The notes under the pieces: generated by a model
Told to the model about the DNA's origin: nothing
Databases searched by the model: none
Seen by the model: the letters and a program-made list of their open reading frames with translations, nothing else
IMG/VR virus record: IMGVR_UViG_3300044797_000094
Span: 1 to 64,000 of that record
Length of the DNA: 64,000 nucleotides
Strand: one strand, 5' to 3'
Source of the DNA: a virus
Shown: piece by piece, positions 1 through 64,000 of the stretch
How the letters are laid out: each line of letters starts with the position of its first letter
Numbering within the stretch: the stretch's first letter is position 1
Made by a program: the position numbers and the translations under genes

Positions 1-624
1 ATCGCGTCAGGCGCGTCCAGCAATCTTCTGGCGATTCAAGTGGGCGGCTCAAATCTCTTCACTGTATCGACAGCCGGAAACGTCGCCGCCAGCAATCTCA
101 GCCTTGGGGGAACGTTGACGACGGCTGCGGCCGCGACTCTTTCCGGCGCGTATTCATTCACAGGTACGCTTACCGCCGCGACGAGCGTTACATTTCCAAC
201 CAGCGGAACGCTTCTCACAAGCGCATCCGCAGCCGTGACAAGCGCGGTGGCCATCACCGGCGGAACGATTGACGGCACGACGATTGGCGGAACGACGCCC
301 TGTCAGGCGCAGGTCTATAGTCCAGTCAATGCACAAACAGGGACGACGTACACCTTCGCGTTGAGCGACAACGGGACCACGGTCTACGGGAGCAACTCGT
401 CGGCACAGACGTACACCATTCCAAAGCATACGACGACCGCGCTGCCGGTCGGAGCGGAAATCGTCGTGATGCAATGGGGTAGCGGAAAAATCAGCCCCTC
501 CGGCGCATCGGGCGTGACGCTGAATTTGCCGAGCGGAGTGACCGGATCGAATGGCCAATATACCGCGTTCGTGCTCAAGCAAATGACCACTGATACCTGG
601 GTCGCTTTCGGAAACATGGCATGA
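1..624 (+). CDS. Tail fibre / virion fibre protein, C-terminal part (5' end lies outside the window)
   Basis: Frame is open from base 1. Thr/Gly/Ser-rich, with a 'AITGGTIDGTTIG' repeat and a C-terminal 'NAQTGTTYT...D.G...GAEI.V.Q.G.G...W..FG' module typical of phage fibre tips. Confidence 0.7.
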   Translation: MASGASSNLLAIQVGGSNLFTVSTAGNVAASNLSLGGTLTTAAAATLSGAYSFTGTLTAATSVTFPTSGTLLTSASAAVTSAVAITGGTIDGTTIGGTTPCQAQVYSPVNAQTGTTYTFALSDNGTTVYGSNSSAQTYTIPKHTTTALPVGAEIVVMQWGSGKISPSGASGVTLNLPSGVTGSNGQYTAFVLKQMTTDTWVAFGNMA

Positions 625-1271
625 CGGTCGCTGGAATCATAGGAGCGCTGGTAAAGTCGGGCGGGGGCGGTCCTCCGTCGCCAAACGTCTACACGAGCGG
701 GACCGGCACCGTCACATCGAGCTGGACTGGTACCGTCACGATTGAGGGTTATGGCCCTGGCGGCGGCGGTGCGGGGGGCGACAGTTCAAACCCGGCTGGC
801 GGTTCCGGCGGTGGCGGCGGCGGCTACTTCAAGATTGTGCTGTCGGTGACAAGCGGGCAGCAATTCGTCTATACAGTCGGCACATTGGGGACGGGCGGCA
901 CGACGGCTCCGACGAACGGCGTGGCGGGGACGGCGACGACCGTTGTCAACGGCGTAACAACATACACGGCTAACGGCGGAGGCGGAGGGACAACGGATAA
1001 CGGCGGGGGTGGGGCGGGCGGCACCGCGAGTGGCGGCAGCACGAACACAACAGGGACAGCGGGAAGTGTCAACAATGGATCGAGTAATTCTGGGGGGGCT
1101 GGTGGCGCTGGGGCCGGACCGCTAGGGGGGGCCGGAGGCGCGGGAGTGGCGTCTGGAACTTCCGGGAACAATGGGTCTAGCTATGGCGGTGGCGGTGGTG
1201 GCGCGGGAAAGAACGCCCTGGGCGGAGGCGGATCGTCAGGCACCGGGGCTGCGATCTTCACCTGGTCATGA
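621..1271 (+). CDS. Glycine-rich virion (fibre-associated) protein
   Basis: GGGGAGG repeats; ATGA overlap with the preceding fibre gene. Confidence 0.65.
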   Translation: MTVAGIIGALVKSGGGGPPSPNVYTSGTGTVTSSWTGTVTIEGYGPGGGGAGGDSSNPAGGSGGGGGGYFKIVLSVTSGQQFVYTVGTLGTGGTTAPTNGVAGTATTVVNGVTTYTANGGGGGTTDNGGGGAGGTASGGSTNTTGTAGSVNNGSSNSGGAGGAGAGPLGGAGGAGVASGTSGNNGSSYGGGGGGAGKNALGGGGSSGTGAAIFTWS

Positions 1272-1323
1272 TCTGATTGTGTATTTGGACCGTTGAGGGT
1301 ATGGAGCAATCACATGGCATTGA

Positions 1324-1360
1324 AAACTGTTGACAAATAGTATCGAATGTCGATCAGAAT
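1324..1360 (+). promoter_or_regulatory. Sigma70-like promoter overlapping a degenerate copy of the 16-bp operator
   Basis: AAACTGTTGACAAATA (1324-1339) contains TTGACA (1330-1335). Candidate -10 CAGAAT (1355-1360) has a long 19-nt spacer. Confidence 0.45.
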
Positions 1361-1364
1361 TTAC

Positions 1365-1494
1365 GTTCCCTCGGCTTGAGGGATCATGCCTGTGGACGGC
1401 TCGACAATCCTGAAACCGGCAATGGAATCGGGGCGGAGTCGGTTGAAGCAGGAGCTAAACCGTGTCCACTTTTAGGCACATTTTAGAGAGCAGG
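1365..1494 (+). ncRNA. Orphan IS607/TnpB-type omega-RNA (reRNA) scaffold
   Basis: Hallmark order hairpin-GCCTGTGGA...TGAAGCAGGA-CTAAACCGTG hairpin-TTTAGAGAGCAGG. Stems pair: TCCCTC/GAGGGA, CCTG/CAGG, CGGCTC/GAGTCG, a GCAA tetraloop, CTAAA/TTTAG. Loop GCTT can pair with the 3' GAGC as a pseudoknot. Confidence 0.6.
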
Positions 1495-1504
1495 ACGACG
1501 AATT

Positions 1505-1732
1505 ATGAAAGAAATCTACATCGTGACAATTGGTCTGGCGGCGTGCCTGTTATTCGTTGCCACGATAACACGGCAGCCTGAAGAGATCTGGAGCGACGAT
1601 AAGGAATCGTTTCGCCGCGAATGGGTGGCGAGAGAGGGAAGTCTGGACGAATTCGGTCGACATATCAATCCGGACGGAACGCTCGTGGATCAAGAGGTGA
1701 CTCGAAAGGAACCTGGCGATGACGCCGCTTGA
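1505..1732 (+). CDS. Small protein with N-terminal membrane/signal segment
   Basis: Hydrophobic N-terminus IYIVTIGLAACLLFVATI. Confidence 0.55.
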   Translation: MKEIYIVTIGLAACLLFVATITRQPEEIWSDDKESFRREWVAREGSLDEFGRHINPDGTLVDQEVTRKEPGDDAA

Positions 1733-2339
1733 AGCCGCCAATATCGCGAAAGCCGCCTACAATGCGGGCGACTTCACTGTCGTCGGGAATGTCCTGTCAT
1801 TTCGCGGAAGCGACGATCTTGGCGACTGGATTAAAGACCTGGAACTCTACGAGATTAAACAGCATGTGGAATATCCCGGTCTCGTTCATGATGGATTCGC
1901 CACGCGGCTTGCGTTGCTGTGGCCACGAATAATCTCAAAAATACCACAAAATGGCGATCTCGTTATTGTCGGCCATTCTCTTGGCGGGGCGCTCGCCACA
2001 CTCGCTTCCGTCAGGTTAAAGGATGCCGGTTACGCCACGACAGTCTTCACATTTGGCAGTCCGCGCGTCGGAAACTCCGTGTTCTCGGCGGCTTACAAAT
2101 GCGACCACTTCCGTTTCGTCAATCGGGCCGACATCGTGCCGCACTTGCCGCCATTTAAAGTGATCGGCGAACAGTACTTGCACGTTAATACCTTGAAGTG
2201 GATCGATTTCAATGGTCGATTAGCCTTGGAAAACGAACACTATCTGTTGGAAGCGATCGAATCTCGTGACATGGTGATCGAGGACCACTACATTGAGAAC
2301 TACATCGCGGCCATTGCCAAACTGGGCGTGCAGAGTTGA
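1719..2339 (+). CDS. Lipase, class 3 (alpha/beta hydrolase)
   Basis: FRGS oxyanion motif, VHDGF, nucleophile elbow GHSLGGA, TFGSPRVG, DIVPHLP and a C-terminal DH. Confidence 0.92.
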   Translation: MTPLEAANIAKAAYNAGDFTVVGNVLSFRGSDDLGDWIKDLELYEIKQHVEYPGLVHDGFATRLALLWPRIISKIPQNGDLVIVGHSLGGALATLASVRLKDAGYATTVFTFGSPRVGNSVFSAAYKCDHFRFVNRADIVPHLPPFKVIGEQYLHVNTLKWIDFNGRLALENEHYLLEAIESRDMVIEDHYIENYIAAIAKLGVQS

Positions 2340-2418
2340 TTGCCAAAATGACGCATGATGGATAGCATTTGCATCGCTCGTGCTCGGAACTCATTTCCAC
2401 ACGGAGAGGCGGTGATCC

Positions 2419-2853
2419 TTGTCAAATCTCAGCGACTGGCAGGCGTGGGTCGCAAGCTGGGTCAACTGGCTCAAGGCAAAAGACGACGCCTATGATGCGG
2501 AAGACGCATCTCTTGAATCACGAATCGCGACACTCGAAACAAATTTGGGGGCAATCATGACCGGACAAGCGGATATCCTTGCGGCCGAAACAGCGGCGGC
2601 GGCGGCAATTGACACGGCGACACAGCTTCTGACCTCTCTTGTAAGTGTTGCGACGTCATTGCAAAACACGGTAACGTCTCTGCAATCGACGGTAGCGGCA
2701 TTGCAGGCGGCCGCTGCGCCGGAAGATGCGGCCCTTGAAGCGGCCTCCCTGGATCTCAGCACGCACCTTGGAACGCTGAACACGGCAATCTCGACGGCAC
2801 AATCGGCGTTGGCGGCGTTGAACCCGGCCTCATCCGCATCTTCCTCAAGCTGA
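2419..2853 (+). CDS. Coiled-coil protein ending in a poly-Ser tail
   Basis: Heptad-rich Ala/Thr/Leu sequence; C-terminus ASSASSSS. Confidence 0.6.
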   Translation: MSNLSDWQAWVASWVNWLKAKDDAYDAEDASLESRIATLETNLGAIMTGQADILAAETAAAAAIDTATQLLTSLVSVATSLQNTVTSLQSTVAALQAAAAPEDAALEAASLDLSTHLGTLNTAISTAQSALAALNPASSASSSS

Positions 2854-2883
2854 ATCACCACGAAAGATCATGATGATCTTCGG

Positions 2884-2918
2884 CTCGCGCCGGGCGCTCC
2901 AATCCCGGCCGAGTTTTT
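2884..2918 (+). terminator. Rho-independent terminator
   Basis: CTCG-c-GCCGGG / CCCGGC-CGAG stem followed by TTTTT. Confidence 0.7.
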
Positions 2919-2937
2919 AATACTCGCGGGTTGTCAC

Positions 2938-3252
2938 ATGTCAATTATCGTCGATCTGAGTGCTCGTCCATTAAATTTCTCCTTCGATGATAATGGAGAA
3001 AGGGAATTTCTCTGGCCTGACAGACCCGATCTGACGCTCGGCGCGGCATTCGCCAAGTTCATACTCGCCGAAGCGACAGATGGCCCGGCGGTCAAATATG
3101 TTATGTGGTGTTACGCTCTCGGCGAGAATCGGCCGATTGAGTTAAACGACAAGGAATACGATCTCCTTTACGACCTAGCGGACAAATCCAAGATCGCTGC
3201 GATTCTGCGAGGTCAGATTCTGATTGCAATGGAAGAGGCCAAAAAATCCTGA
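2938..3252 (+). CDS. Hypothetical phage protein
   Basis: Clean ORF in operon context. Confidence 0.55.
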   Translation: MSIIVDLSARPLNFSFDDNGEREFLWPDRPDLTLGAAFAKFILAEATDGPAVKYVMWCYALGENRPIELNDKEYDLLYDLADKSKIAAILRGQILIAMEEAKKS

Positions 3253-3264
3253 CGGAGTCGCTTC

Positions 3265-4041
3265 GTGGCCAGTAAAATTATTCAAGGCGACATCCCACCC
3301 GGCGGCACGATCACCGGAAAAGTGTTCGATCGAAACACGGGGGCATTGATCAGCACATCTGGAGATTTGTCATTCTCGCAAACCGGAGCGAATCCGCTTT
3401 TCAACCAAGCGACGATGACTGATGCGGCGATCGGAACACAGGTCATTGTCCTGTATAGAAATGGATCTGCGTTCGCGGATTATCTGATCGACTTTCCACA
3501 AACTGAGACGGCGGGGAGCTACGATTTTCAGGATTCTCCTACAGTGGCCGATATTGCCGCCGGAATTGTCGATCTTGACATTAAGATCGTCGTCGCAATT
3601 CCTCCAGCGGTGGCGACCGGAAGCCTTACACCAGGCCAGATCACATGCACTCGCGGCGACACATTGGCCGTGACTAACGGGACGACTGTCGCGCTTTTGG
3701 GAAATATTTCGGCCAGAACGAAGCTGAGTTTCACGGCGAAACTGCCTTGGGCCGTTCAGAATTCAGCGAATACCGATTCTCAGGCAATCATTCAGGTGGT
3801 GGAGGGAATCGGCCTCACAATTCTGAATGGCGCTCCAGCGTCAAATTCAGCTTATGGAAGCCTGGTCGTGACAGACGCCTCAACGGGCGTCTTTACTCTC
3901 ACAATCGCCGCACAAGCCACGGCGGCGATTCCAATTGAGGATCTGCTGTGGGATGTGCAAGTCGAATTCGCATCCAACATTTCGACGCCGATCAACGGGA
4001 CATTCTCGATCGCGCCTGATGTGACGCAGGCGACGAATTAA
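3265..4041 (+). CDS. Virion structural protein with a C-terminal Ig-like/BppU-like domain
   Basis: 'RGDTL...FTAK...G.FTLTI....TA.....LLWDVQV...GTF.I..DVT' pattern. Confidence 0.6.
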   Translation: MASKIIQGDIPPGGTITGKVFDRNTGALISTSGDLSFSQTGANPLFNQATMTDAAIGTQVIVLYRNGSAFADYLIDFPQTETAGSYDFQDSPTVADIAAGIVDLDIKIVVAIPPAVATGSLTPGQITCTRGDTLAVTNGTTVALLGNISARTKLSFTAKLPWAVQNSANTDSQAIIQVVEGIGLTILNGAPASNSAYGSLVVTDASTGVFTLTIAAQATAAIPIEDLLWDVQVEFASNISTPINGTFSIAPDVTQATN

Positions 4042-4053
4042 TGGGCAATCAAA

Positions 4054-4422
4054 ATGGCATCGCAGTTGACCCGGAGAAATCGAACAGGTTGGAGGAAAAT
4101 GCCAGACGAAAGCCTTCGTCTCGTGACTCGTTGCGATGTATTTTATAAAGTCACCGACGAAAGCATCGCAATTCTCTTGTGTTATTGCGGTTACGAATGC
4201 GAAGCGATTGTGTTTGGAGCGTTTAGAATGCAGTTGACGATCAGAAGGGAATCTGTAAGAGCGAAGATTGCTGAAATGGACGAGCGACTTCGAAAATGCG
4301 GCGTGTTCGGAATCGTGGAAAAAGAGTCATTCAGGCCGCAAAAAAACAAGAGAAAGCCGAGACCGACGCATGAAATCATCGGAAACGCTCCTGATTGGTC
4401 CGTAAAAATGATCGCGGACTGA
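4054..4422 (+). CDS. Hypothetical protein
   Basis: ORF in operon context. Confidence 0.45.
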   Translation: MASQLTRRNRTGWRKMPDESLRLVTRCDVFYKVTDESIAILLCYCGYECEAIVFGAFRMQLTIRRESVRAKIAEMDERLRKCGVFGIVEKESFRPQKNKRKPRPTHEIIGNAPDWSVKMIAD

Positions 4423-4427
4423 AAACG

Positions 4428-4754
4428 ATGCGAAATGCCGAGCGAAAGCTGCTTCACAATCTACACGGCGGAATCTGCTTTTGGTGTCATCGTCGAACAA
4501 GGCTGAAACGCCCGAGGCCGAGCGACGGCCAGCTTGATCCACTCGCATCAACGATCGATCATCTGATCAATAAATTGGATCGGCCCCACAAACTCGAAGC
4601 CGTCACCGTCAACTCGTGCCATCAATGCAACCAAAGGCGTGGCCAGGAAACAAATGTCGCCAAGCCAGAGGATCGGCGAAAGAGGATGGAAATCGACGTC
4701 GAAGAATATTTGAAATGGCATGCGGCAATCCGTCGAGATGGAATCCTGTCTTGA
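4428..4754 (+). CDS. HNH endonuclease, terminase-adjacent
   Basis: CFWC...STIDH...SCHQCNQRRG. Confidence 0.8.
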   Translation: MRNAERKLLHNLHGGICFWCHRRTRLKRPRPSDGQLDPLASTIDHLINKLDRPHKLEAVTVNSCHQCNQRRGQETNVAKPEDRRKRMEIDVEEYLKWHAAIRRDGILS

Positions 4755-4901
4755 CGGACGCGACGAGCCATTCGTAAATTGGAGGCCTTGAGTTCATTGG
4801 ACGGAGGAGTCGACGACGCAAAATCGTTGGCCGCCGATTCGATGGTCCGGTTCCAGAACTCGGCAAGCTAAAAAGACGCCGAATAAATTGGAAGGCAATC
4901 A

Positions 4902-5597
4902 ATGCCGGGAAAGAGGACAAGAAAACGAGATCGAATTTGGAAAGAACGCGAACGCGAAGCGAAGCGAGTGGAAGCCGAAAATCAAGCGGCGCCAATTCGG
5001 CCAGAAGAAATAACGACTGCTGATTTAGTCGCCGAAAAGACTGGAAAAAGCGGCGTCACGTATATTCCAGAGATCGTTTCTGGCATGGATGATGGGGAAG
5101 GGGGAAAAGTAATTCGCCCCGCCGAAATCGCGATTGCGAGGCGGGCGATTCGGGAAGACTGGCCGCTCGAACCGGAGAAGCGAAATCAGCTCATGGAAGA
5201 GTTATACAAAGTCGCGATGACGAAGCCGAAAATTGTGGCCGGCGCACCTGATCCAGGTCGGGCAATCCGGGTTTCATCGACGACCCGCGTCCTTGCGATG
5301 CGAACGCTCGTGATGGCCGATGGAATCAACGCCAAACGAGAGCAAATCGACGTAACCGCCGCCAGAGCGAATCTTGGCGTCAAAGTCAACGTAAACGTCG
5401 GCGTCAGCGTGTCTCAGCATGTTCAGGCCGCTGTCGCGGCGGAGCCGGAATATTTGGAGTGGTTGCGTGAGCGAGCCTACCCCGCAGATCGAGACGCCGA
5501 TGCTTTGGGCCGCGACGATCTCAAAACGGAAATTCTTACTGCCGACGCATGTCAGGGTGATGGACAAGGCGGTGACGGACACGATTCAGGGAATTGA
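4902..5597 (+). CDS. terS: Probable terminase small subunit
   Basis: Lies immediately upstream of and overlaps TerL; helical protein with a 'VNVNVGV' C-terminal strand. Confidence 0.55.
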   Translation: MPGKRTRKRDRIWKEREREAKRVEAENQAAPIRPEEITTADLVAEKTGKSGVTYIPEIVSGMDDGEGGKVIRPAEIAIARRAIREDWPLEPEKRNQLMEELYKVAMTKPKIVAGAPDPGRAIRVSSTTRVLAMRTLVMADGINAKREQIDVTAARANLGVKVNVNVGVSVSQHVQAAVAAEPEYLEWLRERAYPADRDADALGRDDLKTEILTADACQGDGQGGDGHDSGN

Positions 5598-6951
5598 CGG
5601 CATTCGGCGGTTGATGATTTGCATGCCGCCTCGGCACGGCAAAAGTTCGTACGCCTCTCAATATTTCCCGTCCTGGTTTCTCGGTACGTTCCCAGACAAG
5701 CGTGTGATCCTCACGAGTTATGAAGCGTCATTCGCGGCCACATGGGGACGGAAGGCTAGAAACCTTTTGGAAGAACACGGTGGACTCTTTGGCGTTCGCG
5801 TCGCATCGTCGCCCAGTGCCGCCGATCAATGGGACATCGAAGGAAATACGGGCGGGATGGTGACGGCTGGGGTCGGCGGCCCAATTACTGGCCGCGGCGC
5901 GGACTGTGCAATTATCGACGACGCCTTAAAAAACTTTGAGGAAGCGTCATCGCAACTTATTCGGGATAAGATTTGGGACTGGTGGCAGTCGACGTTGTAT
6001 ACTCGCCTTGAGCCTAACGCCGTGGTCGTGATGGTAATGACTCGGTGGCATGAAGACGACCTCTGCGGACGAATCATCGCAAGCGTCAAGTCCGGCGAAA
6101 GTGAACGCTGGCGAATGCTTCGCCTTCCAGCGATAAACAGTCAGAATCTCGCGCTATGGCCAGAGCGATATTCATTGAAGGATCTTCATCAGATTCGTCG
6201 ATCAGTCGGCCCGCATCATTGGGAAGCCCTCTACCAGCAAAATCCGACGGCGAGGGAGGGTTCTTTCTTCAAGGTCAACAAGTTCAATTATGCGCCTTCG
6301 GAACCAATTGGGCTTCGGACTGTCCGAGCGTGGGACTTGGCCGCGACGGAAGGCGACGGCGACTACACGGCGGGAGTGAGGATCGGCATCGACAATGAAG
6401 GGCGAGTTTACGTCTGCCATGTCCAACGCGGCCAATGGGCGACGGACGAACGGGACCGATGGTTGAAATCGACGGCGGTTGAAGACGGCTATGGAACGAT
6501 GATTCATTTGGCGGAAGACCCAGGCCAGGCGTCGAAATCGCAGATGCTGACGCTTTCCCGTCTACTGAACGGATTCAGCGTCAAAAGCCTTCGTGTGACC
6601 GGCAAGAAAACCACGCGGGCCGACTCGTTCAGTTCTCAAGTGAATATGGGAAACGTCTGGCTTGTGAAGGGAAGCTGGAACGGTCCCTACATCGAAGAAT
6701 TGAGGCAATTCGACAAAGGTAAAAATGATGATCAAATCGACGCATCGGCCGACGCCTACAATGAATTGACGCAAACCACAAATCAATATTACGTCGCGAC
6801 CGGAGGCGACAGAGACGACCGAGAAATTGAGCATCATCCCTATGGCGGCATGGTGGAAAAAGACGACGATTTAGAAGAAACTCCGCCTCCAAAAATAGAC
6901 AAGCCCGTTTCGTATCCGTATCACGTGGGCGGCACAGATCGAGTCTACTGA
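5419..6951 (+). CDS. terL: Terminase large subunit (true start probably about 5467-5500)
   Basis: Walker A MPPRHGKS, Walker B CAIIDD, MTRWHEDDL motif, nuclease motifs AWDLA and NDDQIDA. Confidence 0.95.
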   Translation: MFRPLSRRSRNIWSGCVSEPTPQIETPMLWAATISKRKFLLPTHVRVMDKAVTDTIQGIDGIRRLMICMPPRHGKSSYASQYFPSWFLGTFPDKRVILTSYEASFAATWGRKARNLLEEHGGLFGVRVASSPSAADQWDIEGNTGGMVTAGVGGPITGRGADCAIIDDALKNFEEASSQLIRDKIWDWWQSTLYTRLEPNAVVVMVMTRWHEDDLCGRIIASVKSGESERWRMLRLPAINSQNLALWPERYSLKDLHQIRRSVGPHHWEALYQQNPTAREGSFFKVNKFNYAPSEPIGLRTVRAWDLAATEGDGDYTAGVRIGIDNEGRVYVCHVQRGQWATDERDRWLKSTAVEDGYGTMIHLAEDPGQASKSQMLTLSRLLNGFSVKSLRVTGKKTTRADSFSSQVNMGNVWLVKGSWNGPYIEELRQFDKGKNDDQIDASADAYNELTQTTNQYYVATGGDRDDREIEHHPYGGMVEKDDDLEETPPPKIDKPVSYPYHVGGTDRVY

Positions 6952-6990
6952 AAGACAAAGTCAAATGAGAATAAAACGCGACGGACGTTC

Positions 6991-7131
6991 ATGGAAATCG
7001 GCGTTCTCGATGCGCTGAAAAGCGAGCCCATTCCATGTCCGAACTGCTCCAAGCCACGATCCATCGGCATCCGTTTCTGCTCCGCAAGATGCTCGAGTGA
7101 ATTCAGAAGAAAGGCTAAGGCGAATAAATGA
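6991..7131 (+). CDS. 46-aa zinc-finger protein (below the ORF-track cutoff)
   Basis: Translated by hand as MEIGVLDALKSEPIPCPNCSKPRSIGIRFCSARCSSEFRRKAKANK; ATGA overlap with the next gene. Confidence 0.6.
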   Translation: MEIGVLDALKSEPIPCPNCSKPRSIGIRFCSARCSSEFRRKAKANK

Positions 7132-7604
7132 ATGATGATTTATCGATGGATGCCATGCGAGATGTCATAATTCCGTTGTATAAGGAAGCGAAACCGAGTG
7201 GTCCACGTGGAATCAAGCCGTGTCCAAAATGCAAGAATCCACAAGTGATGATGTTCTACTGGAAGGACAACCTGATGTCCTGCGGGCGGTGCGAGCATGA
7301 GGAGGTGATGTCGGGAGTTCCAGCTGCCTTCGATATCGGAAAGTTCTTGTCGGAAGCAAAGCCATGCGCATCGGCCGTCAACGGAACGAAGGATTCTGTC
7401 GTGTTTCTCACGCTCCCTGAATCCGTGCGCCTTGATAAAGATCACGCGAACCGTATCGCTGAATCGGTCCAGGAATCATTCAAAGGAACGTCTCTCGAGG
7501 GGGTGAAGTGTTTAGTGTTCGGTTCGGGAGCGAAAATCACGATTTGTCAGAGCGAAGACGAGGCCGCGATCGAGCGTGCGAAAAGACTGCGGGAAGGCAG
7601 ATGA
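7128..7604 (+). CDS. Zn-ribbon hypothetical protein
   Basis: CPKC...CGRC. Confidence 0.55.
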   Translation: MNDDLSMDAMRDVIIPLYKEAKPSGPRGIKPCPKCKNPQVMMFYWKDNLMSCGRCEHEEVMSGVPAAFDIGKFLSEAKPCASAVNGTKDSVVFLTLPESVRLDKDHANRIAESVQESFKGTSLEGVKCLVFGSGAKITICQSEDEAAIERAKRLREGR

Positions 7605-7915
7605 GTGAACCGAAAACGCTTCTCGGGCTGCCGATCGAATACATCGAGAATCTTGGCGTTCCAAAAGTTGGCTATTTGGAACTGATGCCGGAATTGTTCG
7701 CTGAGATCTGCAAGATCCAAAAGGACGGTCCACCAGGTTTTCTGAAAGTCATCACAAATCCGCTGCCTGATGATGCCGAAGTTGTTGGAATTGAGCGAGC
7801 GGATAACGGCAACCTGAGGATGGCAATCAAATCACGCAGTTACAATGACGGCCAGGTGATCAATCCTCCGCTGCTCTGCCGAGTATTTCAGGGCGACCAA
7901 CCGAAAAGTCATTGA
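7601..7915 (+). CDS. Hypothetical protein
   Basis: ATGA-coupled start at 7601. Confidence 0.55.
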   Translation: MSEPKTLLGLPIEYIENLGVPKVGYLELMPELFAEICKIQKDGPPGFLKVITNPLPDDAEVVGIERADNGNLRMAIKSRSYNDGQVINPPLLCRVFQGDQPKSH

Positions 7916-8272
7916 ATGAACGATCCGCTTCTCTATGCGATCATTGGGCACCTCGTCGGTGACTTTATGGTCCAAAACGACTGGCAGGCAGCTAACAAAA
8001 AGACATCATCGATCGCGTGCGGGATTCATGCGTTCCTTTGGACAATGTGTGTGCTCGCTTCATCGATGTGGTGGAACCCGATAATCGCAGCATGGTTATT
8101 CGTGACTCATTTCGGGATTGATCGAACGAACTTCGTCAAACGGTGGATGGAGTTTAATGGTCAATCGCAATTCATGACTGGCCCGCTGTCTCCTTGGTCG
8201 ATTGTGGTCGTCGACAATATCTGGCATATTCTCACAATCGTCGCCTGCGACAGGTATTTGGCTTGGAGTTGA
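7916..8272 (+). CDS. DUF3307-like membrane protein
   Basis: GHLVGDF.VQ...H...THFGID...DNIWH His/Asp motif set. Confidence 0.8.
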   Translation: MNDPLLYAIIGHLVGDFMVQNDWQAANKKTSSIACGIHAFLWTMCVLASSMWWNPIIAAWLFVTHFGIDRTNFVKRWMEFNGQSQFMTGPLSPWSIVVVDNIWHILTIVACDRYLAWS

Positions 8273-8274
8273 GA

Positions 8275-8505
8275 ATGGCGCAATCCAAAACAGAATTCGA
8301 CTTGCGAGTAGCGAGATTATTCAAGGCGTCTCAAAGGCTGCTTGGTTCTGATTTGACTGACAGAAATAAAAGGGCGTTTGCGGAAGACTTATTCGAGGTC
8401 TGCAAGAGCATCCTCAATCATGACTTCGTGGGGGGCGGAGATATTTCGATGAAATCGCTTCCGGCAAATTCGGAGGCAATTGTGAGCCCGGGCGATGAGC
8501 TATAA
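8275..8505 (+). CDS. Hypothetical protein
   Basis: ORF in operon context. Confidence 0.45.
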   Translation: MAQSKTEFDLRVARLFKASQRLLGSDLTDRNKRAFAEDLFEVCKSILNHDFVGGGDISMKSLPANSEAIVSPGDEL

Positions 8506-8887
8506 AGACGTCAAGATCAGTATTCCCCTCAGGGAAATCATAGCCATGAACGAATCCGTAAAAGCCACGCCGGAAATACGTCGGCGAATCAAACTGAAAT
8601 CAATCCTTGATCGCTGGTCGACCTGCACAATCAGCGTGGAAGACGCGGAAACAGAATTGAGCGATCTTCTGGCGTCGAAGGAACTCGGCCCGCTCGACGT
8701 CCAAAGCGGAAAACTGAAGATCACCTCCGAGCGTGGCATGGCGTTCGATACCATGGTTGAAATCAATGGCCAATCATTCGACTGGGGCGAAAAACTGACG
8801 CTGATCATTGAGGCCGGGATGAAAAATCGTATCCTGATCGAAGGATGCCCGGTTAATTTTGACGGTCCGAAAAAGGAACAATCGTGA
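8495..8887 (+). CDS. Hypothetical protein sharing a W[ST]xCTISxED motif with the ClpN protein
   Basis: LKSILDRWSTCTISVEDAETEL versus LRSLLTKWTACTISLEDFNTEM. Confidence 0.55.
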   Translation: MSYKDVKISIPLREIIAMNESVKATPEIRRRIKLKSILDRWSTCTISVEDAETELSDLLASKELGPLDVQSGKLKITSERGMAFDTMVEINGQSFDWGEKLTLIIEAGMKNRILIEGCPVNFDGPKKEQS

Positions 8888-10680
8888 GTGCCACGACGCC
8901 ATATCCGTTCATCGAACCAACGGGCGTCTACGGCTGGCCAACACAATTCATGCCGGCGTCGACCGCAGTACTCGACTGGAACTACCTTGACGATTTTAAC
9001 CCGTCAACAATCGCGGCGGTTCCGGCTCAAGGGTCTGGTTCCTCCATTTTCTCATCGCCGGATGAATATGAACCGGCATCGTTTGTCATCGTGGCGGCGT
9101 CTCAGATGGATGACGTTGTGGTCTCTGTCTCTGATCTCGGCAATGGCGGTGATACAATCCCGTCCGAGAATGTCACGATTCGTCGCGTCGTACGAACTCC
9201 GATGCGGAATCTCTACACTGATGCGGCCCATCTGACGACGGTTGGGCGATTTTTGCCCACATGGTCGGCTCTCACGATTCCCGCTGGTGAGTTTCGCCAG
9301 GTATGGCTGACTGTCCACGTGCCGCCGGGAACGAAGGCTGCAACCTACGCCGGGACGGTCAGGATCAGTTCGTCTCAGGGCTCGATCAATTGGCCGCTGT
9401 CCGTTGAAGTCCTGCCGATTCAACTTCTCAGCGATCCGGGCAAGACGCTCGGAATGCAATACAACCTGCAACAGCGATTGGCCGATGTCAGAACGGGCGC
9501 GGCGACGACGGAATTGATAACGCAGGAAATTGCCGATCTTGCGGCGCATGGCGTGACGTCGATCGTGCCGAGCCTGCAGATCGATTTCTTCAAGAATTCT
9601 TCCGGCGAGCCTTATTACGATCTCACGAACTTCGTGACGGGAATGAATCTCCTGCTAGACGTGGGGATCGAATGGACTGCGATCGTTGTCCTGCCGAACC
9701 TGAACGAATTGGCTCTGTTGTTAGGTCATACCGACGTGTTCGATCCGACGGCGGGAACAATAGGGGACGGCGCTTCGTTGGCGGCGGATGCGACGTTCCA
9801 AATGATTGCGAAGGCGGCGATCCAGGCTTTGCACGGAACAATCAGCGGCCTGAAGCTCTCGTCGAAACAGACATTCGAGGTGATCTATAAGAATCTGGAC
9901 GAGATCTTCGACGACCAATTCGACGGTTCGCAGGCCCCTTTATACGTTCAGTACGCCAAAACATGTCAAAATGTACCGGGATTGACGCTTGGAACGACGC
10001 TTTCCACCAGGAACGCCACAGAGATTTCGGAACTAACGACTGTCGCTCCCTACGTCGCCGTGCCGATCAATCAGGGCTTTACATTTGAATGGTATCTTGC
10101 CACGCCAGGAAGCTCGGTGCAGACGTATCTCAACTTCCTGAAAGCCATGAAGCAGACGGCGTGGTTCTACCATAACGAACGCGGGGCGTATCATACGCCT
10201 GCATGGAAGCGGATCATCAACGGCGTCTACTTCTGGTCGATGCCGTTCGCGTGCCATATTCCGTGGTGCTATCAATACGACGAAGTCGCGAACCCCTTCG
10301 ACGCGAGCGCCGGTGACAAATTCAATGACTTCGGGTTCTCGTTTTCCAATGCGCCAGGGTCGACGACGTTCGTGCCGACGCGAAGCTGGGAAGCCATGCG
10401 TGAAGGATGGGACGACGTCCGGTATTTCCACACGCTTCAACAAGCGATGGCGACGCCGGGAATTTCAGCGGAGAGCCTTGCGTCCGCGCATCAGTTTTTC
10501 TCCAGACTCCAGGCGTTAATCGAGAGTGTAGACCTGGCAGGATACGAGCCGGAGGCGGGACTCGCGAAGGAATCGCCAATCATATCGTGGCTCGCAAGCA
10601 GGATGACGGGGGCTGATTGGCAGTTACTGAGAAAAGAGGCGGCATATTTGATCGTCGAAATACAAGGGTCCGGGACATGA
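8884..10680 (+). CDS. Glycoside hydrolase-like protein (GH123/DUF4091-like architecture)
   Basis: EYEPASF N-domain, 'QVWLTVHVP....ATYAGTV', and C-terminal 'PTRSWEAMREGWDDVRY'. Confidence 0.7.
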   Translation: MSATTPYPFIEPTGVYGWPTQFMPASTAVLDWNYLDDFNPSTIAAVPAQGSGSSIFSSPDEYEPASFVIVAASQMDDVVVSVSDLGNGGDTIPSENVTIRRVVRTPMRNLYTDAAHLTTVGRFLPTWSALTIPAGEFRQVWLTVHVPPGTKAATYAGTVRISSSQGSINWPLSVEVLPIQLLSDPGKTLGMQYNLQQRLADVRTGAATTELITQEIADLAAHGVTSIVPSLQIDFFKNSSGEPYYDLTNFVTGMNLLLDVGIEWTAIVVLPNLNELALLLGHTDVFDPTAGTIGDGASLAADATFQMIAKAAIQALHGTISGLKLSSKQTFEVIYKNLDEIFDDQFDGSQAPLYVQYAKTCQNVPGLTLGTTLSTRNATEISELTTVAPYVAVPINQGFTFEWYLATPGSSVQTYLNFLKAMKQTAWFYHNERGAYHTPAWKRIINGVYFWSMPFACHIPWCYQYDEVANPFDASAGDKFNDFGFSFSNAPGSTTFVPTRSWEAMREGWDDVRYFHTLQQAMATPGISAESLASAHQFFSRLQALIESVDLAGYEPEAGLAKESPIISWLASRMTGADWQLLRKEAAYLIVEIQGSGT

Positions 10681-10882
10681 TGGAACGTAAAGTCGGACCG
10701 ATGAGGATGCGGTGCAAAAGCCACGTTCTCCGCGATTTCCAGATGAAGCGGGCTTTGCCCAACGCCCCCCCCTGTTTCCCCTGATCTGAATTCACCGCGC
10801 TCGACTAGCTTTCGGCTTGCGATTGAGATTCAATCAGCGACAATGAAAACCGCCGCCGACTGGAACCGGCGACATCAATATT

Positions 10883-11179
10883 ATGAAGAGAACCGCGATG
10901 GTCGAACATATCCTAAAAATCAATGTGTCCGAATTGCAGGTCGTAAGACTGACATGCCGCCAGTGCAAGGCTACCGCTGAGATGAAGATCGATGCCCTGA
11001 CCGACCGGACGACGAAATGCACGTGCCCATTTTGCCAGAAGCCGTATTTGTACGGCGGAGATCGGGCAGGAGGGACGCCGTTTGAGGAATTGAGGCAGTC
11101 TCTGAAAAGTGTGCGAGAAGCTAATAACCTGGATATGGAGTTCGTGATTCCGACCGGTCAGGGCAAGAGCGAATCGTGA
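10883..11179 (+). CDS. Zn-ribbon protein
   Basis: CRQC...CPFC. Confidence 0.6.
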   Translation: MKRTAMVEHILKINVSELQVVRLTCRQCKATAEMKIDALTDRTTKCTCPFCQKPYLYGGDRAGGTPFEELRQSLKSVREANNLDMEFVIPTGQGKSES

Positions 11180-11440
11180 AAACGTTTCTGCCTCAAAACT
11201 ACCCCGGTTGCCTAAAAAGTCAGGGTTTGGAAGAGGTTTTAAGGCAAAGCCCGATCGTCAACCTGTGCAAGCCGCGATCAAGAACGCGCTAATGAAAAAC
11301 CGATGTCCATTAAATCTCGATGATACAAAAAAGGAATAATCATGTGCGGAATGGGATATTGGAACGGGGAAGGATTCAAGCCGGCTGAGGCACGAGCGAA
11401 AATCGCCTTTCTCGCGTTTCATGATGAAAAAGGGTCGACC

Positions 11441-12190
11441 ATGTATGAGAGCTGGACCGACAGATCCCGTAAAGTTATGCAATTGGCGAATCAAGAAGCC
11501 CGGCGATTCAACCACGAGTACATTGGCACCGAGCACATCTTGCTTGGCCTGGTCAAGGAAGGATGCGGCGTCGGGGCGAAGATTCTGGAAGGCCTTGGCG
11601 TCGATATGCAAAAGGTCCGATTTCAAACCGAGAAGATCGTCGGCTCGGCGCCTGATCACATAATCATTGGAAATCTTCCGTTTAATGAAGACGCGATGAC
11701 GGTGATTGATCAATCCGGAAGGCAAGCTTATGTCTTGAATCACAAATACGTCGGAACGGAACACATCCTTTTAGCTATCTCGTCGTGTCCGAGTTCGATC
11801 GCTTATAAGATCCTTGTGGCTCTCGGAGTGGTCGGAGAAACAATCCAGCGTAGCATCGGAGAGATCATGGAGGCAACTCCGGCGATGCCAGGCGAAATGA
11901 CAATCAAACTTCCCGAGTATTTTTCTACCATCCTGTCAAAAACAGAGCCCGTCGCAGTCGGAATCGCCGAACCGAGCGCGAAGAAAGCGTACGAATACGC
12001 AATGAAAGCGTGGAAACAAAAGCGGCTTCAAGATCTTCGCTCTCTTCTTACAAAATGGACCGCTTGCACAATCTCGCTTGAAGATTTCAATACCGAGATG
12101 GAAAAGCTGTACGAATGGATAGACATGGATGCGGCAATCAAGCTGCCGCAGAGCGTCGCTCCGCAATCTGACGTTACGAAAATCGACTGA
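11441..12190 (+). CDS. Stand-alone ClpC N-terminal (Clp repeat) domain protein, no AAA+ modules
   Basis: MYESWTDRSRKVMQLANQEARRFNHEYIGTEHILLGL and a second repeat HKYVGTEHILLA. Confidence 0.9.
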   Translation: MYESWTDRSRKVMQLANQEARRFNHEYIGTEHILLGLVKEGCGVGAKILEGLGVDMQKVRFQTEKIVGSAPDHIIIGNLPFNEDAMTVIDQSGRQAYVLNHKYVGTEHILLAISSCPSSIAYKILVALGVVGETIQRSIGEIMEATPAMPGEMTIKLPEYFSTILSKTEPVAVGIAEPSAKKAYEYAMKAWKQKRLQDLRSLLTKWTACTISLEDFNTEMEKLYEWIDMDAAIKLPQSVAPQSDVTKID

Positions 12191-12232
12191 ACTGATTATC
12201 GTCCGTGTCAACCCCGAAATCCGGAGAGAGAC

Positions 12233-15200
12233 ATGGGCAAGCGAGGTCGCAGGTTCCGTAAATCCAGGCAGCAGAACGACGAACGAGAAATCGTCGCGGA
12301 AGTTCCATCGATTCAGAAGTCCTATCACGTCGCGACTTCATCGACGAGCGCCGCTTTGGGGCCTGCCTTGGCGGGTGCCTATGTCGGTGGCGGCTGGATA
12401 AGTGACCACCGTGAAGAGGTGCGTCACTTCCGGCATTTCTCGTACGTCGCAATCCACCAGATCGCGCAGCAGTTGTCGTCAGCGACAGTGACGGCGTTCG
12501 CGGACGAAGATAATCAATGGGACAATCAGTCGCGTAGAAAGTCTCTGCGGGTGAAATTCGGCAGTCTCGATCGATATAAATCCATCTACGGAAAAGAGGA
12601 CGACACATCAACCAAGGCGTTAAATTCCAGTCATGCATTGATGAAGCTGCTGGCCAAGCCGAACCCGTGGGAGTCCGGATACGACTTTCGATATCGGCAA
12701 ACAATCCAAATCAGGCTCACTGGCGCATGCTACATTTGGAACGTGCCAAGTCAATTGCGAACGCCTGACGCTCCGAATGGCGTGCCGTGCCAGCGATTCG
12801 TCATCCCAACGGCGGCCGTCACGCCGATGATGCCAACGGCGGAGTTGCCCTATGGCGGATTTCTCGTTCAGCCGTATTGCTCTCGGTACGCTCCGATCGA
12901 CGAGGACAGCGGATATGTCCGTGGCTCACCTGGCTGGATGCGGCTTCTTGGCCGAGTCGTCGATGCCCGAGAAATCCAGAAGATCGGCTATCCTCATCCT
13001 TTGTGGCTCGATGACTGGCAGAGTCCAATTGCGGCCGGTGATGCGTGGGTCGATATGGAAGAGGCCGTAAATCGAGCGAGGACGGCAAGTACACTGAATG
13101 GCGTTGACCCGTCATTGGTCTGGGAGCTGCCGCCAAACATCAAATTGTCGCCAGACATGATGGACAGGACGCAATCGGCAATCCAGAAAAAGTATGGCGG
13201 TCCATATAATCAGAGTCGAGTTTTGGTGACGGAAAGCGGAACGAAAGTCACGCCAACTTCCGGCGTCCCGAAGGACATGTGCTATCCAGAGGGATTCCAG
13301 GACGTCAAAACGGCGATTCTCTCGCTTCATGGGACGCCGCCAGTCGCGGTCGCGATGCAAGAACCTGGGGCGTACGCGTCGTACATCGCGTCCCTGAAAG
13401 CGTGGAACCACGCGACGATTAATCCACTCTGCGAGAAATTTGGAGAATCCGACACGGCTCATCTCGCTCCATTCTTCGGGGAAGGTTTGACTGTTGAATA
13501 CGAACCAAAAAGTATCCAAGATCCGGACAACGATCTAAAGCTTTTGACGATCCTGGCATCCACTAAAAAGGTCATCAGAGTCAACGAGCTTCGCGCCAAA
13601 TGCGACATGGAGCCGCTGGAAGGACCGGAAGGCGATGCATTCGTCAATGACGACCCGGTTCCAGGAATGCCGCAAGCGAAGCCAAATGGCGTGAATTTGG
13701 GCCGTCCGGACGCGGAAGCGTTGAAGCCGATAGTCAAGCCCGCTGAACCGACCACGCCATTCGAACGCGACGACGGGAACAAGTCACTTTTGGCGGCATT
13801 GGAAGGATTCCGCGAAGAGGACGAGGAATTCGTCCAGCGAAAACTCGGATCGCTGATCGAGAAAGCGGTTGCGGCGAAGCTGAAATCGCTGGAGCCCGGC
13901 GAAGAACCGCGAAAGTACGCGTCGACTCAATTCAATCTGCCGGACGAACTGGCCGATCAAGTACGGAAAATGGGCCAGAGAATCGACCTTGACGACTTGG
14001 CGGAAGACGGACTGGAGGATGAGCCTCACGTGACAATCCTTTATGGACTCACGGAATCCAGCCCCCAATCCGTCAAGCGAGCGTTGTCGGGCTTCCCTGC
14101 TGGTCGGATAGAACTTGGAATGTCGTCTCTGTTCGCGGCGAACGGAACGGAAGCGAGTCGAGGCGGTCCACAATTCGACGTCCTGAAGCTAGACGTTGGC
14201 GGCGATTACATCCATCGAATCCACGATCGACTCGCCGACAAATGCGACTACGAAGTCAGTTGGCCGCTCTACGTGCCACACGTCACGATCGGATACCTAA
14301 GGCCCGGACGAGGCAGAAAATACGTCGGCATGACGGACGTCGAAGGCGAAACATTCCTTGCCGACAAAATGACGTTCTCGAATCAGCAAAAAGACGTGTC
14401 GGTGATTCGGCTGCAACCCCCAGTCAAATCCCGCCAGTCCATCATCGAGCGTCAATTGGCTCATTCCAACGGCAACGGACGAACGAATGAATGGCACGGA
14501 AAAGCGTACGATCCATCGGAGGCGAGGGATGAAAGCGGAGAATGGACGGGGGGGGCTTCGCAACCTGATTCTAAGAAGCCCAATAAGCCGTCAAAAAACG
14601 CTGCGATCTGCCAGATGACCGGGCTGCCGTTCGAAGGTCGCGGGAAGAACCATCCAAAGCTGCGAGAAGTGCTTGACGACGCGATGAAGGATGGCGCCAG
14701 GAATCAGGTGATTGAAGCGATTAAGGACGCTAAAAACCGTGGAACGAACAACATTGAGGATTTTGTCCGCATCGCCAACGAGGCGATTGGAAAAGGCAAG
14801 GAAGATCGACGTCAGGATCGCCGCGAGCAAGTCGAATTGGAGGATGATAGGCGTCGCGAATCACGGGAACGCGACGATCTAAATCGCAAACTACGCGCCG
14901 CTGGATATCGTTGGTCGAAAGAGGGAAATCAAAATTGGCGTGAAACGCCGGAGCAAACTCCGGAATCCCACTTCGAATCCAAATGGGTGCTTCGTAATCA
15001 TCAAGGGGATGTCGTTTCGCTTGATGATGCCAAAAAAGAAATAGCATCCAACGAAAAGTCACTCGGCATGTCAACAGGCGTCGGCGACGACGGCGGCTTC
15101 GCGGTCAAGCCGGAACTGCCGGGCGAACCAAGCAACGAACAGCTCAGAACCCTCTACGGAAACTGTCCGTTCTGTTCTGGCGAAGTCACAGGTCGCGATT

Positions 15201-16597
15201 CCGATCGAATGACTGACACGTGCGATCAAGGTCACTCCTATCCATCGAAGCTGTCAATATTCGATCGACCGTCCGAAGGCGACGTCGCAACAAGCGCTGT
15301 GAATGACGGTCCAATGGGGAACCTGAATGGATTCGCCGATCCATCTGAGAAATCCAACGATCTGATCGACAATACGGAATTCGGGGCGTGCCCTCTGTGC
15401 GGCCAAGACGCGATCATGAGGGAGCGGCGATGGTACGGAAATGTGCCGTATGACTCGTGTTGCAACGGGCACGAGTTCCCGGCTGGAGTCATCGCGACTG
15501 GTGTTCCAAAAGAAAAAACAGCCAAGGCGCATCTTCAGGCTTCACGCAAGTCCTCCGCCTCTGGAGGTCAGTGGATTACACTCAAGCCCCATGGTGGTAA
15601 TGAAGGCGGCTATCTGCATGTCATGATCGATGAGAGTGGCGAGATCCAATCCGGCCCGAAGGAAATGAGAGACAAGAAGCCGAACCAGATTGAATCGCAC
15701 CGTGAGGTCAAGCAGAAACAGAAGTCTCCGCAGAGTCCGCAAGTTGGCACTCCCGATAGCCAAACGGTATCTCAGTCGGAGCAAACAAAAAAAGAATACC
15801 ACGATAGGCTGAGCAATTTGGCATCATCGCCGGTGAAAAGCAGCAAGCCGCTCAGCGGTCATCGAAATCTCAACGAAACACACATCGTGGCGCTGAAAAA
15901 CGGTGACAAGGGAGTTTGGAAACCGGCGTCAGGAGAAACATCATTCGATCACAACGGAGAGCCGATTAGACCCAACATCCCCGCTGGAACACAGCATAAG
16001 AGGGAAGCGGCCGCCAGCGCCGTTGCCGACGCTATTGGACTTCATGATCTAGTCCCAGCCACAACGCTCCGGACGATGGAAAAGGGCGAGAAGAAAGAAA
16101 TCGGATCGCTGCAACATTTCTCCGAACATGGCATTCCGGCGCACGCGACCGCTCGTGACGCGAAATATGATGGCGATCGCGATCTGGCGAGAGCCGCCGC
16201 ATTCGATATTCTGACGTCGAACACCGATCGTCATTTGGGAAACTGGATGGTCACGCACGGGCTAAGTGCACCGAACGATCTGTCATCGGAAAATAAAAAA
16301 TACAATATTGACAAGGAGCATAAGCTCGTTTTGATTGATCACGGGCTGGCATTCCCAGAAAGCGGCGGGAATGGCCGCAGTGGATTAGTCAATATGGCTG
16401 AGCACAAAAAGCTTCCGGTGCCGAATGAAGTTCTAAAATGGGATTCAGCTTCGATCGACGAGGCAATGAAAAAAAACGGCATTGAACCGCGGGCCAGGAG
16501 ACTGGCTCTTGATCGCCTGTCGCAACTCCAGTCTCTTGCGAAAGATGGCAAGACATTCGCGGATGGTTTCAATCAGGACGTGATTCACAGCTATTGA
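12233..16597 (+). CDS. Portal polyprotein: HK97-like portal + 2H phosphoesterase + two Zn-ribbons + HipA/PI3-4K-like kinase
   Basis: Portal (aa ~1-480: LLAKPNP, IRVNELR), HxT motifs PHVTILYG and PHVTIGYL, two CPxC..C..GH motifs, kinase motifs VWKP, REAAA, DRHLGN, LIDHG. Confidence 0.9.
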   Translation: MGKRGRRFRKSRQQNDEREIVAEVPSIQKSYHVATSSTSAALGPALAGAYVGGGWISDHREEVRHFRHFSYVAIHQIAQQLSSATVTAFADEDNQWDNQSRRKSLRVKFGSLDRYKSIYGKEDDTSTKALNSSHALMKLLAKPNPWESGYDFRYRQTIQIRLTGACYIWNVPSQLRTPDAPNGVPCQRFVIPTAAVTPMMPTAELPYGGFLVQPYCSRYAPIDEDSGYVRGSPGWMRLLGRVVDAREIQKIGYPHPLWLDDWQSPIAAGDAWVDMEEAVNRARTASTLNGVDPSLVWELPPNIKLSPDMMDRTQSAIQKKYGGPYNQSRVLVTESGTKVTPTSGVPKDMCYPEGFQDVKTAILSLHGTPPVAVAMQEPGAYASYIASLKAWNHATINPLCEKFGESDTAHLAPFFGEGLTVEYEPKSIQDPDNDLKLLTILASTKKVIRVNELRAKCDMEPLEGPEGDAFVNDDPVPGMPQAKPNGVNLGRPDAEALKPIVKPAEPTTPFERDDGNKSLLAALEGFREEDEEFVQRKLGSLIEKAVAAKLKSLEPGEEPRKYASTQFNLPDELADQVRKMGQRIDLDDLAEDGLEDEPHVTILYGLTESSPQSVKRALSGFPAGRIELGMSSLFAANGTEASRGGPQFDVLKLDVGGDYIHRIHDRLADKCDYEVSWPLYVPHVTIGYLRPGRGRKYVGMTDVEGETFLADKMTFSNQQKDVSVIRLQPPVKSRQSIIERQLAHSNGNGRTNEWHGKAYDPSEARDESGEWTGGASQPDSKKPNKPSKNAAICQMTGLPFEGRGKNHPKLREVLDDAMKDGARNQVIEAIKDAKNRGTNNIEDFVRIANEAIGKGKEDRRQDRREQVELEDDRRRESRERDDLNRKLRAAGYRWSKEGNQNWRETPEQTPESHFESKWVLRNHQGDVVSLDDAKKEIASNEKSLGMSTGVGDDGGFAVKPELPGEPSNEQLRTLYGNCPFCSGEVTGRDSDRMTDTCDQGHSYPSKLSIFDRPSEGDVATSAVNDGPMGNLNGFADPSEKSNDLIDNTEFGACPLCGQDAIMRERRWYGNVPYDSCCNGHEFPAGVIATGVPKEKTAKAHLQASRKSSASGGQWITLKPHGGNEGGYLHVMIDESGEIQSGPKEMRDKKPNQIESHREVKQKQKSPQSPQVGTPDSQTVSQSEQTKKEYHDRLSNLASSPVKSSKPLSGHRNLNETHIVALKNGDKGVWKPASGETSFDHNGEPIRPNIPAGTQHKREAAASAVADAIGLHDLVPATTLRTMEKGEKKEIGSLQHFSEHGIPAHATARDAKYDGDRDLARAAAFDILTSNTDRHLGNWMVTHGLSAPNDLSSENKKYNIDKEHKLVLIDHGLAFPESGGNGRSGLVNMAEHKKLPVPNEVLKWDSASIDEAMKKNGIEPRARRLALDRLSQLQSLAKDGKTFADGFNQDVIHSY

Positions 16598-16617
16598 TCT
16601 GATGCATCGGGAATCAA

Positions 16618-18198
16618 ATGCAAATAATTCGAGTGTCAGGAAACATCGATGGCGAAGACGTCGATTTCGGCGACGTGTGCCTTGACGACGGCCGACTGCA
16701 CTGTCGCTCGTCGTCAGGTCTTGGCCGACGAGTTATGCAAAGCATTCTTGACGAGCCCGTCTACAGCCCTCGAGGCGACGTTACAGCAATTGAAAATCCC
16801 GAAGAATTCTTTCTGCGGCTGCCGACAACCTACCGATCGTACGCGTTGCGGGCTTACCCAATCGATGACGGCTCGGCAGATGCCGCCGAGAAGGCGTTAA
16901 AGAGGGACGTCACAGGAGAGGCAAGAGATCAAACTGGTGAATGGACCTCGGGAGGCGCTTCGACAAAGCCAAGCGTAACGGGAACTCCACGCGTTCCGAA
17001 GCCTCCGACATCGAAGCCATCAAAGAAACCAAATGCCCCGAAGATTGATGAGGATGACGAAGAATCCGGCGGTCGATTCGCAAAGCCTCCCACGCAACGC
17101 GGAGAGATGGTCTATGCCAAGCGAGTCGGCACTGGCAAGAACGTGAAGATCGTTTTGTCCGACGGATCGACTGCGCCGGAGCACATGCAAAAACTGGCCG
17201 GAAGTATTCCGCCGGACTGGAGTGAAGTCAAGATCGCAAAAGATCCGTCAATGGACGTGCTCGTTACAGCAAGAGACCCAAACGGCAATTCGAAGTTGGT
17301 TTACAACGACGCCTACGAAAAACGGAATGAGGCGATTAAGTTTGTGCGTGCGGCGGATATGGTCGCGAATCATGATGTGATTTTGAAAGAGTTCGCCGAA
17401 GATCGACTCAAGTCGGAAACGAGAGAACAAGCGGACTGTGCTCGATTAATGTTGGCCCAGGCGACGAGACCCGGCAGCGAATCTGACAACAAGGGCGTCA
17501 GCAAATACTTCGGCAAATCATTGACTCCAGATGATGTTGTTCTAACGAAAAGCGACAATCCCAAAATCGCAATCATCGGCAAGCAAACCGACGCGCAAAA
17601 GAAAGCGGCCGCCAGCGGTAAAGATGTCGTCGCAATCAATGTCAATGGATCGCTCGTCGTCATCAAGGATAAGAAAACGAAGGCGGAATTATTGAAACGA
17701 GCCAACGAAGGCGGCGACTTGCACGACTCGACGTACTGGCTGAAATCGCACGGCGCGACGACGCTGGAGGGACGACATGTCGTTGAAGCTCCGGATGGGA
17801 CGCGGCTTAAATTTGTCGGAAAAGAAGGCGTCTTCCACGATCACCTGGTCAAAGATCCGGAAGTCGCGAAGATGCTTTTGGAACGCAAAGCGAAATCCGG
17901 CGACACAGGACAGTTATTCAACACGAACGAGATCAAGCTGCGAGATTACGTCAAGACAAAAGACGGCGGCGACTTCCTCTCGAAAGATCTGCGGACCGCT
18001 CGGGCGAACATGATTGCGATCGACGAAATCAATAAGATTCCGGCCCCGAAAACAGACAAGGAATACAAAGCCAAGCGTGATCTTGTGGGGCAGCGGGTGG
18101 CGCATGTGCTCGGAAACGAAATCGCACAGAGCCTAAAGTCATACATTTCGCCGGAATTGTTCTCAGATTGGAGAATCAACGCGGGCGTGCAGGGATGA
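16618..18198 (+). CDS. DNA topoisomerase IB (bacterial/poxviral type) with an N-terminal extension
   Basis: IPPDW N-domain; catalytic set R (ATRPG), GATTL, K (FVGK), R (KDLRT), N (LGN), Y (KSYI). Confidence 0.9.
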   Translation: MQIIRVSGNIDGEDVDFGDVCLDDGRLHCRSSSGLGRRVMQSILDEPVYSPRGDVTAIENPEEFFLRLPTTYRSYALRAYPIDDGSADAAEKALKRDVTGEARDQTGEWTSGGASTKPSVTGTPRVPKPPTSKPSKKPNAPKIDEDDEESGGRFAKPPTQRGEMVYAKRVGTGKNVKIVLSDGSTAPEHMQKLAGSIPPDWSEVKIAKDPSMDVLVTARDPNGNSKLVYNDAYEKRNEAIKFVRAADMVANHDVILKEFAEDRLKSETREQADCARLMLAQATRPGSESDNKGVSKYFGKSLTPDDVVLTKSDNPKIAIIGKQTDAQKKAAASGKDVVAINVNGSLVVIKDKKTKAELLKRANEGGDLHDSTYWLKSHGATTLEGRHVVEAPDGTRLKFVGKEGVFHDHLVKDPEVAKMLLERKAKSGDTGQLFNTNEIKLRDYVKTKDGGDFLSKDLRTARANMIAIDEINKIPAPKTDKEYKAKRDLVGQRVAHVLGNEIAQSLKSYISPELFSDWRINAGVQG

Positions 18199-18960
18199 AT
18201 AGCCTGTCTGTGGGCCATTTCCTTTCAAGACGGTGATGGAGCGTGCTGTAGGAAATATTATGAATCTCGCACCATTCAATGAGCGTTTTAGATTCTCCGT
18301 TGATCGTAATTGAATCATGTGTTCGAAATAACCTTCGCTTGGTTGACAATGTTTTTTCAACAGACCATCCACGGCGCAGGCGAAGGGAAATAGTTTTCGC
18401 TGTTGTGCCGAGCACTTCGGCCCACTCAGCAATGCAGAGCGATTTACCGGCATGTTTGAGAATGTGATTTGTGCGGCAGTTTCACGCCTGTTGAAGATCT
18501 GTGGCCCAGCGGACATTACCAGGCTCGTAGTTGCCACGCTGATCCGGAAATCTATCAAGAGAATGCTTCGGTGATGGCGCGCGTCCCATGTCATCCAGGA
18601 AATTCTGGAACGAATTATTCCAGTGCCCGCAAACAATAATGCCGTCCGCGCCATAACCTTTCATTGTTTTGTCTTTGCATCGTCGTCGCATCGCCAACCA
18701 GCACCTATATTCGAAGCGGTGCGTGTATCCGAGACGCCGCCGAGAGACTGCCGCTCTGCGTGAGCCGCACTTCAGGCAGCCGGAGGTCTTTCCTGATGTT
18801 AAATTGCCGGAGAACACCTCTTTCGCGGTACCGCAGGGCAGGCGCATTTGCAGTTCCAATATTTGAGGTATTTACGTCGCCCGAAAAACGATTCAACTGT
18901 CCAATTGCCAAATACTTTGCCAATTAAATTCGTATTGAATAAAGCCGGGTCAGATTTCAT
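18176..18960 (-). pseudogene. Disrupted HNH homing endonuclease
   Basis: One continuous protein can be rebuilt from three ORF fragments. A 5-bp CCTGC duplication near 18832-18842 shifts the frame, and an in-frame TGA at 18482-18484 lies in 'QQA*NCRTN'. Motifs SLDR, NYEPGNVRWAT. Confidence 0.85.
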
Positions 18961-19142
18961 CACGGCGACTTCCTTCAGTGCTTGGGAATGCGAAAATGGT
19001 CTCCCAGAAGTATAACAAAAATAAGACAGTCTTACATAAATCCAGAGCTGTTCTCGTCGTGGTTGACCGCCGTCACTCATTCCTGATCGACGATTGATTT
19101 AGTCGCCCCGCATCATTTCCGAATAAATTCTCAAAATTCTGT

Positions 19143-19189
19143 AAATCGTCATCAATTTCCGTTGACAACAATCCGATATCTGATATCAT
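19143..19189 (+). promoter_or_regulatory. 16-bp operator plus sigma70 promoter
   Basis: AAATCGTCATCAATTT (19143-19158), TTGACA (19162-19167), TATCAT (19184-19189). Confidence 0.7.
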
Positions 19190-19232
19190 GTCATCAGCAT
19201 GGTCGGCACGGCCCACAAAAAGGAACAAGAAA

Positions 19233-19481
19233 ATGGCGACAATCACCAGCGCACCAGAAAACGAACTAGATCTAGCCATCACTCGCGTTGAAGCGGGTAG
19301 TTACACAATCGTCTCCGCTGGGGGCGGCGCCGCGATCTATCTAATGCGCGGCGGACGGCAGATAGAGTTCTCTCGCGTGATTGACACTGATTGTGGCGTG
19401 ACATTTATCGTGCCACAACACGTCAACGAATATTGGAGTGGGATCTCTGATATGTCAGTTGAGAGGTCTGGCGGAGATTGA
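19233..19481 (+). CDS. Hypothetical protein
   Basis: AGGA RBS, first gene after the promoter. Confidence 0.55.
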   Translation: MATITSAPENELDLAITRVEAGSYTIVSAGGGAAIYLMRGGRQIEFSRVIDTDCGVTFIVPQHVNEYWSGISDMSVERSGGD

Positions 19482-19542
19482 CTTTTTAGCTATTTTTTTA
19501 CTTTCCCCCCTCGGCCAACACTGAGCACGAGTCGGCCGAGGA

Positions 19543-19941
19543 ATGGTACGATACTTTCCGTGCCCTCTTTGCCATACCGAGTGGCGCGTCGCCGACATGG
19601 TGCGGCGAGCTGACGCTGCGTATCAGGAAGATATGCGACGCGCTGGACATGACGCACTCCTGGAGTGCGATGGAGCGACGTTTGAGGGCCTCGCGGACGC
19701 GGAAGCTACTCGCATCGAGGGCATCATCCGTCGCGGCGAGCGGCCAAACTGCACATGCGTGATCGTGTGCGGTCAGCGCCATTACGGCGATGCTGACGAG
19801 CGTATGACGGTCCGACGCCGCGCTATCACAGTACTGCGCAGACTCGCAAGCGATGGACATTCATCGCTCGACAAGTGTTCCGATGAGCAATTACTCGCTG
19901 AGATCACGCGACGCGGATTAATGCCGATGGCTGATGTGTAA
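19543..19941 (+). CDS. Hypothetical protein (CPLC motif)
   Basis: ORF preceded by a GC hairpin. Confidence 0.5.
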   Translation: MVRYFPCPLCHTEWRVADMVRRADAAYQEDMRRAGHDALLECDGATFEGLADAEATRIEGIIRRGERPNCTCVIVCGQRHYGDADERMTVRRRAITVLRRLASDGHSSLDKCSDEQLLAEITRRGLMPMADV

Positions 19942-20078
19942 CAGTGAATACCACCCAACTCGAAAACGGAGAGAGAGAATGAGCGATGCGACACCTACGT
20001 GTCGCCGGACGGGGGGTTAACTTTCATGGGCCGAGAGCCCGATGGCGAAAAACGCGAAGGTTCGCGAGGGGAATTTAT

Positions 20079-20546
20079 ATGAAAATTTATTGTGTAAAAT
20101 GTAACGGCGTGAATAATAACGGATCACTCCACTGCGATGAGGCGACGTCCACCGATGGATGGCATCCATCGTTGCCGCAGGCAATCCGGGATCTTGTAGA
20201 GACCGCAGAGCTGTGCGGCAGTGATTCGGATCAACTACTCTCTCTCGTCTGCCGCGATGTGTCGCTCGGCGTGCTTGACGACGTGGAGGGGCAGGATTTT
20301 GCGGCACTGCTGCGGATTCAGGACGAGATTCTCAAAATCGTTCTCTCATCGGCAACTGTCCCAGATGAATCCGACGACGAACTGTGGTCGGGAACCGGAA
20401 AAGAGGCTGCAAAAATGGAAGTCCTGCATACCGCCTCAGGATATATGCCTGCCTCTGACCCGTCCTCGGACGGGTCCACCGAATATCTCGATAGCGACGA
20501 TGCTTGGGTCGCTGAATTTGAGGCGAATGGCGGCTGTGACAATTAA
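20079..20546 (+). CDS. Acidic hypothetical protein
   Basis: GAGGGG RBS before ATG 20079. Confidence 0.5.
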   Translation: MKIYCVKCNGVNNNGSLHCDEATSTDGWHPSLPQAIRDLVETAELCGSDSDQLLSLVCRDVSLGVLDDVEGQDFAALLRIQDEILKIVLSSATVPDESDDELWSGTGKEAAKMEVLHTASGYMPASDPSSDGSTEYLDSDDAWVAEFEANGGCDN

Positions 20547-20660
20547 TTGCGGCGATCCGGAGAGAGGTTTCGCCGGGGCTTACGCCTGAATTTCGTCTGT
20601 CTGACACGCGGCTGCTTGTGCCCGAAACCAGTGACAGAAATCTAAAACGCGAGCACCGCG

Positions 20661-21122
20661 ATGATTAATCTCGCCAATGCCGTCCGAGATCAGGACTATT
20701 GTTTGATCTCTGAATTTATGCAGGCAGAGTTTAAAGTGTCGCTAAATGCGGACGACATACGCCTAATTCTTGACATCCATTATCCCATCAACACGGAACC
20801 GGACGATTACCGGTTCCGGGATTGGACAAACGGAACGTGGGCCATATTCTTTCGGAATCGATTGAATCAACATGGGCTTCTCATCCTCGAAGCGAACAAA
20901 AAGCCGCGTGATATCCGCGTGGCTTGCGAACTCAGCATCGGCTTCGTGGAGATTGTTGAGACGGAAGAAATGAAACAAAGGCTGCGAAACGAGGCGATCA
21001 TTGAGGACCAAGCAACCCCTCGAACAAAATTGACCGCCAGCAATCCACAGATCGTGAATCCGGTTGATCGGATTGCGCGTCGTGTCACAAAGGCAAGATG
21101 CGAGACTCATGATGACAAATAA
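20661..21122 (+). CDS. Hypothetical protein
   Basis: ORF in operon context. Confidence 0.5.
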   Translation: MINLANAVRDQDYCLISEFMQAEFKVSLNADDIRLILDIHYPINTEPDDYRFRDWTNGTWAIFFRNRLNQHGLLILEANKKPRDIRVACELSIGFVEIVETEEMKQRLRNEAIIEDQATPRTKLTASNPQIVNPVDRIARRVTKARCETHDDK

Positions 21123-21303
21123 AACGCGAGACAGGACTCCAATTCTTCTGCGAATTCCTCCAGAGATCTATGTGCCATTGCGGGAACAGGCTGATCAGAA
21201 TAATGTCAGCATTCAGCAAGAGGCGTTGCAAATCATCGGCGAGAGATTCGGCATTAATGAAATCCCGAAGCGGAAGCCGGGTCGACAGTCGCAGACGGCC
21301 TAA
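21109..21303 (+). CDS. Arc/ribbon-helix-helix DNA-binding protein
   Basis: ILLRIPPEIY..LREQA...NVSIQQEALQII pattern with a basic KRKPGR tail. Confidence 0.7.
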   Translation: MMTNKTRDRTPILLRIPPEIYVPLREQADQNNVSIQQEALQIIGERFGINEIPKRKPGRQSQTA

Positions 21304-21321
21304 ACCAGAAACGGAGCAAAC

Positions 21322-21588
21322 ATGGCCAAAATCGGAGACATGCCGGGCGACGTCTATTTTGGAAGTCCAGATAAACCGCTCCCGAATTGGCGAGAACATA
21401 TCGACGCCAACGAACCCGACGACATTGACGAGTTCACTCCGTTGAGCCCCGAAGCCCGAGAGAGACTCGCGGCAAAGCTCGGTATTAGTCCCGATGACGA
21501 AATCTTTGACGAGCCTGATCCCGGAGAACCGACGTCGCTCTACAGCGGAGACGGCGAGATTCATGAGCAGGGTGACATCCATTCGTGA
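21322..21588 (+). CDS. Small, very acidic protein
   Basis: GGAG RBS; D/E-rich. Confidence 0.6.
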   Translation: MAKIGDMPGDVYFGSPDKPLPNWREHIDANEPDDIDEFTPLSPEARERLAAKLGISPDDEIFDEPDPGEPTSLYSGDGEIHEQGDIHS

Positions 21589-21622
21589 AATTGTTGACGA
21601 ATTGCTTGACACAGGGTAGGAT
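21588..21622 (+). promoter_or_regulatory. 16-bp operator overlapping the -35 box of the RHH gene promoter
   Basis: AAATTGTTGACGAATT (21588-21603); TTGACG-17 nt-TAGGAT. Confidence 0.65.
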
Positions 21623-21656
21623 GCCATCTGGCAGTTAAAATCATCGGAATCCATCA

Positions 21657-21890
21657 ATGAGCGAAGACGCGAAAAACAAAATCATCCATGTCGGCGTCAA
21701 AATGCCGATCAACATCTACGAAGCGGTGATGGCGAAGGCCAAATCGTGCGGCGTCAGTTGTCAGGCGATAATTCTTCGTGTGCTCTCTCGATCGACGAAA
21801 ACGAAATATGAGCCGCCGGTTGTCGGCAGGCCGAAGAAAGTCCCGGAACGAGGTTCAAGCCATGCGAACGAAACAAGCGGCGGAGACTGA
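21657..21890 (+). CDS. Arc/ribbon-helix-helix DNA-binding protein
   Basis: VGVKMPINIYEAVMAKA...GVSCQAIILRVL with a GRPKK tail. Confidence 0.7.
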   Translation: MSEDAKNKIIHVGVKMPINIYEAVMAKAKSCGVSCQAIILRVLSRSTKTKYEPPVVGRPKKVPERGSSHANETSGGD

Positions 21891-22359
21891 TTGCCAGATT
21901 CGTTGGATGATTCTTCGAGACATGCCAAATATTCTGGCGATTGAAAAACGTGCGTTCGACTTTCCGTGGGATGAAGCCGACTTCAAAACAGCCCTCAAGC
22001 GGCGGTCATGTATCGGGATGGTCGCGGAGGAACACGAAGCGATCGTCGGTTATTTCGTTTACGATTTGTGTGATGGATTTATTCACGTGCTCAATCTGGC
22101 TGTCGATCCGACTCATGCTCGGCGTGGAATCGGAACAAAACTCATCACTCGGTTGATTGAAAAGATCTCGCAGCAACGGCGAACGCGGATTTGCATGGAA
22201 GTTCGAGAGAGCAATCTTGGCGCTCAGTTGTTCTTGAAAAATCAAGGATTCGTCGCTCAATGCATCGTGAAGAATCATTATTGCGACACAGGCGAAGAAT
22301 CCTACAGATTTGAGTACGAGCTGCCAGAATGCGGGATTCCGACGTTTGTTAAACGGTAA
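21862..22359 (+). CDS. rimI: RimI-like GNAT N-acetyltransferase
   Basis: IRWM..RDM...IEK..F.FPW; VLNLAV.P...RRGIG; EVRESNLGAQLF. Confidence 0.85.
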   Translation: MRTKQAAETDCQIRWMILRDMPNILAIEKRAFDFPWDEADFKTALKRRSCIGMVAEEHEAIVGYFVYDLCDGFIHVLNLAVDPTHARRGIGTKLITRLIEKISQQRRTRICMEVRESNLGAQLFLKNQGFVAQCIVKNHYCDTGEESYRFEYELPECGIPTFVKR

Positions 22360-22413
22360 TTATTTGGTCCGAGATCGAGCGAAGCGGCGTGACTTGTGGG
22401 ACGTCCCTGCATA

Positions 22414-23319
22414 ATGGCTGAGTTGCCAAATAGATCCGATCTCGAAGCCCGATTCGCGAAACGGTTCGGCAGAATCGCTAGACGGCACATGCGTGAATTC
22501 CGCCAGCTTCTCGGCGACCCCCCGAACATTGACAACGTTCCTGAAGCCTTCTACGAAAAGATGCAGCGTGAAGTGGACGCGGAAACCTACGCGATTCTGC
22601 TGCTGATCTTCGACGATTCGGCGTTGCTTCACGGATGGAGCGGTCCTGATCAAGCAATGGCGTCATACGGCTGGGCGAAACAGAGAGCCGATGCGTTCTC
22701 TCAATCGTGGGCCGAGTCGACGCGAACGAAGTTGGAAAAAGGCTTTGAGAGACTGGAGGGACCAATTGCTCAACGCGAAGAAACCACAGAAGAGGCTAGA
22801 GAGTCGAATCGCACGATCCCCGCCGAACGAAAACCAGTCACTCAAAAAGAGGTCGATGAACTAATCGATTCGACATGGTCCCCGAAAACGATCGAAAGAT
22901 GGGCGGTCGACGAGACGACGACGGCGCAACACGCCGGCGGTGAAGCTGGCATTGAAGCGACGGTCGGCCTGAACGAAAACGACATTTGGCGTTGCGATTG
23001 GCGGCATGACAACGTGTGCGAGGAATGCTCGCCGCTTGACGAAAAGCCACGTTCTGTTTGGTCGGCAAAGTTCCCAGACGGTCCGCCGTCTCCACATTTT
23101 TTTTGCCGATGCTGGATTCAATATGCCCCAATTGGTGCGAATAAAAGCGCGGCGAGGAAAAGTCTTGAATCAAAAGCATTCGTCGATGCCTGGCACCGCA
23201 CAATCCCCGAAGCCGCCGAATGGCGTGCATATTGCCGAGAGAACGGCGTTGATGTCGAGAATCAAGCGAAATTCAAAGCATTCAATGTCAGCGAACCTCG
23301 GGCTTCAGATGGCGAATAG
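22414..23319 (+). CDS. MuF-like minor head (head morphogenesis) protein
   Basis: W...D.VCEEC..LD...PP.PHFFCRC motif; located between portal and protease. Confidence 0.75.
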   Translation: MAELPNRSDLEARFAKRFGRIARRHMREFRQLLGDPPNIDNVPEAFYEKMQREVDAETYAILLLIFDDSALLHGWSGPDQAMASYGWAKQRADAFSQSWAESTRTKLEKGFERLEGPIAQREETTEEARESNRTIPAERKPVTQKEVDELIDSTWSPKTIERWAVDETTTAQHAGGEAGIEATVGLNENDIWRCDWRHDNVCEECSPLDEKPRSVWSAKFPDGPPSPHFFCRCWIQYAPIGANKSAARKSLESKAFVDAWHRTIPEAAEWRAYCRENGVDVENQAKFKAFNVSEPRASDGE

Positions 23320-23323
23320 ATCG

Positions 23324-23369
23324 AAATTGTTGACGATTTATTGACATTGAGCCTTCAATCTGCTAAGAT
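23324..23369 (+). promoter_or_regulatory. 16-bp operator plus sigma70 promoter heading the sugar/type IV operon
   Basis: AAATTGTTGACGATTT (23324-23339), TTGACA-17 nt-TAAGAT. Confidence 0.75.
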
Positions 23370-23414
23370 GAGGTCCGTCAATCACGAAGCCATTAACAAA
23401 ATAAGGAAGCGACG

Positions 23415-23831
23415 ATGTCTAAAGAATTTGGGATCGCAAGAAACACTGCGTCTGCTCAAGCGTGGCTTGATCAATGCGATGCGGTGTCGATCGTCGAAGA
23501 ACTGAACGATGAGTGGTTGGAATTTGCCTTCGATCCGTCAATCGAAGTATTCGCGGTTCCCGATCATCTCGTATGGTTTGATCAAGGGGCGGCTCCCGCC
23601 GAAGCGACTGAGATATTGAATGCTCGTCACAATACGAGCGATGACGAGGAATGGTTGAAAAGGCTTTTGTGTCGCATCGCGAGCGGTGACCAGGATATGG
23701 TCGCTGCGGAATTCCAAAAGATACCTTGTCTTGATAATGGATGGGACTGGGGAGACGTCTTGAATAAATTGCAAACTGGGGAAATCACCAGGGAAGATAT
23801 TGAGTATGCAATTCATGCGCCGCTTTGCTGA
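23415..23831 (+). CDS. Hypothetical acidic protein
   Basis: TAAGGAAG RBS. Confidence 0.6.
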   Translation: MSKEFGIARNTASAQAWLDQCDAVSIVEELNDEWLEFAFDPSIEVFAVPDHLVWFDQGAAPAEATEILNARHNTSDDEEWLKRLLCRIASGDQDMVAAEFQKIPCLDNGWDWGDVLNKLQTGEITREDIEYAIHAPLC

Positions 23832-23840
23832 TCGGAGAAG

Positions 23841-24029
23841 GTGATGCTTCTTGGCCGCTTTTACAGATTTCAATGCGATACCTGCGGCAAAACCGTCGAA
23901 TGCACGATCCTTCCAAAGAATTGGGTATGGATTAAAGGCGGACCGGAAGGCTTCAAGAAACACGCCTGCGAAGTCTGCAAATCTACAATTCCGAAAGAGA
24001 TTCGTCGTCCGTCAGGAATTCCGAACTGA
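23841..24029 (+). CDS. Small Zn-binding protein
   Basis: CDTC...CEVC. Confidence 0.55.
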   Translation: MMLLGRFYRFQCDTCGKTVECTILPKNWVWIKGGPEGFKKHACEVCKSTIPKEIRRPSGIPN

Positions 24030-24032
24030 AAG

Positions 24033-24980
24033 ATGCGGCCAATGAAAATCCTCGTCACCGGCGGAGCTGGCTACCTCGGGTCCGTGCTCGTAACGGATCT
24101 GCTGTATTCCGGATACGACGTCACAGTCCTGGATTTGTTCAAAGGCGATTCAAGCCGATCTTTGGTTGAATTGTGCGGATCGAAGGAAGTGCGGTTCACG
24201 CCGATCAAGGGGGATGTCCGCAACTTGACTGACCTCAGCGTCGCAATGGCTCGATGCGACATCCTAATTCCATTGGCGGCTATTGTTGGCGCTCCAGCAT
24301 GCGAGGATGATTGGGGCGCGACCAGCACAAACCTCAGCGCCATCGAACAAATGATTGGATTGCGATCGCAGAGCCAGGCAATCCTTTTTCCATGCACAAA
24401 CAGCGGCTACGGAATCAGCAGGCATCATGAAATCTGCGACGAAGAATCGCCACTGGCACCGATCAGTAAATATGGCAGATTGAAGGTAGCGGCCGAGAGG
24501 ATCGTCTTGAATGACGGAAACAGCGTGACATTCCGCTTCGCCACCCTGTTCGGTTGTTCCCCTCGAATGCGACTGGATTTGCTCGTCAATGACTTCGTTT
24601 ATCGGGCCGTGAAAGACCGGTCGATCATCGTGTTTGAGGGACACGCCAAGCGAAACTACTTGCACGTGCGAGATGCCTCAAGAGCCTTTCTCCACGCAAT
24701 CGAAAACTTCGAAGCGATGGAAGGCCGCCCGTACAATGTGGGCCTGTCAGACGCGAACCTGTCCAAGCTGGAGTTGTGCGAGCGAATCAAGCGACATGTG
24801 CCGGAACTGTTTTACAGCGAATCGCCGATTGGAGAAGATCCAGACAAGCGGGACTACGTCGTGTCGAACAAGCGAATTGAAGCGACTGGCTTCAAACCGA
24901 AGTATTCGCTGGACGATGGGATCAGGGAATTGATCAAGGCGTATTTGATGCTGGATGCCGCGAGATACAGGAACGCTTGA
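24033..24980 (+). CDS. NAD-dependent NDP-sugar epimerase/dehydratase (extended SDR)
   Basis: GGAGYLGS, YGRLK catalytic motif, RMRLDLLVN. Confidence 0.92.
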   Translation: MRPMKILVTGGAGYLGSVLVTDLLYSGYDVTVLDLFKGDSSRSLVELCGSKEVRFTPIKGDVRNLTDLSVAMARCDILIPLAAIVGAPACEDDWGATSTNLSAIEQMIGLRSQSQAILFPCTNSGYGISRHHEICDEESPLAPISKYGRLKVAAERIVLNDGNSVTFRFATLFGCSPRMRLDLLVNDFVYRAVKDRSIIVFEGHAKRNYLHVRDASRAFLHAIENFEAMEGRPYNVGLSDANLSKLELCERIKRHVPELFYSESPIGEDPDKRDYVVSNKRIEATGFKPKYSLDDGIRELIKAYLMLDAARYRNA

Positions 24981-25156
24981 TGGAACGCTTCAATGAGCGA
25001 GCGATCTGGGTTGCAGCGTGCGGCATTCTCATCGTCTGCAATCTCTTGCTTCGTGCCGATCTCGGAAACACTCAACATGATTTACGGATGGCGATTGAGC
25101 GTGAGCGAACATTGAATCGAATGTTGGACGTCATGATAGACAAGGACAATCGGTGA
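24980..25156 (+). CDS. 58-aa membrane protein (below the ORF-track cutoff)
   Basis: MERFNERAIWVAACGILIVCNLLL...; overlaps both neighbours. Confidence 0.55.
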   Translation: MERFNERAIWVAACGILIVCNLLLRADLGNTQHDLRMAIERERTLNRMLDVMIDKDNR

Positions 25157-26373
25157 GCCTTACAAACTGCCGCATATGCGATTCCACAAAACTGGATTTA
25201 ATCCTCGATCTCGGCATGCAACCCTGGGCAAATCACTTTCTCAAGAAAGAGGAGTGTGGCACAGAACCGAAATATCCGCTTCGATTGGTTCGTTGCGACG
25301 AATGTTCGCTCGCTCAATTGGATTTCACCGTGCCGAAAGAAACGATGTTCGTCGATCACACGTATCTGAGCGGCACGACGAAATCTCTCGGCACCCATTT
25401 CAAGAAAGTTGCGGATGATGTGGTTGATCGATTCTTCGGACCGTACCCGCGAAATCGATCTGTTCTTGACATTGGATCGAACGACGGGACACAGCTCAGG
25501 AATTACAAGGAGAAGGGATGGCGAGTCCTGGGATGCGAACCGTGCAATAGCGCGGCGAAGATGGCGAACGATTCAGGAATTCCCACATTGATCAATTTTT
25601 TCAGGGCCGGTTTTTCGGAGGCATGTGGGACATTTGACGTCATCAATGCTTCTGGCGTCCTGTTCCATTTGGAGGATCTTCATTCTGTCATGGAGGAAAT
25701 TCGCCGAGCATTGAAGCCGCAGGGGATCTTCGTCGCCCAATTCCTCTACATGCCCAGCATCGTCGAAAACTGCGCCTTCGATCAAATCTATCACGAACAC
25801 TTGCTTTACTACACGATGAAGACGTTTTGCGACCTGATTGAACGACACGGACTACACTGCTTCGATGCTTATTTTTCGCCGATCCACGGAGGGTCAATCG
25901 TCGCGTTCTGTGAGCACAAAAGCATCGACAATCTGACATCGTATCGGCTCGATCAATTGCGGGGCGGAGAAGAAGAAATTGGAGCGAACATGAAAGAGAC
26001 GTACGAAGGGTTCGCCAGGTCAGTGTTTGCGAAGCGACTTGAACAGAGGAAGCAATTAAACGGCTGGCGGATGCTGGACAAAAAGGTGTTCGGATTAGGC
26101 GCTCCGGTTAAAGGCAACACATTGCTGAATTACTGCCGAGTCGGGCCTGAATTGATCGAGTGTCTCGTCGAACGCAATTCGCTCCGTCGCGGACTCTGTG
26201 CCCCCGGCTCGCATATTCCTGTCGTGATGGAGGACGAACTGACGGAAGATCCAGACGTCTATTATGTTCTGGCGTGGAATTACAAGGGTGAGATTCTGGA
26301 ACGGTACGAGGATAAGATCGAAGCGGGCGTCGAGTTTTACTTTCCGATCAATCCGAAAGGTGTCGCATCGTGA
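25153..26373 (+). CDS. NDP-sugar C3-methyltransferase (Zn-binding N-domain + class I SAM MTase + C-MT C-domain)
   Basis: CRIC..LDLGMQP.AN, C..C.LAQL, DIGSNDG, FDQIYHEH, GAPVKGNTLLNY, LAWNY. Confidence 0.92.
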   Translation: MSLTNCRICDSTKLDLILDLGMQPWANHFLKKEECGTEPKYPLRLVRCDECSLAQLDFTVPKETMFVDHTYLSGTTKSLGTHFKKVADDVVDRFFGPYPRNRSVLDIGSNDGTQLRNYKEKGWRVLGCEPCNSAAKMANDSGIPTLINFFRAGFSEACGTFDVINASGVLFHLEDLHSVMEEIRRALKPQGIFVAQFLYMPSIVENCAFDQIYHEHLLYYTMKTFCDLIERHGLHCFDAYFSPIHGGSIVAFCEHKSIDNLTSYRLDQLRGGEEEIGANMKETYEGFARSVFAKRLEQRKQLNGWRMLDKKVFGLGAPVKGNTLLNYCRVGPELIECLVERNSLRRGLCAPGSHIPVVMEDELTEDPDVYYVLAWNYKGEILERYEDKIEAGVEFYFPINPKGVAS

Positions 26374-26651
26374 GAACAGCATTCAAGAGACCGTGGCCGA
26401 GCGATGCGGTCATCATCGTTTGCGCGTCGCCGGAAGACGCGAATCGAAGCAACATGTCGTCGATCCAGTCCGGAAAGTGTCGAGACTGCGGCGATGACAT
26501 CCTGGTCGATGGAAAATCGATCGACTCGGGGATGCGGATGAATGAGCGATGTGGAAGACCGGTCGAATTCCTGTGTGTGGATTGCGCCGTTGAATACGAC
26601 ATGCATACGATCGAGAAACTGGTTGACCATCGAAAGAAATCCGGAACATGA
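26370..26651 (+). CDS. Small Zn-binding protein
   Basis: CRDC...CVDC; coupled overlaps. Confidence 0.55.
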   Translation: MRTAFKRPWPSDAVIIVCASPEDANRSNMSSIQSGKCRDCGDDILVDGKSIDSGMRMNERCGRPVEFLCVDCAVEYDMHTIEKLVDHRKKSGT

Positions 26652-27577
26652 ACATCTTCGTCACCGGCGCAACGGGCTTCCTTGGTCGTCATCTTTGCAG
26701 GCGATTAAGCAAGGACGGTCATCGAGTCGCCGAAATCGACTCTCATCAATGCGACCTCACAAAACCGATCGAGCAACAAATCAGACTTGGCTTCGACGTC
26801 GATGTGATCTTCCATCTGGCCGCGTGGACGCAGGCCGGGGACTTTTGCTTGCATCATCCCGGAGAACAATGGCTGATCAACCAAAAGATCAACACGAACG
26901 TCCTGGACTGGTGGCGTCAGGAAAATCCAGAGGCGAAACTGATCTCGATCGGCAGCAGTTGCGCCTACGATCCAGATGGCGACATGCGTGAGGAAAACTA
27001 TCTTCGAGGAACGCCGCACCACGACCTTTTCGCCTACGCGACGGCCAAACGAATGCTCCATGTAGGGCAACTCGCGATGGAGATCCAATACGGGATGAAA
27101 TCCCTGACGCTCGCCCCGGCGACGCTCTACGGCGTCGCTTATCACACGGACGAACGTCAGCCGCATTTTATCTTCGATATCGTCCGAAAGATTCTTAGAG
27201 GAAAACAGAATGCGGAACCTGTCATCCTCTGGGGCTCGGGCTTCCAAAAGCGGGACGCGATTCATGTGGGCGACTTCGTGGAAATCGCCGTCCAATGTCT
27301 TGGGACCTCGCCGTGCGGAATTTTGAACATCGGCCCAGGTTCCGCTTTGACGATCCGCGAATACGCTCGCGTCGTCTGCGATCTTATTGGCTTTGAATCT
27401 GAAATGATTCAGTACGATCACGACGCTTATTCAGGCCAAAAATCAAAAATTCTGGACGTCGGTCGGCTTCGAAGAACGTTCCCTGGATTTCTTAATACGC
27501 CGCTGAACATTGGACTTCAGCAGGTGATTGATTGGTACAAGGCTAATCCGCAACTCCTCGCGCCGAAAGGTGAGTGA
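26648..27577 (+). CDS. GDP-L-fucose synthase-like epimerase/reductase
   Basis: GATGFLG, HLAA, GSSCAY, YATAK, WGSG.QKRD. Confidence 0.88.
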   Translation: MNIFVTGATGFLGRHLCRRLSKDGHRVAEIDSHQCDLTKPIEQQIRLGFDVDVIFHLAAWTQAGDFCLHHPGEQWLINQKINTNVLDWWRQENPEAKLISIGSSCAYDPDGDMREENYLRGTPHHDLFAYATAKRMLHVGQLAMEIQYGMKSLTLAPATLYGVAYHTDERQPHFIFDIVRKILRGKQNAEPVILWGSGFQKRDAIHVGDFVEIAVQCLGTSPCGILNIGPGSALTIREYARVVCDLIGFESEMIQYDHDAYSGQKSKILDVGRLRRTFPGFLNTPLNIGLQQVIDWYKANPQLLAPKGE

Positions 27578-28227
27578 TGTCAATCATTGGAGCGTCAAGC
27601 CTACTCGCGGTAAACGTCGGCGATGATCACTGCTTCTATTGCGGCGACAAGGCTAATCGATCATTGAAAGTCTCCGACACATTTGCCGATGGCTGGTGCG
27701 TCGCGTATCCGCAGTCGAAAATGATGTGCTGCGGCTGTGAGATGAGCCTTGACGAAAAGATCGCGATTGCAGGCAAGGAAAAGCCACAAAAGTTCCGCAA
27801 TTATTCGTGGCATATAAGCCGATCAAAGGCAACCCCCATGACTAAGGCCAACAAGCGGGAGATGACGGGGCTGTTACTTGAGCCGCCGAGTGAGCCTTGG
27901 GCGTTCGCGATTGCCGAGAGCGGCCAGAAGCATCTCGTTTATCGAACACCAGCGAATCTCGGTGACGGGCCGTTCGTCGTTCGTCTTGAAGATGAACTCG
28001 TTGTGTACTCGCCTCGATCGCTGCGTGACAGAATTGATTTGTGCAGAGCTGTCGTGGCTGTCGTCGGCCATAAGGGCGCCAACGATTTCTCGGTGACGTC
28101 CGTGATCGCTCTCGGTTTAGAATTGGCGCTGCAATGGGAAGCGGTCTATCGAGAGCCATTAACACGCCTGGCGTTATTCGTAACGCCTGGGAAATCCGAG
28201 TGTGAAGAAATTGAGGATGACTTATGA
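27574..28227 (+). CDS. csf1: Type IV CRISPR large subunit Csf1 (Cas8-like)
   Basis: N-terminal CFYC...C..C Zn site, RNYSW, 'LLEPP.EPWAFAIAESGQKHL.YRTP.N'. Confidence 0.85.
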   Translation: MMSIIGASSLLAVNVGDDHCFYCGDKANRSLKVSDTFADGWCVAYPQSKMMCCGCEMSLDEKIAIAGKEKPQKFRNYSWHISRSKATPMTKANKREMTGLLLEPPSEPWAFAIAESGQKHLVYRTPANLGDGPFVVRLEDELVVYSPRSLRDRIDLCRAVVAVVGHKGANDFSVTSVIALGLELALQWEAVYREPLTRLALFVTPGKSECEEIEDDL

Positions 28228-28706
28228 TCAAGATTCTGGACTGTGCGGAGTATCGACGGCAGCTTGCTGGCCTGGCTGACGTCTCGGGGGGCGAAGATTC
28301 ATTCGCCGACGAATACCGGGAGATGACGAGCGAATGCGTGTTGCTACTGGCGATCTGTTTCAATCGACGACAGCTTGAGGCGGTCACGATCTGGAGTCGT
28401 ATCGACGCGGCGATACAGAAGGGCCTCGCTGATTGCGACGGCGAGGACGTCGATCGATTCCTGTCAACGTGTCTGGAGCACGTCCTCGCGAATATCAGCG
28501 TCGTCGCATCACAACCGGACGCGATCAGAATTCAGCAGTCGATCCTGAAGCTGAGCGGCGACGAACGAGTCTATTTCCTCCAGTACCTCGCGAAGCATAG
28601 ATACGTCGCCATCGTGCTCGGTCGAGAAAAGTGGGAGATGCGGAAGGCGGAAATCGCGGCGCAATTAAAGTCGCTCGACACGACGGAAACGGCGGTGTCC
28701 GAATGA
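28224..28706 (+). CDS. cas11: Type IV-B small subunit (Cas11-like), all-helical
   Basis: 160-aa helical protein between csf1 and csf2, ATGA-coupled on both sides. Confidence 0.65.
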   Translation: MIKILDCAEYRRQLAGLADVSGGEDSFADEYREMTSECVLLLAICFNRRQLEAVTIWSRIDAAIQKGLADCDGEDVDRFLSTCLEHVLANISVVASQPDAIRIQQSILKLSGDERVYFLQYLAKHRYVAIVLGREKWEMRKAEIAAQLKSLDTTETAVSE

Positions 28707-29557
28707 AGGTGTTCTGCGCATCGACAAACATTAGTCCGGTCAGTCATCAACTCGGAACCGTTGGCAACGAATCGATCGTGAATGTCGAGGACGTCCGAAC
28801 GCCGCTGGGTTCGAGAAAAGTTCCGGTCCTCAGCGGGAACGCGATTCGGCATCGGATGATCAGGGCTCCCGGCGCGGATTATCTCATTGACGCCCTGGGC
28901 CTTCATGGAAAGCTGTCGCGGGACGTTCTTAATCTTCTTTATCACGGAGGAATCAAACGAGAAAAAGGGAAAAGCCCATCGCTGGCGAGAATCGCGGATA
29001 TGCATCGGTTGTTTCCGCTGCTGCGATTACTCGGTGCTTGCCTGCCGGAAGCGATCGTCGCCGGTGAACTCACGGCGCATCGAGCCATGCTGGCGTGCCG
29101 AGAGAATCAGTCGCGGATCAATGCCATCGCTCCGAAAGGCTGGGAATTTGAAGGACACCTCGCGCCTGCGACGTCGTTCATCGAGAGGTGGCAATACGTG
29201 CGAGGCGTGATGAAGCATTCACTCGCGCATTCGGCCACTGACACGACCGACAAGGATGAATCGACAATGATGCCCTTCGCGGGAACGTGCGTGATTCCCG
29301 GAGCGGTCTGGGTTCATGGGTTCTCGATGTCGATATGTTCGCAAATTGAGTTCGGTTGCCTTTTGCATTGTCTGCGGAAATGGGATGCGGACGGTGCGAC
29401 GATCGGCGGACAATCATCGCGAGGGCATGGTATTCTGCAATTGTCGATTTGGACAGACGCCGAGTTTGATCACGATGAATCGATATCAGCATACGAAGAG
29501 CACGTCGATGACAATAAGGGCGATTGCGTGGAATTTCTTCGAGGTTGCTATTCATGA
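28703..29557 (+). CDS. csf2: Type IV CRISPR backbone subunit Csf2 (Cas7 RAMP)
   Basis: SPVSH, VPVLSGNAIRHRMIR, LYHGG, FPLLRLLG, IPGA, Gly loop IGGQSSRGHG; start 28703 by ATGA coupling. Confidence 0.92.
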   Translation: MKVFCASTNISPVSHQLGTVGNESIVNVEDVRTPLGSRKVPVLSGNAIRHRMIRAPGADYLIDALGLHGKLSRDVLNLLYHGGIKREKGKSPSLARIADMHRLFPLLRLLGACLPEAIVAGELTAHRAMLACRENQSRINAIAPKGWEFEGHLAPATSFIERWQYVRGVMKHSLAHSATDTTDKDESTMMPFAGTCVIPGAVWVHGFSMSICSQIEFGCLLHCLRKWDADGATIGGQSSRGHGILQLSIWTDAEFDHDESISAYEEHVDDNKGDCVEFLRGCYS

Positions 29558-30279
29558 GCCTGATTAAGTCGCCAAAGCACACGGCTTCGGACTTGACTGT
29601 CTGGCGCGAATTGGAATACGCGGATCGAGTCCATGCCAGGCATGGAGCGCTGCGAAGAAAATGGGACAGGTGCTTAAGTCTCGCGAAAGAATTCGCCGAT
29701 GGTGGACCTTGTCACTGCTCGACGAGCTGGGGAAAGGACTCCGTGGTGACGGCATTCGCGGTAATGACTGTCGCTCCGAAAACTCCGCTGTGCTGGATCA
29801 GGGTAGAACCCGTCAAGTCGCCAGAATGCGTTCTTGTGCGAGACGTTTTTCTGAGGAGATTCCCGAAATGCGATTACCACGAGACCGAGGTCGTCTGCGA
29901 GAAAGATGAGGATGGATGGCATGCGACGGGAACGCTCGAAAAAGGAATCAAGATTCTTGATGAGCGATTCGGCCCGCGAACGATCCTCGGTATTCGAGCC
30001 GAAGAATCGTCTCACCGTTTCCTGAGTATCGCATCAAGCGGTTGCAACACGAAGAATAAATCGAGGCCGTGCGGATCGCTGACAGAGAAAGACGTCTTCG
30101 GATTGCTGAGCATGCACGATCTGCCGATCCATCCCGCATATGCGATGACCGGCGGCGGAAGGTGGCCCCGAGAACACTTACGGGTCGCGTCGCTCGGCGG
30201 AAAGCGTGGGCAGGGCTTCGGGCGGCTGGAATGGGAGCGTGAATATTACGCAGACGAACTTCGGAGGATTGGAGAATGA
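29554..30279 (+). CDS. cysH: CysH/PAPS-reductase-like PP-loop protein of type IV-B
   Basis: STSWGKDS PP-loop, LGIRAEES..R, LPIHPAY. Confidence 0.88.
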   Translation: MSLIKSPKHTASDLTVWRELEYADRVHARHGALRRKWDRCLSLAKEFADGGPCHCSTSWGKDSVVTAFAVMTVAPKTPLCWIRVEPVKSPECVLVRDVFLRRFPKCDYHETEVVCEKDEDGWHATGTLEKGIKILDERFGPRTILGIRAEESSHRFLSIASSGCNTKNKSRPCGSLTEKDVFGLLSMHDLPIHPAYAMTGGGRWPREHLRVASLGGKRGQGFGRLEWEREYYADELRRIGE

Positions 30280-30989
30280 AGACGCGATTCGTCAAGGTGA
30301 CGGCGCACCTGATATCGCCAGTCGCGTTGTCACCGGAAGGCGAAGCCCCGCATCTGGACGCGATTTGTGAACTTGTTCTCGCTCAGCACACGAGATCGAT
30401 CGCGGCATCCTCCAACGGAAATCGGCATCTTCTCGACGTCGCCAAGATTCGTGGACAGGAAGTGTCAGCTCAGGGGCAATTGCCGATACCGATCGTGCGT
30501 GAGAAGGTCGATGGCATCCCGGTTCCGCGATGTTCGTTCGGCATCATGGAAAAGACTCAAGAAACCGCCGAGCATTACCACTGCGCGTTCCCGATTGAAC
30601 GGGCGATTGAGGTCAGCGAGAAGGAGCGGATTCAGATCAGGACGACGGGCGGCGTCTACAAATCGGTCAGGTTGCCGCTGCGATTGTCGACGACATCGCG
30701 GATTGTCTGGTTCGCCGAACTGCGAGAATCCCCATGCAAATTGCGAAAACTCGTCAATCAAATAGAAACGCTCGGAAAGAAATCGGTGTACGGTTATGGG
30801 CGAGTTTCGGAATGGACCGTGGAAGAAACCGATATCGACGCAAGTTGGTTTCATGGCGGCGTGTTGATGCGTGCTCTCCCGATTTCAGTCGTGTCCGACG
30901 ACATTCAGGGGAAGCGACGATCATACGGAGCTGTCGCAGGCCCGTATTGGCAGCGATCATTTTTTGTCGATCGATACGTCCCGTATTAA
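30276..30989 (+). CDS. csf3: Type IV CRISPR Csf3 (Cas5 RAMP)
   Basis: KVTAHL.SP, HLDAI, LPIP, LGKKSVYGYGRVSEWTVE, LMRALP, PYW. Confidence 0.9.
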   Translation: MKTRFVKVTAHLISPVALSPEGEAPHLDAICELVLAQHTRSIAASSNGNRHLLDVAKIRGQEVSAQGQLPIPIVREKVDGIPVPRCSFGIMEKTQETAEHYHCAFPIERAIEVSEKERIQIRTTGGVYKSVRLPLRLSTTSRIVWFAELRESPCKLRKLVNQIETLGKKSVYGYGRVSEWTVEETDIDASWFHGGVLMRALPISVVSDDIQGKRRSYGAVAGPYWQRSFFVDRYVPY

Positions 30990-31988
30990 CTAAGCCCGAT
31001 AAATAATCTCGCTTCCTTTTGCGTTGATACGTATCGGAACTTCGGGGCAGCCCGGCAAAGCCGCGACGACGGACGCTCGTTTCTCGGGCGGAACGATGAA
31101 CAAAAGGAAGCCGCCGCCTCCGGCCCCGAGAAGCTTTCCGCCCCATGCTCCGTGGCGAATCGCCGTTTCATAGAATTCGTCGATCTTTCCGCTTGAGATC
31201 CCGTCATCAAGCGTTTTCTTGCGAATCCATGTTTGATGCATGAGTGTTCCGAATTGATAAAACTCGCCGCCACGTAAAGCCGCCGCTCCGACGTCGACAC
31301 ATTCGTAAAGCTCTCGCAGAGTTGAAAGATTGTCGCCGATCTTGTCAATCTGCTTCGCGGCGATATCGCTCGCCCGCCTTCGGACGCCGGTGTAAACAAA
31401 AAGCAGATGCGACTCAAAATTGCGGATCAAATCGTCCGACAGATTCAGTGGATGAATGGAAAACTGTTCATGACCGCCAAATCGGACGACATTCAGTCCG
31501 CCGTGCGATGCGGTAATCTGATCCTGATAGCCGACAGATTCACGGAGCGTCGTTCGCTCCACGTCAATCGCACATTCGGCAAGTCGATGATTGCCGCCGA
31601 CAATTCCGAGAAGGCCCCAAATCGTTCTCAGGAGCCCAACGACGAAGCTGGATGATGATCCAGTCCCGGAGAAGCTCGGCAAGTCGGCATGAAGGCTAAA
31701 TTCGAGCCCGGACCGCAATCCGTGGAACTTGAGGATCTCGCGAAATGGCGTGTGTTCCATTTCCTCAAGTTCCTTCACGAGTTCGACCTTGGAATAGGCG
31801 ATGCGAAGCTTGTAGTCGAAAAGTTCCGGATTGAATCGACTCGCGGAAATGAAAATCGATTTGTCAATCGCCGTGGCGAGAACAGCGCCAGGTCCGTACT
31901 TCTCGAAATATTCCGGATAATCCGTTCCTCCGCCAAAAAAGCTGATCCGAAATGGAGTGCGAGAGATGATCACGAAGGCTGCTTCCAA
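30990..31988 (-). CDS. hddA: GHMP sugar kinase (HddA-like heptose-7-phosphate kinase)
   Basis: TPFRISFFGGGTD, P.FSGTGSSSS, GYQDQ, GGKLLGAGGGGF. Confidence 0.9.
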   Translation of the reverse strand: MEAAFVIISRTPFRISFFGGGTDYPEYFEKYGPGAVLATAIDKSIFISASRFNPELFDYKLRIAYSKVELVKELEEMEHTPFREILKFHGLRSGLEFSLHADLPSFSGTGSSSSFVVGLLRTIWGLLGIVGGNHRLAECAIDVERTTLRESVGYQDQITASHGGLNVVRFGGHEQFSIHPLNLSDDLIRNFESHLLFVYTGVRRRASDIAAKQIDKIGDNLSTLRELYECVDVGAAALRGGEFYQFGTLMHQTWIRKKTLDDGISSGKIDEFYETAIRHGAWGGKLLGAGGGGFLLFIVPPEKRASVVAALPGCPEVPIRINAKGSEIIYRA

Positions 31989-32731
31989 TGCTTCCAGTGC
32001 TTTGCAGTGAACTCGTCTGCGATTGCCAGAGATTCCGGCGTACCAATATCGATGAAATCGCCTTTGACGGGAATGACGCGAATCCGCGTTCCTAGAATCA
32101 GGCAGTTCGGAATCACAACTTCCTCAAAACTGACAGGAGACTCGAGAACACCTTTGCAGATCGGCAGTCCATCCGGAATGAATTCGAACATTTCCGGTTT
32201 GATGAAATAAATTCCAGCGTTGATATAGCCGGGCGTCGATTCATTCTTTCGAATCGATCGCAACATCAGTTCCGCATTGAAGAGCAGCTTGCCAAATCGC
32301 GAACAATCCTCTTGCCAAGCGGCGAGCATCGAGATCCAGGCGTCGGACTGTTTTGGGATCGAGACGGCATATGGCAAGTCGTCGCTGATCAGGAGTGAGT
32401 CTCCGTTGAAGACGATCGCTGAATGATCCTTGTATTGCTCCCAAGCGTTGCGGATCGCTCCGGCCGTCCCTCGCGGGGACCGCTCTTCGGCGACGTTCGT
32501 GAGCGGTGGCAAATCGAGCGTGTTCAAAATCTCGAACGCCTTTTCCCGTTGATAGCCGGTTGCAATCGCGGTTCTCTGAATTCCGAGCGACTTGATCTGC
32601 CAGAGCACACGCTGGATGAACGGATGGCCAGCGACTTCGATGAACGGCTTGGGGATGGTTGGATGCAAATGAGCGATGCGAGTACCTTTTCCGCCCGCAA
32701 GGACGATTGCGACGGGCTCATTCGAATCCAT
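31970..32731 (-). CDS. hddC: Sugar-1-phosphate nucleotidyltransferase (HddC-like)
   Basis: LAGGKGTR...PKP, GTAGA, NGDS, INAGIY, FIDIGTPE. Confidence 0.88.
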   Translation of the reverse strand: MDSNEPVAIVLAGGKGTRIAHLHPTIPKPFIEVAGHPFIQRVLWQIKSLGIQRTAIATGYQREKAFEILNTLDLPPLTNVAEERSPRGTAGAIRNAWEQYKDHSAIVFNGDSLLISDDLPYAVSIPKQSDAWISMLAAWQEDCSRFGKLLFNAELMLRSIRKNESTPGYINAGIYFIKPEMFEFIPDGLPICKGVLESPVSFEEVVIPNCLILGTRIRVIPVKGDFIDIGTPESLAIADEFTAKHWKHWKQPS

Positions 32732-32768
32732 AAATCAGCGACTTTCGGAATAATTGTCGATTTGGAAT

Positions 32769-32816
32769 AAATTGATGACGATTTCCATTGACTGCTGATG
32801 AAAAGATAATTAGAAT
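32769..32816 (+). promoter_or_regulatory. 16-bp operator plus sigma70 promoter in the divergent hddC/DUF932 gap
   Basis: AAATTGATGACGATTT (32769-32784), the exact reverse complement of the 19143 site; TTGACT-17 nt-TAGAAT. Confidence 0.75.
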
Positions 32817-32881
32817 CTCTTTTAACGCATCGCAACGAAATCGTGGTGACGGATGCGGATTCTAAACAAAGGAGAGACGAA

Positions 32882-33628
32882 GTGGCAACAACGCAGTTAA
32901 TCGCTCATCGCGGTTCACGGATCGTGGAACGATCGGAAGTAGACGCTGTTGAACCGGTCGAAGGGACTGACACATGGGTGCCGACACCTCATGGGTTTGT
33001 TTTGGAAACTGTCGAAACAATTTTGATGAACGCCGGATTCGGCATCGCGAAATCGCGGTATGCTTTGTCGAAAGATGACGCCAGGTTCTTCGGAACGCTT
33101 GATCTGACAAGTCCGATTTCGGAAGGCGTCTCTCTCGCTGTCGGAGTAAGGAACTCGATCGACAAGACGTTTCCGATTGGTCTTGTGGCAGGCTCAAGAG
33201 TCTTCGTATGCGACAATCTGGCCTTTAACAGCGATATCTACGTCAGCAAGAAGCACACACGATTTGGCAAGGAACGATTCGATGAAGGAATATCAAAAGC
33301 GTTGGTCGCATTGAGCCACTTCAAGACATTGGAGTCTCGACGGATCGAACATTATCGCAATTTCGAACTGACCGAGACGCAAGCGGCAGCGACTCTGCTT
33401 CATGGATTCGAGAACGGAATTCTGAGCACGCAACTACTGCCGATCGCACTCGAGGAATGGCGGAATTCGAAGCATGAGGAATTTAGGCCAAGAACCGCAT
33501 GGAGCTTATTTAATAGCCTCACGGAAGCGGCGAAAGCGCGTGCCTTGAATCCGCAGAAGTTCGCGGCCATTACAATGAAAATGTATGGTCTAATCGATTC
33601 CGTGTGCGGCTTCAATGTCGCGGTCTGA
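32882..33628 (+). CDS. DUF932-family protein
   Basis: W.P.PH, GVRNS.DK, AG.RVFVCDNLAF, KHT, TAWSLFN..TE; AAGGAG RBS before GTG. Confidence 0.85.
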   Translation: MATTQLIAHRGSRIVERSEVDAVEPVEGTDTWVPTPHGFVLETVETILMNAGFGIAKSRYALSKDDARFFGTLDLTSPISEGVSLAVGVRNSIDKTFPIGLVAGSRVFVCDNLAFNSDIYVSKKHTRFGKERFDEGISKALVALSHFKTLESRRIEHYRNFELTETQAAATLLHGFENGILSTQLLPIALEEWRNSKHEEFRPRTAWSLFNSLTEAAKARALNPQKFAAITMKMYGLIDSVCGFNVAV

Positions 33629-33697
33629 AGTCAATTCAACGTGGCCTCGTGTGATGTGAGGCCGCTCTTTCTGGTTGAAAACATTTTGGAGAATTCG

Positions 33698-34474
33698 ATG
33701 ACTATGAGAATTGAAAATGGCTTTGTAATCGACGAACGAAACAATCGAGCAAGCATTCCTCAGTATGAATCGGAAGATGCCGCGAAAGCGGCTCTTGAAA
33801 GCTGCTCTGACTGCTCTGACTGCTCTGACTGCTCTGACTGCTATGGCTGCTCTCGCTGCTCTCGCTGCTCTCGCTGCTATGGCTGCTCTGACTGCTCTGG
33901 CTGCTCTGGCTGCTCTCGCTGCTCTCGCTGCTATGGCTGCTCTGGCTGCTCTGGCTGCTCTGACTGCTCTGACTGCTCTGACTGCTCTGGCTGCTCTGGC
34001 TGCTCTGACTGCTCTGGCTGCTCTGGCTGCTCTCGCTGCTCTCGCTGCTCTCGCTGCTCTCGCTGCTATGGCTGCTCTGACTGCTCTGGCTGCTCTGACT
34101 GCTCTGGCTGCTCTGACTGCTCTGACTGCTCTGACTGCTATGGCTGCTCTGACTGCTCTCGCTGCTCTCCAAAACAAATGTCCGAAGAGGCCCCAGTTAT
34201 CGAAAAAATCCACAAAAAGATTTACGAAGCTGCGTCAGCTCCAGGTGCGTTTTGCATGAACGATTGGCATAAATGCAAAACAACACATTGCCGAGCCGGA
34301 TGGACAGTGGAGCTCGCCGGTGAGGCCGGTAAGAAATTGGAAGAGCGAACATCGACGCTGTTCGCGGCAATGCAAATCTACAAGGCATCTGGATATCTGA
34401 TATCTCCATGTCGATTCTTCGACAGCGACGAGAAGGCAATGGAAGACATGAAACGGCTGGCCGAACAATCCTGA
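33698..34474 (+). CDS. Cys-x-x repeat protein with a C-terminal 'WH.C.TTHCRAGW' domain
   Basis: GGAG RBS; non-repetitive N- and C-terminal domains are in this frame. Confidence 0.75.
   Translation: MTMRIENGFVIDERNNRASIPQYESEDAAKAALESCSDCSDCSDCSDCYGCSRCSRCSRCYGCSDCSGCSGCSRCSRCYGCSGCSGCSDCSDCSDCSGCSGCSDCSGCSGCSRCSRCSRCSRCYGCSDCSGCSDCSGCSDCSDCSDCYGCSDCSRCSPKQMSEEAPVIEKIHKKIYEAASAPGAFCMNDWHKCKTTHCRAGWTVELAGEAGKKLEERTSTLFAAMQIYKASGYLISPCRFFDSDEKAMEDMKRLAEQS
33803..34168 (+). repeat. 40 tandem 9-bp units plus a partial unit (TGCTCTGAC / TGCTCTGGC / TGCTCTCGC / TGCTATGGC)
   Basis: Read directly from the sequence; only four unit types occur. Confidence 0.97.
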
Positions 34475-34559
34475 AAGGAAACCGGAATATGGACGCTCAT
34501 CATTACTTCTGCGGAACACTGGTCGTGTTCACGCTTGGTTATTTGTTGTGGCTGTTTGA

Positions 34560-34916
34560 TTGTGTGTGACAGGCAAAATAATGATTCATCACAGAAAATG
34601 CTGGGCCTGCGGAAATATCGCGGAGCATACGGACAATGTCGTTCCGGCGGTTCTCTGTAAGAAATGCGGATCTCAAGACACGCGACCGCTCCGGAACTTT
34701 CGCGATGAGAAGCCAGAAGTGTTAAAGAACGACGGCCTGCAAAATCTAGCACTGCTCCTCAATGAGCAAATCCAAAAACTGAGAAGTCTGCAACGAGTGG
34801 ACGTCGGTTGTTGGGGCGACGGAGGAATCGACGTCAATGAACGTGGCAATGGCGAATACGTCCACTACCTGGACCTGGATTCGGTCATTCAGGAAATGGA
34901 AGAGAGGGCGAAGTGA
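34560..34916 (+). CDS. Zn-ribbon hypothetical protein
   Basis: CWAC...CKKC. Confidence 0.5.
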   Translation: MCVTGKIMIHHRKCWACGNIAEHTDNVVPAVLCKKCGSQDTRPLRNFRDEKPEVLKNDGLQNLALLLNEQIQKLRSLQRVDVGCWGDGGIDVNERGNGEYVHYLDLDSVIQEMEERAK

Positions 34917-35143
34917 GCAGTCCATGCGTCGTCGAATTCCGAGGCCAACAAGCCAAAATCGACTTCCACTGGGTCTTTCCATATCCCTGGCCAAGATGGC
35001 TGGAAGACATCGAAGTTGAATGGAACTTCAGCGAGATCGGAATGGAGAAGTCCGAGTTGAATGTGACGCCCGAGGAAGACTTGGCAATCAAATCGGCATG
35101 TATGGAACATGCGTACGATCAATCTTTAACGAATGCGTGGTGA
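34913..35143 (+). CDS. Hypothetical protein
   Basis: Coupled overlap. Confidence 0.5.
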   Translation: MSSPCVVEFRGQQAKIDFHWVFPYPWPRWLEDIEVEWNFSEIGMEKSELNVTPEEDLAIKSACMEHAYDQSLTNAW

Positions 35144-35324
35144 ACCTGTGCCACTTTCAAAAGAACAATTGGAAACGCGTCTAGATTGGATCGAAGGCCT
35201 GATCACAAAAGAGCGGGACGAAAAGAATCTGCCATATCTCAACGCGACCTATCAAAAGCTGATGGACAAACTCGTCCAGATCGATCTTGCGGAAGAAGAC
35301 AGACGAAAGGCCATCCCTAAATGA
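35133..35324 (+). CDS. Hypothetical protein
   Basis: Coupled overlap. Confidence 0.45.
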   Translation: MRGEPVPLSKEQLETRLDWIEGLITKERDEKNLPYLNATYQKLMDKLVQIDLAEEDRRKAIPK

Positions 35325-36004
35325 AGAAAACATTCGCCATATTCTCGAATGTTCGAACGACTCGCTTCATGCAAGCGGCGAACGTTTTCGAGAAGTTCAA
35401 GGTCATCGGCATCCATGCGGTTCTGACGTTCGACGACGGAATAGATCCGGCCGACTCATCACGAAAGCTGTTCGACAAATGCAAAGGCCAGCCATTTCAA
35501 CTGGTCGCGTGCTTCGACTTCGATGAAATCTACTTCCGCGACGAGACAGTCAAGGCCGTCAGCGATGGCGATCGATGGGAAACGCTCGAAGATTTGATTG
35601 AACGGAAGCAGTCGGCGAATCCGCTGAGAATAGAAAAAGAAAGCGTGCCTAAACGCGATGCGAGTGATGATTCACGGGACGGTTGTCGATTATCAACTGT
35701 AAGCACGTTTTCGAAAGGCAATGGCATGAAATTCAGAAAATGGGACGTGACGATTGAACGCGGAAAATACATCGACGGAAACAGGATGTGCTTGACACTC
35801 CTCGACGAGAATACCGGCGAGAAAATCGCGGTGGCAACCGTGAATCTGCCGGATCAACCCCTGAAGGAAAATGAAGTCTTCATCAATGACTACAGCGAAA
35901 ACCACGGAATGCTGGAATTCCTGGAATCCAACGGCATCGTCAAATCGACTGGAGAATTCATCAAGTCTGGATACGTCATGATTCCGAAGTGCGTGCTGCT
36001 ATGA
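35321..36004 (+). CDS. Two-part protein with a DUF4313-like C-terminal half
   Basis: IAVATVNLP...NEVFI.DYSEN.GMLEFL..NGIV; the internal MKFRKW could be an independent start. Confidence 0.6.
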   Translation: MKKTFAIFSNVRTTRFMQAANVFEKFKVIGIHAVLTFDDGIDPADSSRKLFDKCKGQPFQLVACFDFDEIYFRDETVKAVSDGDRWETLEDLIERKQSANPLRIEKESVPKRDASDDSRDGCRLSTVSTFSKGNGMKFRKWDVTIERGKYIDGNRMCLTLLDENTGEKIAVATVNLPDQPLKENEVFINDYSENHGMLEFLESNGIVKSTGEFIKSGYVMIPKCVLL

Positions 36005-36026
36005 AATGATCTGCGACATTCAGTCG

Positions 36027-36064
36027 AGCCTTCCTGATTCATGGTTGGGAAGGCTTTTTCTTTT
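36027..36064 (+). terminator. Rho-independent terminator ending the accessory operon
   Basis: AGCCTTCC / GGAAGGCT stem followed by TTTTCTTTT. Confidence 0.8.
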
Positions 36065-36132
36065 GGCGTTGTCGAAAAATTAGAAATCTCGGATAACCTC
36101 TCTCGCAATGACTTTCAATGCGAGGAGCGTAA

Positions 36133-36366
36133 ATGTTGATCAAGAAAAAAGGGATGGAAGGCCAAAGGGCGAAACGTTCCTACGTGCCGTGGTACCTTCT
36201 CGAAGTCCCCGCTCCACGCTGTCCAATTCATGGCTGCATCTGCCAAGTCGATCACACTGAAAACCGATCTGACGGCAGCGTGATTCAGTACCGCTATTGC
36301 GTCCATGAGGATTGCCCGACCTCGATGAAGACGGTGATCCCCGCTCCGACGTCTGTGATCAAATAG
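36133..36366 (+). CDS. Ogr/Delta-like zinc-finger, possible late activator
   Basis: CPIH...YRYC....C..SMKT; lies immediately before the head operon. Confidence 0.55.
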   Translation: MLIKKKGMEGQRAKRSYVPWYLLEVPAPRCPIHGCICQVDHTENRSDGSVIQYRYCVHEDCPTSMKTVIPAPTSVIK

Positions 36367-36458
36367 CGATCGACTCTATTGTCACAATTCCAATCAATTG
36401 GAAAACTCCCTCCCATTGCCGTATCGGCATTTTATCTCAATCCGTCTAATCAGACCGC

Positions 36459-37895
36459 ATGAGTGCGGGCCAATCTTTACCGAGACGTAGAACGGCAGGT
36501 TGGCTGTACTCCATCAAGGCGGAAGGCATCTCGCCGAATTCCTTGATGCTCGACCATGTGGATTCAGTTCCGCCTTACGTCGATCAACAGAAAATGAGCG
36601 TTCGGGCCAGAATCTCGAACGCGGCGATTGATCGAGTCGGCGACGTGCTGGTTCCACGTGGATGCCAGGTCGAAAATTACAGACTCAATCCTGTCGTACT
36701 GTGGAACCACGGACTCGATCCATCGCTCACCAAACCGCTCGGAATGTCTGAAGACGAAGATGGCAATCTTTCTATTGAGATTACTGACGACGACGTATTT
36801 GCAACGTGCTTTTTTAGCCAAAAAGACGCCGATGCCGCTCAGTTTTTCTCTCTCATCGCAGAAAAAATCATCAGGGCCACAAGCGTTCGGGAAACGCCCG
36901 TGGAAGGGTTTTCGAAAGACGTTTGGCGGAATGGTCAACGCGTTAAGCAGGTTGGTCGGTGGGATCTCGAAGAGTGGTCGTTTTGTTCTGTTGGGGTCAA
37001 TCCAGAGGCTATCGCGAAATGCCTTTCTCGTAATCGACTTGACGGAAGGCGAATCTCGGAACCGATTTACAAATCTCTTTCAGCGGTCGCTCCCAAGCCA
37101 CAAAAACCCGGCATCGGCTTTGATTTGAAGGAAACGCCAATGGTCGAAAAACTTCGCATGCCGAACGACATGGACGACGACGGGGAAGAGAAGGATGTCA
37201 CAAAAATGAACGGCCCAACCGACGACAACGACAAAAAAGACCCCGGAGAAGTTCCCGCCGACCAAGCACGTGGAACCGACGTGGAAGACGATTCGGACGA
37301 TGACGAGGACACGACGCAAATCGCTCCTGAGCCCGAGCCCGGCGGAGACCCGAGCAAGCAACCGTATGGCTCGCAAGTCATCAAATGCCTCCACGGTGCC
37401 CTCAAGTCCGCCTGCAAGGCGACGAATGAATGCCTCGGACCGCAATTGGAACACCAAGGCGTCAAAGACGACGTCGGAGCGGTCAATGATGTAATGAAGG
37501 GCCAGATGAAAGCGTTGGAAGGTTCCCACCTGAAGCACTATCCAGCAATGAAATGCGACCTGAAGTCCGACGACATGGATGGCGACGATGACGAAGAATC
37601 CGGCGAAGACTCGACCGGCGATTCCGACATGAAGGCGTTTCTGGCCGGAGCGACAGGACGTCAACATCAGATCTTCGGTGTGGCTCATCGCCTGAAAGAA
37701 CTGTCGAAGTCAAAATCATTGACAGTCGCCGAACGCCGAATGCTCAAGTCCGACATCGAACATCTTGATTGGTTGATGGACCAAGCCAAATCCCAGGCCA
37801 AGGCAATCGCCAAAGCGGCGAGAAAGAAGCCGAGCACGAACGAGGCTCAACGCCTCAAAGCCCTCGAAGACCGATTGAACAAAGCCCTGTCCTGA
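36459..37895 (+). CDS. HK97-type prohead protease with a long acidic/scaffold-like C-terminal extension
   Basis: DRVGDVL, NPVVLWNH, ATSV, LEEWSFCSVGVNPEA. Confidence 0.9.
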   Translation: MSAGQSLPRRRTAGWLYSIKAEGISPNSLMLDHVDSVPPYVDQQKMSVRARISNAAIDRVGDVLVPRGCQVENYRLNPVVLWNHGLDPSLTKPLGMSEDEDGNLSIEITDDDVFATCFFSQKDADAAQFFSLIAEKIIRATSVRETPVEGFSKDVWRNGQRVKQVGRWDLEEWSFCSVGVNPEAIAKCLSRNRLDGRRISEPIYKSLSAVAPKPQKPGIGFDLKETPMVEKLRMPNDMDDDGEEKDVTKMNGPTDDNDKKDPGEVPADQARGTDVEDDSDDDEDTTQIAPEPEPGGDPSKQPYGSQVIKCLHGALKSACKATNECLGPQLEHQGVKDDVGAVNDVMKGQMKALEGSHLKHYPAMKCDLKSDDMDGDDDEESGEDSTGDSDMKAFLAGATGRQHQIFGVAHRLKELSKSKSLTVAERRMLKSDIEHLDWLMDQAKSQAKAIAKAARKKPSTNEAQRLKALEDRLNKALS

Positions 37896-37952
37896 CCCGT
37901 GGCCGATTGAAGGCCCAGGTTTCACGACCACGATCAAAAGGAATGAATCAAC

Positions 37953-39338
37953 ATGGCTGATCTCGCAACCCTCGAAACTCGCGTCGAAGACCTCGTCAAG
38001 AAGAACGAGGCATTGGCGTCGGAAAATAAGTCCTTTAAGTCGCAAATCGATAAGCTTGCGGAAACTCCAAATCATGCCGGAATCCATGCGGCCCCCGGCG
38101 TCACATCGTCCTTCGACGACAACGACGTCGAATCCGCCACGCTCGTCTACGATTTCACGTCGTCGTATCGCGGGAATATGGCGACCCAGACCGGCGGACA
38201 AACTCGATCAGACCGGCATACGGCGATGAAGTCGATCTGGAAAACTCTGAAATCCAGTGGATATCAGCGATGCGGCGCGACGGGATCAGGCTTCAAGAGC
38301 TTTAAGGATTTCGTGCTCCAGGGACTCGAAGACAACGGGCGCACTCAGGGCTTCCGCGACAACTACAAAAAGCACATGGATCCTGTCTTCAAGACAATTC
38401 AGGGGATGTCCGAATCCATCGGCACTGACGGTGGATTTGGCGTGATTCCTGAATTCAACCTGAAGATCCATGAGCACGTCTACGCAAATAATCTTTTCGC
38501 CCGCACTGACGGCTATACCGTTTCCGGCAACAACATGACGTTTCTGGCGAATGCTGAAACGAGCCGAAAAACGGGCTTCCGGGCTGGCGGCCTGCAAGCC
38601 TATTGGACGGGTGAAGGTTCTTCGATCACCCCGAGCAAGCCGACGATCCGCGAAATCCAGATGAAGCTGCAAAAGCTGGCCGTCGTGGTCTATCTGACGG
38701 ATGAGCTTCTCAAGGACAATGCGATTGCCCTGGAGCAATACGTCACCCGCAAGGTGTCGGACGAATTCGCGTGGATGATGGGCAACAGCCTGTTCAACGG
38801 AACCGGCGCTGGTCAGCCGCTCGGAATCATCAACTGCCCGAGTCTCCTGGTCATCGCGGCGGTCGGAGGCCAATCAACGCTCACGATCGTCAGCGGCAAC
38901 ATCATCACGATGCAAAACCGCCTGTTCGCTCCCTATATGGAAAATGCAAGCTGGTTCGTGAATCAAGACACGATTCAACAGTTGATGCAACTCACGTTGG
39001 CTACTGGAACGTATTCCGGTCAATTGGTCTACATGCCGCCGACAGGGTTGGCGGGATTGCCTTACGGAACGCTGGGTGGTCGGCCTGTCGAGCCGATCGA
39101 ATTCGCGGCGAGCCTCACGACTCAGGGCGATATCACATTGGCTGATTTGGGTCAAATCATCTCGATCACGAAAGGTGGAATTCAGCAGGCGGTTTCCATG
39201 CATGTGGAATTCCTGACCGATCAGATGGCGCTGAGATTCACGATGCGACTCAATGCTCAACCGTGGGAGAACAGCCCGATCACTCCGGCAAACGGCACGA
39301 ACACTCAGTCCAGCTTCATTCAATTGGCTTCGCGATAA
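37953..39338 (+). CDS. Major capsid protein (HK97 fold)
   Basis: GTDGGF.IPE, W.GEG, KL.....TDELL.D, G.G.GQPLGI, F.TDQ.A.R...R. Confidence 0.95.
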   Translation: MADLATLETRVEDLVKKNEALASENKSFKSQIDKLAETPNHAGIHAAPGVTSSFDDNDVESATLVYDFTSSYRGNMATQTGGQTRSDRHTAMKSIWKTLKSSGYQRCGATGSGFKSFKDFVLQGLEDNGRTQGFRDNYKKHMDPVFKTIQGMSESIGTDGGFGVIPEFNLKIHEHVYANNLFARTDGYTVSGNNMTFLANAETSRKTGFRAGGLQAYWTGEGSSITPSKPTIREIQMKLQKLAVVVYLTDELLKDNAIALEQYVTRKVSDEFAWMMGNSLFNGTGAGQPLGIINCPSLLVIAAVGGQSTLTIVSGNIITMQNRLFAPYMENASWFVNQDTIQQLMQLTLATGTYSGQLVYMPPTGLAGLPYGTLGGRPVEPIEFAASLTTQGDITLADLGQIISITKGGIQQAVSMHVEFLTDQMALRFTMRLNAQPWENSPITPANGTNTQSSFIQLASR

Positions 39339-39403
39339 TCCTCGCGGTTTCGATGGTTTTTGACTCGGATCACAAAACGCGGCGAGTCCGCAAAGGATGA
39401 AAC

Positions 39404-39922
39404 ATGTCCGATTTCAATCATGAGTTCAGCGAAATCGCGGATATCATTCCGGCGTTTGTCCCTGTCAATCTGTCGACGGGCAGCAATGCCGGACAATGGG
39501 TCAACATGAGCAAGATCCAGCGCCTTGTCATCGTGTTTTTTAAGGGGGCTGGCATCACCGGCGACGATCCGCAGATTCAGGTCTCACAAGCGACGAACAA
39601 CGCTGGAGCGAACGCCAAGGCACTGAACTTCAATCGAATCCGCACAAAACAGGGCGGAATAAGTTCGAATTCCCAGTACACGTTGACGACATGGACGCAG
39701 GGCTCAAGCAGTTCGACCCAAACCGGAGCGGCGGGAGCGCCTGATTTGGCGGTCATTGAGGTCCAAGCGTCCGACCTTGACGGCAACAACACGACGGTCG
39801 GACCGTACAACCACGTCCTCATGACCGTGGGCCAGACGAATTCGACTCAGTACGGTTGCGGCTTCTACATCGCCTATGGATACCGATATCCGCAATCAAT
39901 CCTGCCGTCGAATATCAGCTAA
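39404..39922 (+). CDS. Probable capsid decoration/cement protein
   Basis: Follows the MCP; beta-rich sequence. Confidence 0.6.
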   Translation: MSDFNHEFSEIADIIPAFVPVNLSTGSNAGQWVNMSKIQRLVIVFFKGAGITGDDPQIQVSQATNNAGANAKALNFNRIRTKQGGISSNSQYTLTTWTQGSSSSTQTGAAGAPDLAVIEVQASDLDGNNTTVGPYNHVLMTVGQTNSTQYGCGFYIAYGYRYPQSILPSNIS

Positions 39923-39978
39923 TCGAATCGGGGCGGCAATGTGCTCGCCCAATCGTTGTTCTTGCGTGAGTTGAAATC

Positions 39979-40494
39979 ATGGCCGAAGACAAAAACAATT
40001 CCGAACGAGTCCGACTGGCCCGTGAAACCTACATCGCGATGCTCGCCCACGGTGGCGGCCACGCGAATCCGACCGATCTGGCGACGCGGTGCTTCCATTA
40101 TGCCGATGCGTTCATGGAAGTCGAACTTCGGGACGCCTGCGGCGAACTTTCCGGACCGGAAGATTTGAATCCGCTCGACGATGCGTTTGCCCCGAACGTC
40201 CCGAACGCCTTGAAGCATCCCGTGAACATGATCTCGAAAGCGGCAATGAGAGCGGGAGAGACCCCTGAGACCGTGGTCAATCGGGTCGCGAAGCATTGGG
40301 AAAACGTCAAGAATCTTCGCCGAGAACAGTTTAGCGACATGCCGCGTGATGCCGTGGTCTATGCCGAATTGGACTGGCGGCTTGAGCAACTGACGCAGGC
40401 CCAATCGATCTGGCCGGCATTCCTGGCGAAAGCCGAGAAGCTCCAACAGAAGGCGAAGGACCGCAAAGGCGTGGCGAAAACCCTGGCCAAATGA
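39979..40494 (+). CDS. Hypothetical head-module protein
   Basis: ORF in operon context. Confidence 0.55.
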   Translation: MAEDKNNSERVRLARETYIAMLAHGGGHANPTDLATRCFHYADAFMEVELRDACGELSGPEDLNPLDDAFAPNVPNALKHPVNMISKAAMRAGETPETVVNRVAKHWENVKNLRREQFSDMPRDAVVYAELDWRLEQLTQAQSIWPAFLAKAEKLQQKAKDRKGVAKTLAK

Positions 40495-40501
40495 GGATTG
40501 A

Positions 40502-40720
40502 ATGACCCCCGGACAAATCTCCTACGAAGCCTGGTGCGCCGTTCATGACGTGAATGAGCCATATCCGCATCCATCATGGGATAAAGTCCCCGCGAAAGCA
40601 CGGGCGGCATGGGAAGCGGTGGCGTTGGCAAATCAGTCGACGTCCGATGCATCCGTCGTCGCGCAAGTCGACGCGACCGTTGAAAAGGCTGTCGACGCGG
40701 CATTGAAGGCGAAGAAATAA
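40502..40720 (+). CDS. Small phage protein (TPGQI.YEA...W...W motif)
   Basis: A related motif occurs at 63494..63787. Confidence 0.55.
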   Translation: MTPGQISYEAWCAVHDVNEPYPHPSWDKVPAKARAAWEAVALANQSTSDASVVAQVDATVEKAVDAALKAKK

Positions 40721-40732
40721 TGAGGCGATGCC

Positions 40733-41386
40733 GTGGCACTGACGAATCGCAACTCAGTGAAAAAGCAGGCGAATATCTCGCCTCAAGACACGTCGCTCGA
40801 CCTTCAGATTGACGCCTTCATAGCTGGCGTATCGGGCCGAATCAAACGCCAGTTCAATCGCAACATCGAAACGCAAACGCTGACGGAATACTATTCAGGC
40901 GACAATTCGCCGATCCTGTTTCTGAAGCAGTTTCCGATCATTTCGGTGGCCTCTGTGATCATTGACGATACATTCTGGTTCGGCCAAGGGCCAGGTTCAA
41001 CGCCGCAGGTTCTCGTCCAAGGAACCGATTATACGATCATGGCCGGATACTACGGAATTGGCTCAAGCGGAGCGTTGCGGCGGATCAACGGAATGTGGTA
41101 CGCATGGGATTCGAGACGCTGGGGGCTTGTCTCAAAACAGCCGCCTTTGCCGAACGGCAACATTCAGGTTGTCTATACGGCCGGGCTTTCGCCTGTTCCT
41201 CCGGAAATCGAGATGGCCGTGAATTTGGCGGTCATGAAGATGATTCAAATGAGCCAGACTGGAACCGCGATCGCGAGCAATAATTATCAAGACGCGGCGG
41301 AATCGTATTTCAGCCCCGAGCTTCAATCGCAGGTATTTGGCTCGATCGAGAATTGTTTGGCTCCGTTTACGATGCCGGTGATTTGA
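40733..41386 (+). CDS. Head-tail connector/adaptor (gp6-like)
   Basis: VK......D..L...I...S..I......R; LKQFPIISV; NIQVVYTAG...PPEI..A. Confidence 0.8.
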   Translation: MALTNRNSVKKQANISPQDTSLDLQIDAFIAGVSGRIKRQFNRNIETQTLTEYYSGDNSPILFLKQFPIISVASVIIDDTFWFGQGPGSTPQVLVQGTDYTIMAGYYGIGSSGALRRINGMWYAWDSRRWGLVSKQPPLPNGNIQVVYTAGLSPVPPEIEMAVNLAVMKMIQMSQTGTAIASNNYQDAAESYFSPELQSQVFGSIENCLAPFTMPVI

Positions 41387-41757
41387 TGATTTCCGCGGAA
41401 TCTATCGATTGCAGAGTGTTTAATTCGCGTGAGGAATGCGAGTCTCATGGGAAAGACGCGATTCGTTACTATTATGCGGAACACGGCGATCTGAGCTTTC
41501 CCGAAGATGTCACGCACGTATTGATTATGATGCCCGTGACATATGACCAAGCATACGCTGGAAAAGAAATCGTCGCGGAGTTCATTGGAAAGTTCGTGGA
41601 AGTTGGGTGGGCCGTGAGGCATCGCGAGAACGATGGCCAAAGAAACCAATGGGAACTGTCCGGAACGAGAGAGAAGCCGACGCTTTCGCCGAGTCTGTTC
41701 TGGCTTCCTGATGTCTGGCACGGATTTCTGAGAAACGGTCGATTGGAAAGCTGCTGA
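41386..41757 (+). CDS. DUF6527-like small protein
   Basis: W.LSG..EKPTLSPSL.....WHGFLRNG. Confidence 0.6.
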   Translation: MISAESIDCRVFNSREECESHGKDAIRYYYAEHGDLSFPEDVTHVLIMMPVTYDQAYAGKEIVAEFIGKFVEVGWAVRHRENDGQRNQWELSGTREKPTLSPSLFWLPDVWHGFLRNGRLESC

Positions 41758-41758
41758 A

Positions 41759-42376
41759 ATGCTGACTCAACGCCAAGCCCGAAGCCATATCCGCCTCGTT
41801 CCAGGTCGCGGAGCGGCGACTGTGACGCTTAACCCGGACTTCATGGCCGTTCCGCAGGCAGGCACGATTTCAGCGTCAGGAAGCACGATCACAGGAGTTG
41901 GAACGGCATTCAAAAGCGGGCCCGTGCCGATCCTGATCGGAAGCGTTTTGGTCGCGAATTCGACGAGCGGCAACCAAAACTACATCTCTGGAGGAACTAA
42001 CGTCGTCACGAATGGAACGCTGTTGAACGTCACGGCCGTTTCGTCGGACACAATCATCACCGTCTCGCAGACCGGGCTTTCCTTCAGCGATGCAAGCTTC
42101 TTCGCCAACAATTCAACAATCGTCCAATGCTACAATGCATGGGAAAAACCAATCAGCAGCAGACTCGCGGACTATGGTCGACTCAAGCTTCAAGGCGACG
42201 AAACGTTAATCAACGTTCCCGATTCCGAACTGAATCCGATTCAAAACGGTCGAGAAATCAGGGCCGAAGACTGGATTCAGTGGAATGGCGTGACATATAT
42301 TGTGACCGACGCGGGAACGACGGAAAAGACCCTGCATACGGACTGGCAGTGCGTGTGCCGAAAATTAATGTCATGA
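41759..42376 (+). CDS. Head-closure/stopper-like protein with an inserted fibre-type beta domain
   Basis: Position in the neck module; internal GTISASGSTITGVGTAF...TIITV insert. Confidence 0.55.
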   Translation: MLTQRQARSHIRLVPGRGAATVTLNPDFMAVPQAGTISASGSTITGVGTAFKSGPVPILIGSVLVANSTSGNQNYISGGTNVVTNGTLLNVTAVSSDTIITVSQTGLSFSDASFFANNSTIVQCYNAWEKPISSRLADYGRLKLQGDETLINVPDSELNPIQNGREIRAEDWIQWNGVTYIVTDAGTTEKTLHTDWQCVCRKLMS

Positions 42377-42486
42377 GCGGACGAGTCAAAAATCACGACG
42401 ATGAGCCAGAATCTCTTTCATCGCTCATTGCCGCTTTCGTTATAGTGGTTGCCCTGTATTTCCTCTTGAAACACTGAAGGAAGTCT

Positions 42487-42963
42487 GTGCCCGGAATCTC
42501 CAACCACTTCGATACGATCACAGTCATCCAGGCCACGATTCAGGCGCTGAACCTGACCGGGTTGAATGGCGGCGTCATTGTGCAGGAGGTCTCAAATTAT
42601 CAGGACGGGCAGTCCGTACTGCCGTTCGTCTCGATCTGCCCATACGGCCCGGAGGTCATGGGCGATGAGCTGAATGACCGAGACGGCGTTTACTACGGAA
42701 CGGCCGTGTTCATTATCGCACAACCACAGGTGACGTCTCTTGAGCAACGTTTGGGCTGGCGTCAATCGATTCGCAGAAATCTGCACAATCAAGCGATTAG
42801 CGACCTGATCGCGAAATATTCTCTGCCGAATCCGGCAATGCCGATGAATTATCAACTCCTCGTCGAACCGGGAGCGGTCGTCGAACCGAAAGCGTGGCTT
42901 GAACGGAAGGCGTTTGTGAGCGGCATGATCATTCGGGCGAAGTTCCAGGAGCCACGGCAATGA
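42487..42963 (+). CDS. Probable tail terminator/completion protein
   Basis: Position and size; LPFVSI motif. Confidence 0.55.
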   Translation: MPGISNHFDTITVIQATIQALNLTGLNGGVIVQEVSNYQDGQSVLPFVSICPYGPEVMGDELNDRDGVYYGTAVFIIAQPQVTSLEQRLGWRQSIRRNLHNQAISDLIAKYSLPNPAMPMNYQLLVEPGAVVEPKAWLERKAFVSGMIIRAKFQEPRQ

Positions 42964-43400
42964 TCCAAGAATCGCAAGCCATCCTCGTCGAACTCGAATC
43001 GCAAGTCCGCAATATGGACTATTTCGACGTCCTGACGGCATTTCAGGAAACCATCGCGGAAGGCGAAGCGGAAGCGTTTCACGAAGAAAGAGAGCCTGGC
43101 GGAAGCCCGTGGGCTCCGTTGGCTCCGTCGACTGTTAAGAAAAAGGGCCACAACATTATTCTGTTCGAAACAGGGACGTTATTGGGATCTCTGGTGACGG
43201 TTGGCGGACCTGGAAACGTGAGTGCTGTCTCGTCTCGCGGATCGATTTTCGGCACCGACGTTCCCTACGCGATTTTCCACGATCAAGGCACGTCAAAAAT
43301 GCCAGCAAGGCCGCCTGTCGGAATTTCCGAGGAGCGTGTAGACTTACTCGCCGAGCGGATCGCGGACGAAACAGTGAGACAATTGGCCAGCGGGAGATGA
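42960..43400 (+). CDS. Phage virion morphogenesis protein (Mu gpG-like)
   Basis: F..E..P.G.PWAPLAPST, L..TG.L..S, GTDVPYAIFH..GT.KMPARP. Confidence 0.88.
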   Translation: MIQESQAILVELESQVRNMDYFDVLTAFQETIAEGEAEAFHEEREPGGSPWAPLAPSTVKKKGHNIILFETGTLLGSLVTVGGPGNVSAVSSRGSIFGTDVPYAIFHDQGTSKMPARPPVGISEERVDLLAERIADETVRQLASGR

Positions 43401-43403
43401 TCG

Positions 43404-43931
43404 ATGCATATCAATGCGTGTCACCTGATCCACAAGGTCAATGCGGATGGAGTCGAGGGATTTGAGGTTACCGTCTTTCGCTGGGTCGGTCACAGCGACA
43501 ATACGCAAGTGGCCCCGTCGCATCTTGAGAAAGTCGCGAAAGGGCCGTTCTATTCGATTCCCGAGGCGAAGCGCTACGCGAAGTCATGGAAGGATGCGAA
43601 GTCGCCCCCTCCAATGGAAGTCCATCCAACGCTGACGGTCAACGGATGCCTGGTGGAAACGAAGGAAGATGAACGAGCGATTGATGGGGTCGTGACGATT
43701 GTGTCACGCTCGGTGGAAGTGCCTAGCGAAGCGAATGCGGACAATCCGAATCCCGGGCCGACGACGATGAAGGTTGAGCGTGGATTATTTGAGCGGATGA
43801 AAGACGCGGTTGACTTCGCCCATTCATGGAGCGACATTGAAACCCCTCCTCCAATGCCGGCTGAAGGAATTCTTTCAGAACCCGTCGTCGAGGAAGCATC
43901 AAGCTCCGCGGAAGAATCGAAGGTGGCCTGA
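43404..43931 (+). CDS. Hypothetical protein with an internal duplication
   Basis: KGPFYSIPEAKRYAKSW...PPPM versus RGLFERMKDAVDFAHSW...PPPM. Confidence 0.55.
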   Translation: MHINACHLIHKVNADGVEGFEVTVFRWVGHSDNTQVAPSHLEKVAKGPFYSIPEAKRYAKSWKDAKSPPPMEVHPTLTVNGCLVETKEDERAIDGVVTIVSRSVEVPSEANADNPNPGPTTMKVERGLFERMKDAVDFAHSWSDIETPPPMPAEGILSEPVVEEASSSAEESKVA

Positions 43932-44386
43932 TGTCCTTCAAAAATCTCCGACTACCAATGATTGAAGATGGTCGCACGGTTCTGCGAACGAAAGCGGAAT
44001 TGAAGGCCGACCAACCGACAGTCGGCGGAATGGATGGCTTTGATTCGGCAAAAATCCAAGCGTCAAAAGAAGCATGGGACGCGACAAAACGAGCGAACAA
44101 GCTGACATTGCGAGCCACGGCTGGAACCGGCAAAATTGCGGCGAGATCGAAAGACATCAAAGGGCAGCCGATGACTCAAGGATCGGCGCTGGGGCTTGAT
44201 GACGCCGCAATGATGCATCTGGAAGCCGCGAATGAGCATGGGGCGTGCGCCGACATGCACGACGATTCAGGAATCAGCGGCGGTGGATCTGCAATGGCGG
44301 AATTGCATGACGATGCGGCGGAAGCTCACAGGGCGGCTCAAGCGGCCCACGAGTTCGCGGCGAAAGCGATGACAGCGAAGAAATGA
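43931..44386 (+). CDS. His/Ala-repeat helical protein
   Basis: H..AA..H repeats in the C-terminal half. Confidence 0.55.
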   Translation: MSFKNLRLPMIEDGRTVLRTKAELKADQPTVGGMDGFDSAKIQASKEAWDATKRANKLTLRATAGTGKIAARSKDIKGQPMTQGSALGLDDAAMMHLEAANEHGACADMHDDSGISGGGSAMAELHDDAAEAHRAAQAAHEFAAKAMTAKK

Positions 44387-44438
44387 GTCGCAAAGCGATG
44401 AAAACATCGCAGAGGGACGTAGGATAAGGAGTTGACTC

Positions 44439-45302
44439 GTGACAGAGCAGATGGGCTACAGATCGAGGATGACTATCGGCGGCACGCTCGTCGAATTCGT
44501 CTCCGAGTCGATCAAGGAAGTCATTGAAATCGTGCAGGACGATGGTTTGCGTGGCACGAGAACACGTCAGATGGAACGGCTCGCTCAGGGTCTTATCCAT
44601 GTCGCCGGTGATATCGTAATGAATCCGACGCCCGTTGAGCTGGAAGCGGTTCTCTGGCCGGCGCTGAACTCCGCAACCGCCACATACACGCTCACTGATT
44701 CGCTTTCGGATCTTACCGTCGTCGTCGACAACGGAACGGCGACATACACGTATGTGCTTCGCGTCAATGTGATGACGTACGAAGGTGCTCCCGGCGAGAA
44801 AATGAAGTTGACGCTCAGTTGCGTCGGCAAGACTCTGGCGATCACTTCTGGCGGGTCTCTATCGGGCGCTCCGGATGTCACGAATCGCGAATTCATGTTC
44901 TCGGATCTCGGTTCAGGCGTAACGATTGGCGGCACAGCGTACTCAATCGACCGTTTCATCTTGCGATTCGACAACAAGATCATTCCGACATACATGCAAG
45001 GCCAATCGGCGACGGACCTGGAGCCCACAGACCGAGTCATCACGCTCGGACTGCAAACAAAATACACGTCAACCGAAGCGGGTCTCTTGACGGCGAATCG
45101 AAGCCAGCCGGCGATAGGAAGCGCCATTACTGGGAGCCTTGCGTTCACGAACGGATCGGATTCATTGGCGTTTACGATGGCCGCATTGGTCGCGACTTCC
45201 GAAAGCGTTACCGTGCCTGGAAGGCAGCATTTGCGTCTGCCATTAAATTATCAGGTGTTCGGTTTAAGTAGCGTTAAGGAAGTGGTTACGACCATCAATT
45301 GA
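44439..45302 (+). CDS. Major tail tube protein
   Basis: TAAGGAG RBS; beta-rich 287 aa upstream of the chaperone and tape measure genes. Confidence 0.75.
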   Translation: MTEQMGYRSRMTIGGTLVEFVSESIKEVIEIVQDDGLRGTRTRQMERLAQGLIHVAGDIVMNPTPVELEAVLWPALNSATATYTLTDSLSDLTVVVDNGTATYTYVLRVNVMTYEGAPGEKMKLTLSCVGKTLAITSGGSLSGAPDVTNREFMFSDLGSGVTIGGTAYSIDRFILRFDNKIIPTYMQGQSATDLEPTDRVITLGLQTKYTSTEAGLLTANRSQPAIGSAITGSLAFTNGSDSLAFTMAALVATSESVTVPGRQHLRLPLNYQVFGLSSVKEVVTTIN

Positions 45303-45312
45303 TCGACAGTCG

Positions 45313-45549
45313 TTATTGCCTCTTGATATCTTTTTCGAACACGGTCATCGACACCTGTCCGAACTCAAGAGCGTCGACCAATCGATTGTGTGCTATCGCC
45401 AGGTCGAACACACAACTTGCGAGCAGCTTTTCGAGCGTCGTTGAATGCGGATCGTTAAATACGATCTTCGCGTTGTCGAACACGTGCGGATCAACGTGCT
45501 TGCAGCAGGCTTCAAGTTGAAAATGAAGCTTTTCGGAATCGTTGGACAT
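45313..45549 (-). CDS. Small moron gene inserted antisense in the tail operon
   Basis: GGAGG RBS on the minus strand and its own operator/promoter. Confidence 0.6.
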   Translation of the reverse strand: MSNDSEKLHFQLEACCKHVDPHVFDNAKIVFNDPHSTTLEKLLASCVFDLAIAHNRLVDALEFGQVSMTVFEKDIKRQ

Positions 45550-45567
45550 TGTGTGCCTCCGATTCGA

Positions 45568-45596
45568 ATCCTATCAAAACAGTCAACAATTTAGAA
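45568..45596 (-). promoter_or_regulatory. 16-bp operator within the moron promoter
   Basis: AAATTGTTGACTGTTT on the minus strand (45577-45592), with a TAGGAT -10 downstream. Confidence 0.55.
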
Positions 45597-45606
45597 GAAG
45601 GAGCCT

Positions 45607-46032
45607 ATGAACAGCGGATATATCCCAGATGGCTACACGCGGCATGATGGATTCGTGAAGGCGTCCGAGGCGAACGAAGCGGGCCAACGGCTCTGGGGCG
45701 ATCTTGAATTCACCTATCGCCCGGCGGCGAGATCAGAGAATGTCCGGCACGACGCGGAGGTCGCGATTGCGTTGCGGGACGAATTCAAAGATCCGTCCTG
45801 CGCCGAGAAGGCTGAAAAGCTCGCCTGCGAATTCGTGGCCAAGAAAATCGTGACATGGACCATGAAAGACTCATTTGAGCAGCCTGTGGCATGCACTGCG
45901 GCGACGTGCGCGAGGATCAATGCGGGCCTGTTCCATCGCGTCTACTCGATCATTCGCGGAAGCCAGTTGAGCGACGTCAAGCCGGGCCAGGAGACGCCCG
46001 TCGAATCTAAGGAAGAGATGCAAAAAAACTGA
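45607..46032 (+). CDS. Tail assembly chaperone (gpG-like)
   Basis: Lies between tail tube and tape measure; ends ...QKN* on a slippery site. Confidence 0.8.
   Translation: MNSGYIPDGYTRHDGFVKASEANEAGQRLWGDLEFTYRPAARSENVRHDAEVAIALRDEFKDPSCAEKAEKLACEFVAKKIVTWTMKDSFEQPVACTAATCARINAGLFHRVYSIIRGSQLSDVKPGQETPVESKEEMQKN
46023..46029 (+). other. Programmed -1 ribosomal frameshift site A-AAA-AAC
   Basis: The -1 frame is open from the heptamer into the 46050..46385 ORF (KLREGIWLLLRYPK...). Confidence 0.88.
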
Positions 46033-46385
46033 GGGAGGGTATCTGGCTGTTGCTGAGATACCCGAAGGTCGCTACCCGAGATTGTGCCGTTTGTAAGATC
46101 TACGGTTTCGACGAGAATACCGGCCTGATGGAGCTTCTGAGGGATGGTGAGCCAGCGAAGAGGTTGCGGGCGAACCCGGCCCCGTGCGTGACGCGAATTG
46201 GTTGCATGAAAGGGACATGGGAAAGGCCGATCGAACTGAGCGATTCGAATCAACTGTGCTATGAGCATTATTTGGAATGTCGAGCGGTCGGAGTCTTTCC
46301 AGATGATCCGCTCGTAAAAGAAAATGCGGCGGTCATTCGGTCAATTGAGGATCGGCTTGAACGATCAGAGCGGCGAGAGTTCTAA
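46029..46385 (+). CDS. Tail assembly chaperone frameshift extension (gpT-like)
   Basis: Reached by the -1 shift; Cys motifs C..C. Confidence 0.75.
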   Translation: MREGIWLLLRYPKVATRDCAVCKIYGFDENTGLMELLRDGEPAKRLRANPAPCVTRIGCMKGTWERPIELSDSNQLCYEHYLECRAVGVFPDDPLVKENAAVIRSIEDRLERSERREF

Positions 46386-46414
46386 TCGACCATCATCGGA
46401 CTTGCGGGGCTGAG

Positions 46415-48814
46415 ATGACGACGATACGAGAAGTTGTCGTAAAAGTGAATGTGGAGGCGGGGAGTGTGTCTCTCAATGCCGTGCAAGATCACATTCAAGC
46501 TTGCGTCGACGCGGCGCAGAAGCAGTTGTCGGATATTGGATCGTTTCAAAACACATCATCGTTTCCAGGTCCGGTCGTCGGTGGACTGAATTTTGGCGGC
46601 GGTCGGCCACGTCGACGCGGAGTCATGCAATTGACTCATCCGGGCGGTGACAATACCGTCAGCGAATCCGACGAACGCATGATGCGTGGAGAAGCCGTCA
46701 GCATGTTCGAGCGGCAAGATAGAATTGCTTCGCTCCACACGACACGCGACGCGATGAAGCGCGGCGACGAAACAGCGAAGGCACAAGCCAAGGGCGCGAA
46801 AGAGGCGGCGGATGCGACTGAGGCCGCAAATCAGTCAATGATCAAGCTCAGCAAAGGGCTCGCCCAGGTCGCGGCGTCAGCGTCCAGCACAAATGCGGAG
46901 CTTGTCCGATCAATCGTTGTTATTGAGGGGCTGGCGAATGCGGCGGGGGGATCTAAAGCCGGCGTCATCGCATCAATCGGAGCACAGATCGTTCAGATCG
47001 GCGCGGACGTCGCGAACATCTTCAACGATGCATATCTGCGTGAGGAAGAAATCCGGCACGTCCGCAGCAGGAATGTCGCCGCAACGCAGTCGATGATGTC
47101 GCGTCACGCGGAAGCTCAGTACAGCATTGAGTTGCAGCGCCACATGACGATGGCGATGCAACATCCGACGCTGGAGACCGAAAGATATGTCCCGTGGGCG
47201 ATGAAGCAGCGAATCTCCTACGCCGCGATGAAGTCGTCCTTGAACTCTGACGGTGGAAGCTCTCCCGAAACGCGGGGGCATTTGCGCCATACTCTGGAAA
47301 TTGAGCAATCTGGCATCGACGAAATGACGCAACAGGAGGGCCATATTCGCGGGCTCCTGGAGAAGAAATCGCTTCTTGACGCCACGCCGCAAAACTGGGA
47401 TGAGCGTCGTGCGGGCGTCATTGAGAAGCACAAAAAAGAGCGGGAGGAAATCAAGCGGCGAATCAAGGAAATCCACGACATGCCGGACACGGGAGCGCTC
47501 GGCAATTTGGCCGCATGGACATCGTCTACGGCCGTCGGTGCGTATAAGGGCGTCGTTGACACTGGTCCACAGGCGCTCCGGAGTCCACTTCAGACTCTCA
47601 GATTGGGACAAGAAAAGGAAAAGGCGGCAAAAAGCCACTTAGACGAAGAGCGGGAACTCAACAAAATCGAGGAAGAAAAGAAGTCCTATCTGGAACAACA
47701 AGCAAGACTGCACGAAGACATCTTGAATAAGCTGAACAATGAGCACAAAACAGGCATTCAGATCAAGCAAAACTTCGCCGACAATGTGCGGTCGCTCAAG
47801 GACGCGAAGGACAGCATGCTGGCGCATATTGGCGGCATGGCCCCAGGCCAGCAGTTGCAGGCGATGAATGCACTGAAGCTAAATAAGCAACTCGCGCAGG
47901 CATTTAAAGACCGCGATGCCGGTAAGATGGTTCCAATTCCTGGAGCGGCGGCGAGAAACGCCGCGAAGAAAGCGGCCGCCGACAAGGAAGCGAGACTCGC
48001 CAAGGTTGCGGCGGAGAATGCGGCGGCTCGGCCTAAGAAGGAGATGCCAAACGAGAGAAGCGCCCGACTCGATAAGATCAAATCCGATGCCACCGCGAAA
48101 CGGAAAGCGCAAGAAAACGAACGCCTGGATCGCAATGCGATCGCGAAATTTAAAAAGGCGGAGAAGACATTTACGCGTGCGCAATATCTCGCGATCGATA
48201 GAAATTCCGCAGCCATGAATAAGAAAGGCGCCTCGATACACGAGAAGGTCGAGGCTGCTCAAAAACTTTTTCCAGAAGCATTTGCCGTCAAGAATCGCAC
48301 TCCCGCCGACATCATGAACAAGAGCAAAGCGAATGCTCGTGCCAAAAAAGAGCGCGTCGGAGAACACGAGAAGGAACAGGCATCGGCCGAAGCGATCACG
48401 CCGAAGCCAATTGAGTACGAACCGGAAATGCAATTGACGCCTCGTCCGTATGTGGCCCCATTCCAAAAGGAGCGGATTCAGGCCGCTGGCGGTTCTGATG
48501 AATTAAGAAGGTTGAACATAGAAGAGGCTAAGGAAAAGGGAGCCGAGGATTTAATCCCCGAGGAGCACGACAAGGCGATTGAAGACGCGAAGGCCAAAGA
48601 AAAATCCGGTGGAGCATTCATTGACTCTCTCACGGCCGCCGCCGAAAAACTGGCGCCTGAGATTGCGAAGCGGAATGAAAAGATCGCAGGCCAGATTGTC
48701 GAGGTGTTTTCGAAACTGTTCGGCGGAATGGCCGCGATAGACAAGGCTCTTCAGCGAGTTGAACAGCAGAAAATAGACACCGATACCTCCGTCATCATGA
48801 GGCAGAATCAGTAA
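46415..48814 (+). CDS. Tape measure protein
   Basis: 799-aa helical Ala/Lys/Glu-rich ORF directly after the chaperones. Confidence 0.75.
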   Translation: MTTIREVVVKVNVEAGSVSLNAVQDHIQACVDAAQKQLSDIGSFQNTSSFPGPVVGGLNFGGGRPRRRGVMQLTHPGGDNTVSESDERMMRGEAVSMFERQDRIASLHTTRDAMKRGDETAKAQAKGAKEAADATEAANQSMIKLSKGLAQVAASASSTNAELVRSIVVIEGLANAAGGSKAGVIASIGAQIVQIGADVANIFNDAYLREEEIRHVRSRNVAATQSMMSRHAEAQYSIELQRHMTMAMQHPTLETERYVPWAMKQRISYAAMKSSLNSDGGSSPETRGHLRHTLEIEQSGIDEMTQQEGHIRGLLEKKSLLDATPQNWDERRAGVIEKHKKEREEIKRRIKEIHDMPDTGALGNLAAWTSSTAVGAYKGVVDTGPQALRSPLQTLRLGQEKEKAAKSHLDEERELNKIEEEKKSYLEQQARLHEDILNKLNNEHKTGIQIKQNFADNVRSLKDAKDSMLAHIGGMAPGQQLQAMNALKLNKQLAQAFKDRDAGKMVPIPGAAARNAAKKAAADKEARLAKVAAENAAARPKKEMPNERSARLDKIKSDATAKRKAQENERLDRNAIAKFKKAEKTFTRAQYLAIDRNSAAMNKKGASIHEKVEAAQKLFPEAFAVKNRTPADIMNKSKANARAKKERVGEHEKEQASAEAITPKPIEYEPEMQLTPRPYVAPFQKERIQAAGGSDELRRLNIEEAKEKGAEDLIPEEHDKAIEDAKAKEKSGGAFIDSLTAAAEKLAPEIAKRNEKIAGQIVEVFSKLFGGMAAIDKALQRVEQQKIDTDTSVIMRQNQ

Positions 48815-48816
48815 TC

Positions 48817-49533
48817 ATGCAATTTTTCTATGGGGGATTCACGCACGCCGACAATGAGGTCGCCTACGACTCGATTCAGAAGGCGTTCATCCGCGGAGCG
48901 ACTCAGAGAGCCCACTTGCTGCATGTTGTGTGGAATCTGCGTGGAAAGCTGCTCGGCACGCAATCATCGATCTTCTCTCAATACAACACTCTTTTGCTGG
49001 CCTATCAACAGGATGGGTTTAGTGCTGGATTCAATGGAACTCCATTCACGATCAATGGCCAGCAGGCAATCGGCGGGTGCCGAGTCGTGAGTCCGATCAG
49101 TCACGGCGACTTGGGCGGCGCAGAGATGGTGACGTACCTGAAATACACTTTCGCTCTCGAAGCGGATTTCATGTGGGCGTCGCCGACAGATCCACTTTCA
49201 TTTCAGGAGACAACGACGTTCACGGACAACTATGGTTTTCCGATGTATATTGAACTTCTGCCAGTTTCCGGATTGCCGATACTCCAGCAGGTCACGGATT
49301 CATCGTGGTATTTCGGAACGCAATCGGGAAGCCTGACGCAAGCCGGTCCGGGGCCGGTTCCAATGCCACCGCTATTTCCGGGTAATTTGAGGACGTCGGC
49401 AGGCGCGGCCAGAACGCTGAGTTGGGGAAGCCCGAAGATGATCAGAGGAAATCCGATCGAGTATTCCGTGAACTGGCGGTACGAATATATTTCGAGTTTG
49501 CCATTTCAAGCGTACCCGAACCAAGTAGGATAA
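48817..49533 (+). CDS. Distal tail / tail-tip protein
   Basis: Position after the tape measure gene. Confidence 0.55.
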   Translation: MQFFYGGFTHADNEVAYDSIQKAFIRGATQRAHLLHVVWNLRGKLLGTQSSIFSQYNTLLLAYQQDGFSAGFNGTPFTINGQQAIGGCRVVSPISHGDLGGAEMVTYLKYTFALEADFMWASPTDPLSFQETTTFTDNYGFPMYIELLPVSGLPILQQVTDSSWYFGTQSGSLTQAGPGPVPMPPLFPGNLRTSAGAARTLSWGSPKMIRGNPIEYSVNWRYEYISSLPFQAYPNQVG

Positions 49534-49541
49534 TGAGTTAA

Positions 49542-50783
49542 ATGTCAAGCAAGCAATGGGTCGGAAATGCCGCCGCGGTCTTGGACGTCTGGGTCATAAG
49601 TCTCTCAGGCACCGTCACAAGCCAAACCTACAGCGTCACAATCAACAGCAAGTCCATTACGTATGTGGCCGGGAGCGGCGATACGGTGGCGACGATCCTC
49701 GCGGGGCTTGTCACTGCGTGGCAAAACCTTCAGATTCCGCCTCCGGTCGAATTCAGTGAATTGACTCCAGTGGTGTCCGGTACAACGATCGTCGCCACGG
49801 CGAATGCGGCTGGAAATCCATGCGTGATTTCAGTGTCAACGGGCGGTAGTGCGACGTTCACAATCGCGCACACACAATCGGCGACAGGACCGAACGATTT
49901 CGCGAACGCTCAAAACTGGGTTGGGGGCGTCGCACCGGCCAATGGCGACACCCTGATCTTCGACAACGGATCAACAAGCTGCCTGTTCGGACTCTCGACA
50001 TCGCTGACGGGAATCACCGTGAACGTCAATCCGGGATTTTCCGGAAACATCGGGCTGCCGATCATCAACAGCAATAACAGCACTCCGTACGCGGAATATC
50101 GAACTCGGGCATTGACGTTGACCGGTGGGACGGCGGTCATAAATTCCGGTTCACTTTCTCGGTGCAATCTGGCATTCGGATCGACGGCCGCCACGGTGCG
50201 GGCTCAGCAGACGGGCAGGCGAATCGACGCGAATACGCCCGTCGTGTTGATCACGGGTGGAGCGAGCGGAAGTCAACTGGATGTCAGTAAAGGGGATGTC
50301 GGAGTTGCGTTCTATCAGACCGATACAGCGAACTTCCCGACGATCCTGACGACGTATATCAGCAATGCATTGACCGACGTGACGCTCTACTGCGGACCAG
50401 GGGCGACTCTGGGAACGATCACCGCCAATGGCGGGAACATGACGATCAACAGCAATGTGACGACATTGACGATGGGGACCGGAGGCGGAATTCTTCTCAT
50501 CAACGCGGGTGCCGTCACAACACTGACGGCCGACAATGGGACGATCCTATACAACTCGACCGGCACTCTTGGAACATGCATTCTCGCCGGAAACGCGACC
50601 CTTTCATTCGATCAAGATCCGAGAGCCAAGACGTTAACTAATCCTATCGAAGTCTACGGAAACTCCGCGATCGTCGCGGACAACAATAAAGTCGTAAATT
50701 CCGGAACTCTGAGCGTTACGACTTACCTCACGACGGCAATTAATGTTCAGCACGGTGCTGGATCGGCCATGACGTTCACGTGA
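49542..50783 (+). CDS. Tail-associated beta-helix-like protein
   Basis: NW.GG.AP.NGDTL.F motif and T/G/N-rich strands. Confidence 0.6.
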   Translation: MSSKQWVGNAAAVLDVWVISLSGTVTSQTYSVTINSKSITYVAGSGDTVATILAGLVTAWQNLQIPPPVEFSELTPVVSGTTIVATANAAGNPCVISVSTGGSATFTIAHTQSATGPNDFANAQNWVGGVAPANGDTLIFDNGSTSCLFGLSTSLTGITVNVNPGFSGNIGLPIINSNNSTPYAEYRTRALTLTGGTAVINSGSLSRCNLAFGSTAATVRAQQTGRRIDANTPVVLITGGASGSQLDVSKGDVGVAFYQTDTANFPTILTTYISNALTDVTLYCGPGATLGTITANGGNMTINSNVTTLTMGTGGGILLINAGAVTTLTADNGTILYNSTGTLGTCILAGNATLSFDQDPRAKTLTNPIEVYGNSAIVADNNKVVNSGTLSVTTYLTTAINVQHGAGSAMTFT

Positions 50784-50799
50784 TACGATGGCATGAATA

Positions 50800-52680
50800 A
50801 TGACGAGCACGAATAAAGGCGTCTTCTCGTATCCAGGTGTTTCACCGGTCGGCTGGCTGTCGTTCAGCTTCACCGACTGGGCCGGTATCAGCCCAGCCAT
50901 CGGCCTTTTGAAGATGGTGCCGCAACTTGGATTTCCAGATCTCAATGGAAACATTGTTCTCACATACAACAACACGACGGTCGTCCTGCAAAACTGTCAT
51001 ATCGATGCGATCTTTTTCGAACGTGGCAGCGGCGGAAAGATCCTCAACGTCCGTTTCTTCGACGAACGATGGGCCTGGAAGGACCGATCGATCACGGGCA
51101 ACTACAATTTCCTTCTACCGAATGGCTGGGTAGATCCGCTACATGAGGCCGATCCGCAGACCTTGGTGTCACTGTGCTTTCAGGCGCTGGGGGTCCAGAA
51201 TTACGACGTGTCGGCTCTGCCGTTGGATGCGAGGCCGATCGTCGACTGGGACCACGCCAATGCGGCCGAGGCGGCGGCCGACATCTGCGATCAATTGGGC
51301 TGCCGGATCGTACCGCAGAGATCAACGGGAGCGTGGGTCGTCTGCTTCACTGGAGTTGGTAACACCCTGCCGAATAACTGGCCGTATCGAGACCCGGGCG
51401 ACGGAATCGATCCGCAGGAAGTTCCGGATTACATTAAAATCGTGTCGGCTCCGATCGACTATCAGATGGCTGTTCGCCTTGAGGCCGTCGGACGTGACCG
51501 AAATCTTGGATGGCAACGGATTGACTATCTGAAGTACGCGCCAGACCCGCACGGTGATAGCCCCTATGGATTCGATTTGGGCTCTGTCGACTTCGCGTCG
51601 CTTAATCCCAATCGATTTCGGCTACCAGATGGCACGGTGACCAGCGATCGAGAATTGGCGTTGCAGACGATCTGCAAATGTTTCCGGATTCGTGATACAT
51701 ATCCGTTTCAATTCGCGGCGACGCCCACGAAGAAAAACCCGATACCCGATCCAACAAAAGCCACAATCACGGTCCCTGGGTATCCGACAAAGGTCTTTCG
51801 AAAGCAGATGATTCTGAGCAATCGCTTGGTCACGACGTATGTCGACGCATGGAACGAGCAACACACCAGGCCGGCATTTATCAGCGGTCTGTTTTGGAGT
51901 CCAAATGGCATGTCGGCTGGCGGCAACTTTCCATTCGGAAAACGAATCGACTCGCAGGTTAAAAACTACGATCAGATCAGCGAGGAAGACCAGACGACGT
52001 TCAGTCTGTCTCTTGACGAAGTCGATTCAGACCGCTCAATCATCACCCTCTCCCAGGCGCTGCGGTACAACAAGAGCGTGAGCTTCCAGGATGTCGATAT
52101 GGACGTGCCACAATTGTGGTTGACGTGCGCCGTGAATGTCCGCGATCTCTACACGTGGCAACCCGTCCGCAACGAGTTCTTTTATCAAATTGGAAACGGC
52201 ACCGACACGACGTTTTGCCGAACCGTGATCCAGGAAGACGTCAAACCCTATTATGTCACGACGTATCTGCCGGAAGTTGACGCCAACGGCGACTTGAAGT
52301 ATTCCACTGTCGAGGGAAATAGCGGAAAGAACATCCCAGGAACCGTCGACAATAGCGATGAAGTGGCGGCGATGAGCCTCTATTACGCTCAGCAAATCGC
52401 ACAAACCTACATCACGCAAAACACGTCCGAGAAAACGTATCTTGGAATTTTCCCTCTTGATATGGACGGAGCGGTCCAGCAAATCAGCTATTCAATCGGC
52501 GGTACAAATGGAGGAACAACGATGAGGGCGTCCCTGAATACCGAACATGATTGGCGGCTGCCGGGATATGACGAACGCCGACAGCGCGACGGACGGCACA
52601 ATATCATCGAGAAAATGATTCTGCAAAAAGAAATCGGCTATCGACGAGCCCAGAGAGCACGTGGAGGCGTCGACACGTGA
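50800..52680 (+). CDS. Baseplate hub / tail-tip protein
   Basis: Position; D.RWAW, 'P.VDWD....A.A...CD.LGCRIV'. Confidence 0.55.
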   Translation: MTSTNKGVFSYPGVSPVGWLSFSFTDWAGISPAIGLLKMVPQLGFPDLNGNIVLTYNNTTVVLQNCHIDAIFFERGSGGKILNVRFFDERWAWKDRSITGNYNFLLPNGWVDPLHEADPQTLVSLCFQALGVQNYDVSALPLDARPIVDWDHANAAEAAADICDQLGCRIVPQRSTGAWVVCFTGVGNTLPNNWPYRDPGDGIDPQEVPDYIKIVSAPIDYQMAVRLEAVGRDRNLGWQRIDYLKYAPDPHGDSPYGFDLGSVDFASLNPNRFRLPDGTVTSDRELALQTICKCFRIRDTYPFQFAATPTKKNPIPDPTKATITVPGYPTKVFRKQMILSNRLVTTYVDAWNEQHTRPAFISGLFWSPNGMSAGGNFPFGKRIDSQVKNYDQISEEDQTTFSLSLDEVDSDRSIITLSQALRYNKSVSFQDVDMDVPQLWLTCAVNVRDLYTWQPVRNEFFYQIGNGTDTTFCRTVIQEDVKPYYVTTYLPEVDANGDLKYSTVEGNSGKNIPGTVDNSDEVAAMSLYYAQQIAQTYITQNTSEKTYLGIFPLDMDGAVQQISYSIGGTNGGTTMRASLNTEHDWRLPGYDERRQRDGRHNIIEKMILQKEIGYRRAQRARGGVDT

Positions 52681-53747
52681 GCGATCGCGATCCGCAAATC
52701 GGCGTACTCGTACAAAACGATTCCGGCTTGGATATTCCGCCAAGATCGGTCGTCGTGATCGATTGGGTGGAAATCACGCCGACGTACGAGATGAATGAGT
52801 CGATCGCGATTCACCACATCGTGCGGTACACCGGTCAAGCGGGCAATCTTCTCGTTACCAGCAACTCCATACTCAAGGCTGGCCAGACCAGTTCGTCAAG
52901 CAGCATTCAGGCCCCACCGTCGACGGCCTCCGCGTCTGACAGCTCGACGGGAATTGGATGGTGGAACCCCGCGAACTCCTATGGACGAGCCTTCGCGGAT
53001 CAACGCATTTGCGTGGCTCTTGATCCAACCGTCGCGCCTCCATTGCCAGGCGAGGAATGGGGGCCGACTCCGAATCAATGGTACATCACAAGAGGCGGAG
53101 TCGGATTTCAGTCGGATGGGTATCCGACCGGGGATGATGGGTCGGCGAGTTCGTCGACGATTTGGATACCGTCCGGGTCATCGTCGTATTCGAGTTCTGG
53201 TTTCACATTTCCGTATGGGCAGTTCGATGTATTCTTTCGCGGAGCCACGGCATCCGGATCAGGAGGAGGAGGAGGAGGCGGGGGTGCGGGCGCCTATGGC
53301 GGTTGTCCAAACTGCTTTGTCTGTCCTGGGACGCCAACGATTTTTTCATGCGATGCAGCCCCGAGCGGGGCGTATCTTCAATATTTCATTCAGAGCATCG
53401 ATTGGGCGGACCCGTATAGCGTTTTTGCTCCTGATGGAACGATCACTATATGGTACGCGGTGGCCAGCGACTGCGGATCATCGGCAAGTGTTGGAAGTTC
53501 CGCATCAAGCAGCGGAAGCGGATGCATCTGGTACTCATGCCCGATCATTATTTGTCAAACTCCATCAAGCAGCTCGAGCTCGGGAAGCTCCAGTAGTTCG
53601 TCAACTTGCGGGACGTACCAATGGCAGATGGAGATCGTCACTATAACAGACGCATTTGGAAACTCAGTTCCGGCGATGCAGATGGTGCCGTTCTTTCTTT
53701 CCGGGACGGATTGGCTGCCGGACGGATTCTCGGAGACGCTCTCATGA
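52677..53747 (+). CDS. Tail-tip protein with multiple poly-Ser tracts and a Cys-rich C-terminal region
   Basis: 'VQNDSG.DIPP.SVV' N-domain; at least five Ser runs. Confidence 0.65.
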   Translation: MSDRDPQIGVLVQNDSGLDIPPRSVVVIDWVEITPTYEMNESIAIHHIVRYTGQAGNLLVTSNSILKAGQTSSSSSIQAPPSTASASDSSTGIGWWNPANSYGRAFADQRICVALDPTVAPPLPGEEWGPTPNQWYITRGGVGFQSDGYPTGDDGSASSSTIWIPSGSSSYSSSGFTFPYGQFDVFFRGATASGSGGGGGGGGAGAYGGCPNCFVCPGTPTIFSCDAAPSGAYLQYFIQSIDWADPYSVFAPDGTITIWYAVASDCGSSASVGSSASSSGSGCIWYSCPIIICQTPSSSSSSGSSSSSSTCGTYQWQMEIVTITDAFGNSVPAMQMVPFFLSGTDWLPDGFSETLS

Positions 53748-53917
53748 GGGTGCAGTCCCTTCAACCATTCAATCCATTATGTGGATCTAACGTCGTGTTT
53801 TTAAGACGAGAAACGCTGCCACAGCAAATGCCGGTGGCATGCATGACCTGCATCACCCCGTCGACGCCGCCGCCGGCGTCGTCCAGCAGCGACTCTTCAA
53901 GCGGCTCCAGCAGCTAA
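53744..53917 (+). CDS. 57-aa FxPLCxS-family peptide A with a poly-Ser tail
   Basis: ATGA-coupled; MRVQSLQPFNPLCGSN...TLP...CMTCITP...SSSSDSSSGSSS. Confidence 0.75.
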   Translation: MRVQSLQPFNPLCGSNVVFLRRETLPQQMPVACMTCITPSTPPPASSSSDSSSGSSS

Positions 53918-53931
53918 AGCGGCGTCGGAAG

Positions 53932-55017
53932 ATGAAATTCATCAGTACAAAATTATTTGATCCGCTCTGTTCATCGACGTTATCGCTCGTCCGTGCCGAC
54001 ACTTTACCGCCGACAGTTTTAGGCGCTGGCTCAGGATGCATTTTCTGCCTCGGAGCCAATGGATCGCCCCCCTACCAACCATGTCAAGGTGACTCGTTTA
54101 ATGTCAATTGCTGCTGTTCGTGTTTTAACGCTGAATGGCCTGGCGGAGGCGGCGATACGCCGAGCAACGCAGAACCGAGCGTTCCGATTGGTTTTCAGAA
54201 CTCCGTGACGCTTCTCGGCAGCGGACCGCCATACGTGACAGGCAGCACTGTCATAAACGACACGTGTGGTCAATATTACCGGCCCTTCACTTATGCACCG
54301 AACACGCCCTATTGGGGATACACAATCAATCCTGGTGGCATCGGCGATTGCCCATGCGTTTACAATCTTTCTGATGTTCCCACCGGAATGGTCGCAACAT
54401 TGTTTCAACAGCCAGACACGGTAGATTCTGATGGAAATCTCATCTGGGAACTCGGAATCCAATTCGCGACGTGTGGAAGTCTTGAACCCACCTTCTGGCT
54501 GCATTATGCGTGCGACAAATTTTCCTGCAAAAAAGGAGGCGTCTTTATTTTCGATGGGCATCAAAGCGGTACGCTCTATGGCGGCGGAACTATTCCAGAT
54601 CAGGTCACCGTCGTTCCGGCTACGTCATGCAATACGGAGTCATATGACGCGCTCGCGGGCGTCACATCGATCTCATGCACATTCGATTCTACATTTGCCT
54701 CTTCTCCTTTTTATTCTCCGTGCCCAAATCCAATTACGGCTACAGGCGCATTCGGACCTGGTGGGTGGCAGGGGAATTGCGCAGCCAGGTTTGGAATAAC
54801 AATCATCTGTGTTGCTGGTGGCATATACGTTTACGCAGGGTCCAATCCCAGTGGATTCGGGAACGAATTCGCGTATTATTATTCAACAGATGTCTCAAAT
54901 GGCATGACCCTCGACACGTCGAACATTTATCGCGTCCTGGATAACTATTATCCCGACTGCAACACGACGCTGCTGCCGAATACCATTATTCCGTACTCAA
55001 TCCAGTTGAATTGGTAA
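53932..55017 (+). CDS. Cys-rich protein B starting with the FxPLCxS module (putative receptor-binding protein)
   Basis: MKFISTKLFDPLCSST...TLP...CIFCL, followed by about 320 aa of Cys/Gly/aromatic-rich sequence. Confidence 0.75.
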   Translation: MKFISTKLFDPLCSSTLSLVRADTLPPTVLGAGSGCIFCLGANGSPPYQPCQGDSFNVNCCCSCFNAEWPGGGGDTPSNAEPSVPIGFQNSVTLLGSGPPYVTGSTVINDTCGQYYRPFTYAPNTPYWGYTINPGGIGDCPCVYNLSDVPTGMVATLFQQPDTVDSDGNLIWELGIQFATCGSLEPTFWLHYACDKFSCKKGGVFIFDGHQSGTLYGGGTIPDQVTVVPATSCNTESYDALAGVTSISCTFDSTFASSPFYSPCPNPITATGAFGPGGWQGNCAARFGITIICVAGGIYVYAGSNPSGFGNEFAYYYSTDVSNGMTLDTSNIYRVLDNYYPDCNTTLLPNTIIPYSIQLNW

Positions 55018-55020
55018 TCC

Positions 55021-55200
55021 ATGAGAATCGTGTCAGAGTCAGGATTCAGTCCTCTTTGCAACTCGCTCTTGATTGTGCAAGACCGGAGCACATTGCCGAC
55101 GACGCCCTACGGACTAGGCGGACCATTATTTCCCGCCGGATGCTATATTTGTCTTGTTCCCGTTTCCACTTCAAGTAGCTCGGGAAGCAGCAGTTCATGA
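55021..55200 (+). CDS. 59-aa FxPLCxS-family peptide C with a poly-Ser tail (missing from the ORF track)
   Basis: MRIVSESGFSPLCNSLLIVQDRSTLPTTPYGLGGPLFPAGCYICLVPVSTSSSSGSSSS; ATGA-coupled to the GT25 gene. Confidence 0.75.
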   Translation: MRIVSESGFSPLCNSLLIVQDRSTLPTTPYGLGGPLFPAGCYICLVPVSTSSSSGSSSS

Positions 55201-56300
55201 ACCGCTATTTCGATCGCACAGTCGTCATTAATCTTCAGCGGCGTCCAGACAGACGGTCGCAGATTCTTGACGAATTCAAAAAAGGCTGGCCGTTCGCTGA
55301 TCCGACGTTCTTCAACGCGATCGATGGCAGGAAACTTATGTGCCCCGTTGGATTCAACGAAGGAAACTTCGCATGGGCGTGTTTTCAGTCGTTTCGGAGA
55401 GTTGTGGAGTTGGCGGTCAATGATGGAATTGAATCGCTTTTGATCCTTGAAGATGACGCCGTTCTGTGCGAAAACTTCTCTGAAAAAGCCTCGGCGTTCA
55501 TGGCCGACGTTCCCGAAGATTGGGACTTCGTCTGGTTCGGCGGCCATCACATGAACACTCCGAAATTCGTGAAGCCGGGTTACATGCAATCCGTCCACAT
55601 GGATCGCAACCACGGATTCGGTGTGCGCGGCAAAGCATTGAAGGAACTCTATCGCTATTGGCATCAATGGCACGTCGGCCATTGCGACTGGGCGATAAGC
55701 CAATGGGTTTCGAGGTGGCGTTCGTATTGCCCTGAAGGCGACTGGCTCATCGGCCAACGCGGCGGCTGGTCGGACATCAAATTCCAGAACAAGCCGCAGG
55801 AATGGTGGAACGCAAGCGGGTACGTTCCGCCGCCGATTCCGAATCCAATACGAAGCGGAATGCCATTTGTTCCGGGTCGTCGTCAATTTGTTGGCAAAAT
55901 TATTCCAGGGGTTGTGATCATGGAAGGCGTCGGAAGAGAAGTTGAAAAGATCCTGAAATCGTTCGGCGTGGCAATGCCGATATGCGGCGAGTGCAGGCTG
56001 TGGATCGATCGCATGAATAAATGGGGGCCAGATGGCTGCGAACAAAATCGCGAGGAGATCCTCAAGCGGCTCCGTCAACACGCGGTCGCACTGAACATCC
56101 GCGATAAATTGCGTATGGGAATCGGCGCGTTCTATACTGGTTTCTGGCGAAAGGTCCGCTGGTACGATCCCGCTCCCGGAATTCTTGATGAGGCGATTCG
56201 AATTGTGAAAGAACGCGAATCCAAGATTGTGACGGATCAGGACTTCGTTTCGTCCATGCTGACGAAGGCCGGAGTTCCGATAGAACTTGCGGAGAAATGA
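55197..56300 (+). CDS. GT25-family glycosyltransferase with a C-terminal C..C...MN.WG.DGC domain
   Basis: VVINL.RR.DR, AIDG, AC..S, LILEDD, P.DWD...FGG. Confidence 0.88.
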   Translation: MNRYFDRTVVINLQRRPDRRSQILDEFKKGWPFADPTFFNAIDGRKLMCPVGFNEGNFAWACFQSFRRVVELAVNDGIESLLILEDDAVLCENFSEKASAFMADVPEDWDFVWFGGHHMNTPKFVKPGYMQSVHMDRNHGFGVRGKALKELYRYWHQWHVGHCDWAISQWVSRWRSYCPEGDWLIGQRGGWSDIKFQNKPQEWWNASGYVPPPIPNPIRSGMPFVPGRRQFVGKIIPGVVIMEGVGREVEKILKSFGVAMPICGECRLWIDRMNKWGPDGCEQNREEILKRLRQHAVALNIRDKLRMGIGAFYTGFWRKVRWYDPAPGILDEAIRIVKERESKIVTDQDFVSSMLTKAGVPIELAEK

Positions 56301-56835
56301 ACTGGCGTTGATTTTTTACTCACCTTCATTCATCATTCGTCTCGCAAGTCGAATCCAGCGACTTTACAATGAGAACGCACCGGATTTATTTCCGTCGCGG
56401 CCCAAAGTGAACTGCTGGATTCAGTTTGCCGCGGGCTTTTTCTTTTGATGGGCTCGCGTAACTGAGAAAAGAGGCCAGTTATGTTTCAGAGAACTTTGCA
56501 CGTTAAAAGAACTCTGCGGGTTCAGCCCCGAATGGATGCGATTCAAATCTCTCGCAGTAAGCTCCGATCGACGAAAGGTATGTTCCGCATCATGCGGTTT
56601 TCCTGGGAACGGGTTGGTAGTTGATCCAACACAAGAGCGACGTCCAGGTCCATATCCGAAAGAAACAAAAACGACCACATTAAGTTGACCGAAGCTTTTT
56701 ACCATAGCACGCCTCTGATTGTGCGAGATCCTTTCTGGACGTTGGCGAAAGCCTTATTCGGAGGGGATGCTCTTTTGACTTGAGGCGAATCGCATGCAAC
56801 AATCCTGACCGACATTTACTCATGAGGAGCTTGAT

Positions 56836-58479
56836 TTGGCTGATCTTCTGAATACTTTCCAGCGTGTTGTCGTCATCAATCTTTCCCGCCGCATCGACCG
56901 TAAGGAATCGGTCACGAAAGAACTGGCGAACTGGCCCTTTAAGCAGCCGATCTTCCAAGTCGGCGTCGACGGAGAAATGGTCACCGCTCCTGATGGATTC
57001 CGAGAAGGCAACAATGTCTGGGGTTGTCTGCAAAGCCACAGGCACGCCTTGGAAGACGCTCTGAACAACGATTGCGACTCATTGCTCGTCCTGGAGGACG
57101 ACGTCGTCCTATGCCCCGATTTCAACGCCATGGCGGAACAGTTCATTTCTGAAATGCCGGAAGACTGGGAAATCTGCTTTCTTGGCGGCCACCATATGGT
57201 TTCTCCGATGGATCTGTCGGAAAACGTCGTCCGATGTGTTCAGATGGACCGCTGTCACGCTTATGCGCTGAAGGGACGCGGACTTCGGGAACTTTACCGA
57301 TATTGGCACCAATGGCATCCAGGCCATTGTGACCACGCAATTTCGAAATGGGTCGCGGACTACAAAGCCTATGCGCCGAAAAGCTGGCTGATCGGCCAAA
57401 AAGGCGGCTACAGCGACATTCTGCGGGACAACGACGAGCAACTGTTGAAGGGCGAGGAATGGTGGAATCCGGGAACGCCAATTCCGTTAGACCGAGTCGC
57501 TCGATCGATCAACGATCTGCCCTGCAAATTTCGCGGAGAATTCGCTGGCGTTCGCGACGTTTATACGCCGATGTGGAAATGCTCCGAAGAATCGAACAAA
57601 CTCGGCCTGACGACGTTCTGGCAGTACAAACTGGATCAGCCGGAATTCAATTGTTCGAGTTGCGATAAGCGACCGAGAACACCAGAGGAAATCCGGTTCG
57701 ACGAAATCAAAATTGCATGGAAGAATCGCAAGGAAGTCAAAACATCGGAGAAGCCGATCCTGACGGCCGCTTTGCCCACAAGGGGCAGGGGCGAGCAATG
57801 CAAGAAATCAATCCAATCGTTCTACGAAACAACCAGGGGCCACGATCGGGAATGCGTCGTGGTAAGTCATCCAGACTCCGCCGTGCCGATTCTACGCGAA
57901 ATGGAACTCCGTCAAGACCTGTATCCGGGACTGCGGGTGTTTGTTGAAGACACAGACGCGATCTCGGCATGGAACATCGCGTTCAAGCATTCGCGTGGGT
58001 TTTTCATTTCGATCTCGGACGATGACCTTGAATACGCATTTGGATGGTTTGAAGCACTATTAAAGAAGTGGGAAGGATACGGCGGACCGGAGGTTGCGCT
58101 TCTGGGCCTGTGGGATCCAGACGCGCGCGTTCAACGCGGGGAATTGTTCACGAGGTCCGTCCTGACGAGGCCGTTTTGCATGACGGTCATGGGGGGCGTT
58201 CTTTGCGTGCCGTATGTCAAAAGGTGGTGGAACGATAACAGCACCACTCTCCTCGCGCGGAAGGCCAATTGTGCGTATCCGTGTTTTGAGGCGGTGATCA
58301 AGCATCATCAAGCGGCGCTCGGGCTTAGTGTCTGGGATGAAACAGCGGAGATCGGAAAACAACGCGGCATCAACGACCAGAGACTGTTTGAGGAATGGAA
58401 GGCGCGTGGAGCGAAGATTGAATGGAAGTCTATATTCGATGAAGCAAATCAAACACAGTTGACGGGAGCCGAGCGCTGA
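56836..58479 (+). CDS. GT25 + Cys linker + GT2-like (GT-A) double glycosyltransferase
   Basis: VVINLSRRIDR, GCLQSH, LVLEDD; second domain ALPTRGR, AWN, SDDD, WWND. Confidence 0.85.
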   Translation: MADLLNTFQRVVVINLSRRIDRKESVTKELANWPFKQPIFQVGVDGEMVTAPDGFREGNNVWGCLQSHRHALEDALNNDCDSLLVLEDDVVLCPDFNAMAEQFISEMPEDWEICFLGGHHMVSPMDLSENVVRCVQMDRCHAYALKGRGLRELYRYWHQWHPGHCDHAISKWVADYKAYAPKSWLIGQKGGYSDILRDNDEQLLKGEEWWNPGTPIPLDRVARSINDLPCKFRGEFAGVRDVYTPMWKCSEESNKLGLTTFWQYKLDQPEFNCSSCDKRPRTPEEIRFDEIKIAWKNRKEVKTSEKPILTAALPTRGRGEQCKKSIQSFYETTRGHDRECVVVSHPDSAVPILREMELRQDLYPGLRVFVEDTDAISAWNIAFKHSRGFFISISDDDLEYAFGWFEALLKKWEGYGGPEVALLGLWDPDARVQRGELFTRSVLTRPFCMTVMGGVLCVPYVKRWWNDNSTTLLARKANCAYPCFEAVIKHHQAALGLSVWDETAEIGKQRGINDQRLFEEWKARGAKIEWKSIFDEANQTQLTGAER

Positions 58480-58778
58480 CGACAACCTTCTGCCTCGATT
58501 TCGACAATACATATACGAAAGACCCGATCATTTGGATGCTGTTCGTTCAGCGAGCGCAGCTCTTCGGTCATCGCGTAATTTGCATCACGAGCCGGACAAA
58601 TCCGAACAAGAGCCTTGTCACAGATGAATTGCCGTCCGGGGTCGATGCTTATTTTGCATTGAATGTTCCAAAGAAACAATTCGCCGAAACTCTTGGAATC
58701 AAAGTCGACGTCTGGATCGACGACGATCCAAAAACAATCGATCCGGCGAGTTATGAAGGGAGAATTGAAAATTCTTGA
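58476..58778 (+). CDS. Small HAD-family phosphatase (probable CTG start)
   Basis: FCLDFDNT (motif I), CITSR, VWIDDDP; CTGA overlap with the GT stop and a GGGAG RBS. Confidence 0.7.
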   Translation: MTTTFCLDFDNTYTKDPIIWMLFVQRAQLFGHRVICITSRTNPNKSLVTDELPSGVDAYFALNVPKKQFAETLGIKVDVWIDDDPKTIDPASYEGRIENS

Positions 58779-58980
58779 AGTCATCGCCTGTGGTGAAAAG
58801 GTCTCGATCGGAGCCGATGGCCTAATTACCGGCACGATCACAGCATTCAGTTGCCGCTTCGGCAGGATTCAATACGAGGTCACGTGGTGGAGCGGAGCGG
58901 ATCATAAAACCGAATGGCTTGAAGAATGTGAAGTCATCCCACAAACCCATGTCACAACGCGAATCGGCTTCAAGAGATGA
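58753..58980 (+). CDS. Small SH3/KOW-like hypothetical protein
   Basis: GEKV.I...ITGTI......QYEV.WW. Confidence 0.5.
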   Translation: MKGELKILEVIACGEKVSIGADGLITGTITAFSCRFGRIQYEVTWWSGADHKTEWLEECEVIPQTHVTTRIGFKR

Positions 58981-59327
58981 TCGGAAGTTAATGAGAGGTC
59001 TAATTTTCGTATTCGGATGTTTGCTATTCTGGACGTGCGTCGGATGGTGCATCGAAGGGACTCTTGGCGGCGCTGTCGGCGGATTCACGTTTGGACTCGG
59101 AGTTATGCTATTATTCGTCTTCTGCTTCGCCGGAAAGTGAAATCCGATGTCCGCCAAGATGGCTCAGTCGCCGCCATGCAAAACATGCGGGAAGCTACCG
59201 AAAATGAATTGGAAATGGGACAACCGGATTTGCGAGTATCTGCCAGCGCCGATCAAATGCGCGTGCTACGATAAGCCAACCGAAAACAGCCCGCGGACGA
59301 CGTCGCCAGCGTTACCGAAGTGATTCG

Positions 59328-60443
59328 ATGCGTAAAAAGCTGCTCTTCATTTCGCGATACGTCCTTGACGAGCCGTGCGCAACCGGGCGAACGATCATTG
59401 ACTTAATCCAATATTGCCAATCACTCAGCTTCAACGTCACCTTCCTGAATCTCGCAAGCTCGCCGTCATTCGATCTTGAGGCCGCGCTCACTTGCAATGT
59501 GATTTCCGCTGGACTGGGGACAAGATTTTACGACTCTCCATCGACAGACACGGAACGCGATTTCGTTCGCGACACATTTCAGCGGATCGAACCGTCGATT
59601 GTGATCACGGACTATGCATGGACGGCGGGTAACTTTGATCTGCTGCCTGGATTTGTCGAAAAGATGATTCTCGTTCACGATCTCAGAACGCGGATTGTTT
59701 CTGGCCTTGAATCGCACGGACATTCGCACGCTCATCATCCGTGGAACAAATCGACCGAGAGCTTTTATCTTCAGAAGGCCGACGCGATTATCGTCCTGAA
59801 TGAGGAAGATGCCGACGAATGCCGGGAAATGGCACAATTCGCGAACGTCCTTCAAATCGGACTGTCATCTGATTTGCGTTTCTCTGGTGGCTCCTCAGTC
59901 GTTCCGGGTCGCGTTCTTTACGTGGCGTCGAGCTTCGGAGCAAATAAGGAAGCGATCGAACGGTTCGTTATCGACTGCTGGCCAACGATTCGGAATCGCA
60001 TTCCAAACGCGACCCTCCACATCTGCGGCGGGGTGTCTGACAGAGTAAATGGCGAGATCGCGAGTGAGAGCAACGGCGTCTTTTTGAGAGGCCGTGTCGA
60101 CGACATTGACACGGAACACATCGAAGCCGCGGTCTGCATTGTGCCAATTCGTCACGTCGGCACGAAACGCAAATTTGCGGATGCGTTGGCACACGGAAAA
60201 GCTGTCGTCTCAACGAAAGTCGGCATCGATGGATTTCCGGAAGCGTATGAAAAATGTGCCTTAATCGCTGACGATATCGGCGAACAGTTTGCGGATCATG
60301 TGGCCAATGTGTTATCGTCCGACGAACTTCGGCACTCATTGGAAAACGAAGCGAGAGCATTGGCGGAGAAGCGGCTTCCGCCTGAAAATGCCTACAGGAA
60401 CCTCGTCGAACATTTCAAAATGAAAAGCCTTTTGGAAACATAG
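59328..60443 (+). CDS. GT4-family (GT-B) glycosyltransferase
   Basis: LVHDL, ADAII, LHICG, GRVDD, CIVP...GTK.K..DALAHGKAVVST. Confidence 0.88.
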   Translation: MRKKLLFISRYVLDEPCATGRTIIDLIQYCQSLSFNVTFLNLASSPSFDLEAALTCNVISAGLGTRFYDSPSTDTERDFVRDTFQRIEPSIVITDYAWTAGNFDLLPGFVEKMILVHDLRTRIVSGLESHGHSHAHHPWNKSTESFYLQKADAIIVLNEEDADECREMAQFANVLQIGLSSDLRFSGGSSVVPGRVLYVASSFGANKEAIERFVIDCWPTIRNRIPNATLHICGGVSDRVNGEIASESNGVFLRGRVDDIDTEHIEAAVCIVPIRHVGTKRKFADALAHGKAVVSTKVGIDGFPEAYEKCALIADDIGEQFADHVANVLSSDELRHSLENEARALAEKRLPPENAYRNLVEHFKMKSLLET

Positions 60444-60444
60444 A

Positions 60445-61551
60445 ATGCCTAAATCGGTCATGTTCGTCTCCCGCTATCTCGCTGAATCAAACAACGGAAG
60501 CGGCGAAATGAACCTCGGCTTTATTCGCTACCTCAAGCGAATTGGATTCGACGTCACCTTTCTGCTTCTCGGCGGTTCCCGCGCGGTCGGGGAGGAATTG
60601 AAGTCGCTCTGCACGATGATGGCCGGAAACCAAGACGCTCCCTATTACGATTCGCCGGTCACGGACGGAGAAAGGCGAGTCATCCGGTGGGCCGTCGAAA
60701 AGATCAATCCGCAGATCGTGGTCGCCGATTATTCGTGGATTGCCGGATGCCTTGACGAAGTTCCGTCGACCGTTGAAAAGATGATCCTCGTTCACGATCT
60801 TCGAACCCGCATCATCGCCGACTTTGAAAAGGAAGGTTTCTTTCACTGCCATCATCCGTGGGACGAGCGGCAGGAATCGGAGTGCCTCCGAAAAGCCTCA
60901 ACGATCATCGCGATTCAGGACAAGGACGCGGATGAGTGCCGCAGGATGGCTCCTGAGGCGAAGATCATCCAGATCAACCTGTCTGCGGAACTGAAGTTCT
61001 CCGACGAATCGTTAGTCGTTCAAGGTCGAGTGTTCTATGTGGCTTCTGGAGTCGACGAAAACAAAATTGCGATTGAGCGATTCATTGACAACTGTTGGCC
61101 GAAAATTCGGAGTGAGGCCACGAACGCAAGCCTTCATATCGCCGGCGGTGTCTGCGGGCGACTTCAGATCGCTCACGATTCAGGGATCTCGCTTCTCGGA
61201 TATGTGCCGGATCTCGATCAAGAATACGCCGAAGCAGCGGTGTGCATCGTGCCAGTCTTTCACGGAGGAGGAACGAAACTGAAGTTCATCGGCGGACTCT
61301 CGCACGGAAAGGCGATGGTCGGGAACAGTTTCGCAATCGACGGTTTCCCGACGGCGGAGCAGTGCCTGTGTGTGTGCGACGGCATCGCGGAGGAATTCGC
61401 CAATTCAGTGATCATGCTGCTTCAAATGCCAGACATACGAGAAGCGGCGCGGGTCTTCGCGCAACACATCGCCAGCGAGACTCTTCCGATGGAAATCGCC
61501 TACAAAAATCTGACCGACCATTTCCAGTCAAAAGGCTTCGCCGATGCGTGA
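60445..61551 (+). CDS. GT4-family glycosyltransferase (tandem paralogue)
   Basis: Same motif set as the previous gene; GGTKLK...LSHGKA. Confidence 0.88.
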   Translation: MPKSVMFVSRYLAESNNGSGEMNLGFIRYLKRIGFDVTFLLLGGSRAVGEELKSLCTMMAGNQDAPYYDSPVTDGERRVIRWAVEKINPQIVVADYSWIAGCLDEVPSTVEKMILVHDLRTRIIADFEKEGFFHCHHPWDERQESECLRKASTIIAIQDKDADECRRMAPEAKIIQINLSAELKFSDESLVVQGRVFYVASGVDENKIAIERFIDNCWPKIRSEATNASLHIAGGVCGRLQIAHDSGISLLGYVPDLDQEYAEAAVCIVPVFHGGGTKLKFIGGLSHGKAMVGNSFAIDGFPTAEQCLCVCDGIAEEFANSVIMLLQMPDIREAARVFAQHIASETLPMEIAYKNLTDHFQSKGFADA

Positions 61552-62374
61552 GAAAATCATCATCGCCGGCGCATCTGGGTATATCGGCGAGTTCTTAAGC
61601 CGTCGATTGTCGCAAGATGGGCATAAAATAAAACCTCTGGACAGGACCCACGGATGCGACATCAGAAACAAGCAAAACGTCGCGAATCTATTCGCTGATT
61701 TCATGCCAACTGTCGTTATTGATTGCTTGGATTTCGGAACACTGAAAGAGGTGCAAGAAAACCAAGAAAAGGCATCGTCCGTAATAGTCGGCGGCGCAAA
61801 TACTTTGGCGGGGCTCGCGAAGATCCACGATGCGTACATCATTCAAATGTCGACGTCCTATGTATTCGCGGGGAACGGCATCAAACACAATGAATTTGAC
61901 ACGCCGAAACCATTCAACGCCTACGCGGCACTCAAGCTCATCGCGGAATCGGCGTGTCACAAATCCGGCCTGATTCTCCGCATGAGCGGCGTCTACGGCT
62001 ATAAGCGAGAAAAAAGCGACAATCTTGATTTATGGGCAATCTCCGAATGGAAAAAAGGAAGCATCATCAAGGCGTTTGAACTCTACTATTCGACGCCGAC
62101 ATTCATAGGCGATTTGGCGGATGTGGTTTCCAACGCCATCAAGTCGCGTGCAACTGATCTTTATCATGTCGCCGGACCGGACCGTATGAACCGCTACGAT
62201 TTCTTCCTCAAACTCGCCGAACGAATGGGTCACGACTGGACATGCGTCGTTCCGAGCCGCGAAATTGACGGCTTGCGGCCATTGGACGGCTCGCTTGACT
62301 CAAGTCTCGTCCAGCGGGAACTTGGCGTAGAAATGCACGATGTCAGGGACGGGATGCTGCTGGCGGATTACTGA
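61544..62374 (+). CDS. RmlD-like NDP-4-keto-sugar reductase
   Basis: GASGYIG, STSYVF.G, P.NAYAALK, LR.SGVYG, PTF..DLA, RP.D.SLD. Confidence 0.85.
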   Translation: MREKIIIAGASGYIGEFLSRRLSQDGHKIKPLDRTHGCDIRNKQNVANLFADFMPTVVIDCLDFGTLKEVQENQEKASSVIVGGANTLAGLAKIHDAYIIQMSTSYVFAGNGIKHNEFDTPKPFNAYAALKLIAESACHKSGLILRMSGVYGYKREKSDNLDLWAISEWKKGSIIKAFELYYSTPTFIGDLADVVSNAIKSRATDLYHVAGPDRMNRYDFFLKLAERMGHDWTCVVPSREIDGLRPLDGSLDSSLVQRELGVEMHDVRDGMLLADY

Positions 62375-62464
62375 CTGGGATGTGCATGCACACGCCTAGC
62401 ACTATCCATCCAAGCCAATCGCAGATGTTACGCAGGTGCTGCGACAAATTGCAAAAAAGCATGA

Positions 62465-62509
62465 AAATGGTTGACGATTATTGACAGGTCGCCGAACCGA
62501 TCGTATAAA
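62465..62509 (+). promoter_or_regulatory. 16-bp operator plus sigma70 promoter
   Basis: AAATGGTTGACGATTA (62465-62480), TTGACA-17 nt-TATAAA. Confidence 0.75.
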
Positions 62510-62541
62510 GCTTCTGTCGACAATTGCGAAAAGGAAGCACA

Positions 62542-62946
62542 ATGGAAACCAGCACGCTCTTGGAAATCCCTGAATCTCTCAAGAATCAGCCGAGCAAAAA
62601 AGTTCCTCAACTACGCAACCGCTGGTTCGCCGAAGCCTCCCATTTTTGGATTCAGTGTGTTAGGTCTGGCGAAGATCCCCACGCGGCCGGGAAACGCATC
62701 GGAGTCTGTCGCGATGCTGTCGGACGCTGGATCAGAGATCGAAGGGCCGACGCTTCCCCGAGACGCTCGCTCGTCGTCAAACGTGCGATGATTTCCGCGA
62801 AGCCGCCTGCCGAGTCAGTCGATAATCTTTGGGAGCGATATTTCGCGTCTGCGCCCGGTTCTGTGGAAGCGGCTAATTTGATGCGTAAGATCCGAGAATC
62901 TAGTCCGTCAATCGACGCGACTGAGGATGATGAGGCCGACGAATGA
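62542..62946 (+). CDS. Putative HTH protein
   Basis: AAGKRIGVCRDAVGRW resembles a helix-turn-helix; AAGGAAG RBS. Confidence 0.55.
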   Translation: METSTLLEIPESLKNQPSKKVPQLRNRWFAEASHFWIQCVRSGEDPHAAGKRIGVCRDAVGRWIRDRRADASPRRSLVVKRAMISAKPPAESVDNLWERYFASAPGSVEAANLMRKIRESSPSIDATEDDEADE

Positions 62947-63497
62947 AGCGACAGGACGCCAAACGACGGCGAAGCCAAAAAAAGAAAAGGGTTGTGGACC
63001 ATTCCGTCGCTGAAGAGTGCATGGAATATCGCAAGCAGTTTAGCGAATTCGTCTGCGAAACGTGTGAGTTTCTTCGAAAACATCCACCAGCGAGAGAATG
63101 GATCGAAGTGCGAAAGGCGGCGCAATTTACCCTTCGAACGGAGGTTCATCACATTTTCCGGCGTGGGAAGGCCCCAGAATTGGGATGGTTCTGCTGTCTT
63201 GTATTGATCTGTCCCGCATGCCACGGCTACGGCCATGATGTCAATGAGTCCCATTTGAAATTGTGCTCATTGATGGCAAAAATTGAACGGCATAAACGAC
63301 ATGAGGAACTTCAGTTGATTGGATTGGAGCCAGCGGAAACACCTCCAGAACGACTGCACAAGAACGTCTCGGCGTGGAACAAGGTCTGCGGAAGCCCAAC
63401 TCTGATAGGCCGAATTGAAGCGTTGCTTTTGCCGAAGATCGATGGAACGGTATTTGAGTCGATGTGCTGTGATTTATTGAAGGAAATTTCGCGATGA
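62943..63497 (+). CDS. HNH-like nuclease
   Basis: CETC...EVHHI...LICPACH. Confidence 0.7.
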   Translation: MKRQDAKRRRSQKKKRVVDHSVAEECMEYRKQFSEFVCETCEFLRKHPPAREWIEVRKAAQFTLRTEVHHIFRRGKAPELGWFCCLVLICPACHGYGHDVNESHLKLCSLMAKIERHKRHEELQLIGLEPAETPPERLHKNVSAWNKVCGSPTLIGRIEALLLPKIDGTVFESMCCDLLKEISR

Positions 63498-63787
63498 CCG
63501 AGAAAGATAAATCGCCAGGGCAAATCAATTACGAAGCTGTCTTCGCTCCAAAGAATGGTGTGATTGATGTGGTTGTTCCTCCCGCTATTTATATTTGGGA
63601 GGAAACGGCAGACGAGATTCGGCAGCGGTTTGAATCAGCGGCGCAACAAGTCCGCCAGCCTTTACTGAAAATCATTCGACAGATGCGGGAGGAGCTGCGT
63701 TATCTCGCAATTCTGTCTCGCCAGCAGAAACGAGGTCGCGTCGTAGAGGTCTTAGACAGAGCCGATGCCGAACTGGAGAGGTGGTGA
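63494..63787 (+). CDS. Hypothetical protein (SPGQINYEA motif)
   Basis: Coupled overlap. Confidence 0.55.
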   Translation: MTEKDKSPGQINYEAVFAPKNGVIDVVVPPAIYIWEETADEIRQRFESAAQQVRQPLLKIIRQMREELRYLAILSRQQKRGRVVEVLDRADAELERW

Positions 63788-63996
63788 AACGGCAAGACAG
63801 CGATCTGAGATACGAAGAACTCCGCAAAATGTTTTGCCGACGAGGCGAGTTCTGCCAAATGCTGATTGCCCAGCAAGATTGCCTTTTGGGTGCCGTCAAG
63901 TTCATTCTGCCGTTCGTGGACGACGCAATGAAAAATTATCTTAGAAACGCGATCGAACGCATTGAATCTCTTGAAGCGACTTACAAGGAAAGGTAA
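63781..63996 (+). CDS. Hypothetical protein
   Basis: ORF in operon context. Confidence 0.45.
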   Translation: MVKRQDSDLRYEELRKMFCRRGEFCQMLIAQQDCLLGAVKFILPFVDDAMKNYLRNAIERIESLEATYKER

Positions 63997-64000
63997 GAAA

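Follow-up and report, generated by a model that had tools for sequence, protein, structure and literature searches.

The window analysed here is the whole stretch of 64,000 nucleotides, taken from a viral record of 76,387 bp (CheckV completeness 72%) that belongs to a bacterial-type tailed phage from a peat metagenome. An accessory island lies in its head-gene region, with portal-side genes on one side and the capsid gene on the other, and its edges are a 307-aa head-region gene (22396-23319) and a gene at 32843-33628. Inside the island, five intact ORFs on the plus strand form the cassette csf1-cas11-csf2-cysH-like-csf3 (27574-30989). The features are as follows, in window positions.

23320..32842, no strand: accessory island of 9.5 kb with sugar-nucleotide genes and the IV-B cassette, absent from the syntenic phage L066
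23341..23369, plus strand: promoter-like site at the island's left end, TTGACA-17-TAAGAT with TG, a consensus match only
23415..23831, plus strand: ORF of 138 aa that opens the island, without a match to any family
24033..24980, plus strand: NDP-sugar epimerase/dehydratase-family SDR (PF01370, E 1.4e-27)
25153..26373, plus strand: NDP-sugar C-methyltransferase-type enzyme (PF08484, E 1.2e-39; PF08421, E 2.8e-20) with zinc-binding, methyltransferase and C-terminal domains
26648..27577, plus strand: Fcl-like SDR, a GDP-fucose-synthase-like epimerase/reductase (NF047922, E 2.2e-32, below cut-off)
27574..28227, plus strand: csf1, the small "large subunit" (TIGR03114, cas8u_csf1)
28224..28706, plus strand: cas11, helical small subunit (structure match only)
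28703..29557, plus strand: csf2, Cas7 backbone subunit (TIGR03115, phrog_22746)
29554..30279, plus strand: cysH-like PP-loop enzyme of the CasCysH type, between csf2 and csf3 (PF01507, phrog_2302)
30276..30989, plus strand: csf3 (Cas5) (TIGR03116, phrog_34599)
30990..31988, minus strand: GHMP sugar kinase, HddA/fucokinase-like, convergent with csf3 (NF049969, E 5e-42, below cut-off; PF00288, PF08544)
31970..32731, minus strand: sugar-1-phosphate nucleotidylyltransferase, HddC/ManC-like (PF00483, E 2e-21; NF049965, E 3e-22)
32859..32888, minus strand: promoter-like site by consensus only, directed towards hddC-hddA

The region was covered by Logan contigs from two peat-metagenome runs with no differences. 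One contig (21547-28437) bridged the sugar genes and cas11, and another from a second study (30598-31183) bridged the csf3/hddA junction. No RNA runs were among the sequencing runs listed for the phage sequence. The region had no megablast matches among GenBank phages, single-protein scans of IMG/VR with Csf2 and with HddA gave none either, and no Rfam families or tRNAs were found within the 64-kb window. The GC content, GC3 and codon usage of the cassette showed no anomaly, so a recent horizontal arrival was rejected and the cassette is a long-resident part of the phage genome.

All cassette junctions were 4-nt start/stop overlaps, GTGA between the Fcl-like gene and csf1 and then ATGA four times through csf3, and the chain extended upstream with TTGA at 24977, GTGA at 25153, GTGA at 26370 and ATGA at 26648, which gave 10 start/stop-overlapped ORFs in 24033-30989. 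The stop codon of csf3 (TAA, 30987-30989) directly abutted that of the minus-strand GHMP-kinase gene. The 4-nt overlaps run unbroken from 24977 to 30989, so that co-translation of the sugar genes with the Csf genes is very likely. More than chance could be the cause of this chain, although late operons of phages commonly show such overlaps. One promoter-like site was predicted upstream of the cassette and none inside it. The upstream site (23341..23369) carries a recurring motif, TGACGATTT..TTGAC, with further copies at 21595, 32776 and 62472. The sigma-70-type promoter scan returned 7 sites where 9.6 were expected by chance, so the promoter calls are based only on position and the shared motif. 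A sequence-only reading of the window had proposed that the cassette is co-expressed with the NDP-sugar enzymes under a phage operator; the overlap with the Fcl-like gene and the motif-bearing site upstream fit this proposal, while the single transcript is a prediction: it would probably start at about 23.34 kb and cover the sugar genes of the plus strand together with the cassette.

The five gene identities are backed by profile or structure. Csf1, Csf2 and Csf3 each had the expected NCBIfam family as top match, each below the curated cut-off. TIGR03114 was the sole NCBIfam match of Csf1 (E 3.2e-14, 53 bits, cut-off 140 bits), and in the alignment its CxxC...CxxC pattern (C20, C23, C52, C55) was kept in 38 homologues. 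Csf2 matched TIGR03115 (E 1.9e-9) and phrog_22746 (E 7e-54). Csf3 is the weakest among the five assignments: its sole NCBIfam match, TIGR03116, reached E 8.1e-6 and 25.6 bits, well under the cut-off, but it also matched phrog_34599 (E 1e-18) and had orthologues at the equal cassette position in 47 loci. No match for Cas11 was found by sequence search, and neither its family profile against PDB sequences nor Foldseek of its model gave anything meaningful. However, its AF2 model was all-helical (pLDDT 89), and an exhaustive structural search with VIA-align put chain 7jhy_h of the IV-B complex on top (Z 9.8, rmsd 3.3 A, 116 of 143 residues), with the runner-up at Z 5.0. A Cas11-like small subunit separates IV-B and IV-C from IV-A. 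The catalytic and zinc-binding residues of the cassette proteins were invariant in 37-39 divergent homologues.

The CysH-like protein matched PF01507 (E 7e-4) and phrog_2302 (E 7e-21), and its profile matched CysD (1zun, E 1.5e-13). Its AF2 model (pLDDT 95.9) had the fold of PAPS reductase, the PAPS domain of FAD synthase and CysD (Foldseek probability 1.0). It shares this adenine nucleotide alpha-hydrolase fold with PAPS reductase, CysD and FMN adenylyltransferase, and also the PP-loop and the G-x-R-xx-E-S...R motif. S58, G60, K61, D62 and S63 of the PP-loop (residue 59 is W in the window protein) and G146-x-R148-xx-E151...R155 were invariant, and from these strictly conserved motifs the enzyme is apparently active. 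PAPS and APS reductases have a C-terminal catalytic cysteine motif, whereas the CysH-like protein has none, so sulfonucleotide reduction is unlikely. A search for longer or fused CysH-like forms, which is weak evidence, scored none. The predicted complex of Csf1, Csf3 and Csf2 with the CysH-like protein as partner reached 0.19 against a mark of 0.32 and counts neither way.

The position of cysH between csf2 and csf3 is the mark of a small clade. Against L045, the nearest relative with flanking DNA, the identity of CysH was 42% and that of Csf1, Cas11, Csf2 and Csf3 was 63-77%, and the CysH tree grouped the window with another locus, L027 (99/94). A replacement of cysH was considered on these grounds but not established, because the Csf2-tree clade was not rejected by the AU test (p 0.099).

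No interspaced repeats were found in the 76,387-bp record besides a coding 9-bp tandem repeat, and the DinG, Cas1 and Cas6 profiles (PF13307, PF01867, PF01881, PF10040) had no matches in it. The record is 72% complete, with 28% missing, so these absences hold for the record and are not proof for the whole phage. Within that scope the cassette is a genuine, intact, array-less type IV-B CRISPR-Cas module. The gene order with 4-nt overlaps up to the Fcl-like junction, the abutting csf3 and hddA stops, the Csf1, Csf2 and Csf3 assignments and the lack of an array, Cas1, Cas6 and DinG had all been put forward in the sequence-only reading, and our results agree with them.

Type IV-B systems are described as array-less and as binding heterogeneous RNA, and for CasCysH the proposed activity is that of an ATP alpha-hydrolase or AMPylator (PMC7937560, PMC8175902, PMC13676074). 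The IV-B system of Mycobacterium sp. JS623 (7JHY; Zhou et al. 2021, PMC7937560) has the same five components and likewise neither array nor Cas6, but it is on a plasmid, whereas ours is in a tailed phage with cysH between csf2 and csf3. The sequences are also very divergent, and the Csf2 family profile scored higher against the IV-C Cas7c (11fs, E 4e-17) than against the IV-B Csf2 (7jhy, E 2.5e-6). IV-B modules in prophages and phages have been published (PMC7038947; Koonin and Makarova 2024, PMC11656645), and so has the virus-borne IV-B of the "Fuxiviridae" of Bathyarchaeia (bioRxiv 10.1101/2023.08.24.554615). The published virus-borne systems likewise encode a Csf effector with a CysH-like module and no adaptation module, but the Fuxivirus has a mini-array (two repeats, one spacer) beside its cas genes, and none was found in our phage record. 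Among cultured phages, Skermania phage SPI1 (KR011061.1) has five same-strand ORFs annotated as hypothetical (orf40-44) whose sizes match the cassette; the sequence match covers two of the five ORFs only, Csf2 to orf42 (24%, E 5e-7) and CysH to orf44 (29%, E 5e-10) by tblastn. In SPI1 cysH is last in order, and RNR and lysis genes are near but no sugar genes.

The cassette was kept in 42 loci of IMG/VR, of which 4 are in records with terminal repeats and 14 in records of 90% completeness or more, and in 4 loci from metagenomes and 14 from MAGs. Dozens of tailed phages from a wide range of habitats carry it in their genomes. A terminase gene was within 10 kb in 9 of about 45 loci, which is not above the expectation from phage genome size, and we make no claim of enrichment. 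Across about 57 related IV-B loci, a set without the closest Csf2 relatives (P0002, 81% identity, and P0003-P0005, 78%, on Logan contigs of up to 15.5 kb, and P0015 on a 45-kb contig), no homologues of the sugar genes of the window were found within 10 kb; a sugar linkage confined to the clade of those relatives may exist. Among the 42 viral records with IV-B, a single one had an NDP-sugar epimerase-family gene, at a distance of about 20 kb from its module, and Csf genes were in none of 80 viral C-methyltransferase loci. In L045 (Csf2 77% identical) the cassette is in a different context, with a lipase-like gene and no sugar genes around it. In L066, the closest syntenic phage, 75 nt separate the homologues of the two genes that flank the island (44% and 63% identity), and neither a Csf2 nor an HddA homologue was found in its record. 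Thus the earlier idea that the cassette is functionally wired into sugar modification was not borne out, since the linkage was unique to this contig in every comparison made and the island is absent from L066. The two sets of genes seem to be neighbours because they reside in the same accessory island, and not because they work together.

We therefore favour, with a probability of about 0.7, a bona fide array-less IV-B accessory cassette of a peat tailed phage, next to sugar genes that belong to a separate glycosylation system, so that the two share a residence and not a pathway. Genes for two GT25, one GT2 and two GT4 glycosyltransferases and RmlD are found at 55197-62374, which gives the sugar donor genes partners of their own, and the syntenic phage L066/G001, which has no island, retains a GT4 homologue. 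The donor genes of the island would then serve the phage's own glycosylation system through the transferases at 55-62 kb. From the Mycobacterium IV-B complex and the conserved residues, Csf2 and Cas11 may form a helical filament on RNA, which, as other class 1 complexes suggest, would be capped by Csf3 and the zinc-finger Csf1. The CysH-like enzyme, with an intact PP-loop and no redox cysteine, could carry out ATP-dependent adenylylation of a substrate at or near this RNP. The biological role would probably be in phage-host or inter-element conflict, independent of the sugar genes.

If the sugar-nucleotide enzymes shared a pathway with the IV-B complex, the Cas7 scaffold could for example position the PP-loop enzyme so that an activated nucleic acid or glycan receives a C-methyl deoxy-sugar. 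The GTGA/ATGA overlaps that run without a break from the sugar genes to csf1, the single promoter-like site upstream with none predicted internally, the sugar-nucleotide genes on both flanks and the adenylyltransferases within the PP-loop fold (CysD, FMN adenylyltransferase) are all consistent with such a pathway. However, the co-occurrence counts given above speak against it, many phages without sugar genes still pair cysH with csf genes, and the donor genes have conventional partners in the distal glycosyltransferases, which makes a common pathway very unlikely. Quite unlikely, too, is an anti-CRISPR sponge, in which the array-less Csf complex would bind crRNAs of the infected host, or small RNAs of another kind, and thereby disable CRISPR immunity in that host. 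The sequence-only reading had suggested this sponge and also a scaffold that positions the PP-loop enzyme, and both ideas are already in the literature. In favour of the sponge, the Mycobacterium complex is built on RNA that is heterogeneous and not from CRISPR (PMC7937560), phages commonly carry the cassette, and IV-B presence is negatively correlated with other CRISPR systems of the hosts (PMC7038947). But Pinilla-Redondo et al. 2020, who raised the sponge idea, themselves judged it unlikely given its complexity (PMC7038947). It also leaves the strictly conserved CysH-like enzyme, and the radical SAM enzymes that replace it in 8 loci, without a role, and the mini-arrays that some IV-B phages carry suggest guide use rather than sponging. 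The least probable case, and a highly improbable one, is a passenger in decay that now does nothing for the phage. Array, nuclease and adaptation genes are all missing from the record and every NCBIfam score is under its curated cut-off, but none of the five ORFs is broken and all are closely coupled, the catalytic and zinc-binding residues do not vary, the AF2 models are confident, the composition is that of the genome, and the five-gene set is retained in dozens of phage genomes.

The 8 loci with radical SAM enzymes just mentioned are IV-B-like cassettes with one or two B12-binding enzymes of this class, exactly in the csf2-csf3 slot in 2 of them, and cysH was missing in 8 of 8, which suggests an exchangeable enzyme slot. 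In most cassettes of phages this slot would be taken by the CysH-like PP-loop adenylyltransferase. PP-loop and radical SAM enzymes are typical modifiers of nucleic acids or proteins. Tentatively, and we hold it for unlikely, the Csf proteins could be a scaffold with such a slot, and the phage IV-B systems could be RNA-scaffolded, possibly RNA-guided, machines for covalent modification and not for interference or sponging, here perhaps also recruited to the co-transcribed sugar pathway.

Phage-borne IV-B was already known, and what is added here is a compact phage copy that is apparently fully functional and has a promoter-like site and an operon. Type IV-B is the sole widespread CRISPR-Cas subtype without a known function, with which a September 2026 paper agrees (PMC13676074). 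The sugar context gives no clue to this function, so a wrong lead is avoided, and the mutual exclusivity of CysH and radical SAM enzymes is a more promising handle on the purpose of the scaffold.

The cassette lies in a linear IMG/VR virus record of 76,387 bp (estimated completeness 72%) that originated from peat metagenomes, the window being its first 64 kb. It comprises five ORFs, all on the plus strand:

27574-28227, plus strand: csf1
28224-28706, plus strand: cas11, 160 aa
28703-29557, plus strand: csf2
29554-30279, plus strand: cysH-like gene
30276-30989, plus strand: csf3

NCBIfam searches showed that TIGR03114 (Csf1, E 3e-14) and TIGR03116 (Csf3, E 8e-6) were the sole matches of their ORFs and TIGR03115 (Csf2, E 2e-9) the top match of its ORF, all three below the curated cut-offs. 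A profile of 30 Csf2 homologues matched the solved structure of type IV-C Cas7c 11fs (E 4e-17) and type IV-B Csf2 7jhy (E 2.5e-6), and alignment of the Csf1 homologues indicated that a CxxC...CxxC cysteine set was kept. Family and profile searches gave no sequence match for the 160-aa ORF, and its all-helical AlphaFold model (pLDDT 89) aligned best, by a clear margin, with chain 7jhy_h from the type IV-B complex (Z 9.8 over 116 residues, rmsd 3.3 A; runner-up Z 5.0), a match that Foldseek missed.

The CysH-like protein matched PF01507 weakly and phrog_2302 at E 7e-21, its family profile matched CysD (1zun, E 1.5e-13) and PAPS reductases, and its model (pLDDT 95.9) had a PAPS-reductase/FAD-synthase-PAPS-domain fold. 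Across 37 aligned homologues the PP-loop residues S58, G60, K61, D62 and S63 and the motif G146-x-R148-xx-E151...R155 were invariant, and a C-terminal cysteine motif was absent; a PP-loop without the C-terminal Cys is the CasCysH pattern of Taylor et al. 2021 (PMC8175902). With 42% identity to its counterpart in the related locus L045, where the Csf proteins reach 63-77%, the protein has diverged much more than those encoded around it, and in the CysH tree it grouped with L027, a member of another Csf2 clade. A cysH gene swap, evaluated with L045, L046, L047 and L027, was not significant (AU test, p 0.099).

The gene identities proposed by the sequence-only reading were thus supported by profile or structure for all five ORFs, with cysH indeed placed inside the effector genes, between csf2 and csf3. 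Its report of a missing array, cas6, cas1 and DinG also held: a k-mer scan of all 76 kb revealed no interspaced repeats, and profiles for the DinG-type helicase C domain, Cas1 and Cas6 had no match in six-frame searches of the 72%-complete record, negatives that are limited by the 28% of the genome that is missing. Rfam families and tRNAs were not found in the 64-kb window. The only repeat in the 76 kb was a coding 9-bp tandem array (33801-34168), which encodes an uninterrupted run of about 41 Cys-Ser-[Asp/Gly/Arg] (and Cys-Tyr-Gly) triplets in a 277-aa protein (33641-34474) without a family match. The cassette shows all defining features of type IV-B that were open to testing and is a real member of this type.

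The junction sequences confirmed a 4-nt start/stop overlap at each csf junction, including the one with the upstream Fcl-like gene (GTGA once, then ATGA four times), and the chain reached further upstream than originally noted, with overlaps at 24977 (TTGA), 25153 (GTGA), 26370 (GTGA) and 26648 (ATGA), so ten ORFs in 24033-30989 are start/stop-overlapped. The zero gap at the other end was also correct, the csf3 stop TAA (30987-30989) directly adjoining the stop of the convergent gene 30990-31988. Logan contigs from the probable source run and a second peat study had zero differences from the region; one (21547-28437) runs from the sugar genes through csf1 into cas11, and another, from the second study (30598-31183), crosses the csf3/hddA junction, so these junctions are not assembly artefacts.

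The cassette sits in the morphogenesis region of the phage genome, with the following surroundings:

5419-6951: large terminase
12233-16597: portal fusion protein, 1454 aa
16618-18198: topoisomerase-IB-like gene with eukaryotic-type catalytic core, next after the portal fusion gene
21778: GNAT
24033 and 26648: two NDP-sugar SDRs
25153: sugar C-methyltransferase-type enzyme
30990-31988 and 31970-32731, minus strand: GHMP sugar kinase and sugar-1-phosphate nucleotidylyltransferase, convergent to the cassette
37953-39338: major capsid protein
55197-62374: glycosyltransferase block beside tail genes, with two GT25 (one fused to GT2), two GT4-type and an RmlD-type reductase

In the 1454-aa protein a portal domain is joined to 2'-5' RNA-ligase/2H-like and PI3/PI4-kinase-like regions. 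Syntenic phages were found via the capsid protein, and the best one with flanking DNA was L066 (capsid 53% identical). There only 75 nt separate the end of the 22396-23319 homologue (44% identity) from the 32843-33628 homologue (63%), so the whole 23320-32842 block, which holds both the sugar donor genes and the IV-B cassette, is an accessory island relative to L066. The L066 record had a GT4 homologue and no Csf2 or HddA homologue. The 22396-23319 head-region protein (307 aa; 482 aa in L066) had zero Pfam or NCBIfam matches, and no anomaly of GC, GC3 or codon usage was seen across the island. A promoter-like site matching the consensus (TTGACA-17-TAAGAT, extended -10 TG) lies at the left island edge and a divergent pair at the right edge; the equivalent intergenic spot of L066 has TTGACA-17-TAACAT. 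A motif, TGACGATTT..TTGAC, is common to the left site and to the plus-strand member of the right pair, and is also present at 21595 and 62472. In the form TGACGA(T/A)TT..TTGAC it occurs on the plus strand at 21595, 23331, 32776 and 62472, always intergenic and with a TAnnAT-like hexamer about 17 nt later; two of the four sites bracket the island and one comes after the glycosyltransferase block.

To examine the sugar linkage, loci of Csf2 relatives were gathered together with flanks of at most 10 kb each (42 IMG/VR, 14 MAG and 5 metagenome loci, one of the last with only distant Csf2 and CysH matches). The sequence-only reading had proposed a survey of whether IV-B and sugar genes co-occur in related phages, and no conserved co-occurrence was seen: tblastn with the window proteins found no homologue of the window sugar genes at any collected locus, and a profile search found one NDP-sugar epimerase-family gene, about 20 kb from the module, in 1 of 42 whole viral records (14 at least 90% complete, 4 with terminal repeats). 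Conversely, among 80 viral loci with C-methyltransferase homologues, 15 had the SDR, 14 the Fcl-like gene and none a Csf or CysH-like gene. Nearly all collected loci have csf1, cas11, csf2, csf3 and then cysH downstream; the csf2-cysH-csf3 order of the window is unusual and was shared by the closest relatives examined, L045, L046 and L047 (Csf2 61-77% identical). Only L045 of these has real flanks, with a lipase-like gene upstream (homologue of 1719-2339) and zero sugar genes. The data show that the linkage is unique to this contig among the loci compared, relatives with 78-81% identical Csf2 lying outside this set in other assemblies, and such uniqueness had been named beforehand as the finding that would speak against functional wiring to sugar modification, which is not supported.

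Phage-borne IV-B has been published (e.g. PMC7038947, PMC11656645), and IV-B function was still called unclear in September 2026 (PMC13676074). Most likely, the phage keeps the cassette as an accessory gene set that shares its island site with part of the phage glycosylation system, and the two are probably on one transcript. The 4-nt overlaps are normal packing of phage operons and no evidence for a shared pathway. The enzymes of 55197-62374 are likely users of the sugar nucleotides from the island, so the donor genes have conventional glycan-synthesis partners owing nothing to the Csf genes. By analogy with 7JHY, and with moderate confidence, Csf2 and Cas11 would form a filament on RNA, which Csf3 and Csf1 may cap as in other class 1 complexes; with the same confidence, the CysH-like enzyme would use ATP to adenylylate a substrate, what the data show being the conservation of its catalytic motifs. 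That the Csf complex instead acts as a crRNA sponge appears unlikely, for this gives the conserved CysH-like enzyme no role and is doubted by its own proposers (PMC7038947).

Neighbours of all loci were clustered and representatives subjected to family searches. Eight loci, all lacking cysH, have B12-binding radical SAM genes (TIGR04013-like; one or two each) beside or inside the csf genes:

L003:11812-13053
L014:1219-2547
L020:11600-14232
L029:7227-8576
L034:11573-14283
L038:11906-13357
L042:2075-3361
L058:11600-14232

In L014 and L042 this gene takes the csf2-csf3 position that belongs to cysH in the window; such variants were not mentioned in the literature that could be searched. An additional, longer PAPS-reductase/CysD-family paralogue (374-425 aa) stands between csf3 and the cysH-like gene in six further loci, among them L008:13326-14450, L010:3408-4538, L016:12451-13728, L022:12875-14008 and L032:11557-12840. 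Three kinds of IV-B phage loci (L016:3098-3207; L032:1698-1808, same in L041; L011:3017-3123, same in L018) carry CRISPR-like mini-arrays of two direct repeats (32-37 nt, about 36-43 nt apart), with csf1 following 5-8 kb downstream; none was found in the window's record. In the cultured actinophage Skermania phage SPI1 (L002, KR011061.1 32609-36242), orf40-44 are annotated hypothetical and resemble a IV-B-type cassette that has gone unannotated, a possible experimental model; Csf2 matches orf42 and CysH matches orf44. Together, the radical SAM variants, longer paralogues and mini-arrays suggest that the Csf scaffold carries an exchangeable enzyme slot, and these observations are the most promising lead of the analysis.

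Follow-up and report, generated by a model that had tools for sequence, protein, structure and literature searches.

In the lactococcal phages TP901-1 and Tuc2009 the adaptor BppU, which comes after the hub, holds the receptor-binding proteins (RBPs; BppL) by their N-termini with its C-terminal part. C-terminal stretches of virion proteins reportedly act as glycan acceptors in mycobacteriophages. In KP32, K11 and KP34, which are podophages of Klebsiella, a primary RBP has a branching domain and a secondary RBP has a short conserved N-terminal docking peptide (PMC6872550; PMC13352976), while in virophage DSLV2 and related Synechococcus phages three consecutive, conserved paralogous tail genes give rise to one heterotrimer (PMC12724248).

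The DNA analysed here (the window) is a stretch of 64,000 nucleotides, positions 1 to 64,000 of the IMG/VR virus record IMGVR_UViG_3300044797_000094. The window phage was found to be present in peat metagenomes by means of sequencing runs and, as part of the overall explanation favoured below, the source of the three tandem genes A, B and C (the trio) is on balance considered to be a siphovirus-like phage from peat. The features of the locus are as follows:

50800..52680, + strand: putative hub-like tail protein of 626 aa, proposed from ESM Atlas structural neighbours; its gene precedes that of the 356-aa adaptor protein
52677..53273, + strand: N-terminal domain (N-domain) of the 356-aa putative adaptor protein; predicted beta-tulip-like fold (AF2 and VIA-align)
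53274..53747, + strand: putative 'dock', the Cys-rich C-terminal half of the 356-aa protein; two positionally conserved poly-Ser tracts, end SGTDWL..ETL
53744-53917, + strand: gene A, position-1 paralogue of the FNPLC type; module and Pro/Ser tail only, 57 aa
53932-55017, + strand: gene B, position-2 paralogue of the FDPLC type; module, CCxxCF..WPG motif and Cys-rich distal part, 361 aa
55021-55200, + strand: gene C, position-3 paralogue of the GFSPLC type; module and Ser tail only, 59 aa
55197..56300, + strand: GT25 glycosyltransferase (Pfam PF01755, E 2.3e-10), ATGA-coupled to C
56836..58479, + strand: GT25-GT2 two-domain glycosyltransferase (PF01755 at 1.1e-8, PF00535 at 2.8e-7)

As in BppU-BppL, an adaptor follows the putative hub and its C-terminal part would serve as the holder; no detectable homology is known between that system and the trio or dock, and its RBPs are homotrimers of one kind. 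The locus resembles the Klebsiella branched RBPs in having a short conserved N-terminal element on variable proteins (here in 18/18 genes at trio positions), a candidate docking domain on the protein encoded just ahead, and distal parts that are swapped modularly. It differs in that three fixed paralogous modules replace the one peptide, modules and dock are Cys-rich with poly-Ser tracts, and some members are adaptor-only mini-proteins (minis); no sequence or fold relation was found, and binding has experimental proof in Klebsiella phages, whereas here it is proposed from the co-occurrence and adjacency of genes. The tripartite DSLV2 tail likewise has three consecutive conserved paralogous genes (in a fixed order in six contigs here), but those encode T4 gp37-like fibres of similar length which assemble as a heteromer, whereas here sharing is confined to the first ~40 aa, with distal parts that are either unrelated or lacking, and a heteromer is proposed. 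T1 gp48 (PMC11945409), phi29 gp8.5 (6qyy) and TW1 gp56 (5wk1) appear to have a beta-tulip fold in common with the N-domain (Z 7.7-10.1), and T1 gp48 also bears a C-terminal extension on this domain; unlike in these cement and head-fibre proteins, the gene here comes after a hub-like and not a capsid gene, and the extension is the dock, which is also found on other protein bodies. Phage glycosyltransferases adjoin structural genes both here and in the mycobacteriophages (Freeman et al. 2023, PMID 37329881, cited in PMC11256854); the proteins modified in the latter are reported to be capsid and tail-tube subunits, whereas the candidate acceptors here are poly-Ser tracts of tail-tip proteins and two minis.

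The N-terminal module and its three lineages

A, B and C had been predicted to start with one common module, and alignment of the three ORFs, all of which lie where they had been placed, confirmed this; the first 39-47 residues align under the consensus M[RK]xxSxxxFxPLCxS..TLP..CxxC, with 12 invariant columns (M1, S5, F9, P11, L12, C13, S15, T24, L25, P26 and both Cys of CxxC), a three-way likeness which is more than chance. Also as described in the original prediction, A and C end in Ser runs, B is Cys-rich (20 Cys, or 5.5%, vs 0.1-1.4% in the capsid, tube, tape-measure-like and hub-like proteins), and ATGA stop-start overlaps couple the upstream dock gene to A (53744-53747) and C to the GT25 gene (55197-55200). 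The public gene call for B (392 aa) starts 31 codons too early, as the conserved module fixes the start at 53932. A -1 frameshift fusing A to B was considered and found to be unnecessary given the conserved Met start of the position-2 genes in six phages.

A profile of the three window modules was searched against 1.84 billion representative proteins, giving seven foreign matches (E 2.6e-4 to 9.5e-4), five of which cover the whole profile from residue 1; P0016, a 59-aa mini, matched profile positions 1-28 from residue 1, and the match to P0017 was short and internal (profile 34-43, residues 762-771). Three further HMM matches (P0009, P0011 and P0018) were translated CRISPR arrays and were discarded as false. 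The module is, by this HMM search, conserved beyond the window; it stands at residue 1 in all 18 positional genes and in 6 orphan proteins, most family members being 182-426 aa in length, and four minis are known. There was no Pfam match for A, B, C or the dock. The PHROGs searches gave only a marginal match for A (phrog_1708, E 0.053), which other family members lack, and a marginal, implausible one in the N-domain of the 356-aa protein (phrog_23036, E 0.036). PDB sequence searches with the module, the dock, the hub and the 238-aa protein yielded nothing significant, a word-based search with B matched only B itself, and neither early locus scans with narrow patterns nor a scan of genome contigs for the upstream 356-aa protein gave a match. 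The AF2 model of B (12 relatives in the alignment) had a mean pLDDT of 54 and its fold search a best Z of 5.2, with nothing meaningful and no fibre match standing out; an ESM Atlas search with B gave no usable match, and pLDDT was mostly <50 in structure predictions of module and dock.

Although the DNA of the module has diverged among A, B and C, its residues are kept. A and the position-1 gene of contig L004 are identical at 18/39 residues, 13 of these by other codons, and C and the L004 position-3 gene at 23/39, 17 of these by other codons. As synonymous sites are saturated while residues are kept, mini-ORFs included, the module is under selection at the protein level.

At least six uncultured phages (contigs: window, L004, L008, L010, L012 and L014) keep the order FNPLC / FDPLC / GFSPLC, with every module starting at the initiator Met, and each of these six loci has exactly three full-length modules; the loci in L005-L007 have zero. 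A tree was built from the 15 modules of five contigs (window, L004, L008, L010 and L012; L014 was found later and left out). Each gene position was found to form one side of a branch (support 84/78, 91/92 and 81/89), label changes were at the minimum, which was reached in 0/200 shuffles, and clades by phage were rejected for L010 (p about 1e-71), L012 (1e-6), L004 (0.006) and L008 (0.024). The grouping of modules by gene position and not by phage indicates that the triplication is old and that the three are not interchangeable. The fixed order is seen in all six phage contigs and the position-specific orthology in the five of the tree, and the earlier suggestion of interchangeable subunits loaded on an either/or basis gives way to three old paralogue lineages, each bound to its position and all three always present.

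The dock and a proposed assembly of the trio

The dock (~160 aa) has two conserved Ser tracts that set apart three segments with Cys, and is 49-70% identical across the window, L004, L008, L010 and L012. Different phages have it joined to three different N-terminal bodies, among them the beta-tulip N-domain in the window, L004 and L008 and an unrelated 425-aa body in L012, and in L014 it is a free-standing protein of 191 aa. Dock and trio occur together in 6/6 phage contigs, with an overlap or gap of 0-5 nt between them except in L010, where one 131-aa gene intervenes, while in L005 and L006 hub and beta-tulip N-domain are retained, with a different C-terminus and no trio. Reciprocal searches were in agreement, as module queries led to docks and the dock query led to a new trio (L014). 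Docking onto the upstream Cys-rich domain had been proposed from the window, and the sequence comparison favours that part of the proposal, with the module as an N-terminal attachment element tied to the dock, whether on unrelated bodies or standing alone, both being absent where only the N-domain occurs; either/or loading is not retained. Complex prediction with the upstream protein (7-row alignment) and A (9-row alignment) reached a score of 0.12, the mark being 0.32, which counts neither way as to binding. When the profiles of the upstream and B families were compared, only a 7-column CCxCF match emerged (E 0.29), and in the AF2 model of the 356-aa protein the dock had a pLDDT of 25-59, the N-domain alone being usable.

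The explanation we favour, by a modest degree of belief, is that the trio forms an adaptor complex with the dock at the tail tip, made up of three fixed paralogues, in which distal domains are optional and the Ser tracts probably carry glycans; most likely, the trio fastens variable outer parts (for A and C only a Ser tail) to the tail tip. The ~40-aa N-terminal Cys module of each chain would join the other chains and the dock, the 356-aa protein would rest with its N-domain on the tail hub, and a Ser-rich linker beyond the module would lead to a distal domain that may be freely gained, swapped or lost. In the window phage B alone would have kept its distal domain, A and C being adaptor-only subunits which may be retained because joint assembly needs all three modules. 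We infer physical binding within this dock-trio complex, as well as its stoichiometry.

L014 stands apart in that each of its three modules has another residue (Y, W and E) in place of the first CxxC Cys, and its dock has Gly where the docks of the other five contigs share an invariant Cys, a coordinated loss seen in a single lineage (n=1). The dock of P0003 also has Gly at this dock position, and the mini P0016 is without the first CxxC Cys. An obligate four-chain joint may be envisaged, albeit tentatively, in which the dock and three modules share a Cys centre (a metal site or inter-chain disulfides) with one Cys per chain, distal domains are optional, and 'headless' adaptor-only subunits display glycosylated poly-Ser tails. 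If true, this would be an asymmetric attachment device of three different chains at the tip of a phage tail, and small peptides would be among the structural components of the virion. An argument from Cys parity (all Cys of dock and trio paired) was dropped, the total being even in the window phage and odd in L004.

Alternatively, each paralogue may form its own homotrimer at its own dock or tail-tip site, with no mixed complex and with the minis as short glycan-bearing stubs at two of three sites. The usual pattern is a homotrimeric fibre with an N-terminal anchor peptide (PMC6872550, PMC13352976), three distinct sites would agree just as well with position-specific orthology, and the three Cys-bearing segments of the dock, with the Ser tracts between them, are in keeping with such an arrangement. 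We nevertheless regard three separate fibres as rather unlikely, since the joint Cys loss in the L014 modules and dock is more easily explained by one shared centre and the strict content of one of each at 6/6 loci also fits a shared complex.

Short members, Ser tracts and glycosyltransferases

Minis are present in only 2/6 phages and could on that account be recent losses. It may also be asked whether A and C have simply decayed, as once-long genes cut at the Ser linker which are now non-functional and possibly untranslated. Long forms are the rule (14/18 positional genes and most orphans), the minis stop exactly where long forms have their Ser linker, and the RNA contigs found, which in a single metatranscriptome lie at 52677-52826 and 56168-56300 of the window only, do not cover A, B or C. 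Decay is nonetheless unlikely, as the module residues are kept despite saturated synonymous divergence, no out-of-frame remnant follows either mini (the next gene begins 14 nt on or shares 4 nt with the mini), a properly spaced GGAG lies 8 nt ahead of the ATG of A, and L004, only about 46% identical, again has at position 1 a mini (49 aa) with a poly-Ser end.

The Ser tracts are encoded by mixed AGY and TCN codons, which indicates that Ser is selected at the protein level. In the window the trio is followed directly by the genes for GT25 and GT25-GT2, by two of GT4 type and by RmlD. A GT25 gene also follows the trio in L004, homologous DxD-motif genes with a weak glycosyltransferase match follow it in L012 and L014, and the Cys linker between the two domains of the window GT25-GT2 protein has a match in the L014 gene that comes after the trio. 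In the dock, A and C the Ser tracts are likely candidate acceptors for the downstream glycosyltransferases, which would modify them, and a glycan-bearing reading of these proteins is plausible.

Probable location in the virion and biological meaning

In the AF2 model of the N-domain most of residues 1-150 had a pLDDT of about 60-88, the loop at 72-93 being of low confidence. VIA-align gave Z 10.1 against 9ocb_H (rmsd 3.3, 122 aligned), 10.0 against 9kmg_a, 9.1 against 5wk1_X and 7.7 against 6qyy_A (phi29 gp8.5 base), and the domain is predicted to have a beta-tulip-like fold. When this fold was tested, seven chains were matched at Z of at least 8, of which six are from capsid reconstructions (TW1's capsid-stabilizing protein being the only one of the six explicitly named) and the seventh is the C-terminal fragment of the phi29 gp12 tail appendage. 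The ESM Atlas model of the 626-aa protein has Phage_GPD, Phage_base_V, gp44-like and VgrG-related clusters as neighbours at TM 0.39-0.47, values which, being below 0.5, make its hub-like nature a lead only. Its homologues immediately precede the adaptor gene in L004, L005, L006 and L008. The order in L010 is HK97-gp10-like, tail completion gp17, a long tape-measure-like ORF, dock and trio; in L012 the dock gene is preceded by a 1213-aa ORF of unknown family, and not by a recognised tail gene. The upstream ORFs are assigned to the tail on the basis of gene order and the ESM Atlas lead for the hub-like protein, and we infer a tail rather than head location for the adaptor set.

Were the 356-aa protein instead a beta-tulip capsid cement protein, its outward-projecting dock would carry the trio on the head, in the manner of phi29 gp8.5 or T1 gp48. 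The best fold matches of the N-domain are indeed capsid decoration proteins (Z 9-10), together with the phi29 head-fibre base (Z 7.7), and T1 gp48 is a beta-tulip protein whose protruding C-terminal part is thought to aid adsorption (PMC11945409). We consider a head fibre to be quite improbable, however, given that the gene overlaps the stop of the hub-like gene in five phages, far from the capsid gene, that the L010 dock lies inside the tail module after the tape-measure-like ORF and one further gene, and that the dock is also found without any beta-tulip domain. It is scarcely credible that the genes are RiPP-like glycopeptide precursors, as the original prediction had suggested by way of an alternative, with a conserved leader and variable core glycosylated by neighbouring enzymes and released as peptides; tandem genes that are conserved at the N-terminus and vary beyond it, two being of peptide size, and adjacent glycosyltransferases would fit, but members of 182-426 aa have large, partly conserved distal parts, the Cys residues sit in the conserved part, the genes are translationally coupled to virion genes, the trio follows the dock in all six phages, and in ten ORFs scanned (46415-58479) no leader peptidase, transporter/exporter or immunity family was matched, the above-threshold family matches being the two downstream glycosyltransferases only, with none for the upstream ORFs.

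The anchoring of variable receptor-binding parts by a conserved N-terminal element is a known principle. In the literature searched, a fixed trio of old paralogous modules, a portable Cys/poly-Ser dock moving with the trio between different tail proteins, and members reduced to an adaptor and a Ser tail are so far undescribed. The module and the dock represent two new protein families, neither of which has a relative in Pfam, PHROG or PDB; they offer a simple signature at sequence level by which host-recognition genes can be sought in uncultured peat phages, and a case in which a mixed-chain joint and the glycosylation of tail-tip peptides can be put to the test.

Three tandem genes and their shared module

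The IMG/VR virus record totals 76,387 bp, of which the window covers the first 64 kb, with nearly all long ORFs on the + strand; the same DNA was found in peat metagenomes from two studies. The genes relevant to the locus are as follows.

Features of the window
Terminase; a separate entry, portal fusion
37953, HK97-type capsid protein
44439, tail tube
After the tail tube, a 799-aa tape-measure-like ORF, then ORFs of 238, 413, 626 and 356 aa
After the 356-aa ORF, A (53744-53917, 57 aa), B (53932-55017, 361 aa, 20 Cys) and C (55021-55200, 59 aa)
Downstream of A, B and C, five glycosyltransferase domains and RmlD

The portal gene (12233-16597) is fused to regions matching PI3/PI4-kinase-like and 2'-5' RNA-ligase-like proteins, and the gene after it (16618-18198) matches a eukaryotic-type topoisomerase I core.

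The original prediction was found to be correct as to the coordinates and lengths of A, B and C, their shared N-terminus and both ATGA overlaps at the locus. Alignment gave 12 invariant columns across the first 39-47 residues, A and C terminate in serine runs, and the module occurs exactly three times in the whole virus record. In the public gene call B has 392 aa, starting 31 codons 5' of the conserved methionine, and the extra part (53839-53931) overlaps the end of A in a different frame; because the module start is conserved in six phages, the sequence points to 53932 as the true start.

A and C were compared with their counterparts in L004, a contig from a related uncultured phage that is distant enough for synonymous sites to have reached saturation (pS about 0.8). 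Identical residues numbered 18/39 (A) and 23/39 (C), most of them encoded by different codons, and mismatches peaked at codon position 3. No remnant of a longer gene was found after A or C, and the serine tracts mix AGY and TCN codons, which excludes microsatellites. The RNA contigs found do not extend over A-C.

A profile built from the three window modules only was searched against 1.84 billion representative proteins and recovered seven foreign proteins, five of which matched the whole profile from residue 1, while P0016 matched profile positions 1-28 from residue 1 and P0017 gave a short internal match only; matches to P0008 and P0010 were weak, partial and internal. With an eight-sequence profile, scores improved to E 3e-15 to 1e-5, two further proteins were gained, and the consensus read MRIxSLGxFNPLCxSxLVxxNRETxPxPxGLxCKPCxxP. 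Beyond the module, most long members carry CCxxCF..WPG, then a linker rich in serine, then a distal part that varies and is mostly Cys-rich; the minis (module plus serine tail only), including the orphan P0016 (59 aa), end within the linker or just past it. P0009, P0011 and P0018 were discarded as translated CRISPR arrays, whose repeat reads FQSxxGFxPxCD; such arrays score because the repeat resembles SxxGFSPLC and recurs many times, and they need to be filtered from any census of the module. No match to the module, the dock (described below) or B was found among the known families or solved structures searched, and the predicted structures of B and the dock were of low quality.

The trio and its proposed dock in related phages

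Relatives of the 356-aa protein were found by search, and locus searches with this protein, its C-terminal half and the position-1 modules yielded contigs L004, L005, L006, L008, L010, L012 and L014 from different metagenomes (L011 is a truncated near-copy of L010). L004, L008, L010, L012 and L014 each hold exactly three module genes, tightly packed (junctions -4 to +14 nt) and in the invariant order FNPLC-type, FDPLC-type, GFSPLC-type (positions 1 to 3). Module genes range from 49 to 426 aa, the position-1 gene of L004 being a 49-aa mini with seven serines at its end. The position-3 proteins of L010 (7330-8241) and L012 (9527-10480) contain uninterrupted runs of 33-40 serines, replaced in L008 (3275-4555) by a Ser/Pro repeat; all three share a Cys-rich C-terminal knot after this stretch, which C of the window lacks.

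A maximum-likelihood tree, which predates the discovery of L014 and holds 15 modules of five contigs, placed every position on one side of a branch (support 84/78, 91/92 and 81/89). Position labels required two changes, the minimum, which 0/200 shuffles reached, and in four phages out of the five a by-phage grouping was rejected. The triplication is therefore older than these phages, and every copy has retained its distinct identity and its position. Position-specific clades, fixed order and three module genes every time do not agree with the proposal that the subunits are interchangeable.

The dock, a separate conserved unit at approximately residues 200-356 of the window's 356-aa protein, is 49-70% identical between phages.

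Dock features
CxxCxxC core inside GCGCCDCFNC
VGGC..AAPxGA
Serine tract, then CxWxSC, then a second serine tract
CGxYQW...SGxDWLxIAETL

In the window, L004 and L008 it is fused to a beta-tulip-like N-domain and in L012 to an unrelated body of 425 aa, whereas in L014 it is a stand-alone 191-aa protein. In L010 (3999-5566) the 361-aa ORF that comes before the dock ORF (5009-5566) runs into it in a different frame, within Ser/Gly-rich sequence; the arrangement could represent two genes or a frameshift, whether programmed or an assembly error. The dock precedes the trio in 6/6 contigs; L005 and L006 retain both the hub-like gene and the N-domain, the latter with a different C-terminus, and no module gene was found within the 10-20 kb examined. 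Docking of the module onto the upstream Cys-rich domain, as originally proposed, thus gained support of a comparative kind. In L006, the ORF after the dock-less adaptor homologue (10750-10989) opens with CCCTGC and CCPC motifs, without the module, and may be another solution to the same joint.

Two dock cysteine columns co-vary in nine sequences (C/C in six, T/T in three), as a bonded pair would, although this may be a single event if the T/T docks share ancestry. In L014 the first cysteine of CxxC is substituted in 3/3 modules and a glycine occupies a dock cysteine invariant in the other five contigs; because these four losses are coupled, albeit in one lineage only, they suggest that the residues meet in one centre.

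Serine tracts and neighbouring glycosyltransferases

The only serine runs on the window's coding strand are those of the 356-aa protein, of A and C, and of the C-terminus of ORF 2419-2853. This last (144 aa, no Pfam family) lies far from the tail genes, ends exactly in SSASSSS and may be a further glycosylation acceptor. GT25 genes lie downstream of the trio in the window and L004. The gene after the trio in L012 (10490-12004) and L014 (8273-10138) is conserved (45% identity over 266 aa) with a DxD-like motif, WLDxDNYFV, and the start of its L010 counterpart (8600-9583) resembles that of L014, by eye only. A weak PHROG beta-1,4-glycosyltransferase match (E 0.006) was obtained for L012 alone among these three; Pfam gave no family for L014 or L010 and only a sub-threshold DUF6171 for L012. 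They may constitute an undescribed glycosyltransferase family, and a Cys linker is common to the L014 gene and the window's GT25-GT2 protein. Taken together, glycosylation of the serine tracts by the neighbouring enzymes is predicted, at a suggestive level only. The alternative reading of A and C as RiPP-like precursors gained no support from the extension beyond the window.

Location in the virion and relation to known systems

A tail-tip location is favoured for the dock and trio. In its Atlas model the 626-aa protein is similar to hub proteins of the gpD, gp44 and VgrG types, although at TM 0.39-0.47 this is only a lead, and the stop of this hub-like gene overlaps the adaptor gene start in five phages. 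The rival location, a head fibre, draws on the fold of the adaptor's N-domain, which matches capsid cement proteins and the base of the phi29 head fibre at Z up to 10.1, and on the precedent of T1 gp48, a protein of this cement type with a projecting C-terminus (PMC11945409); against it stand the overlapping hub-like gene and the order in L010, where an HK97-gp10-like gene, tail completion gp17 and a tape-measure-like ORF precede dock and trio. A beta-tulip of capsid-cement type (52677-53250 in the window) directly after a tail-hub-like gene, as in five phages, is in an unusual place.

The closest known systems are branched receptor-binding protein systems with docking peptides (PMC6872550, PMC13352976) and tripartite heterotrimeric tail proteins (PMC12724248). 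The observation on A, B and C is confirmed and applies far outside the window too; new relative to known systems are the protein families, the ordered paralogue trio, the portable dock and the adaptor-only members.
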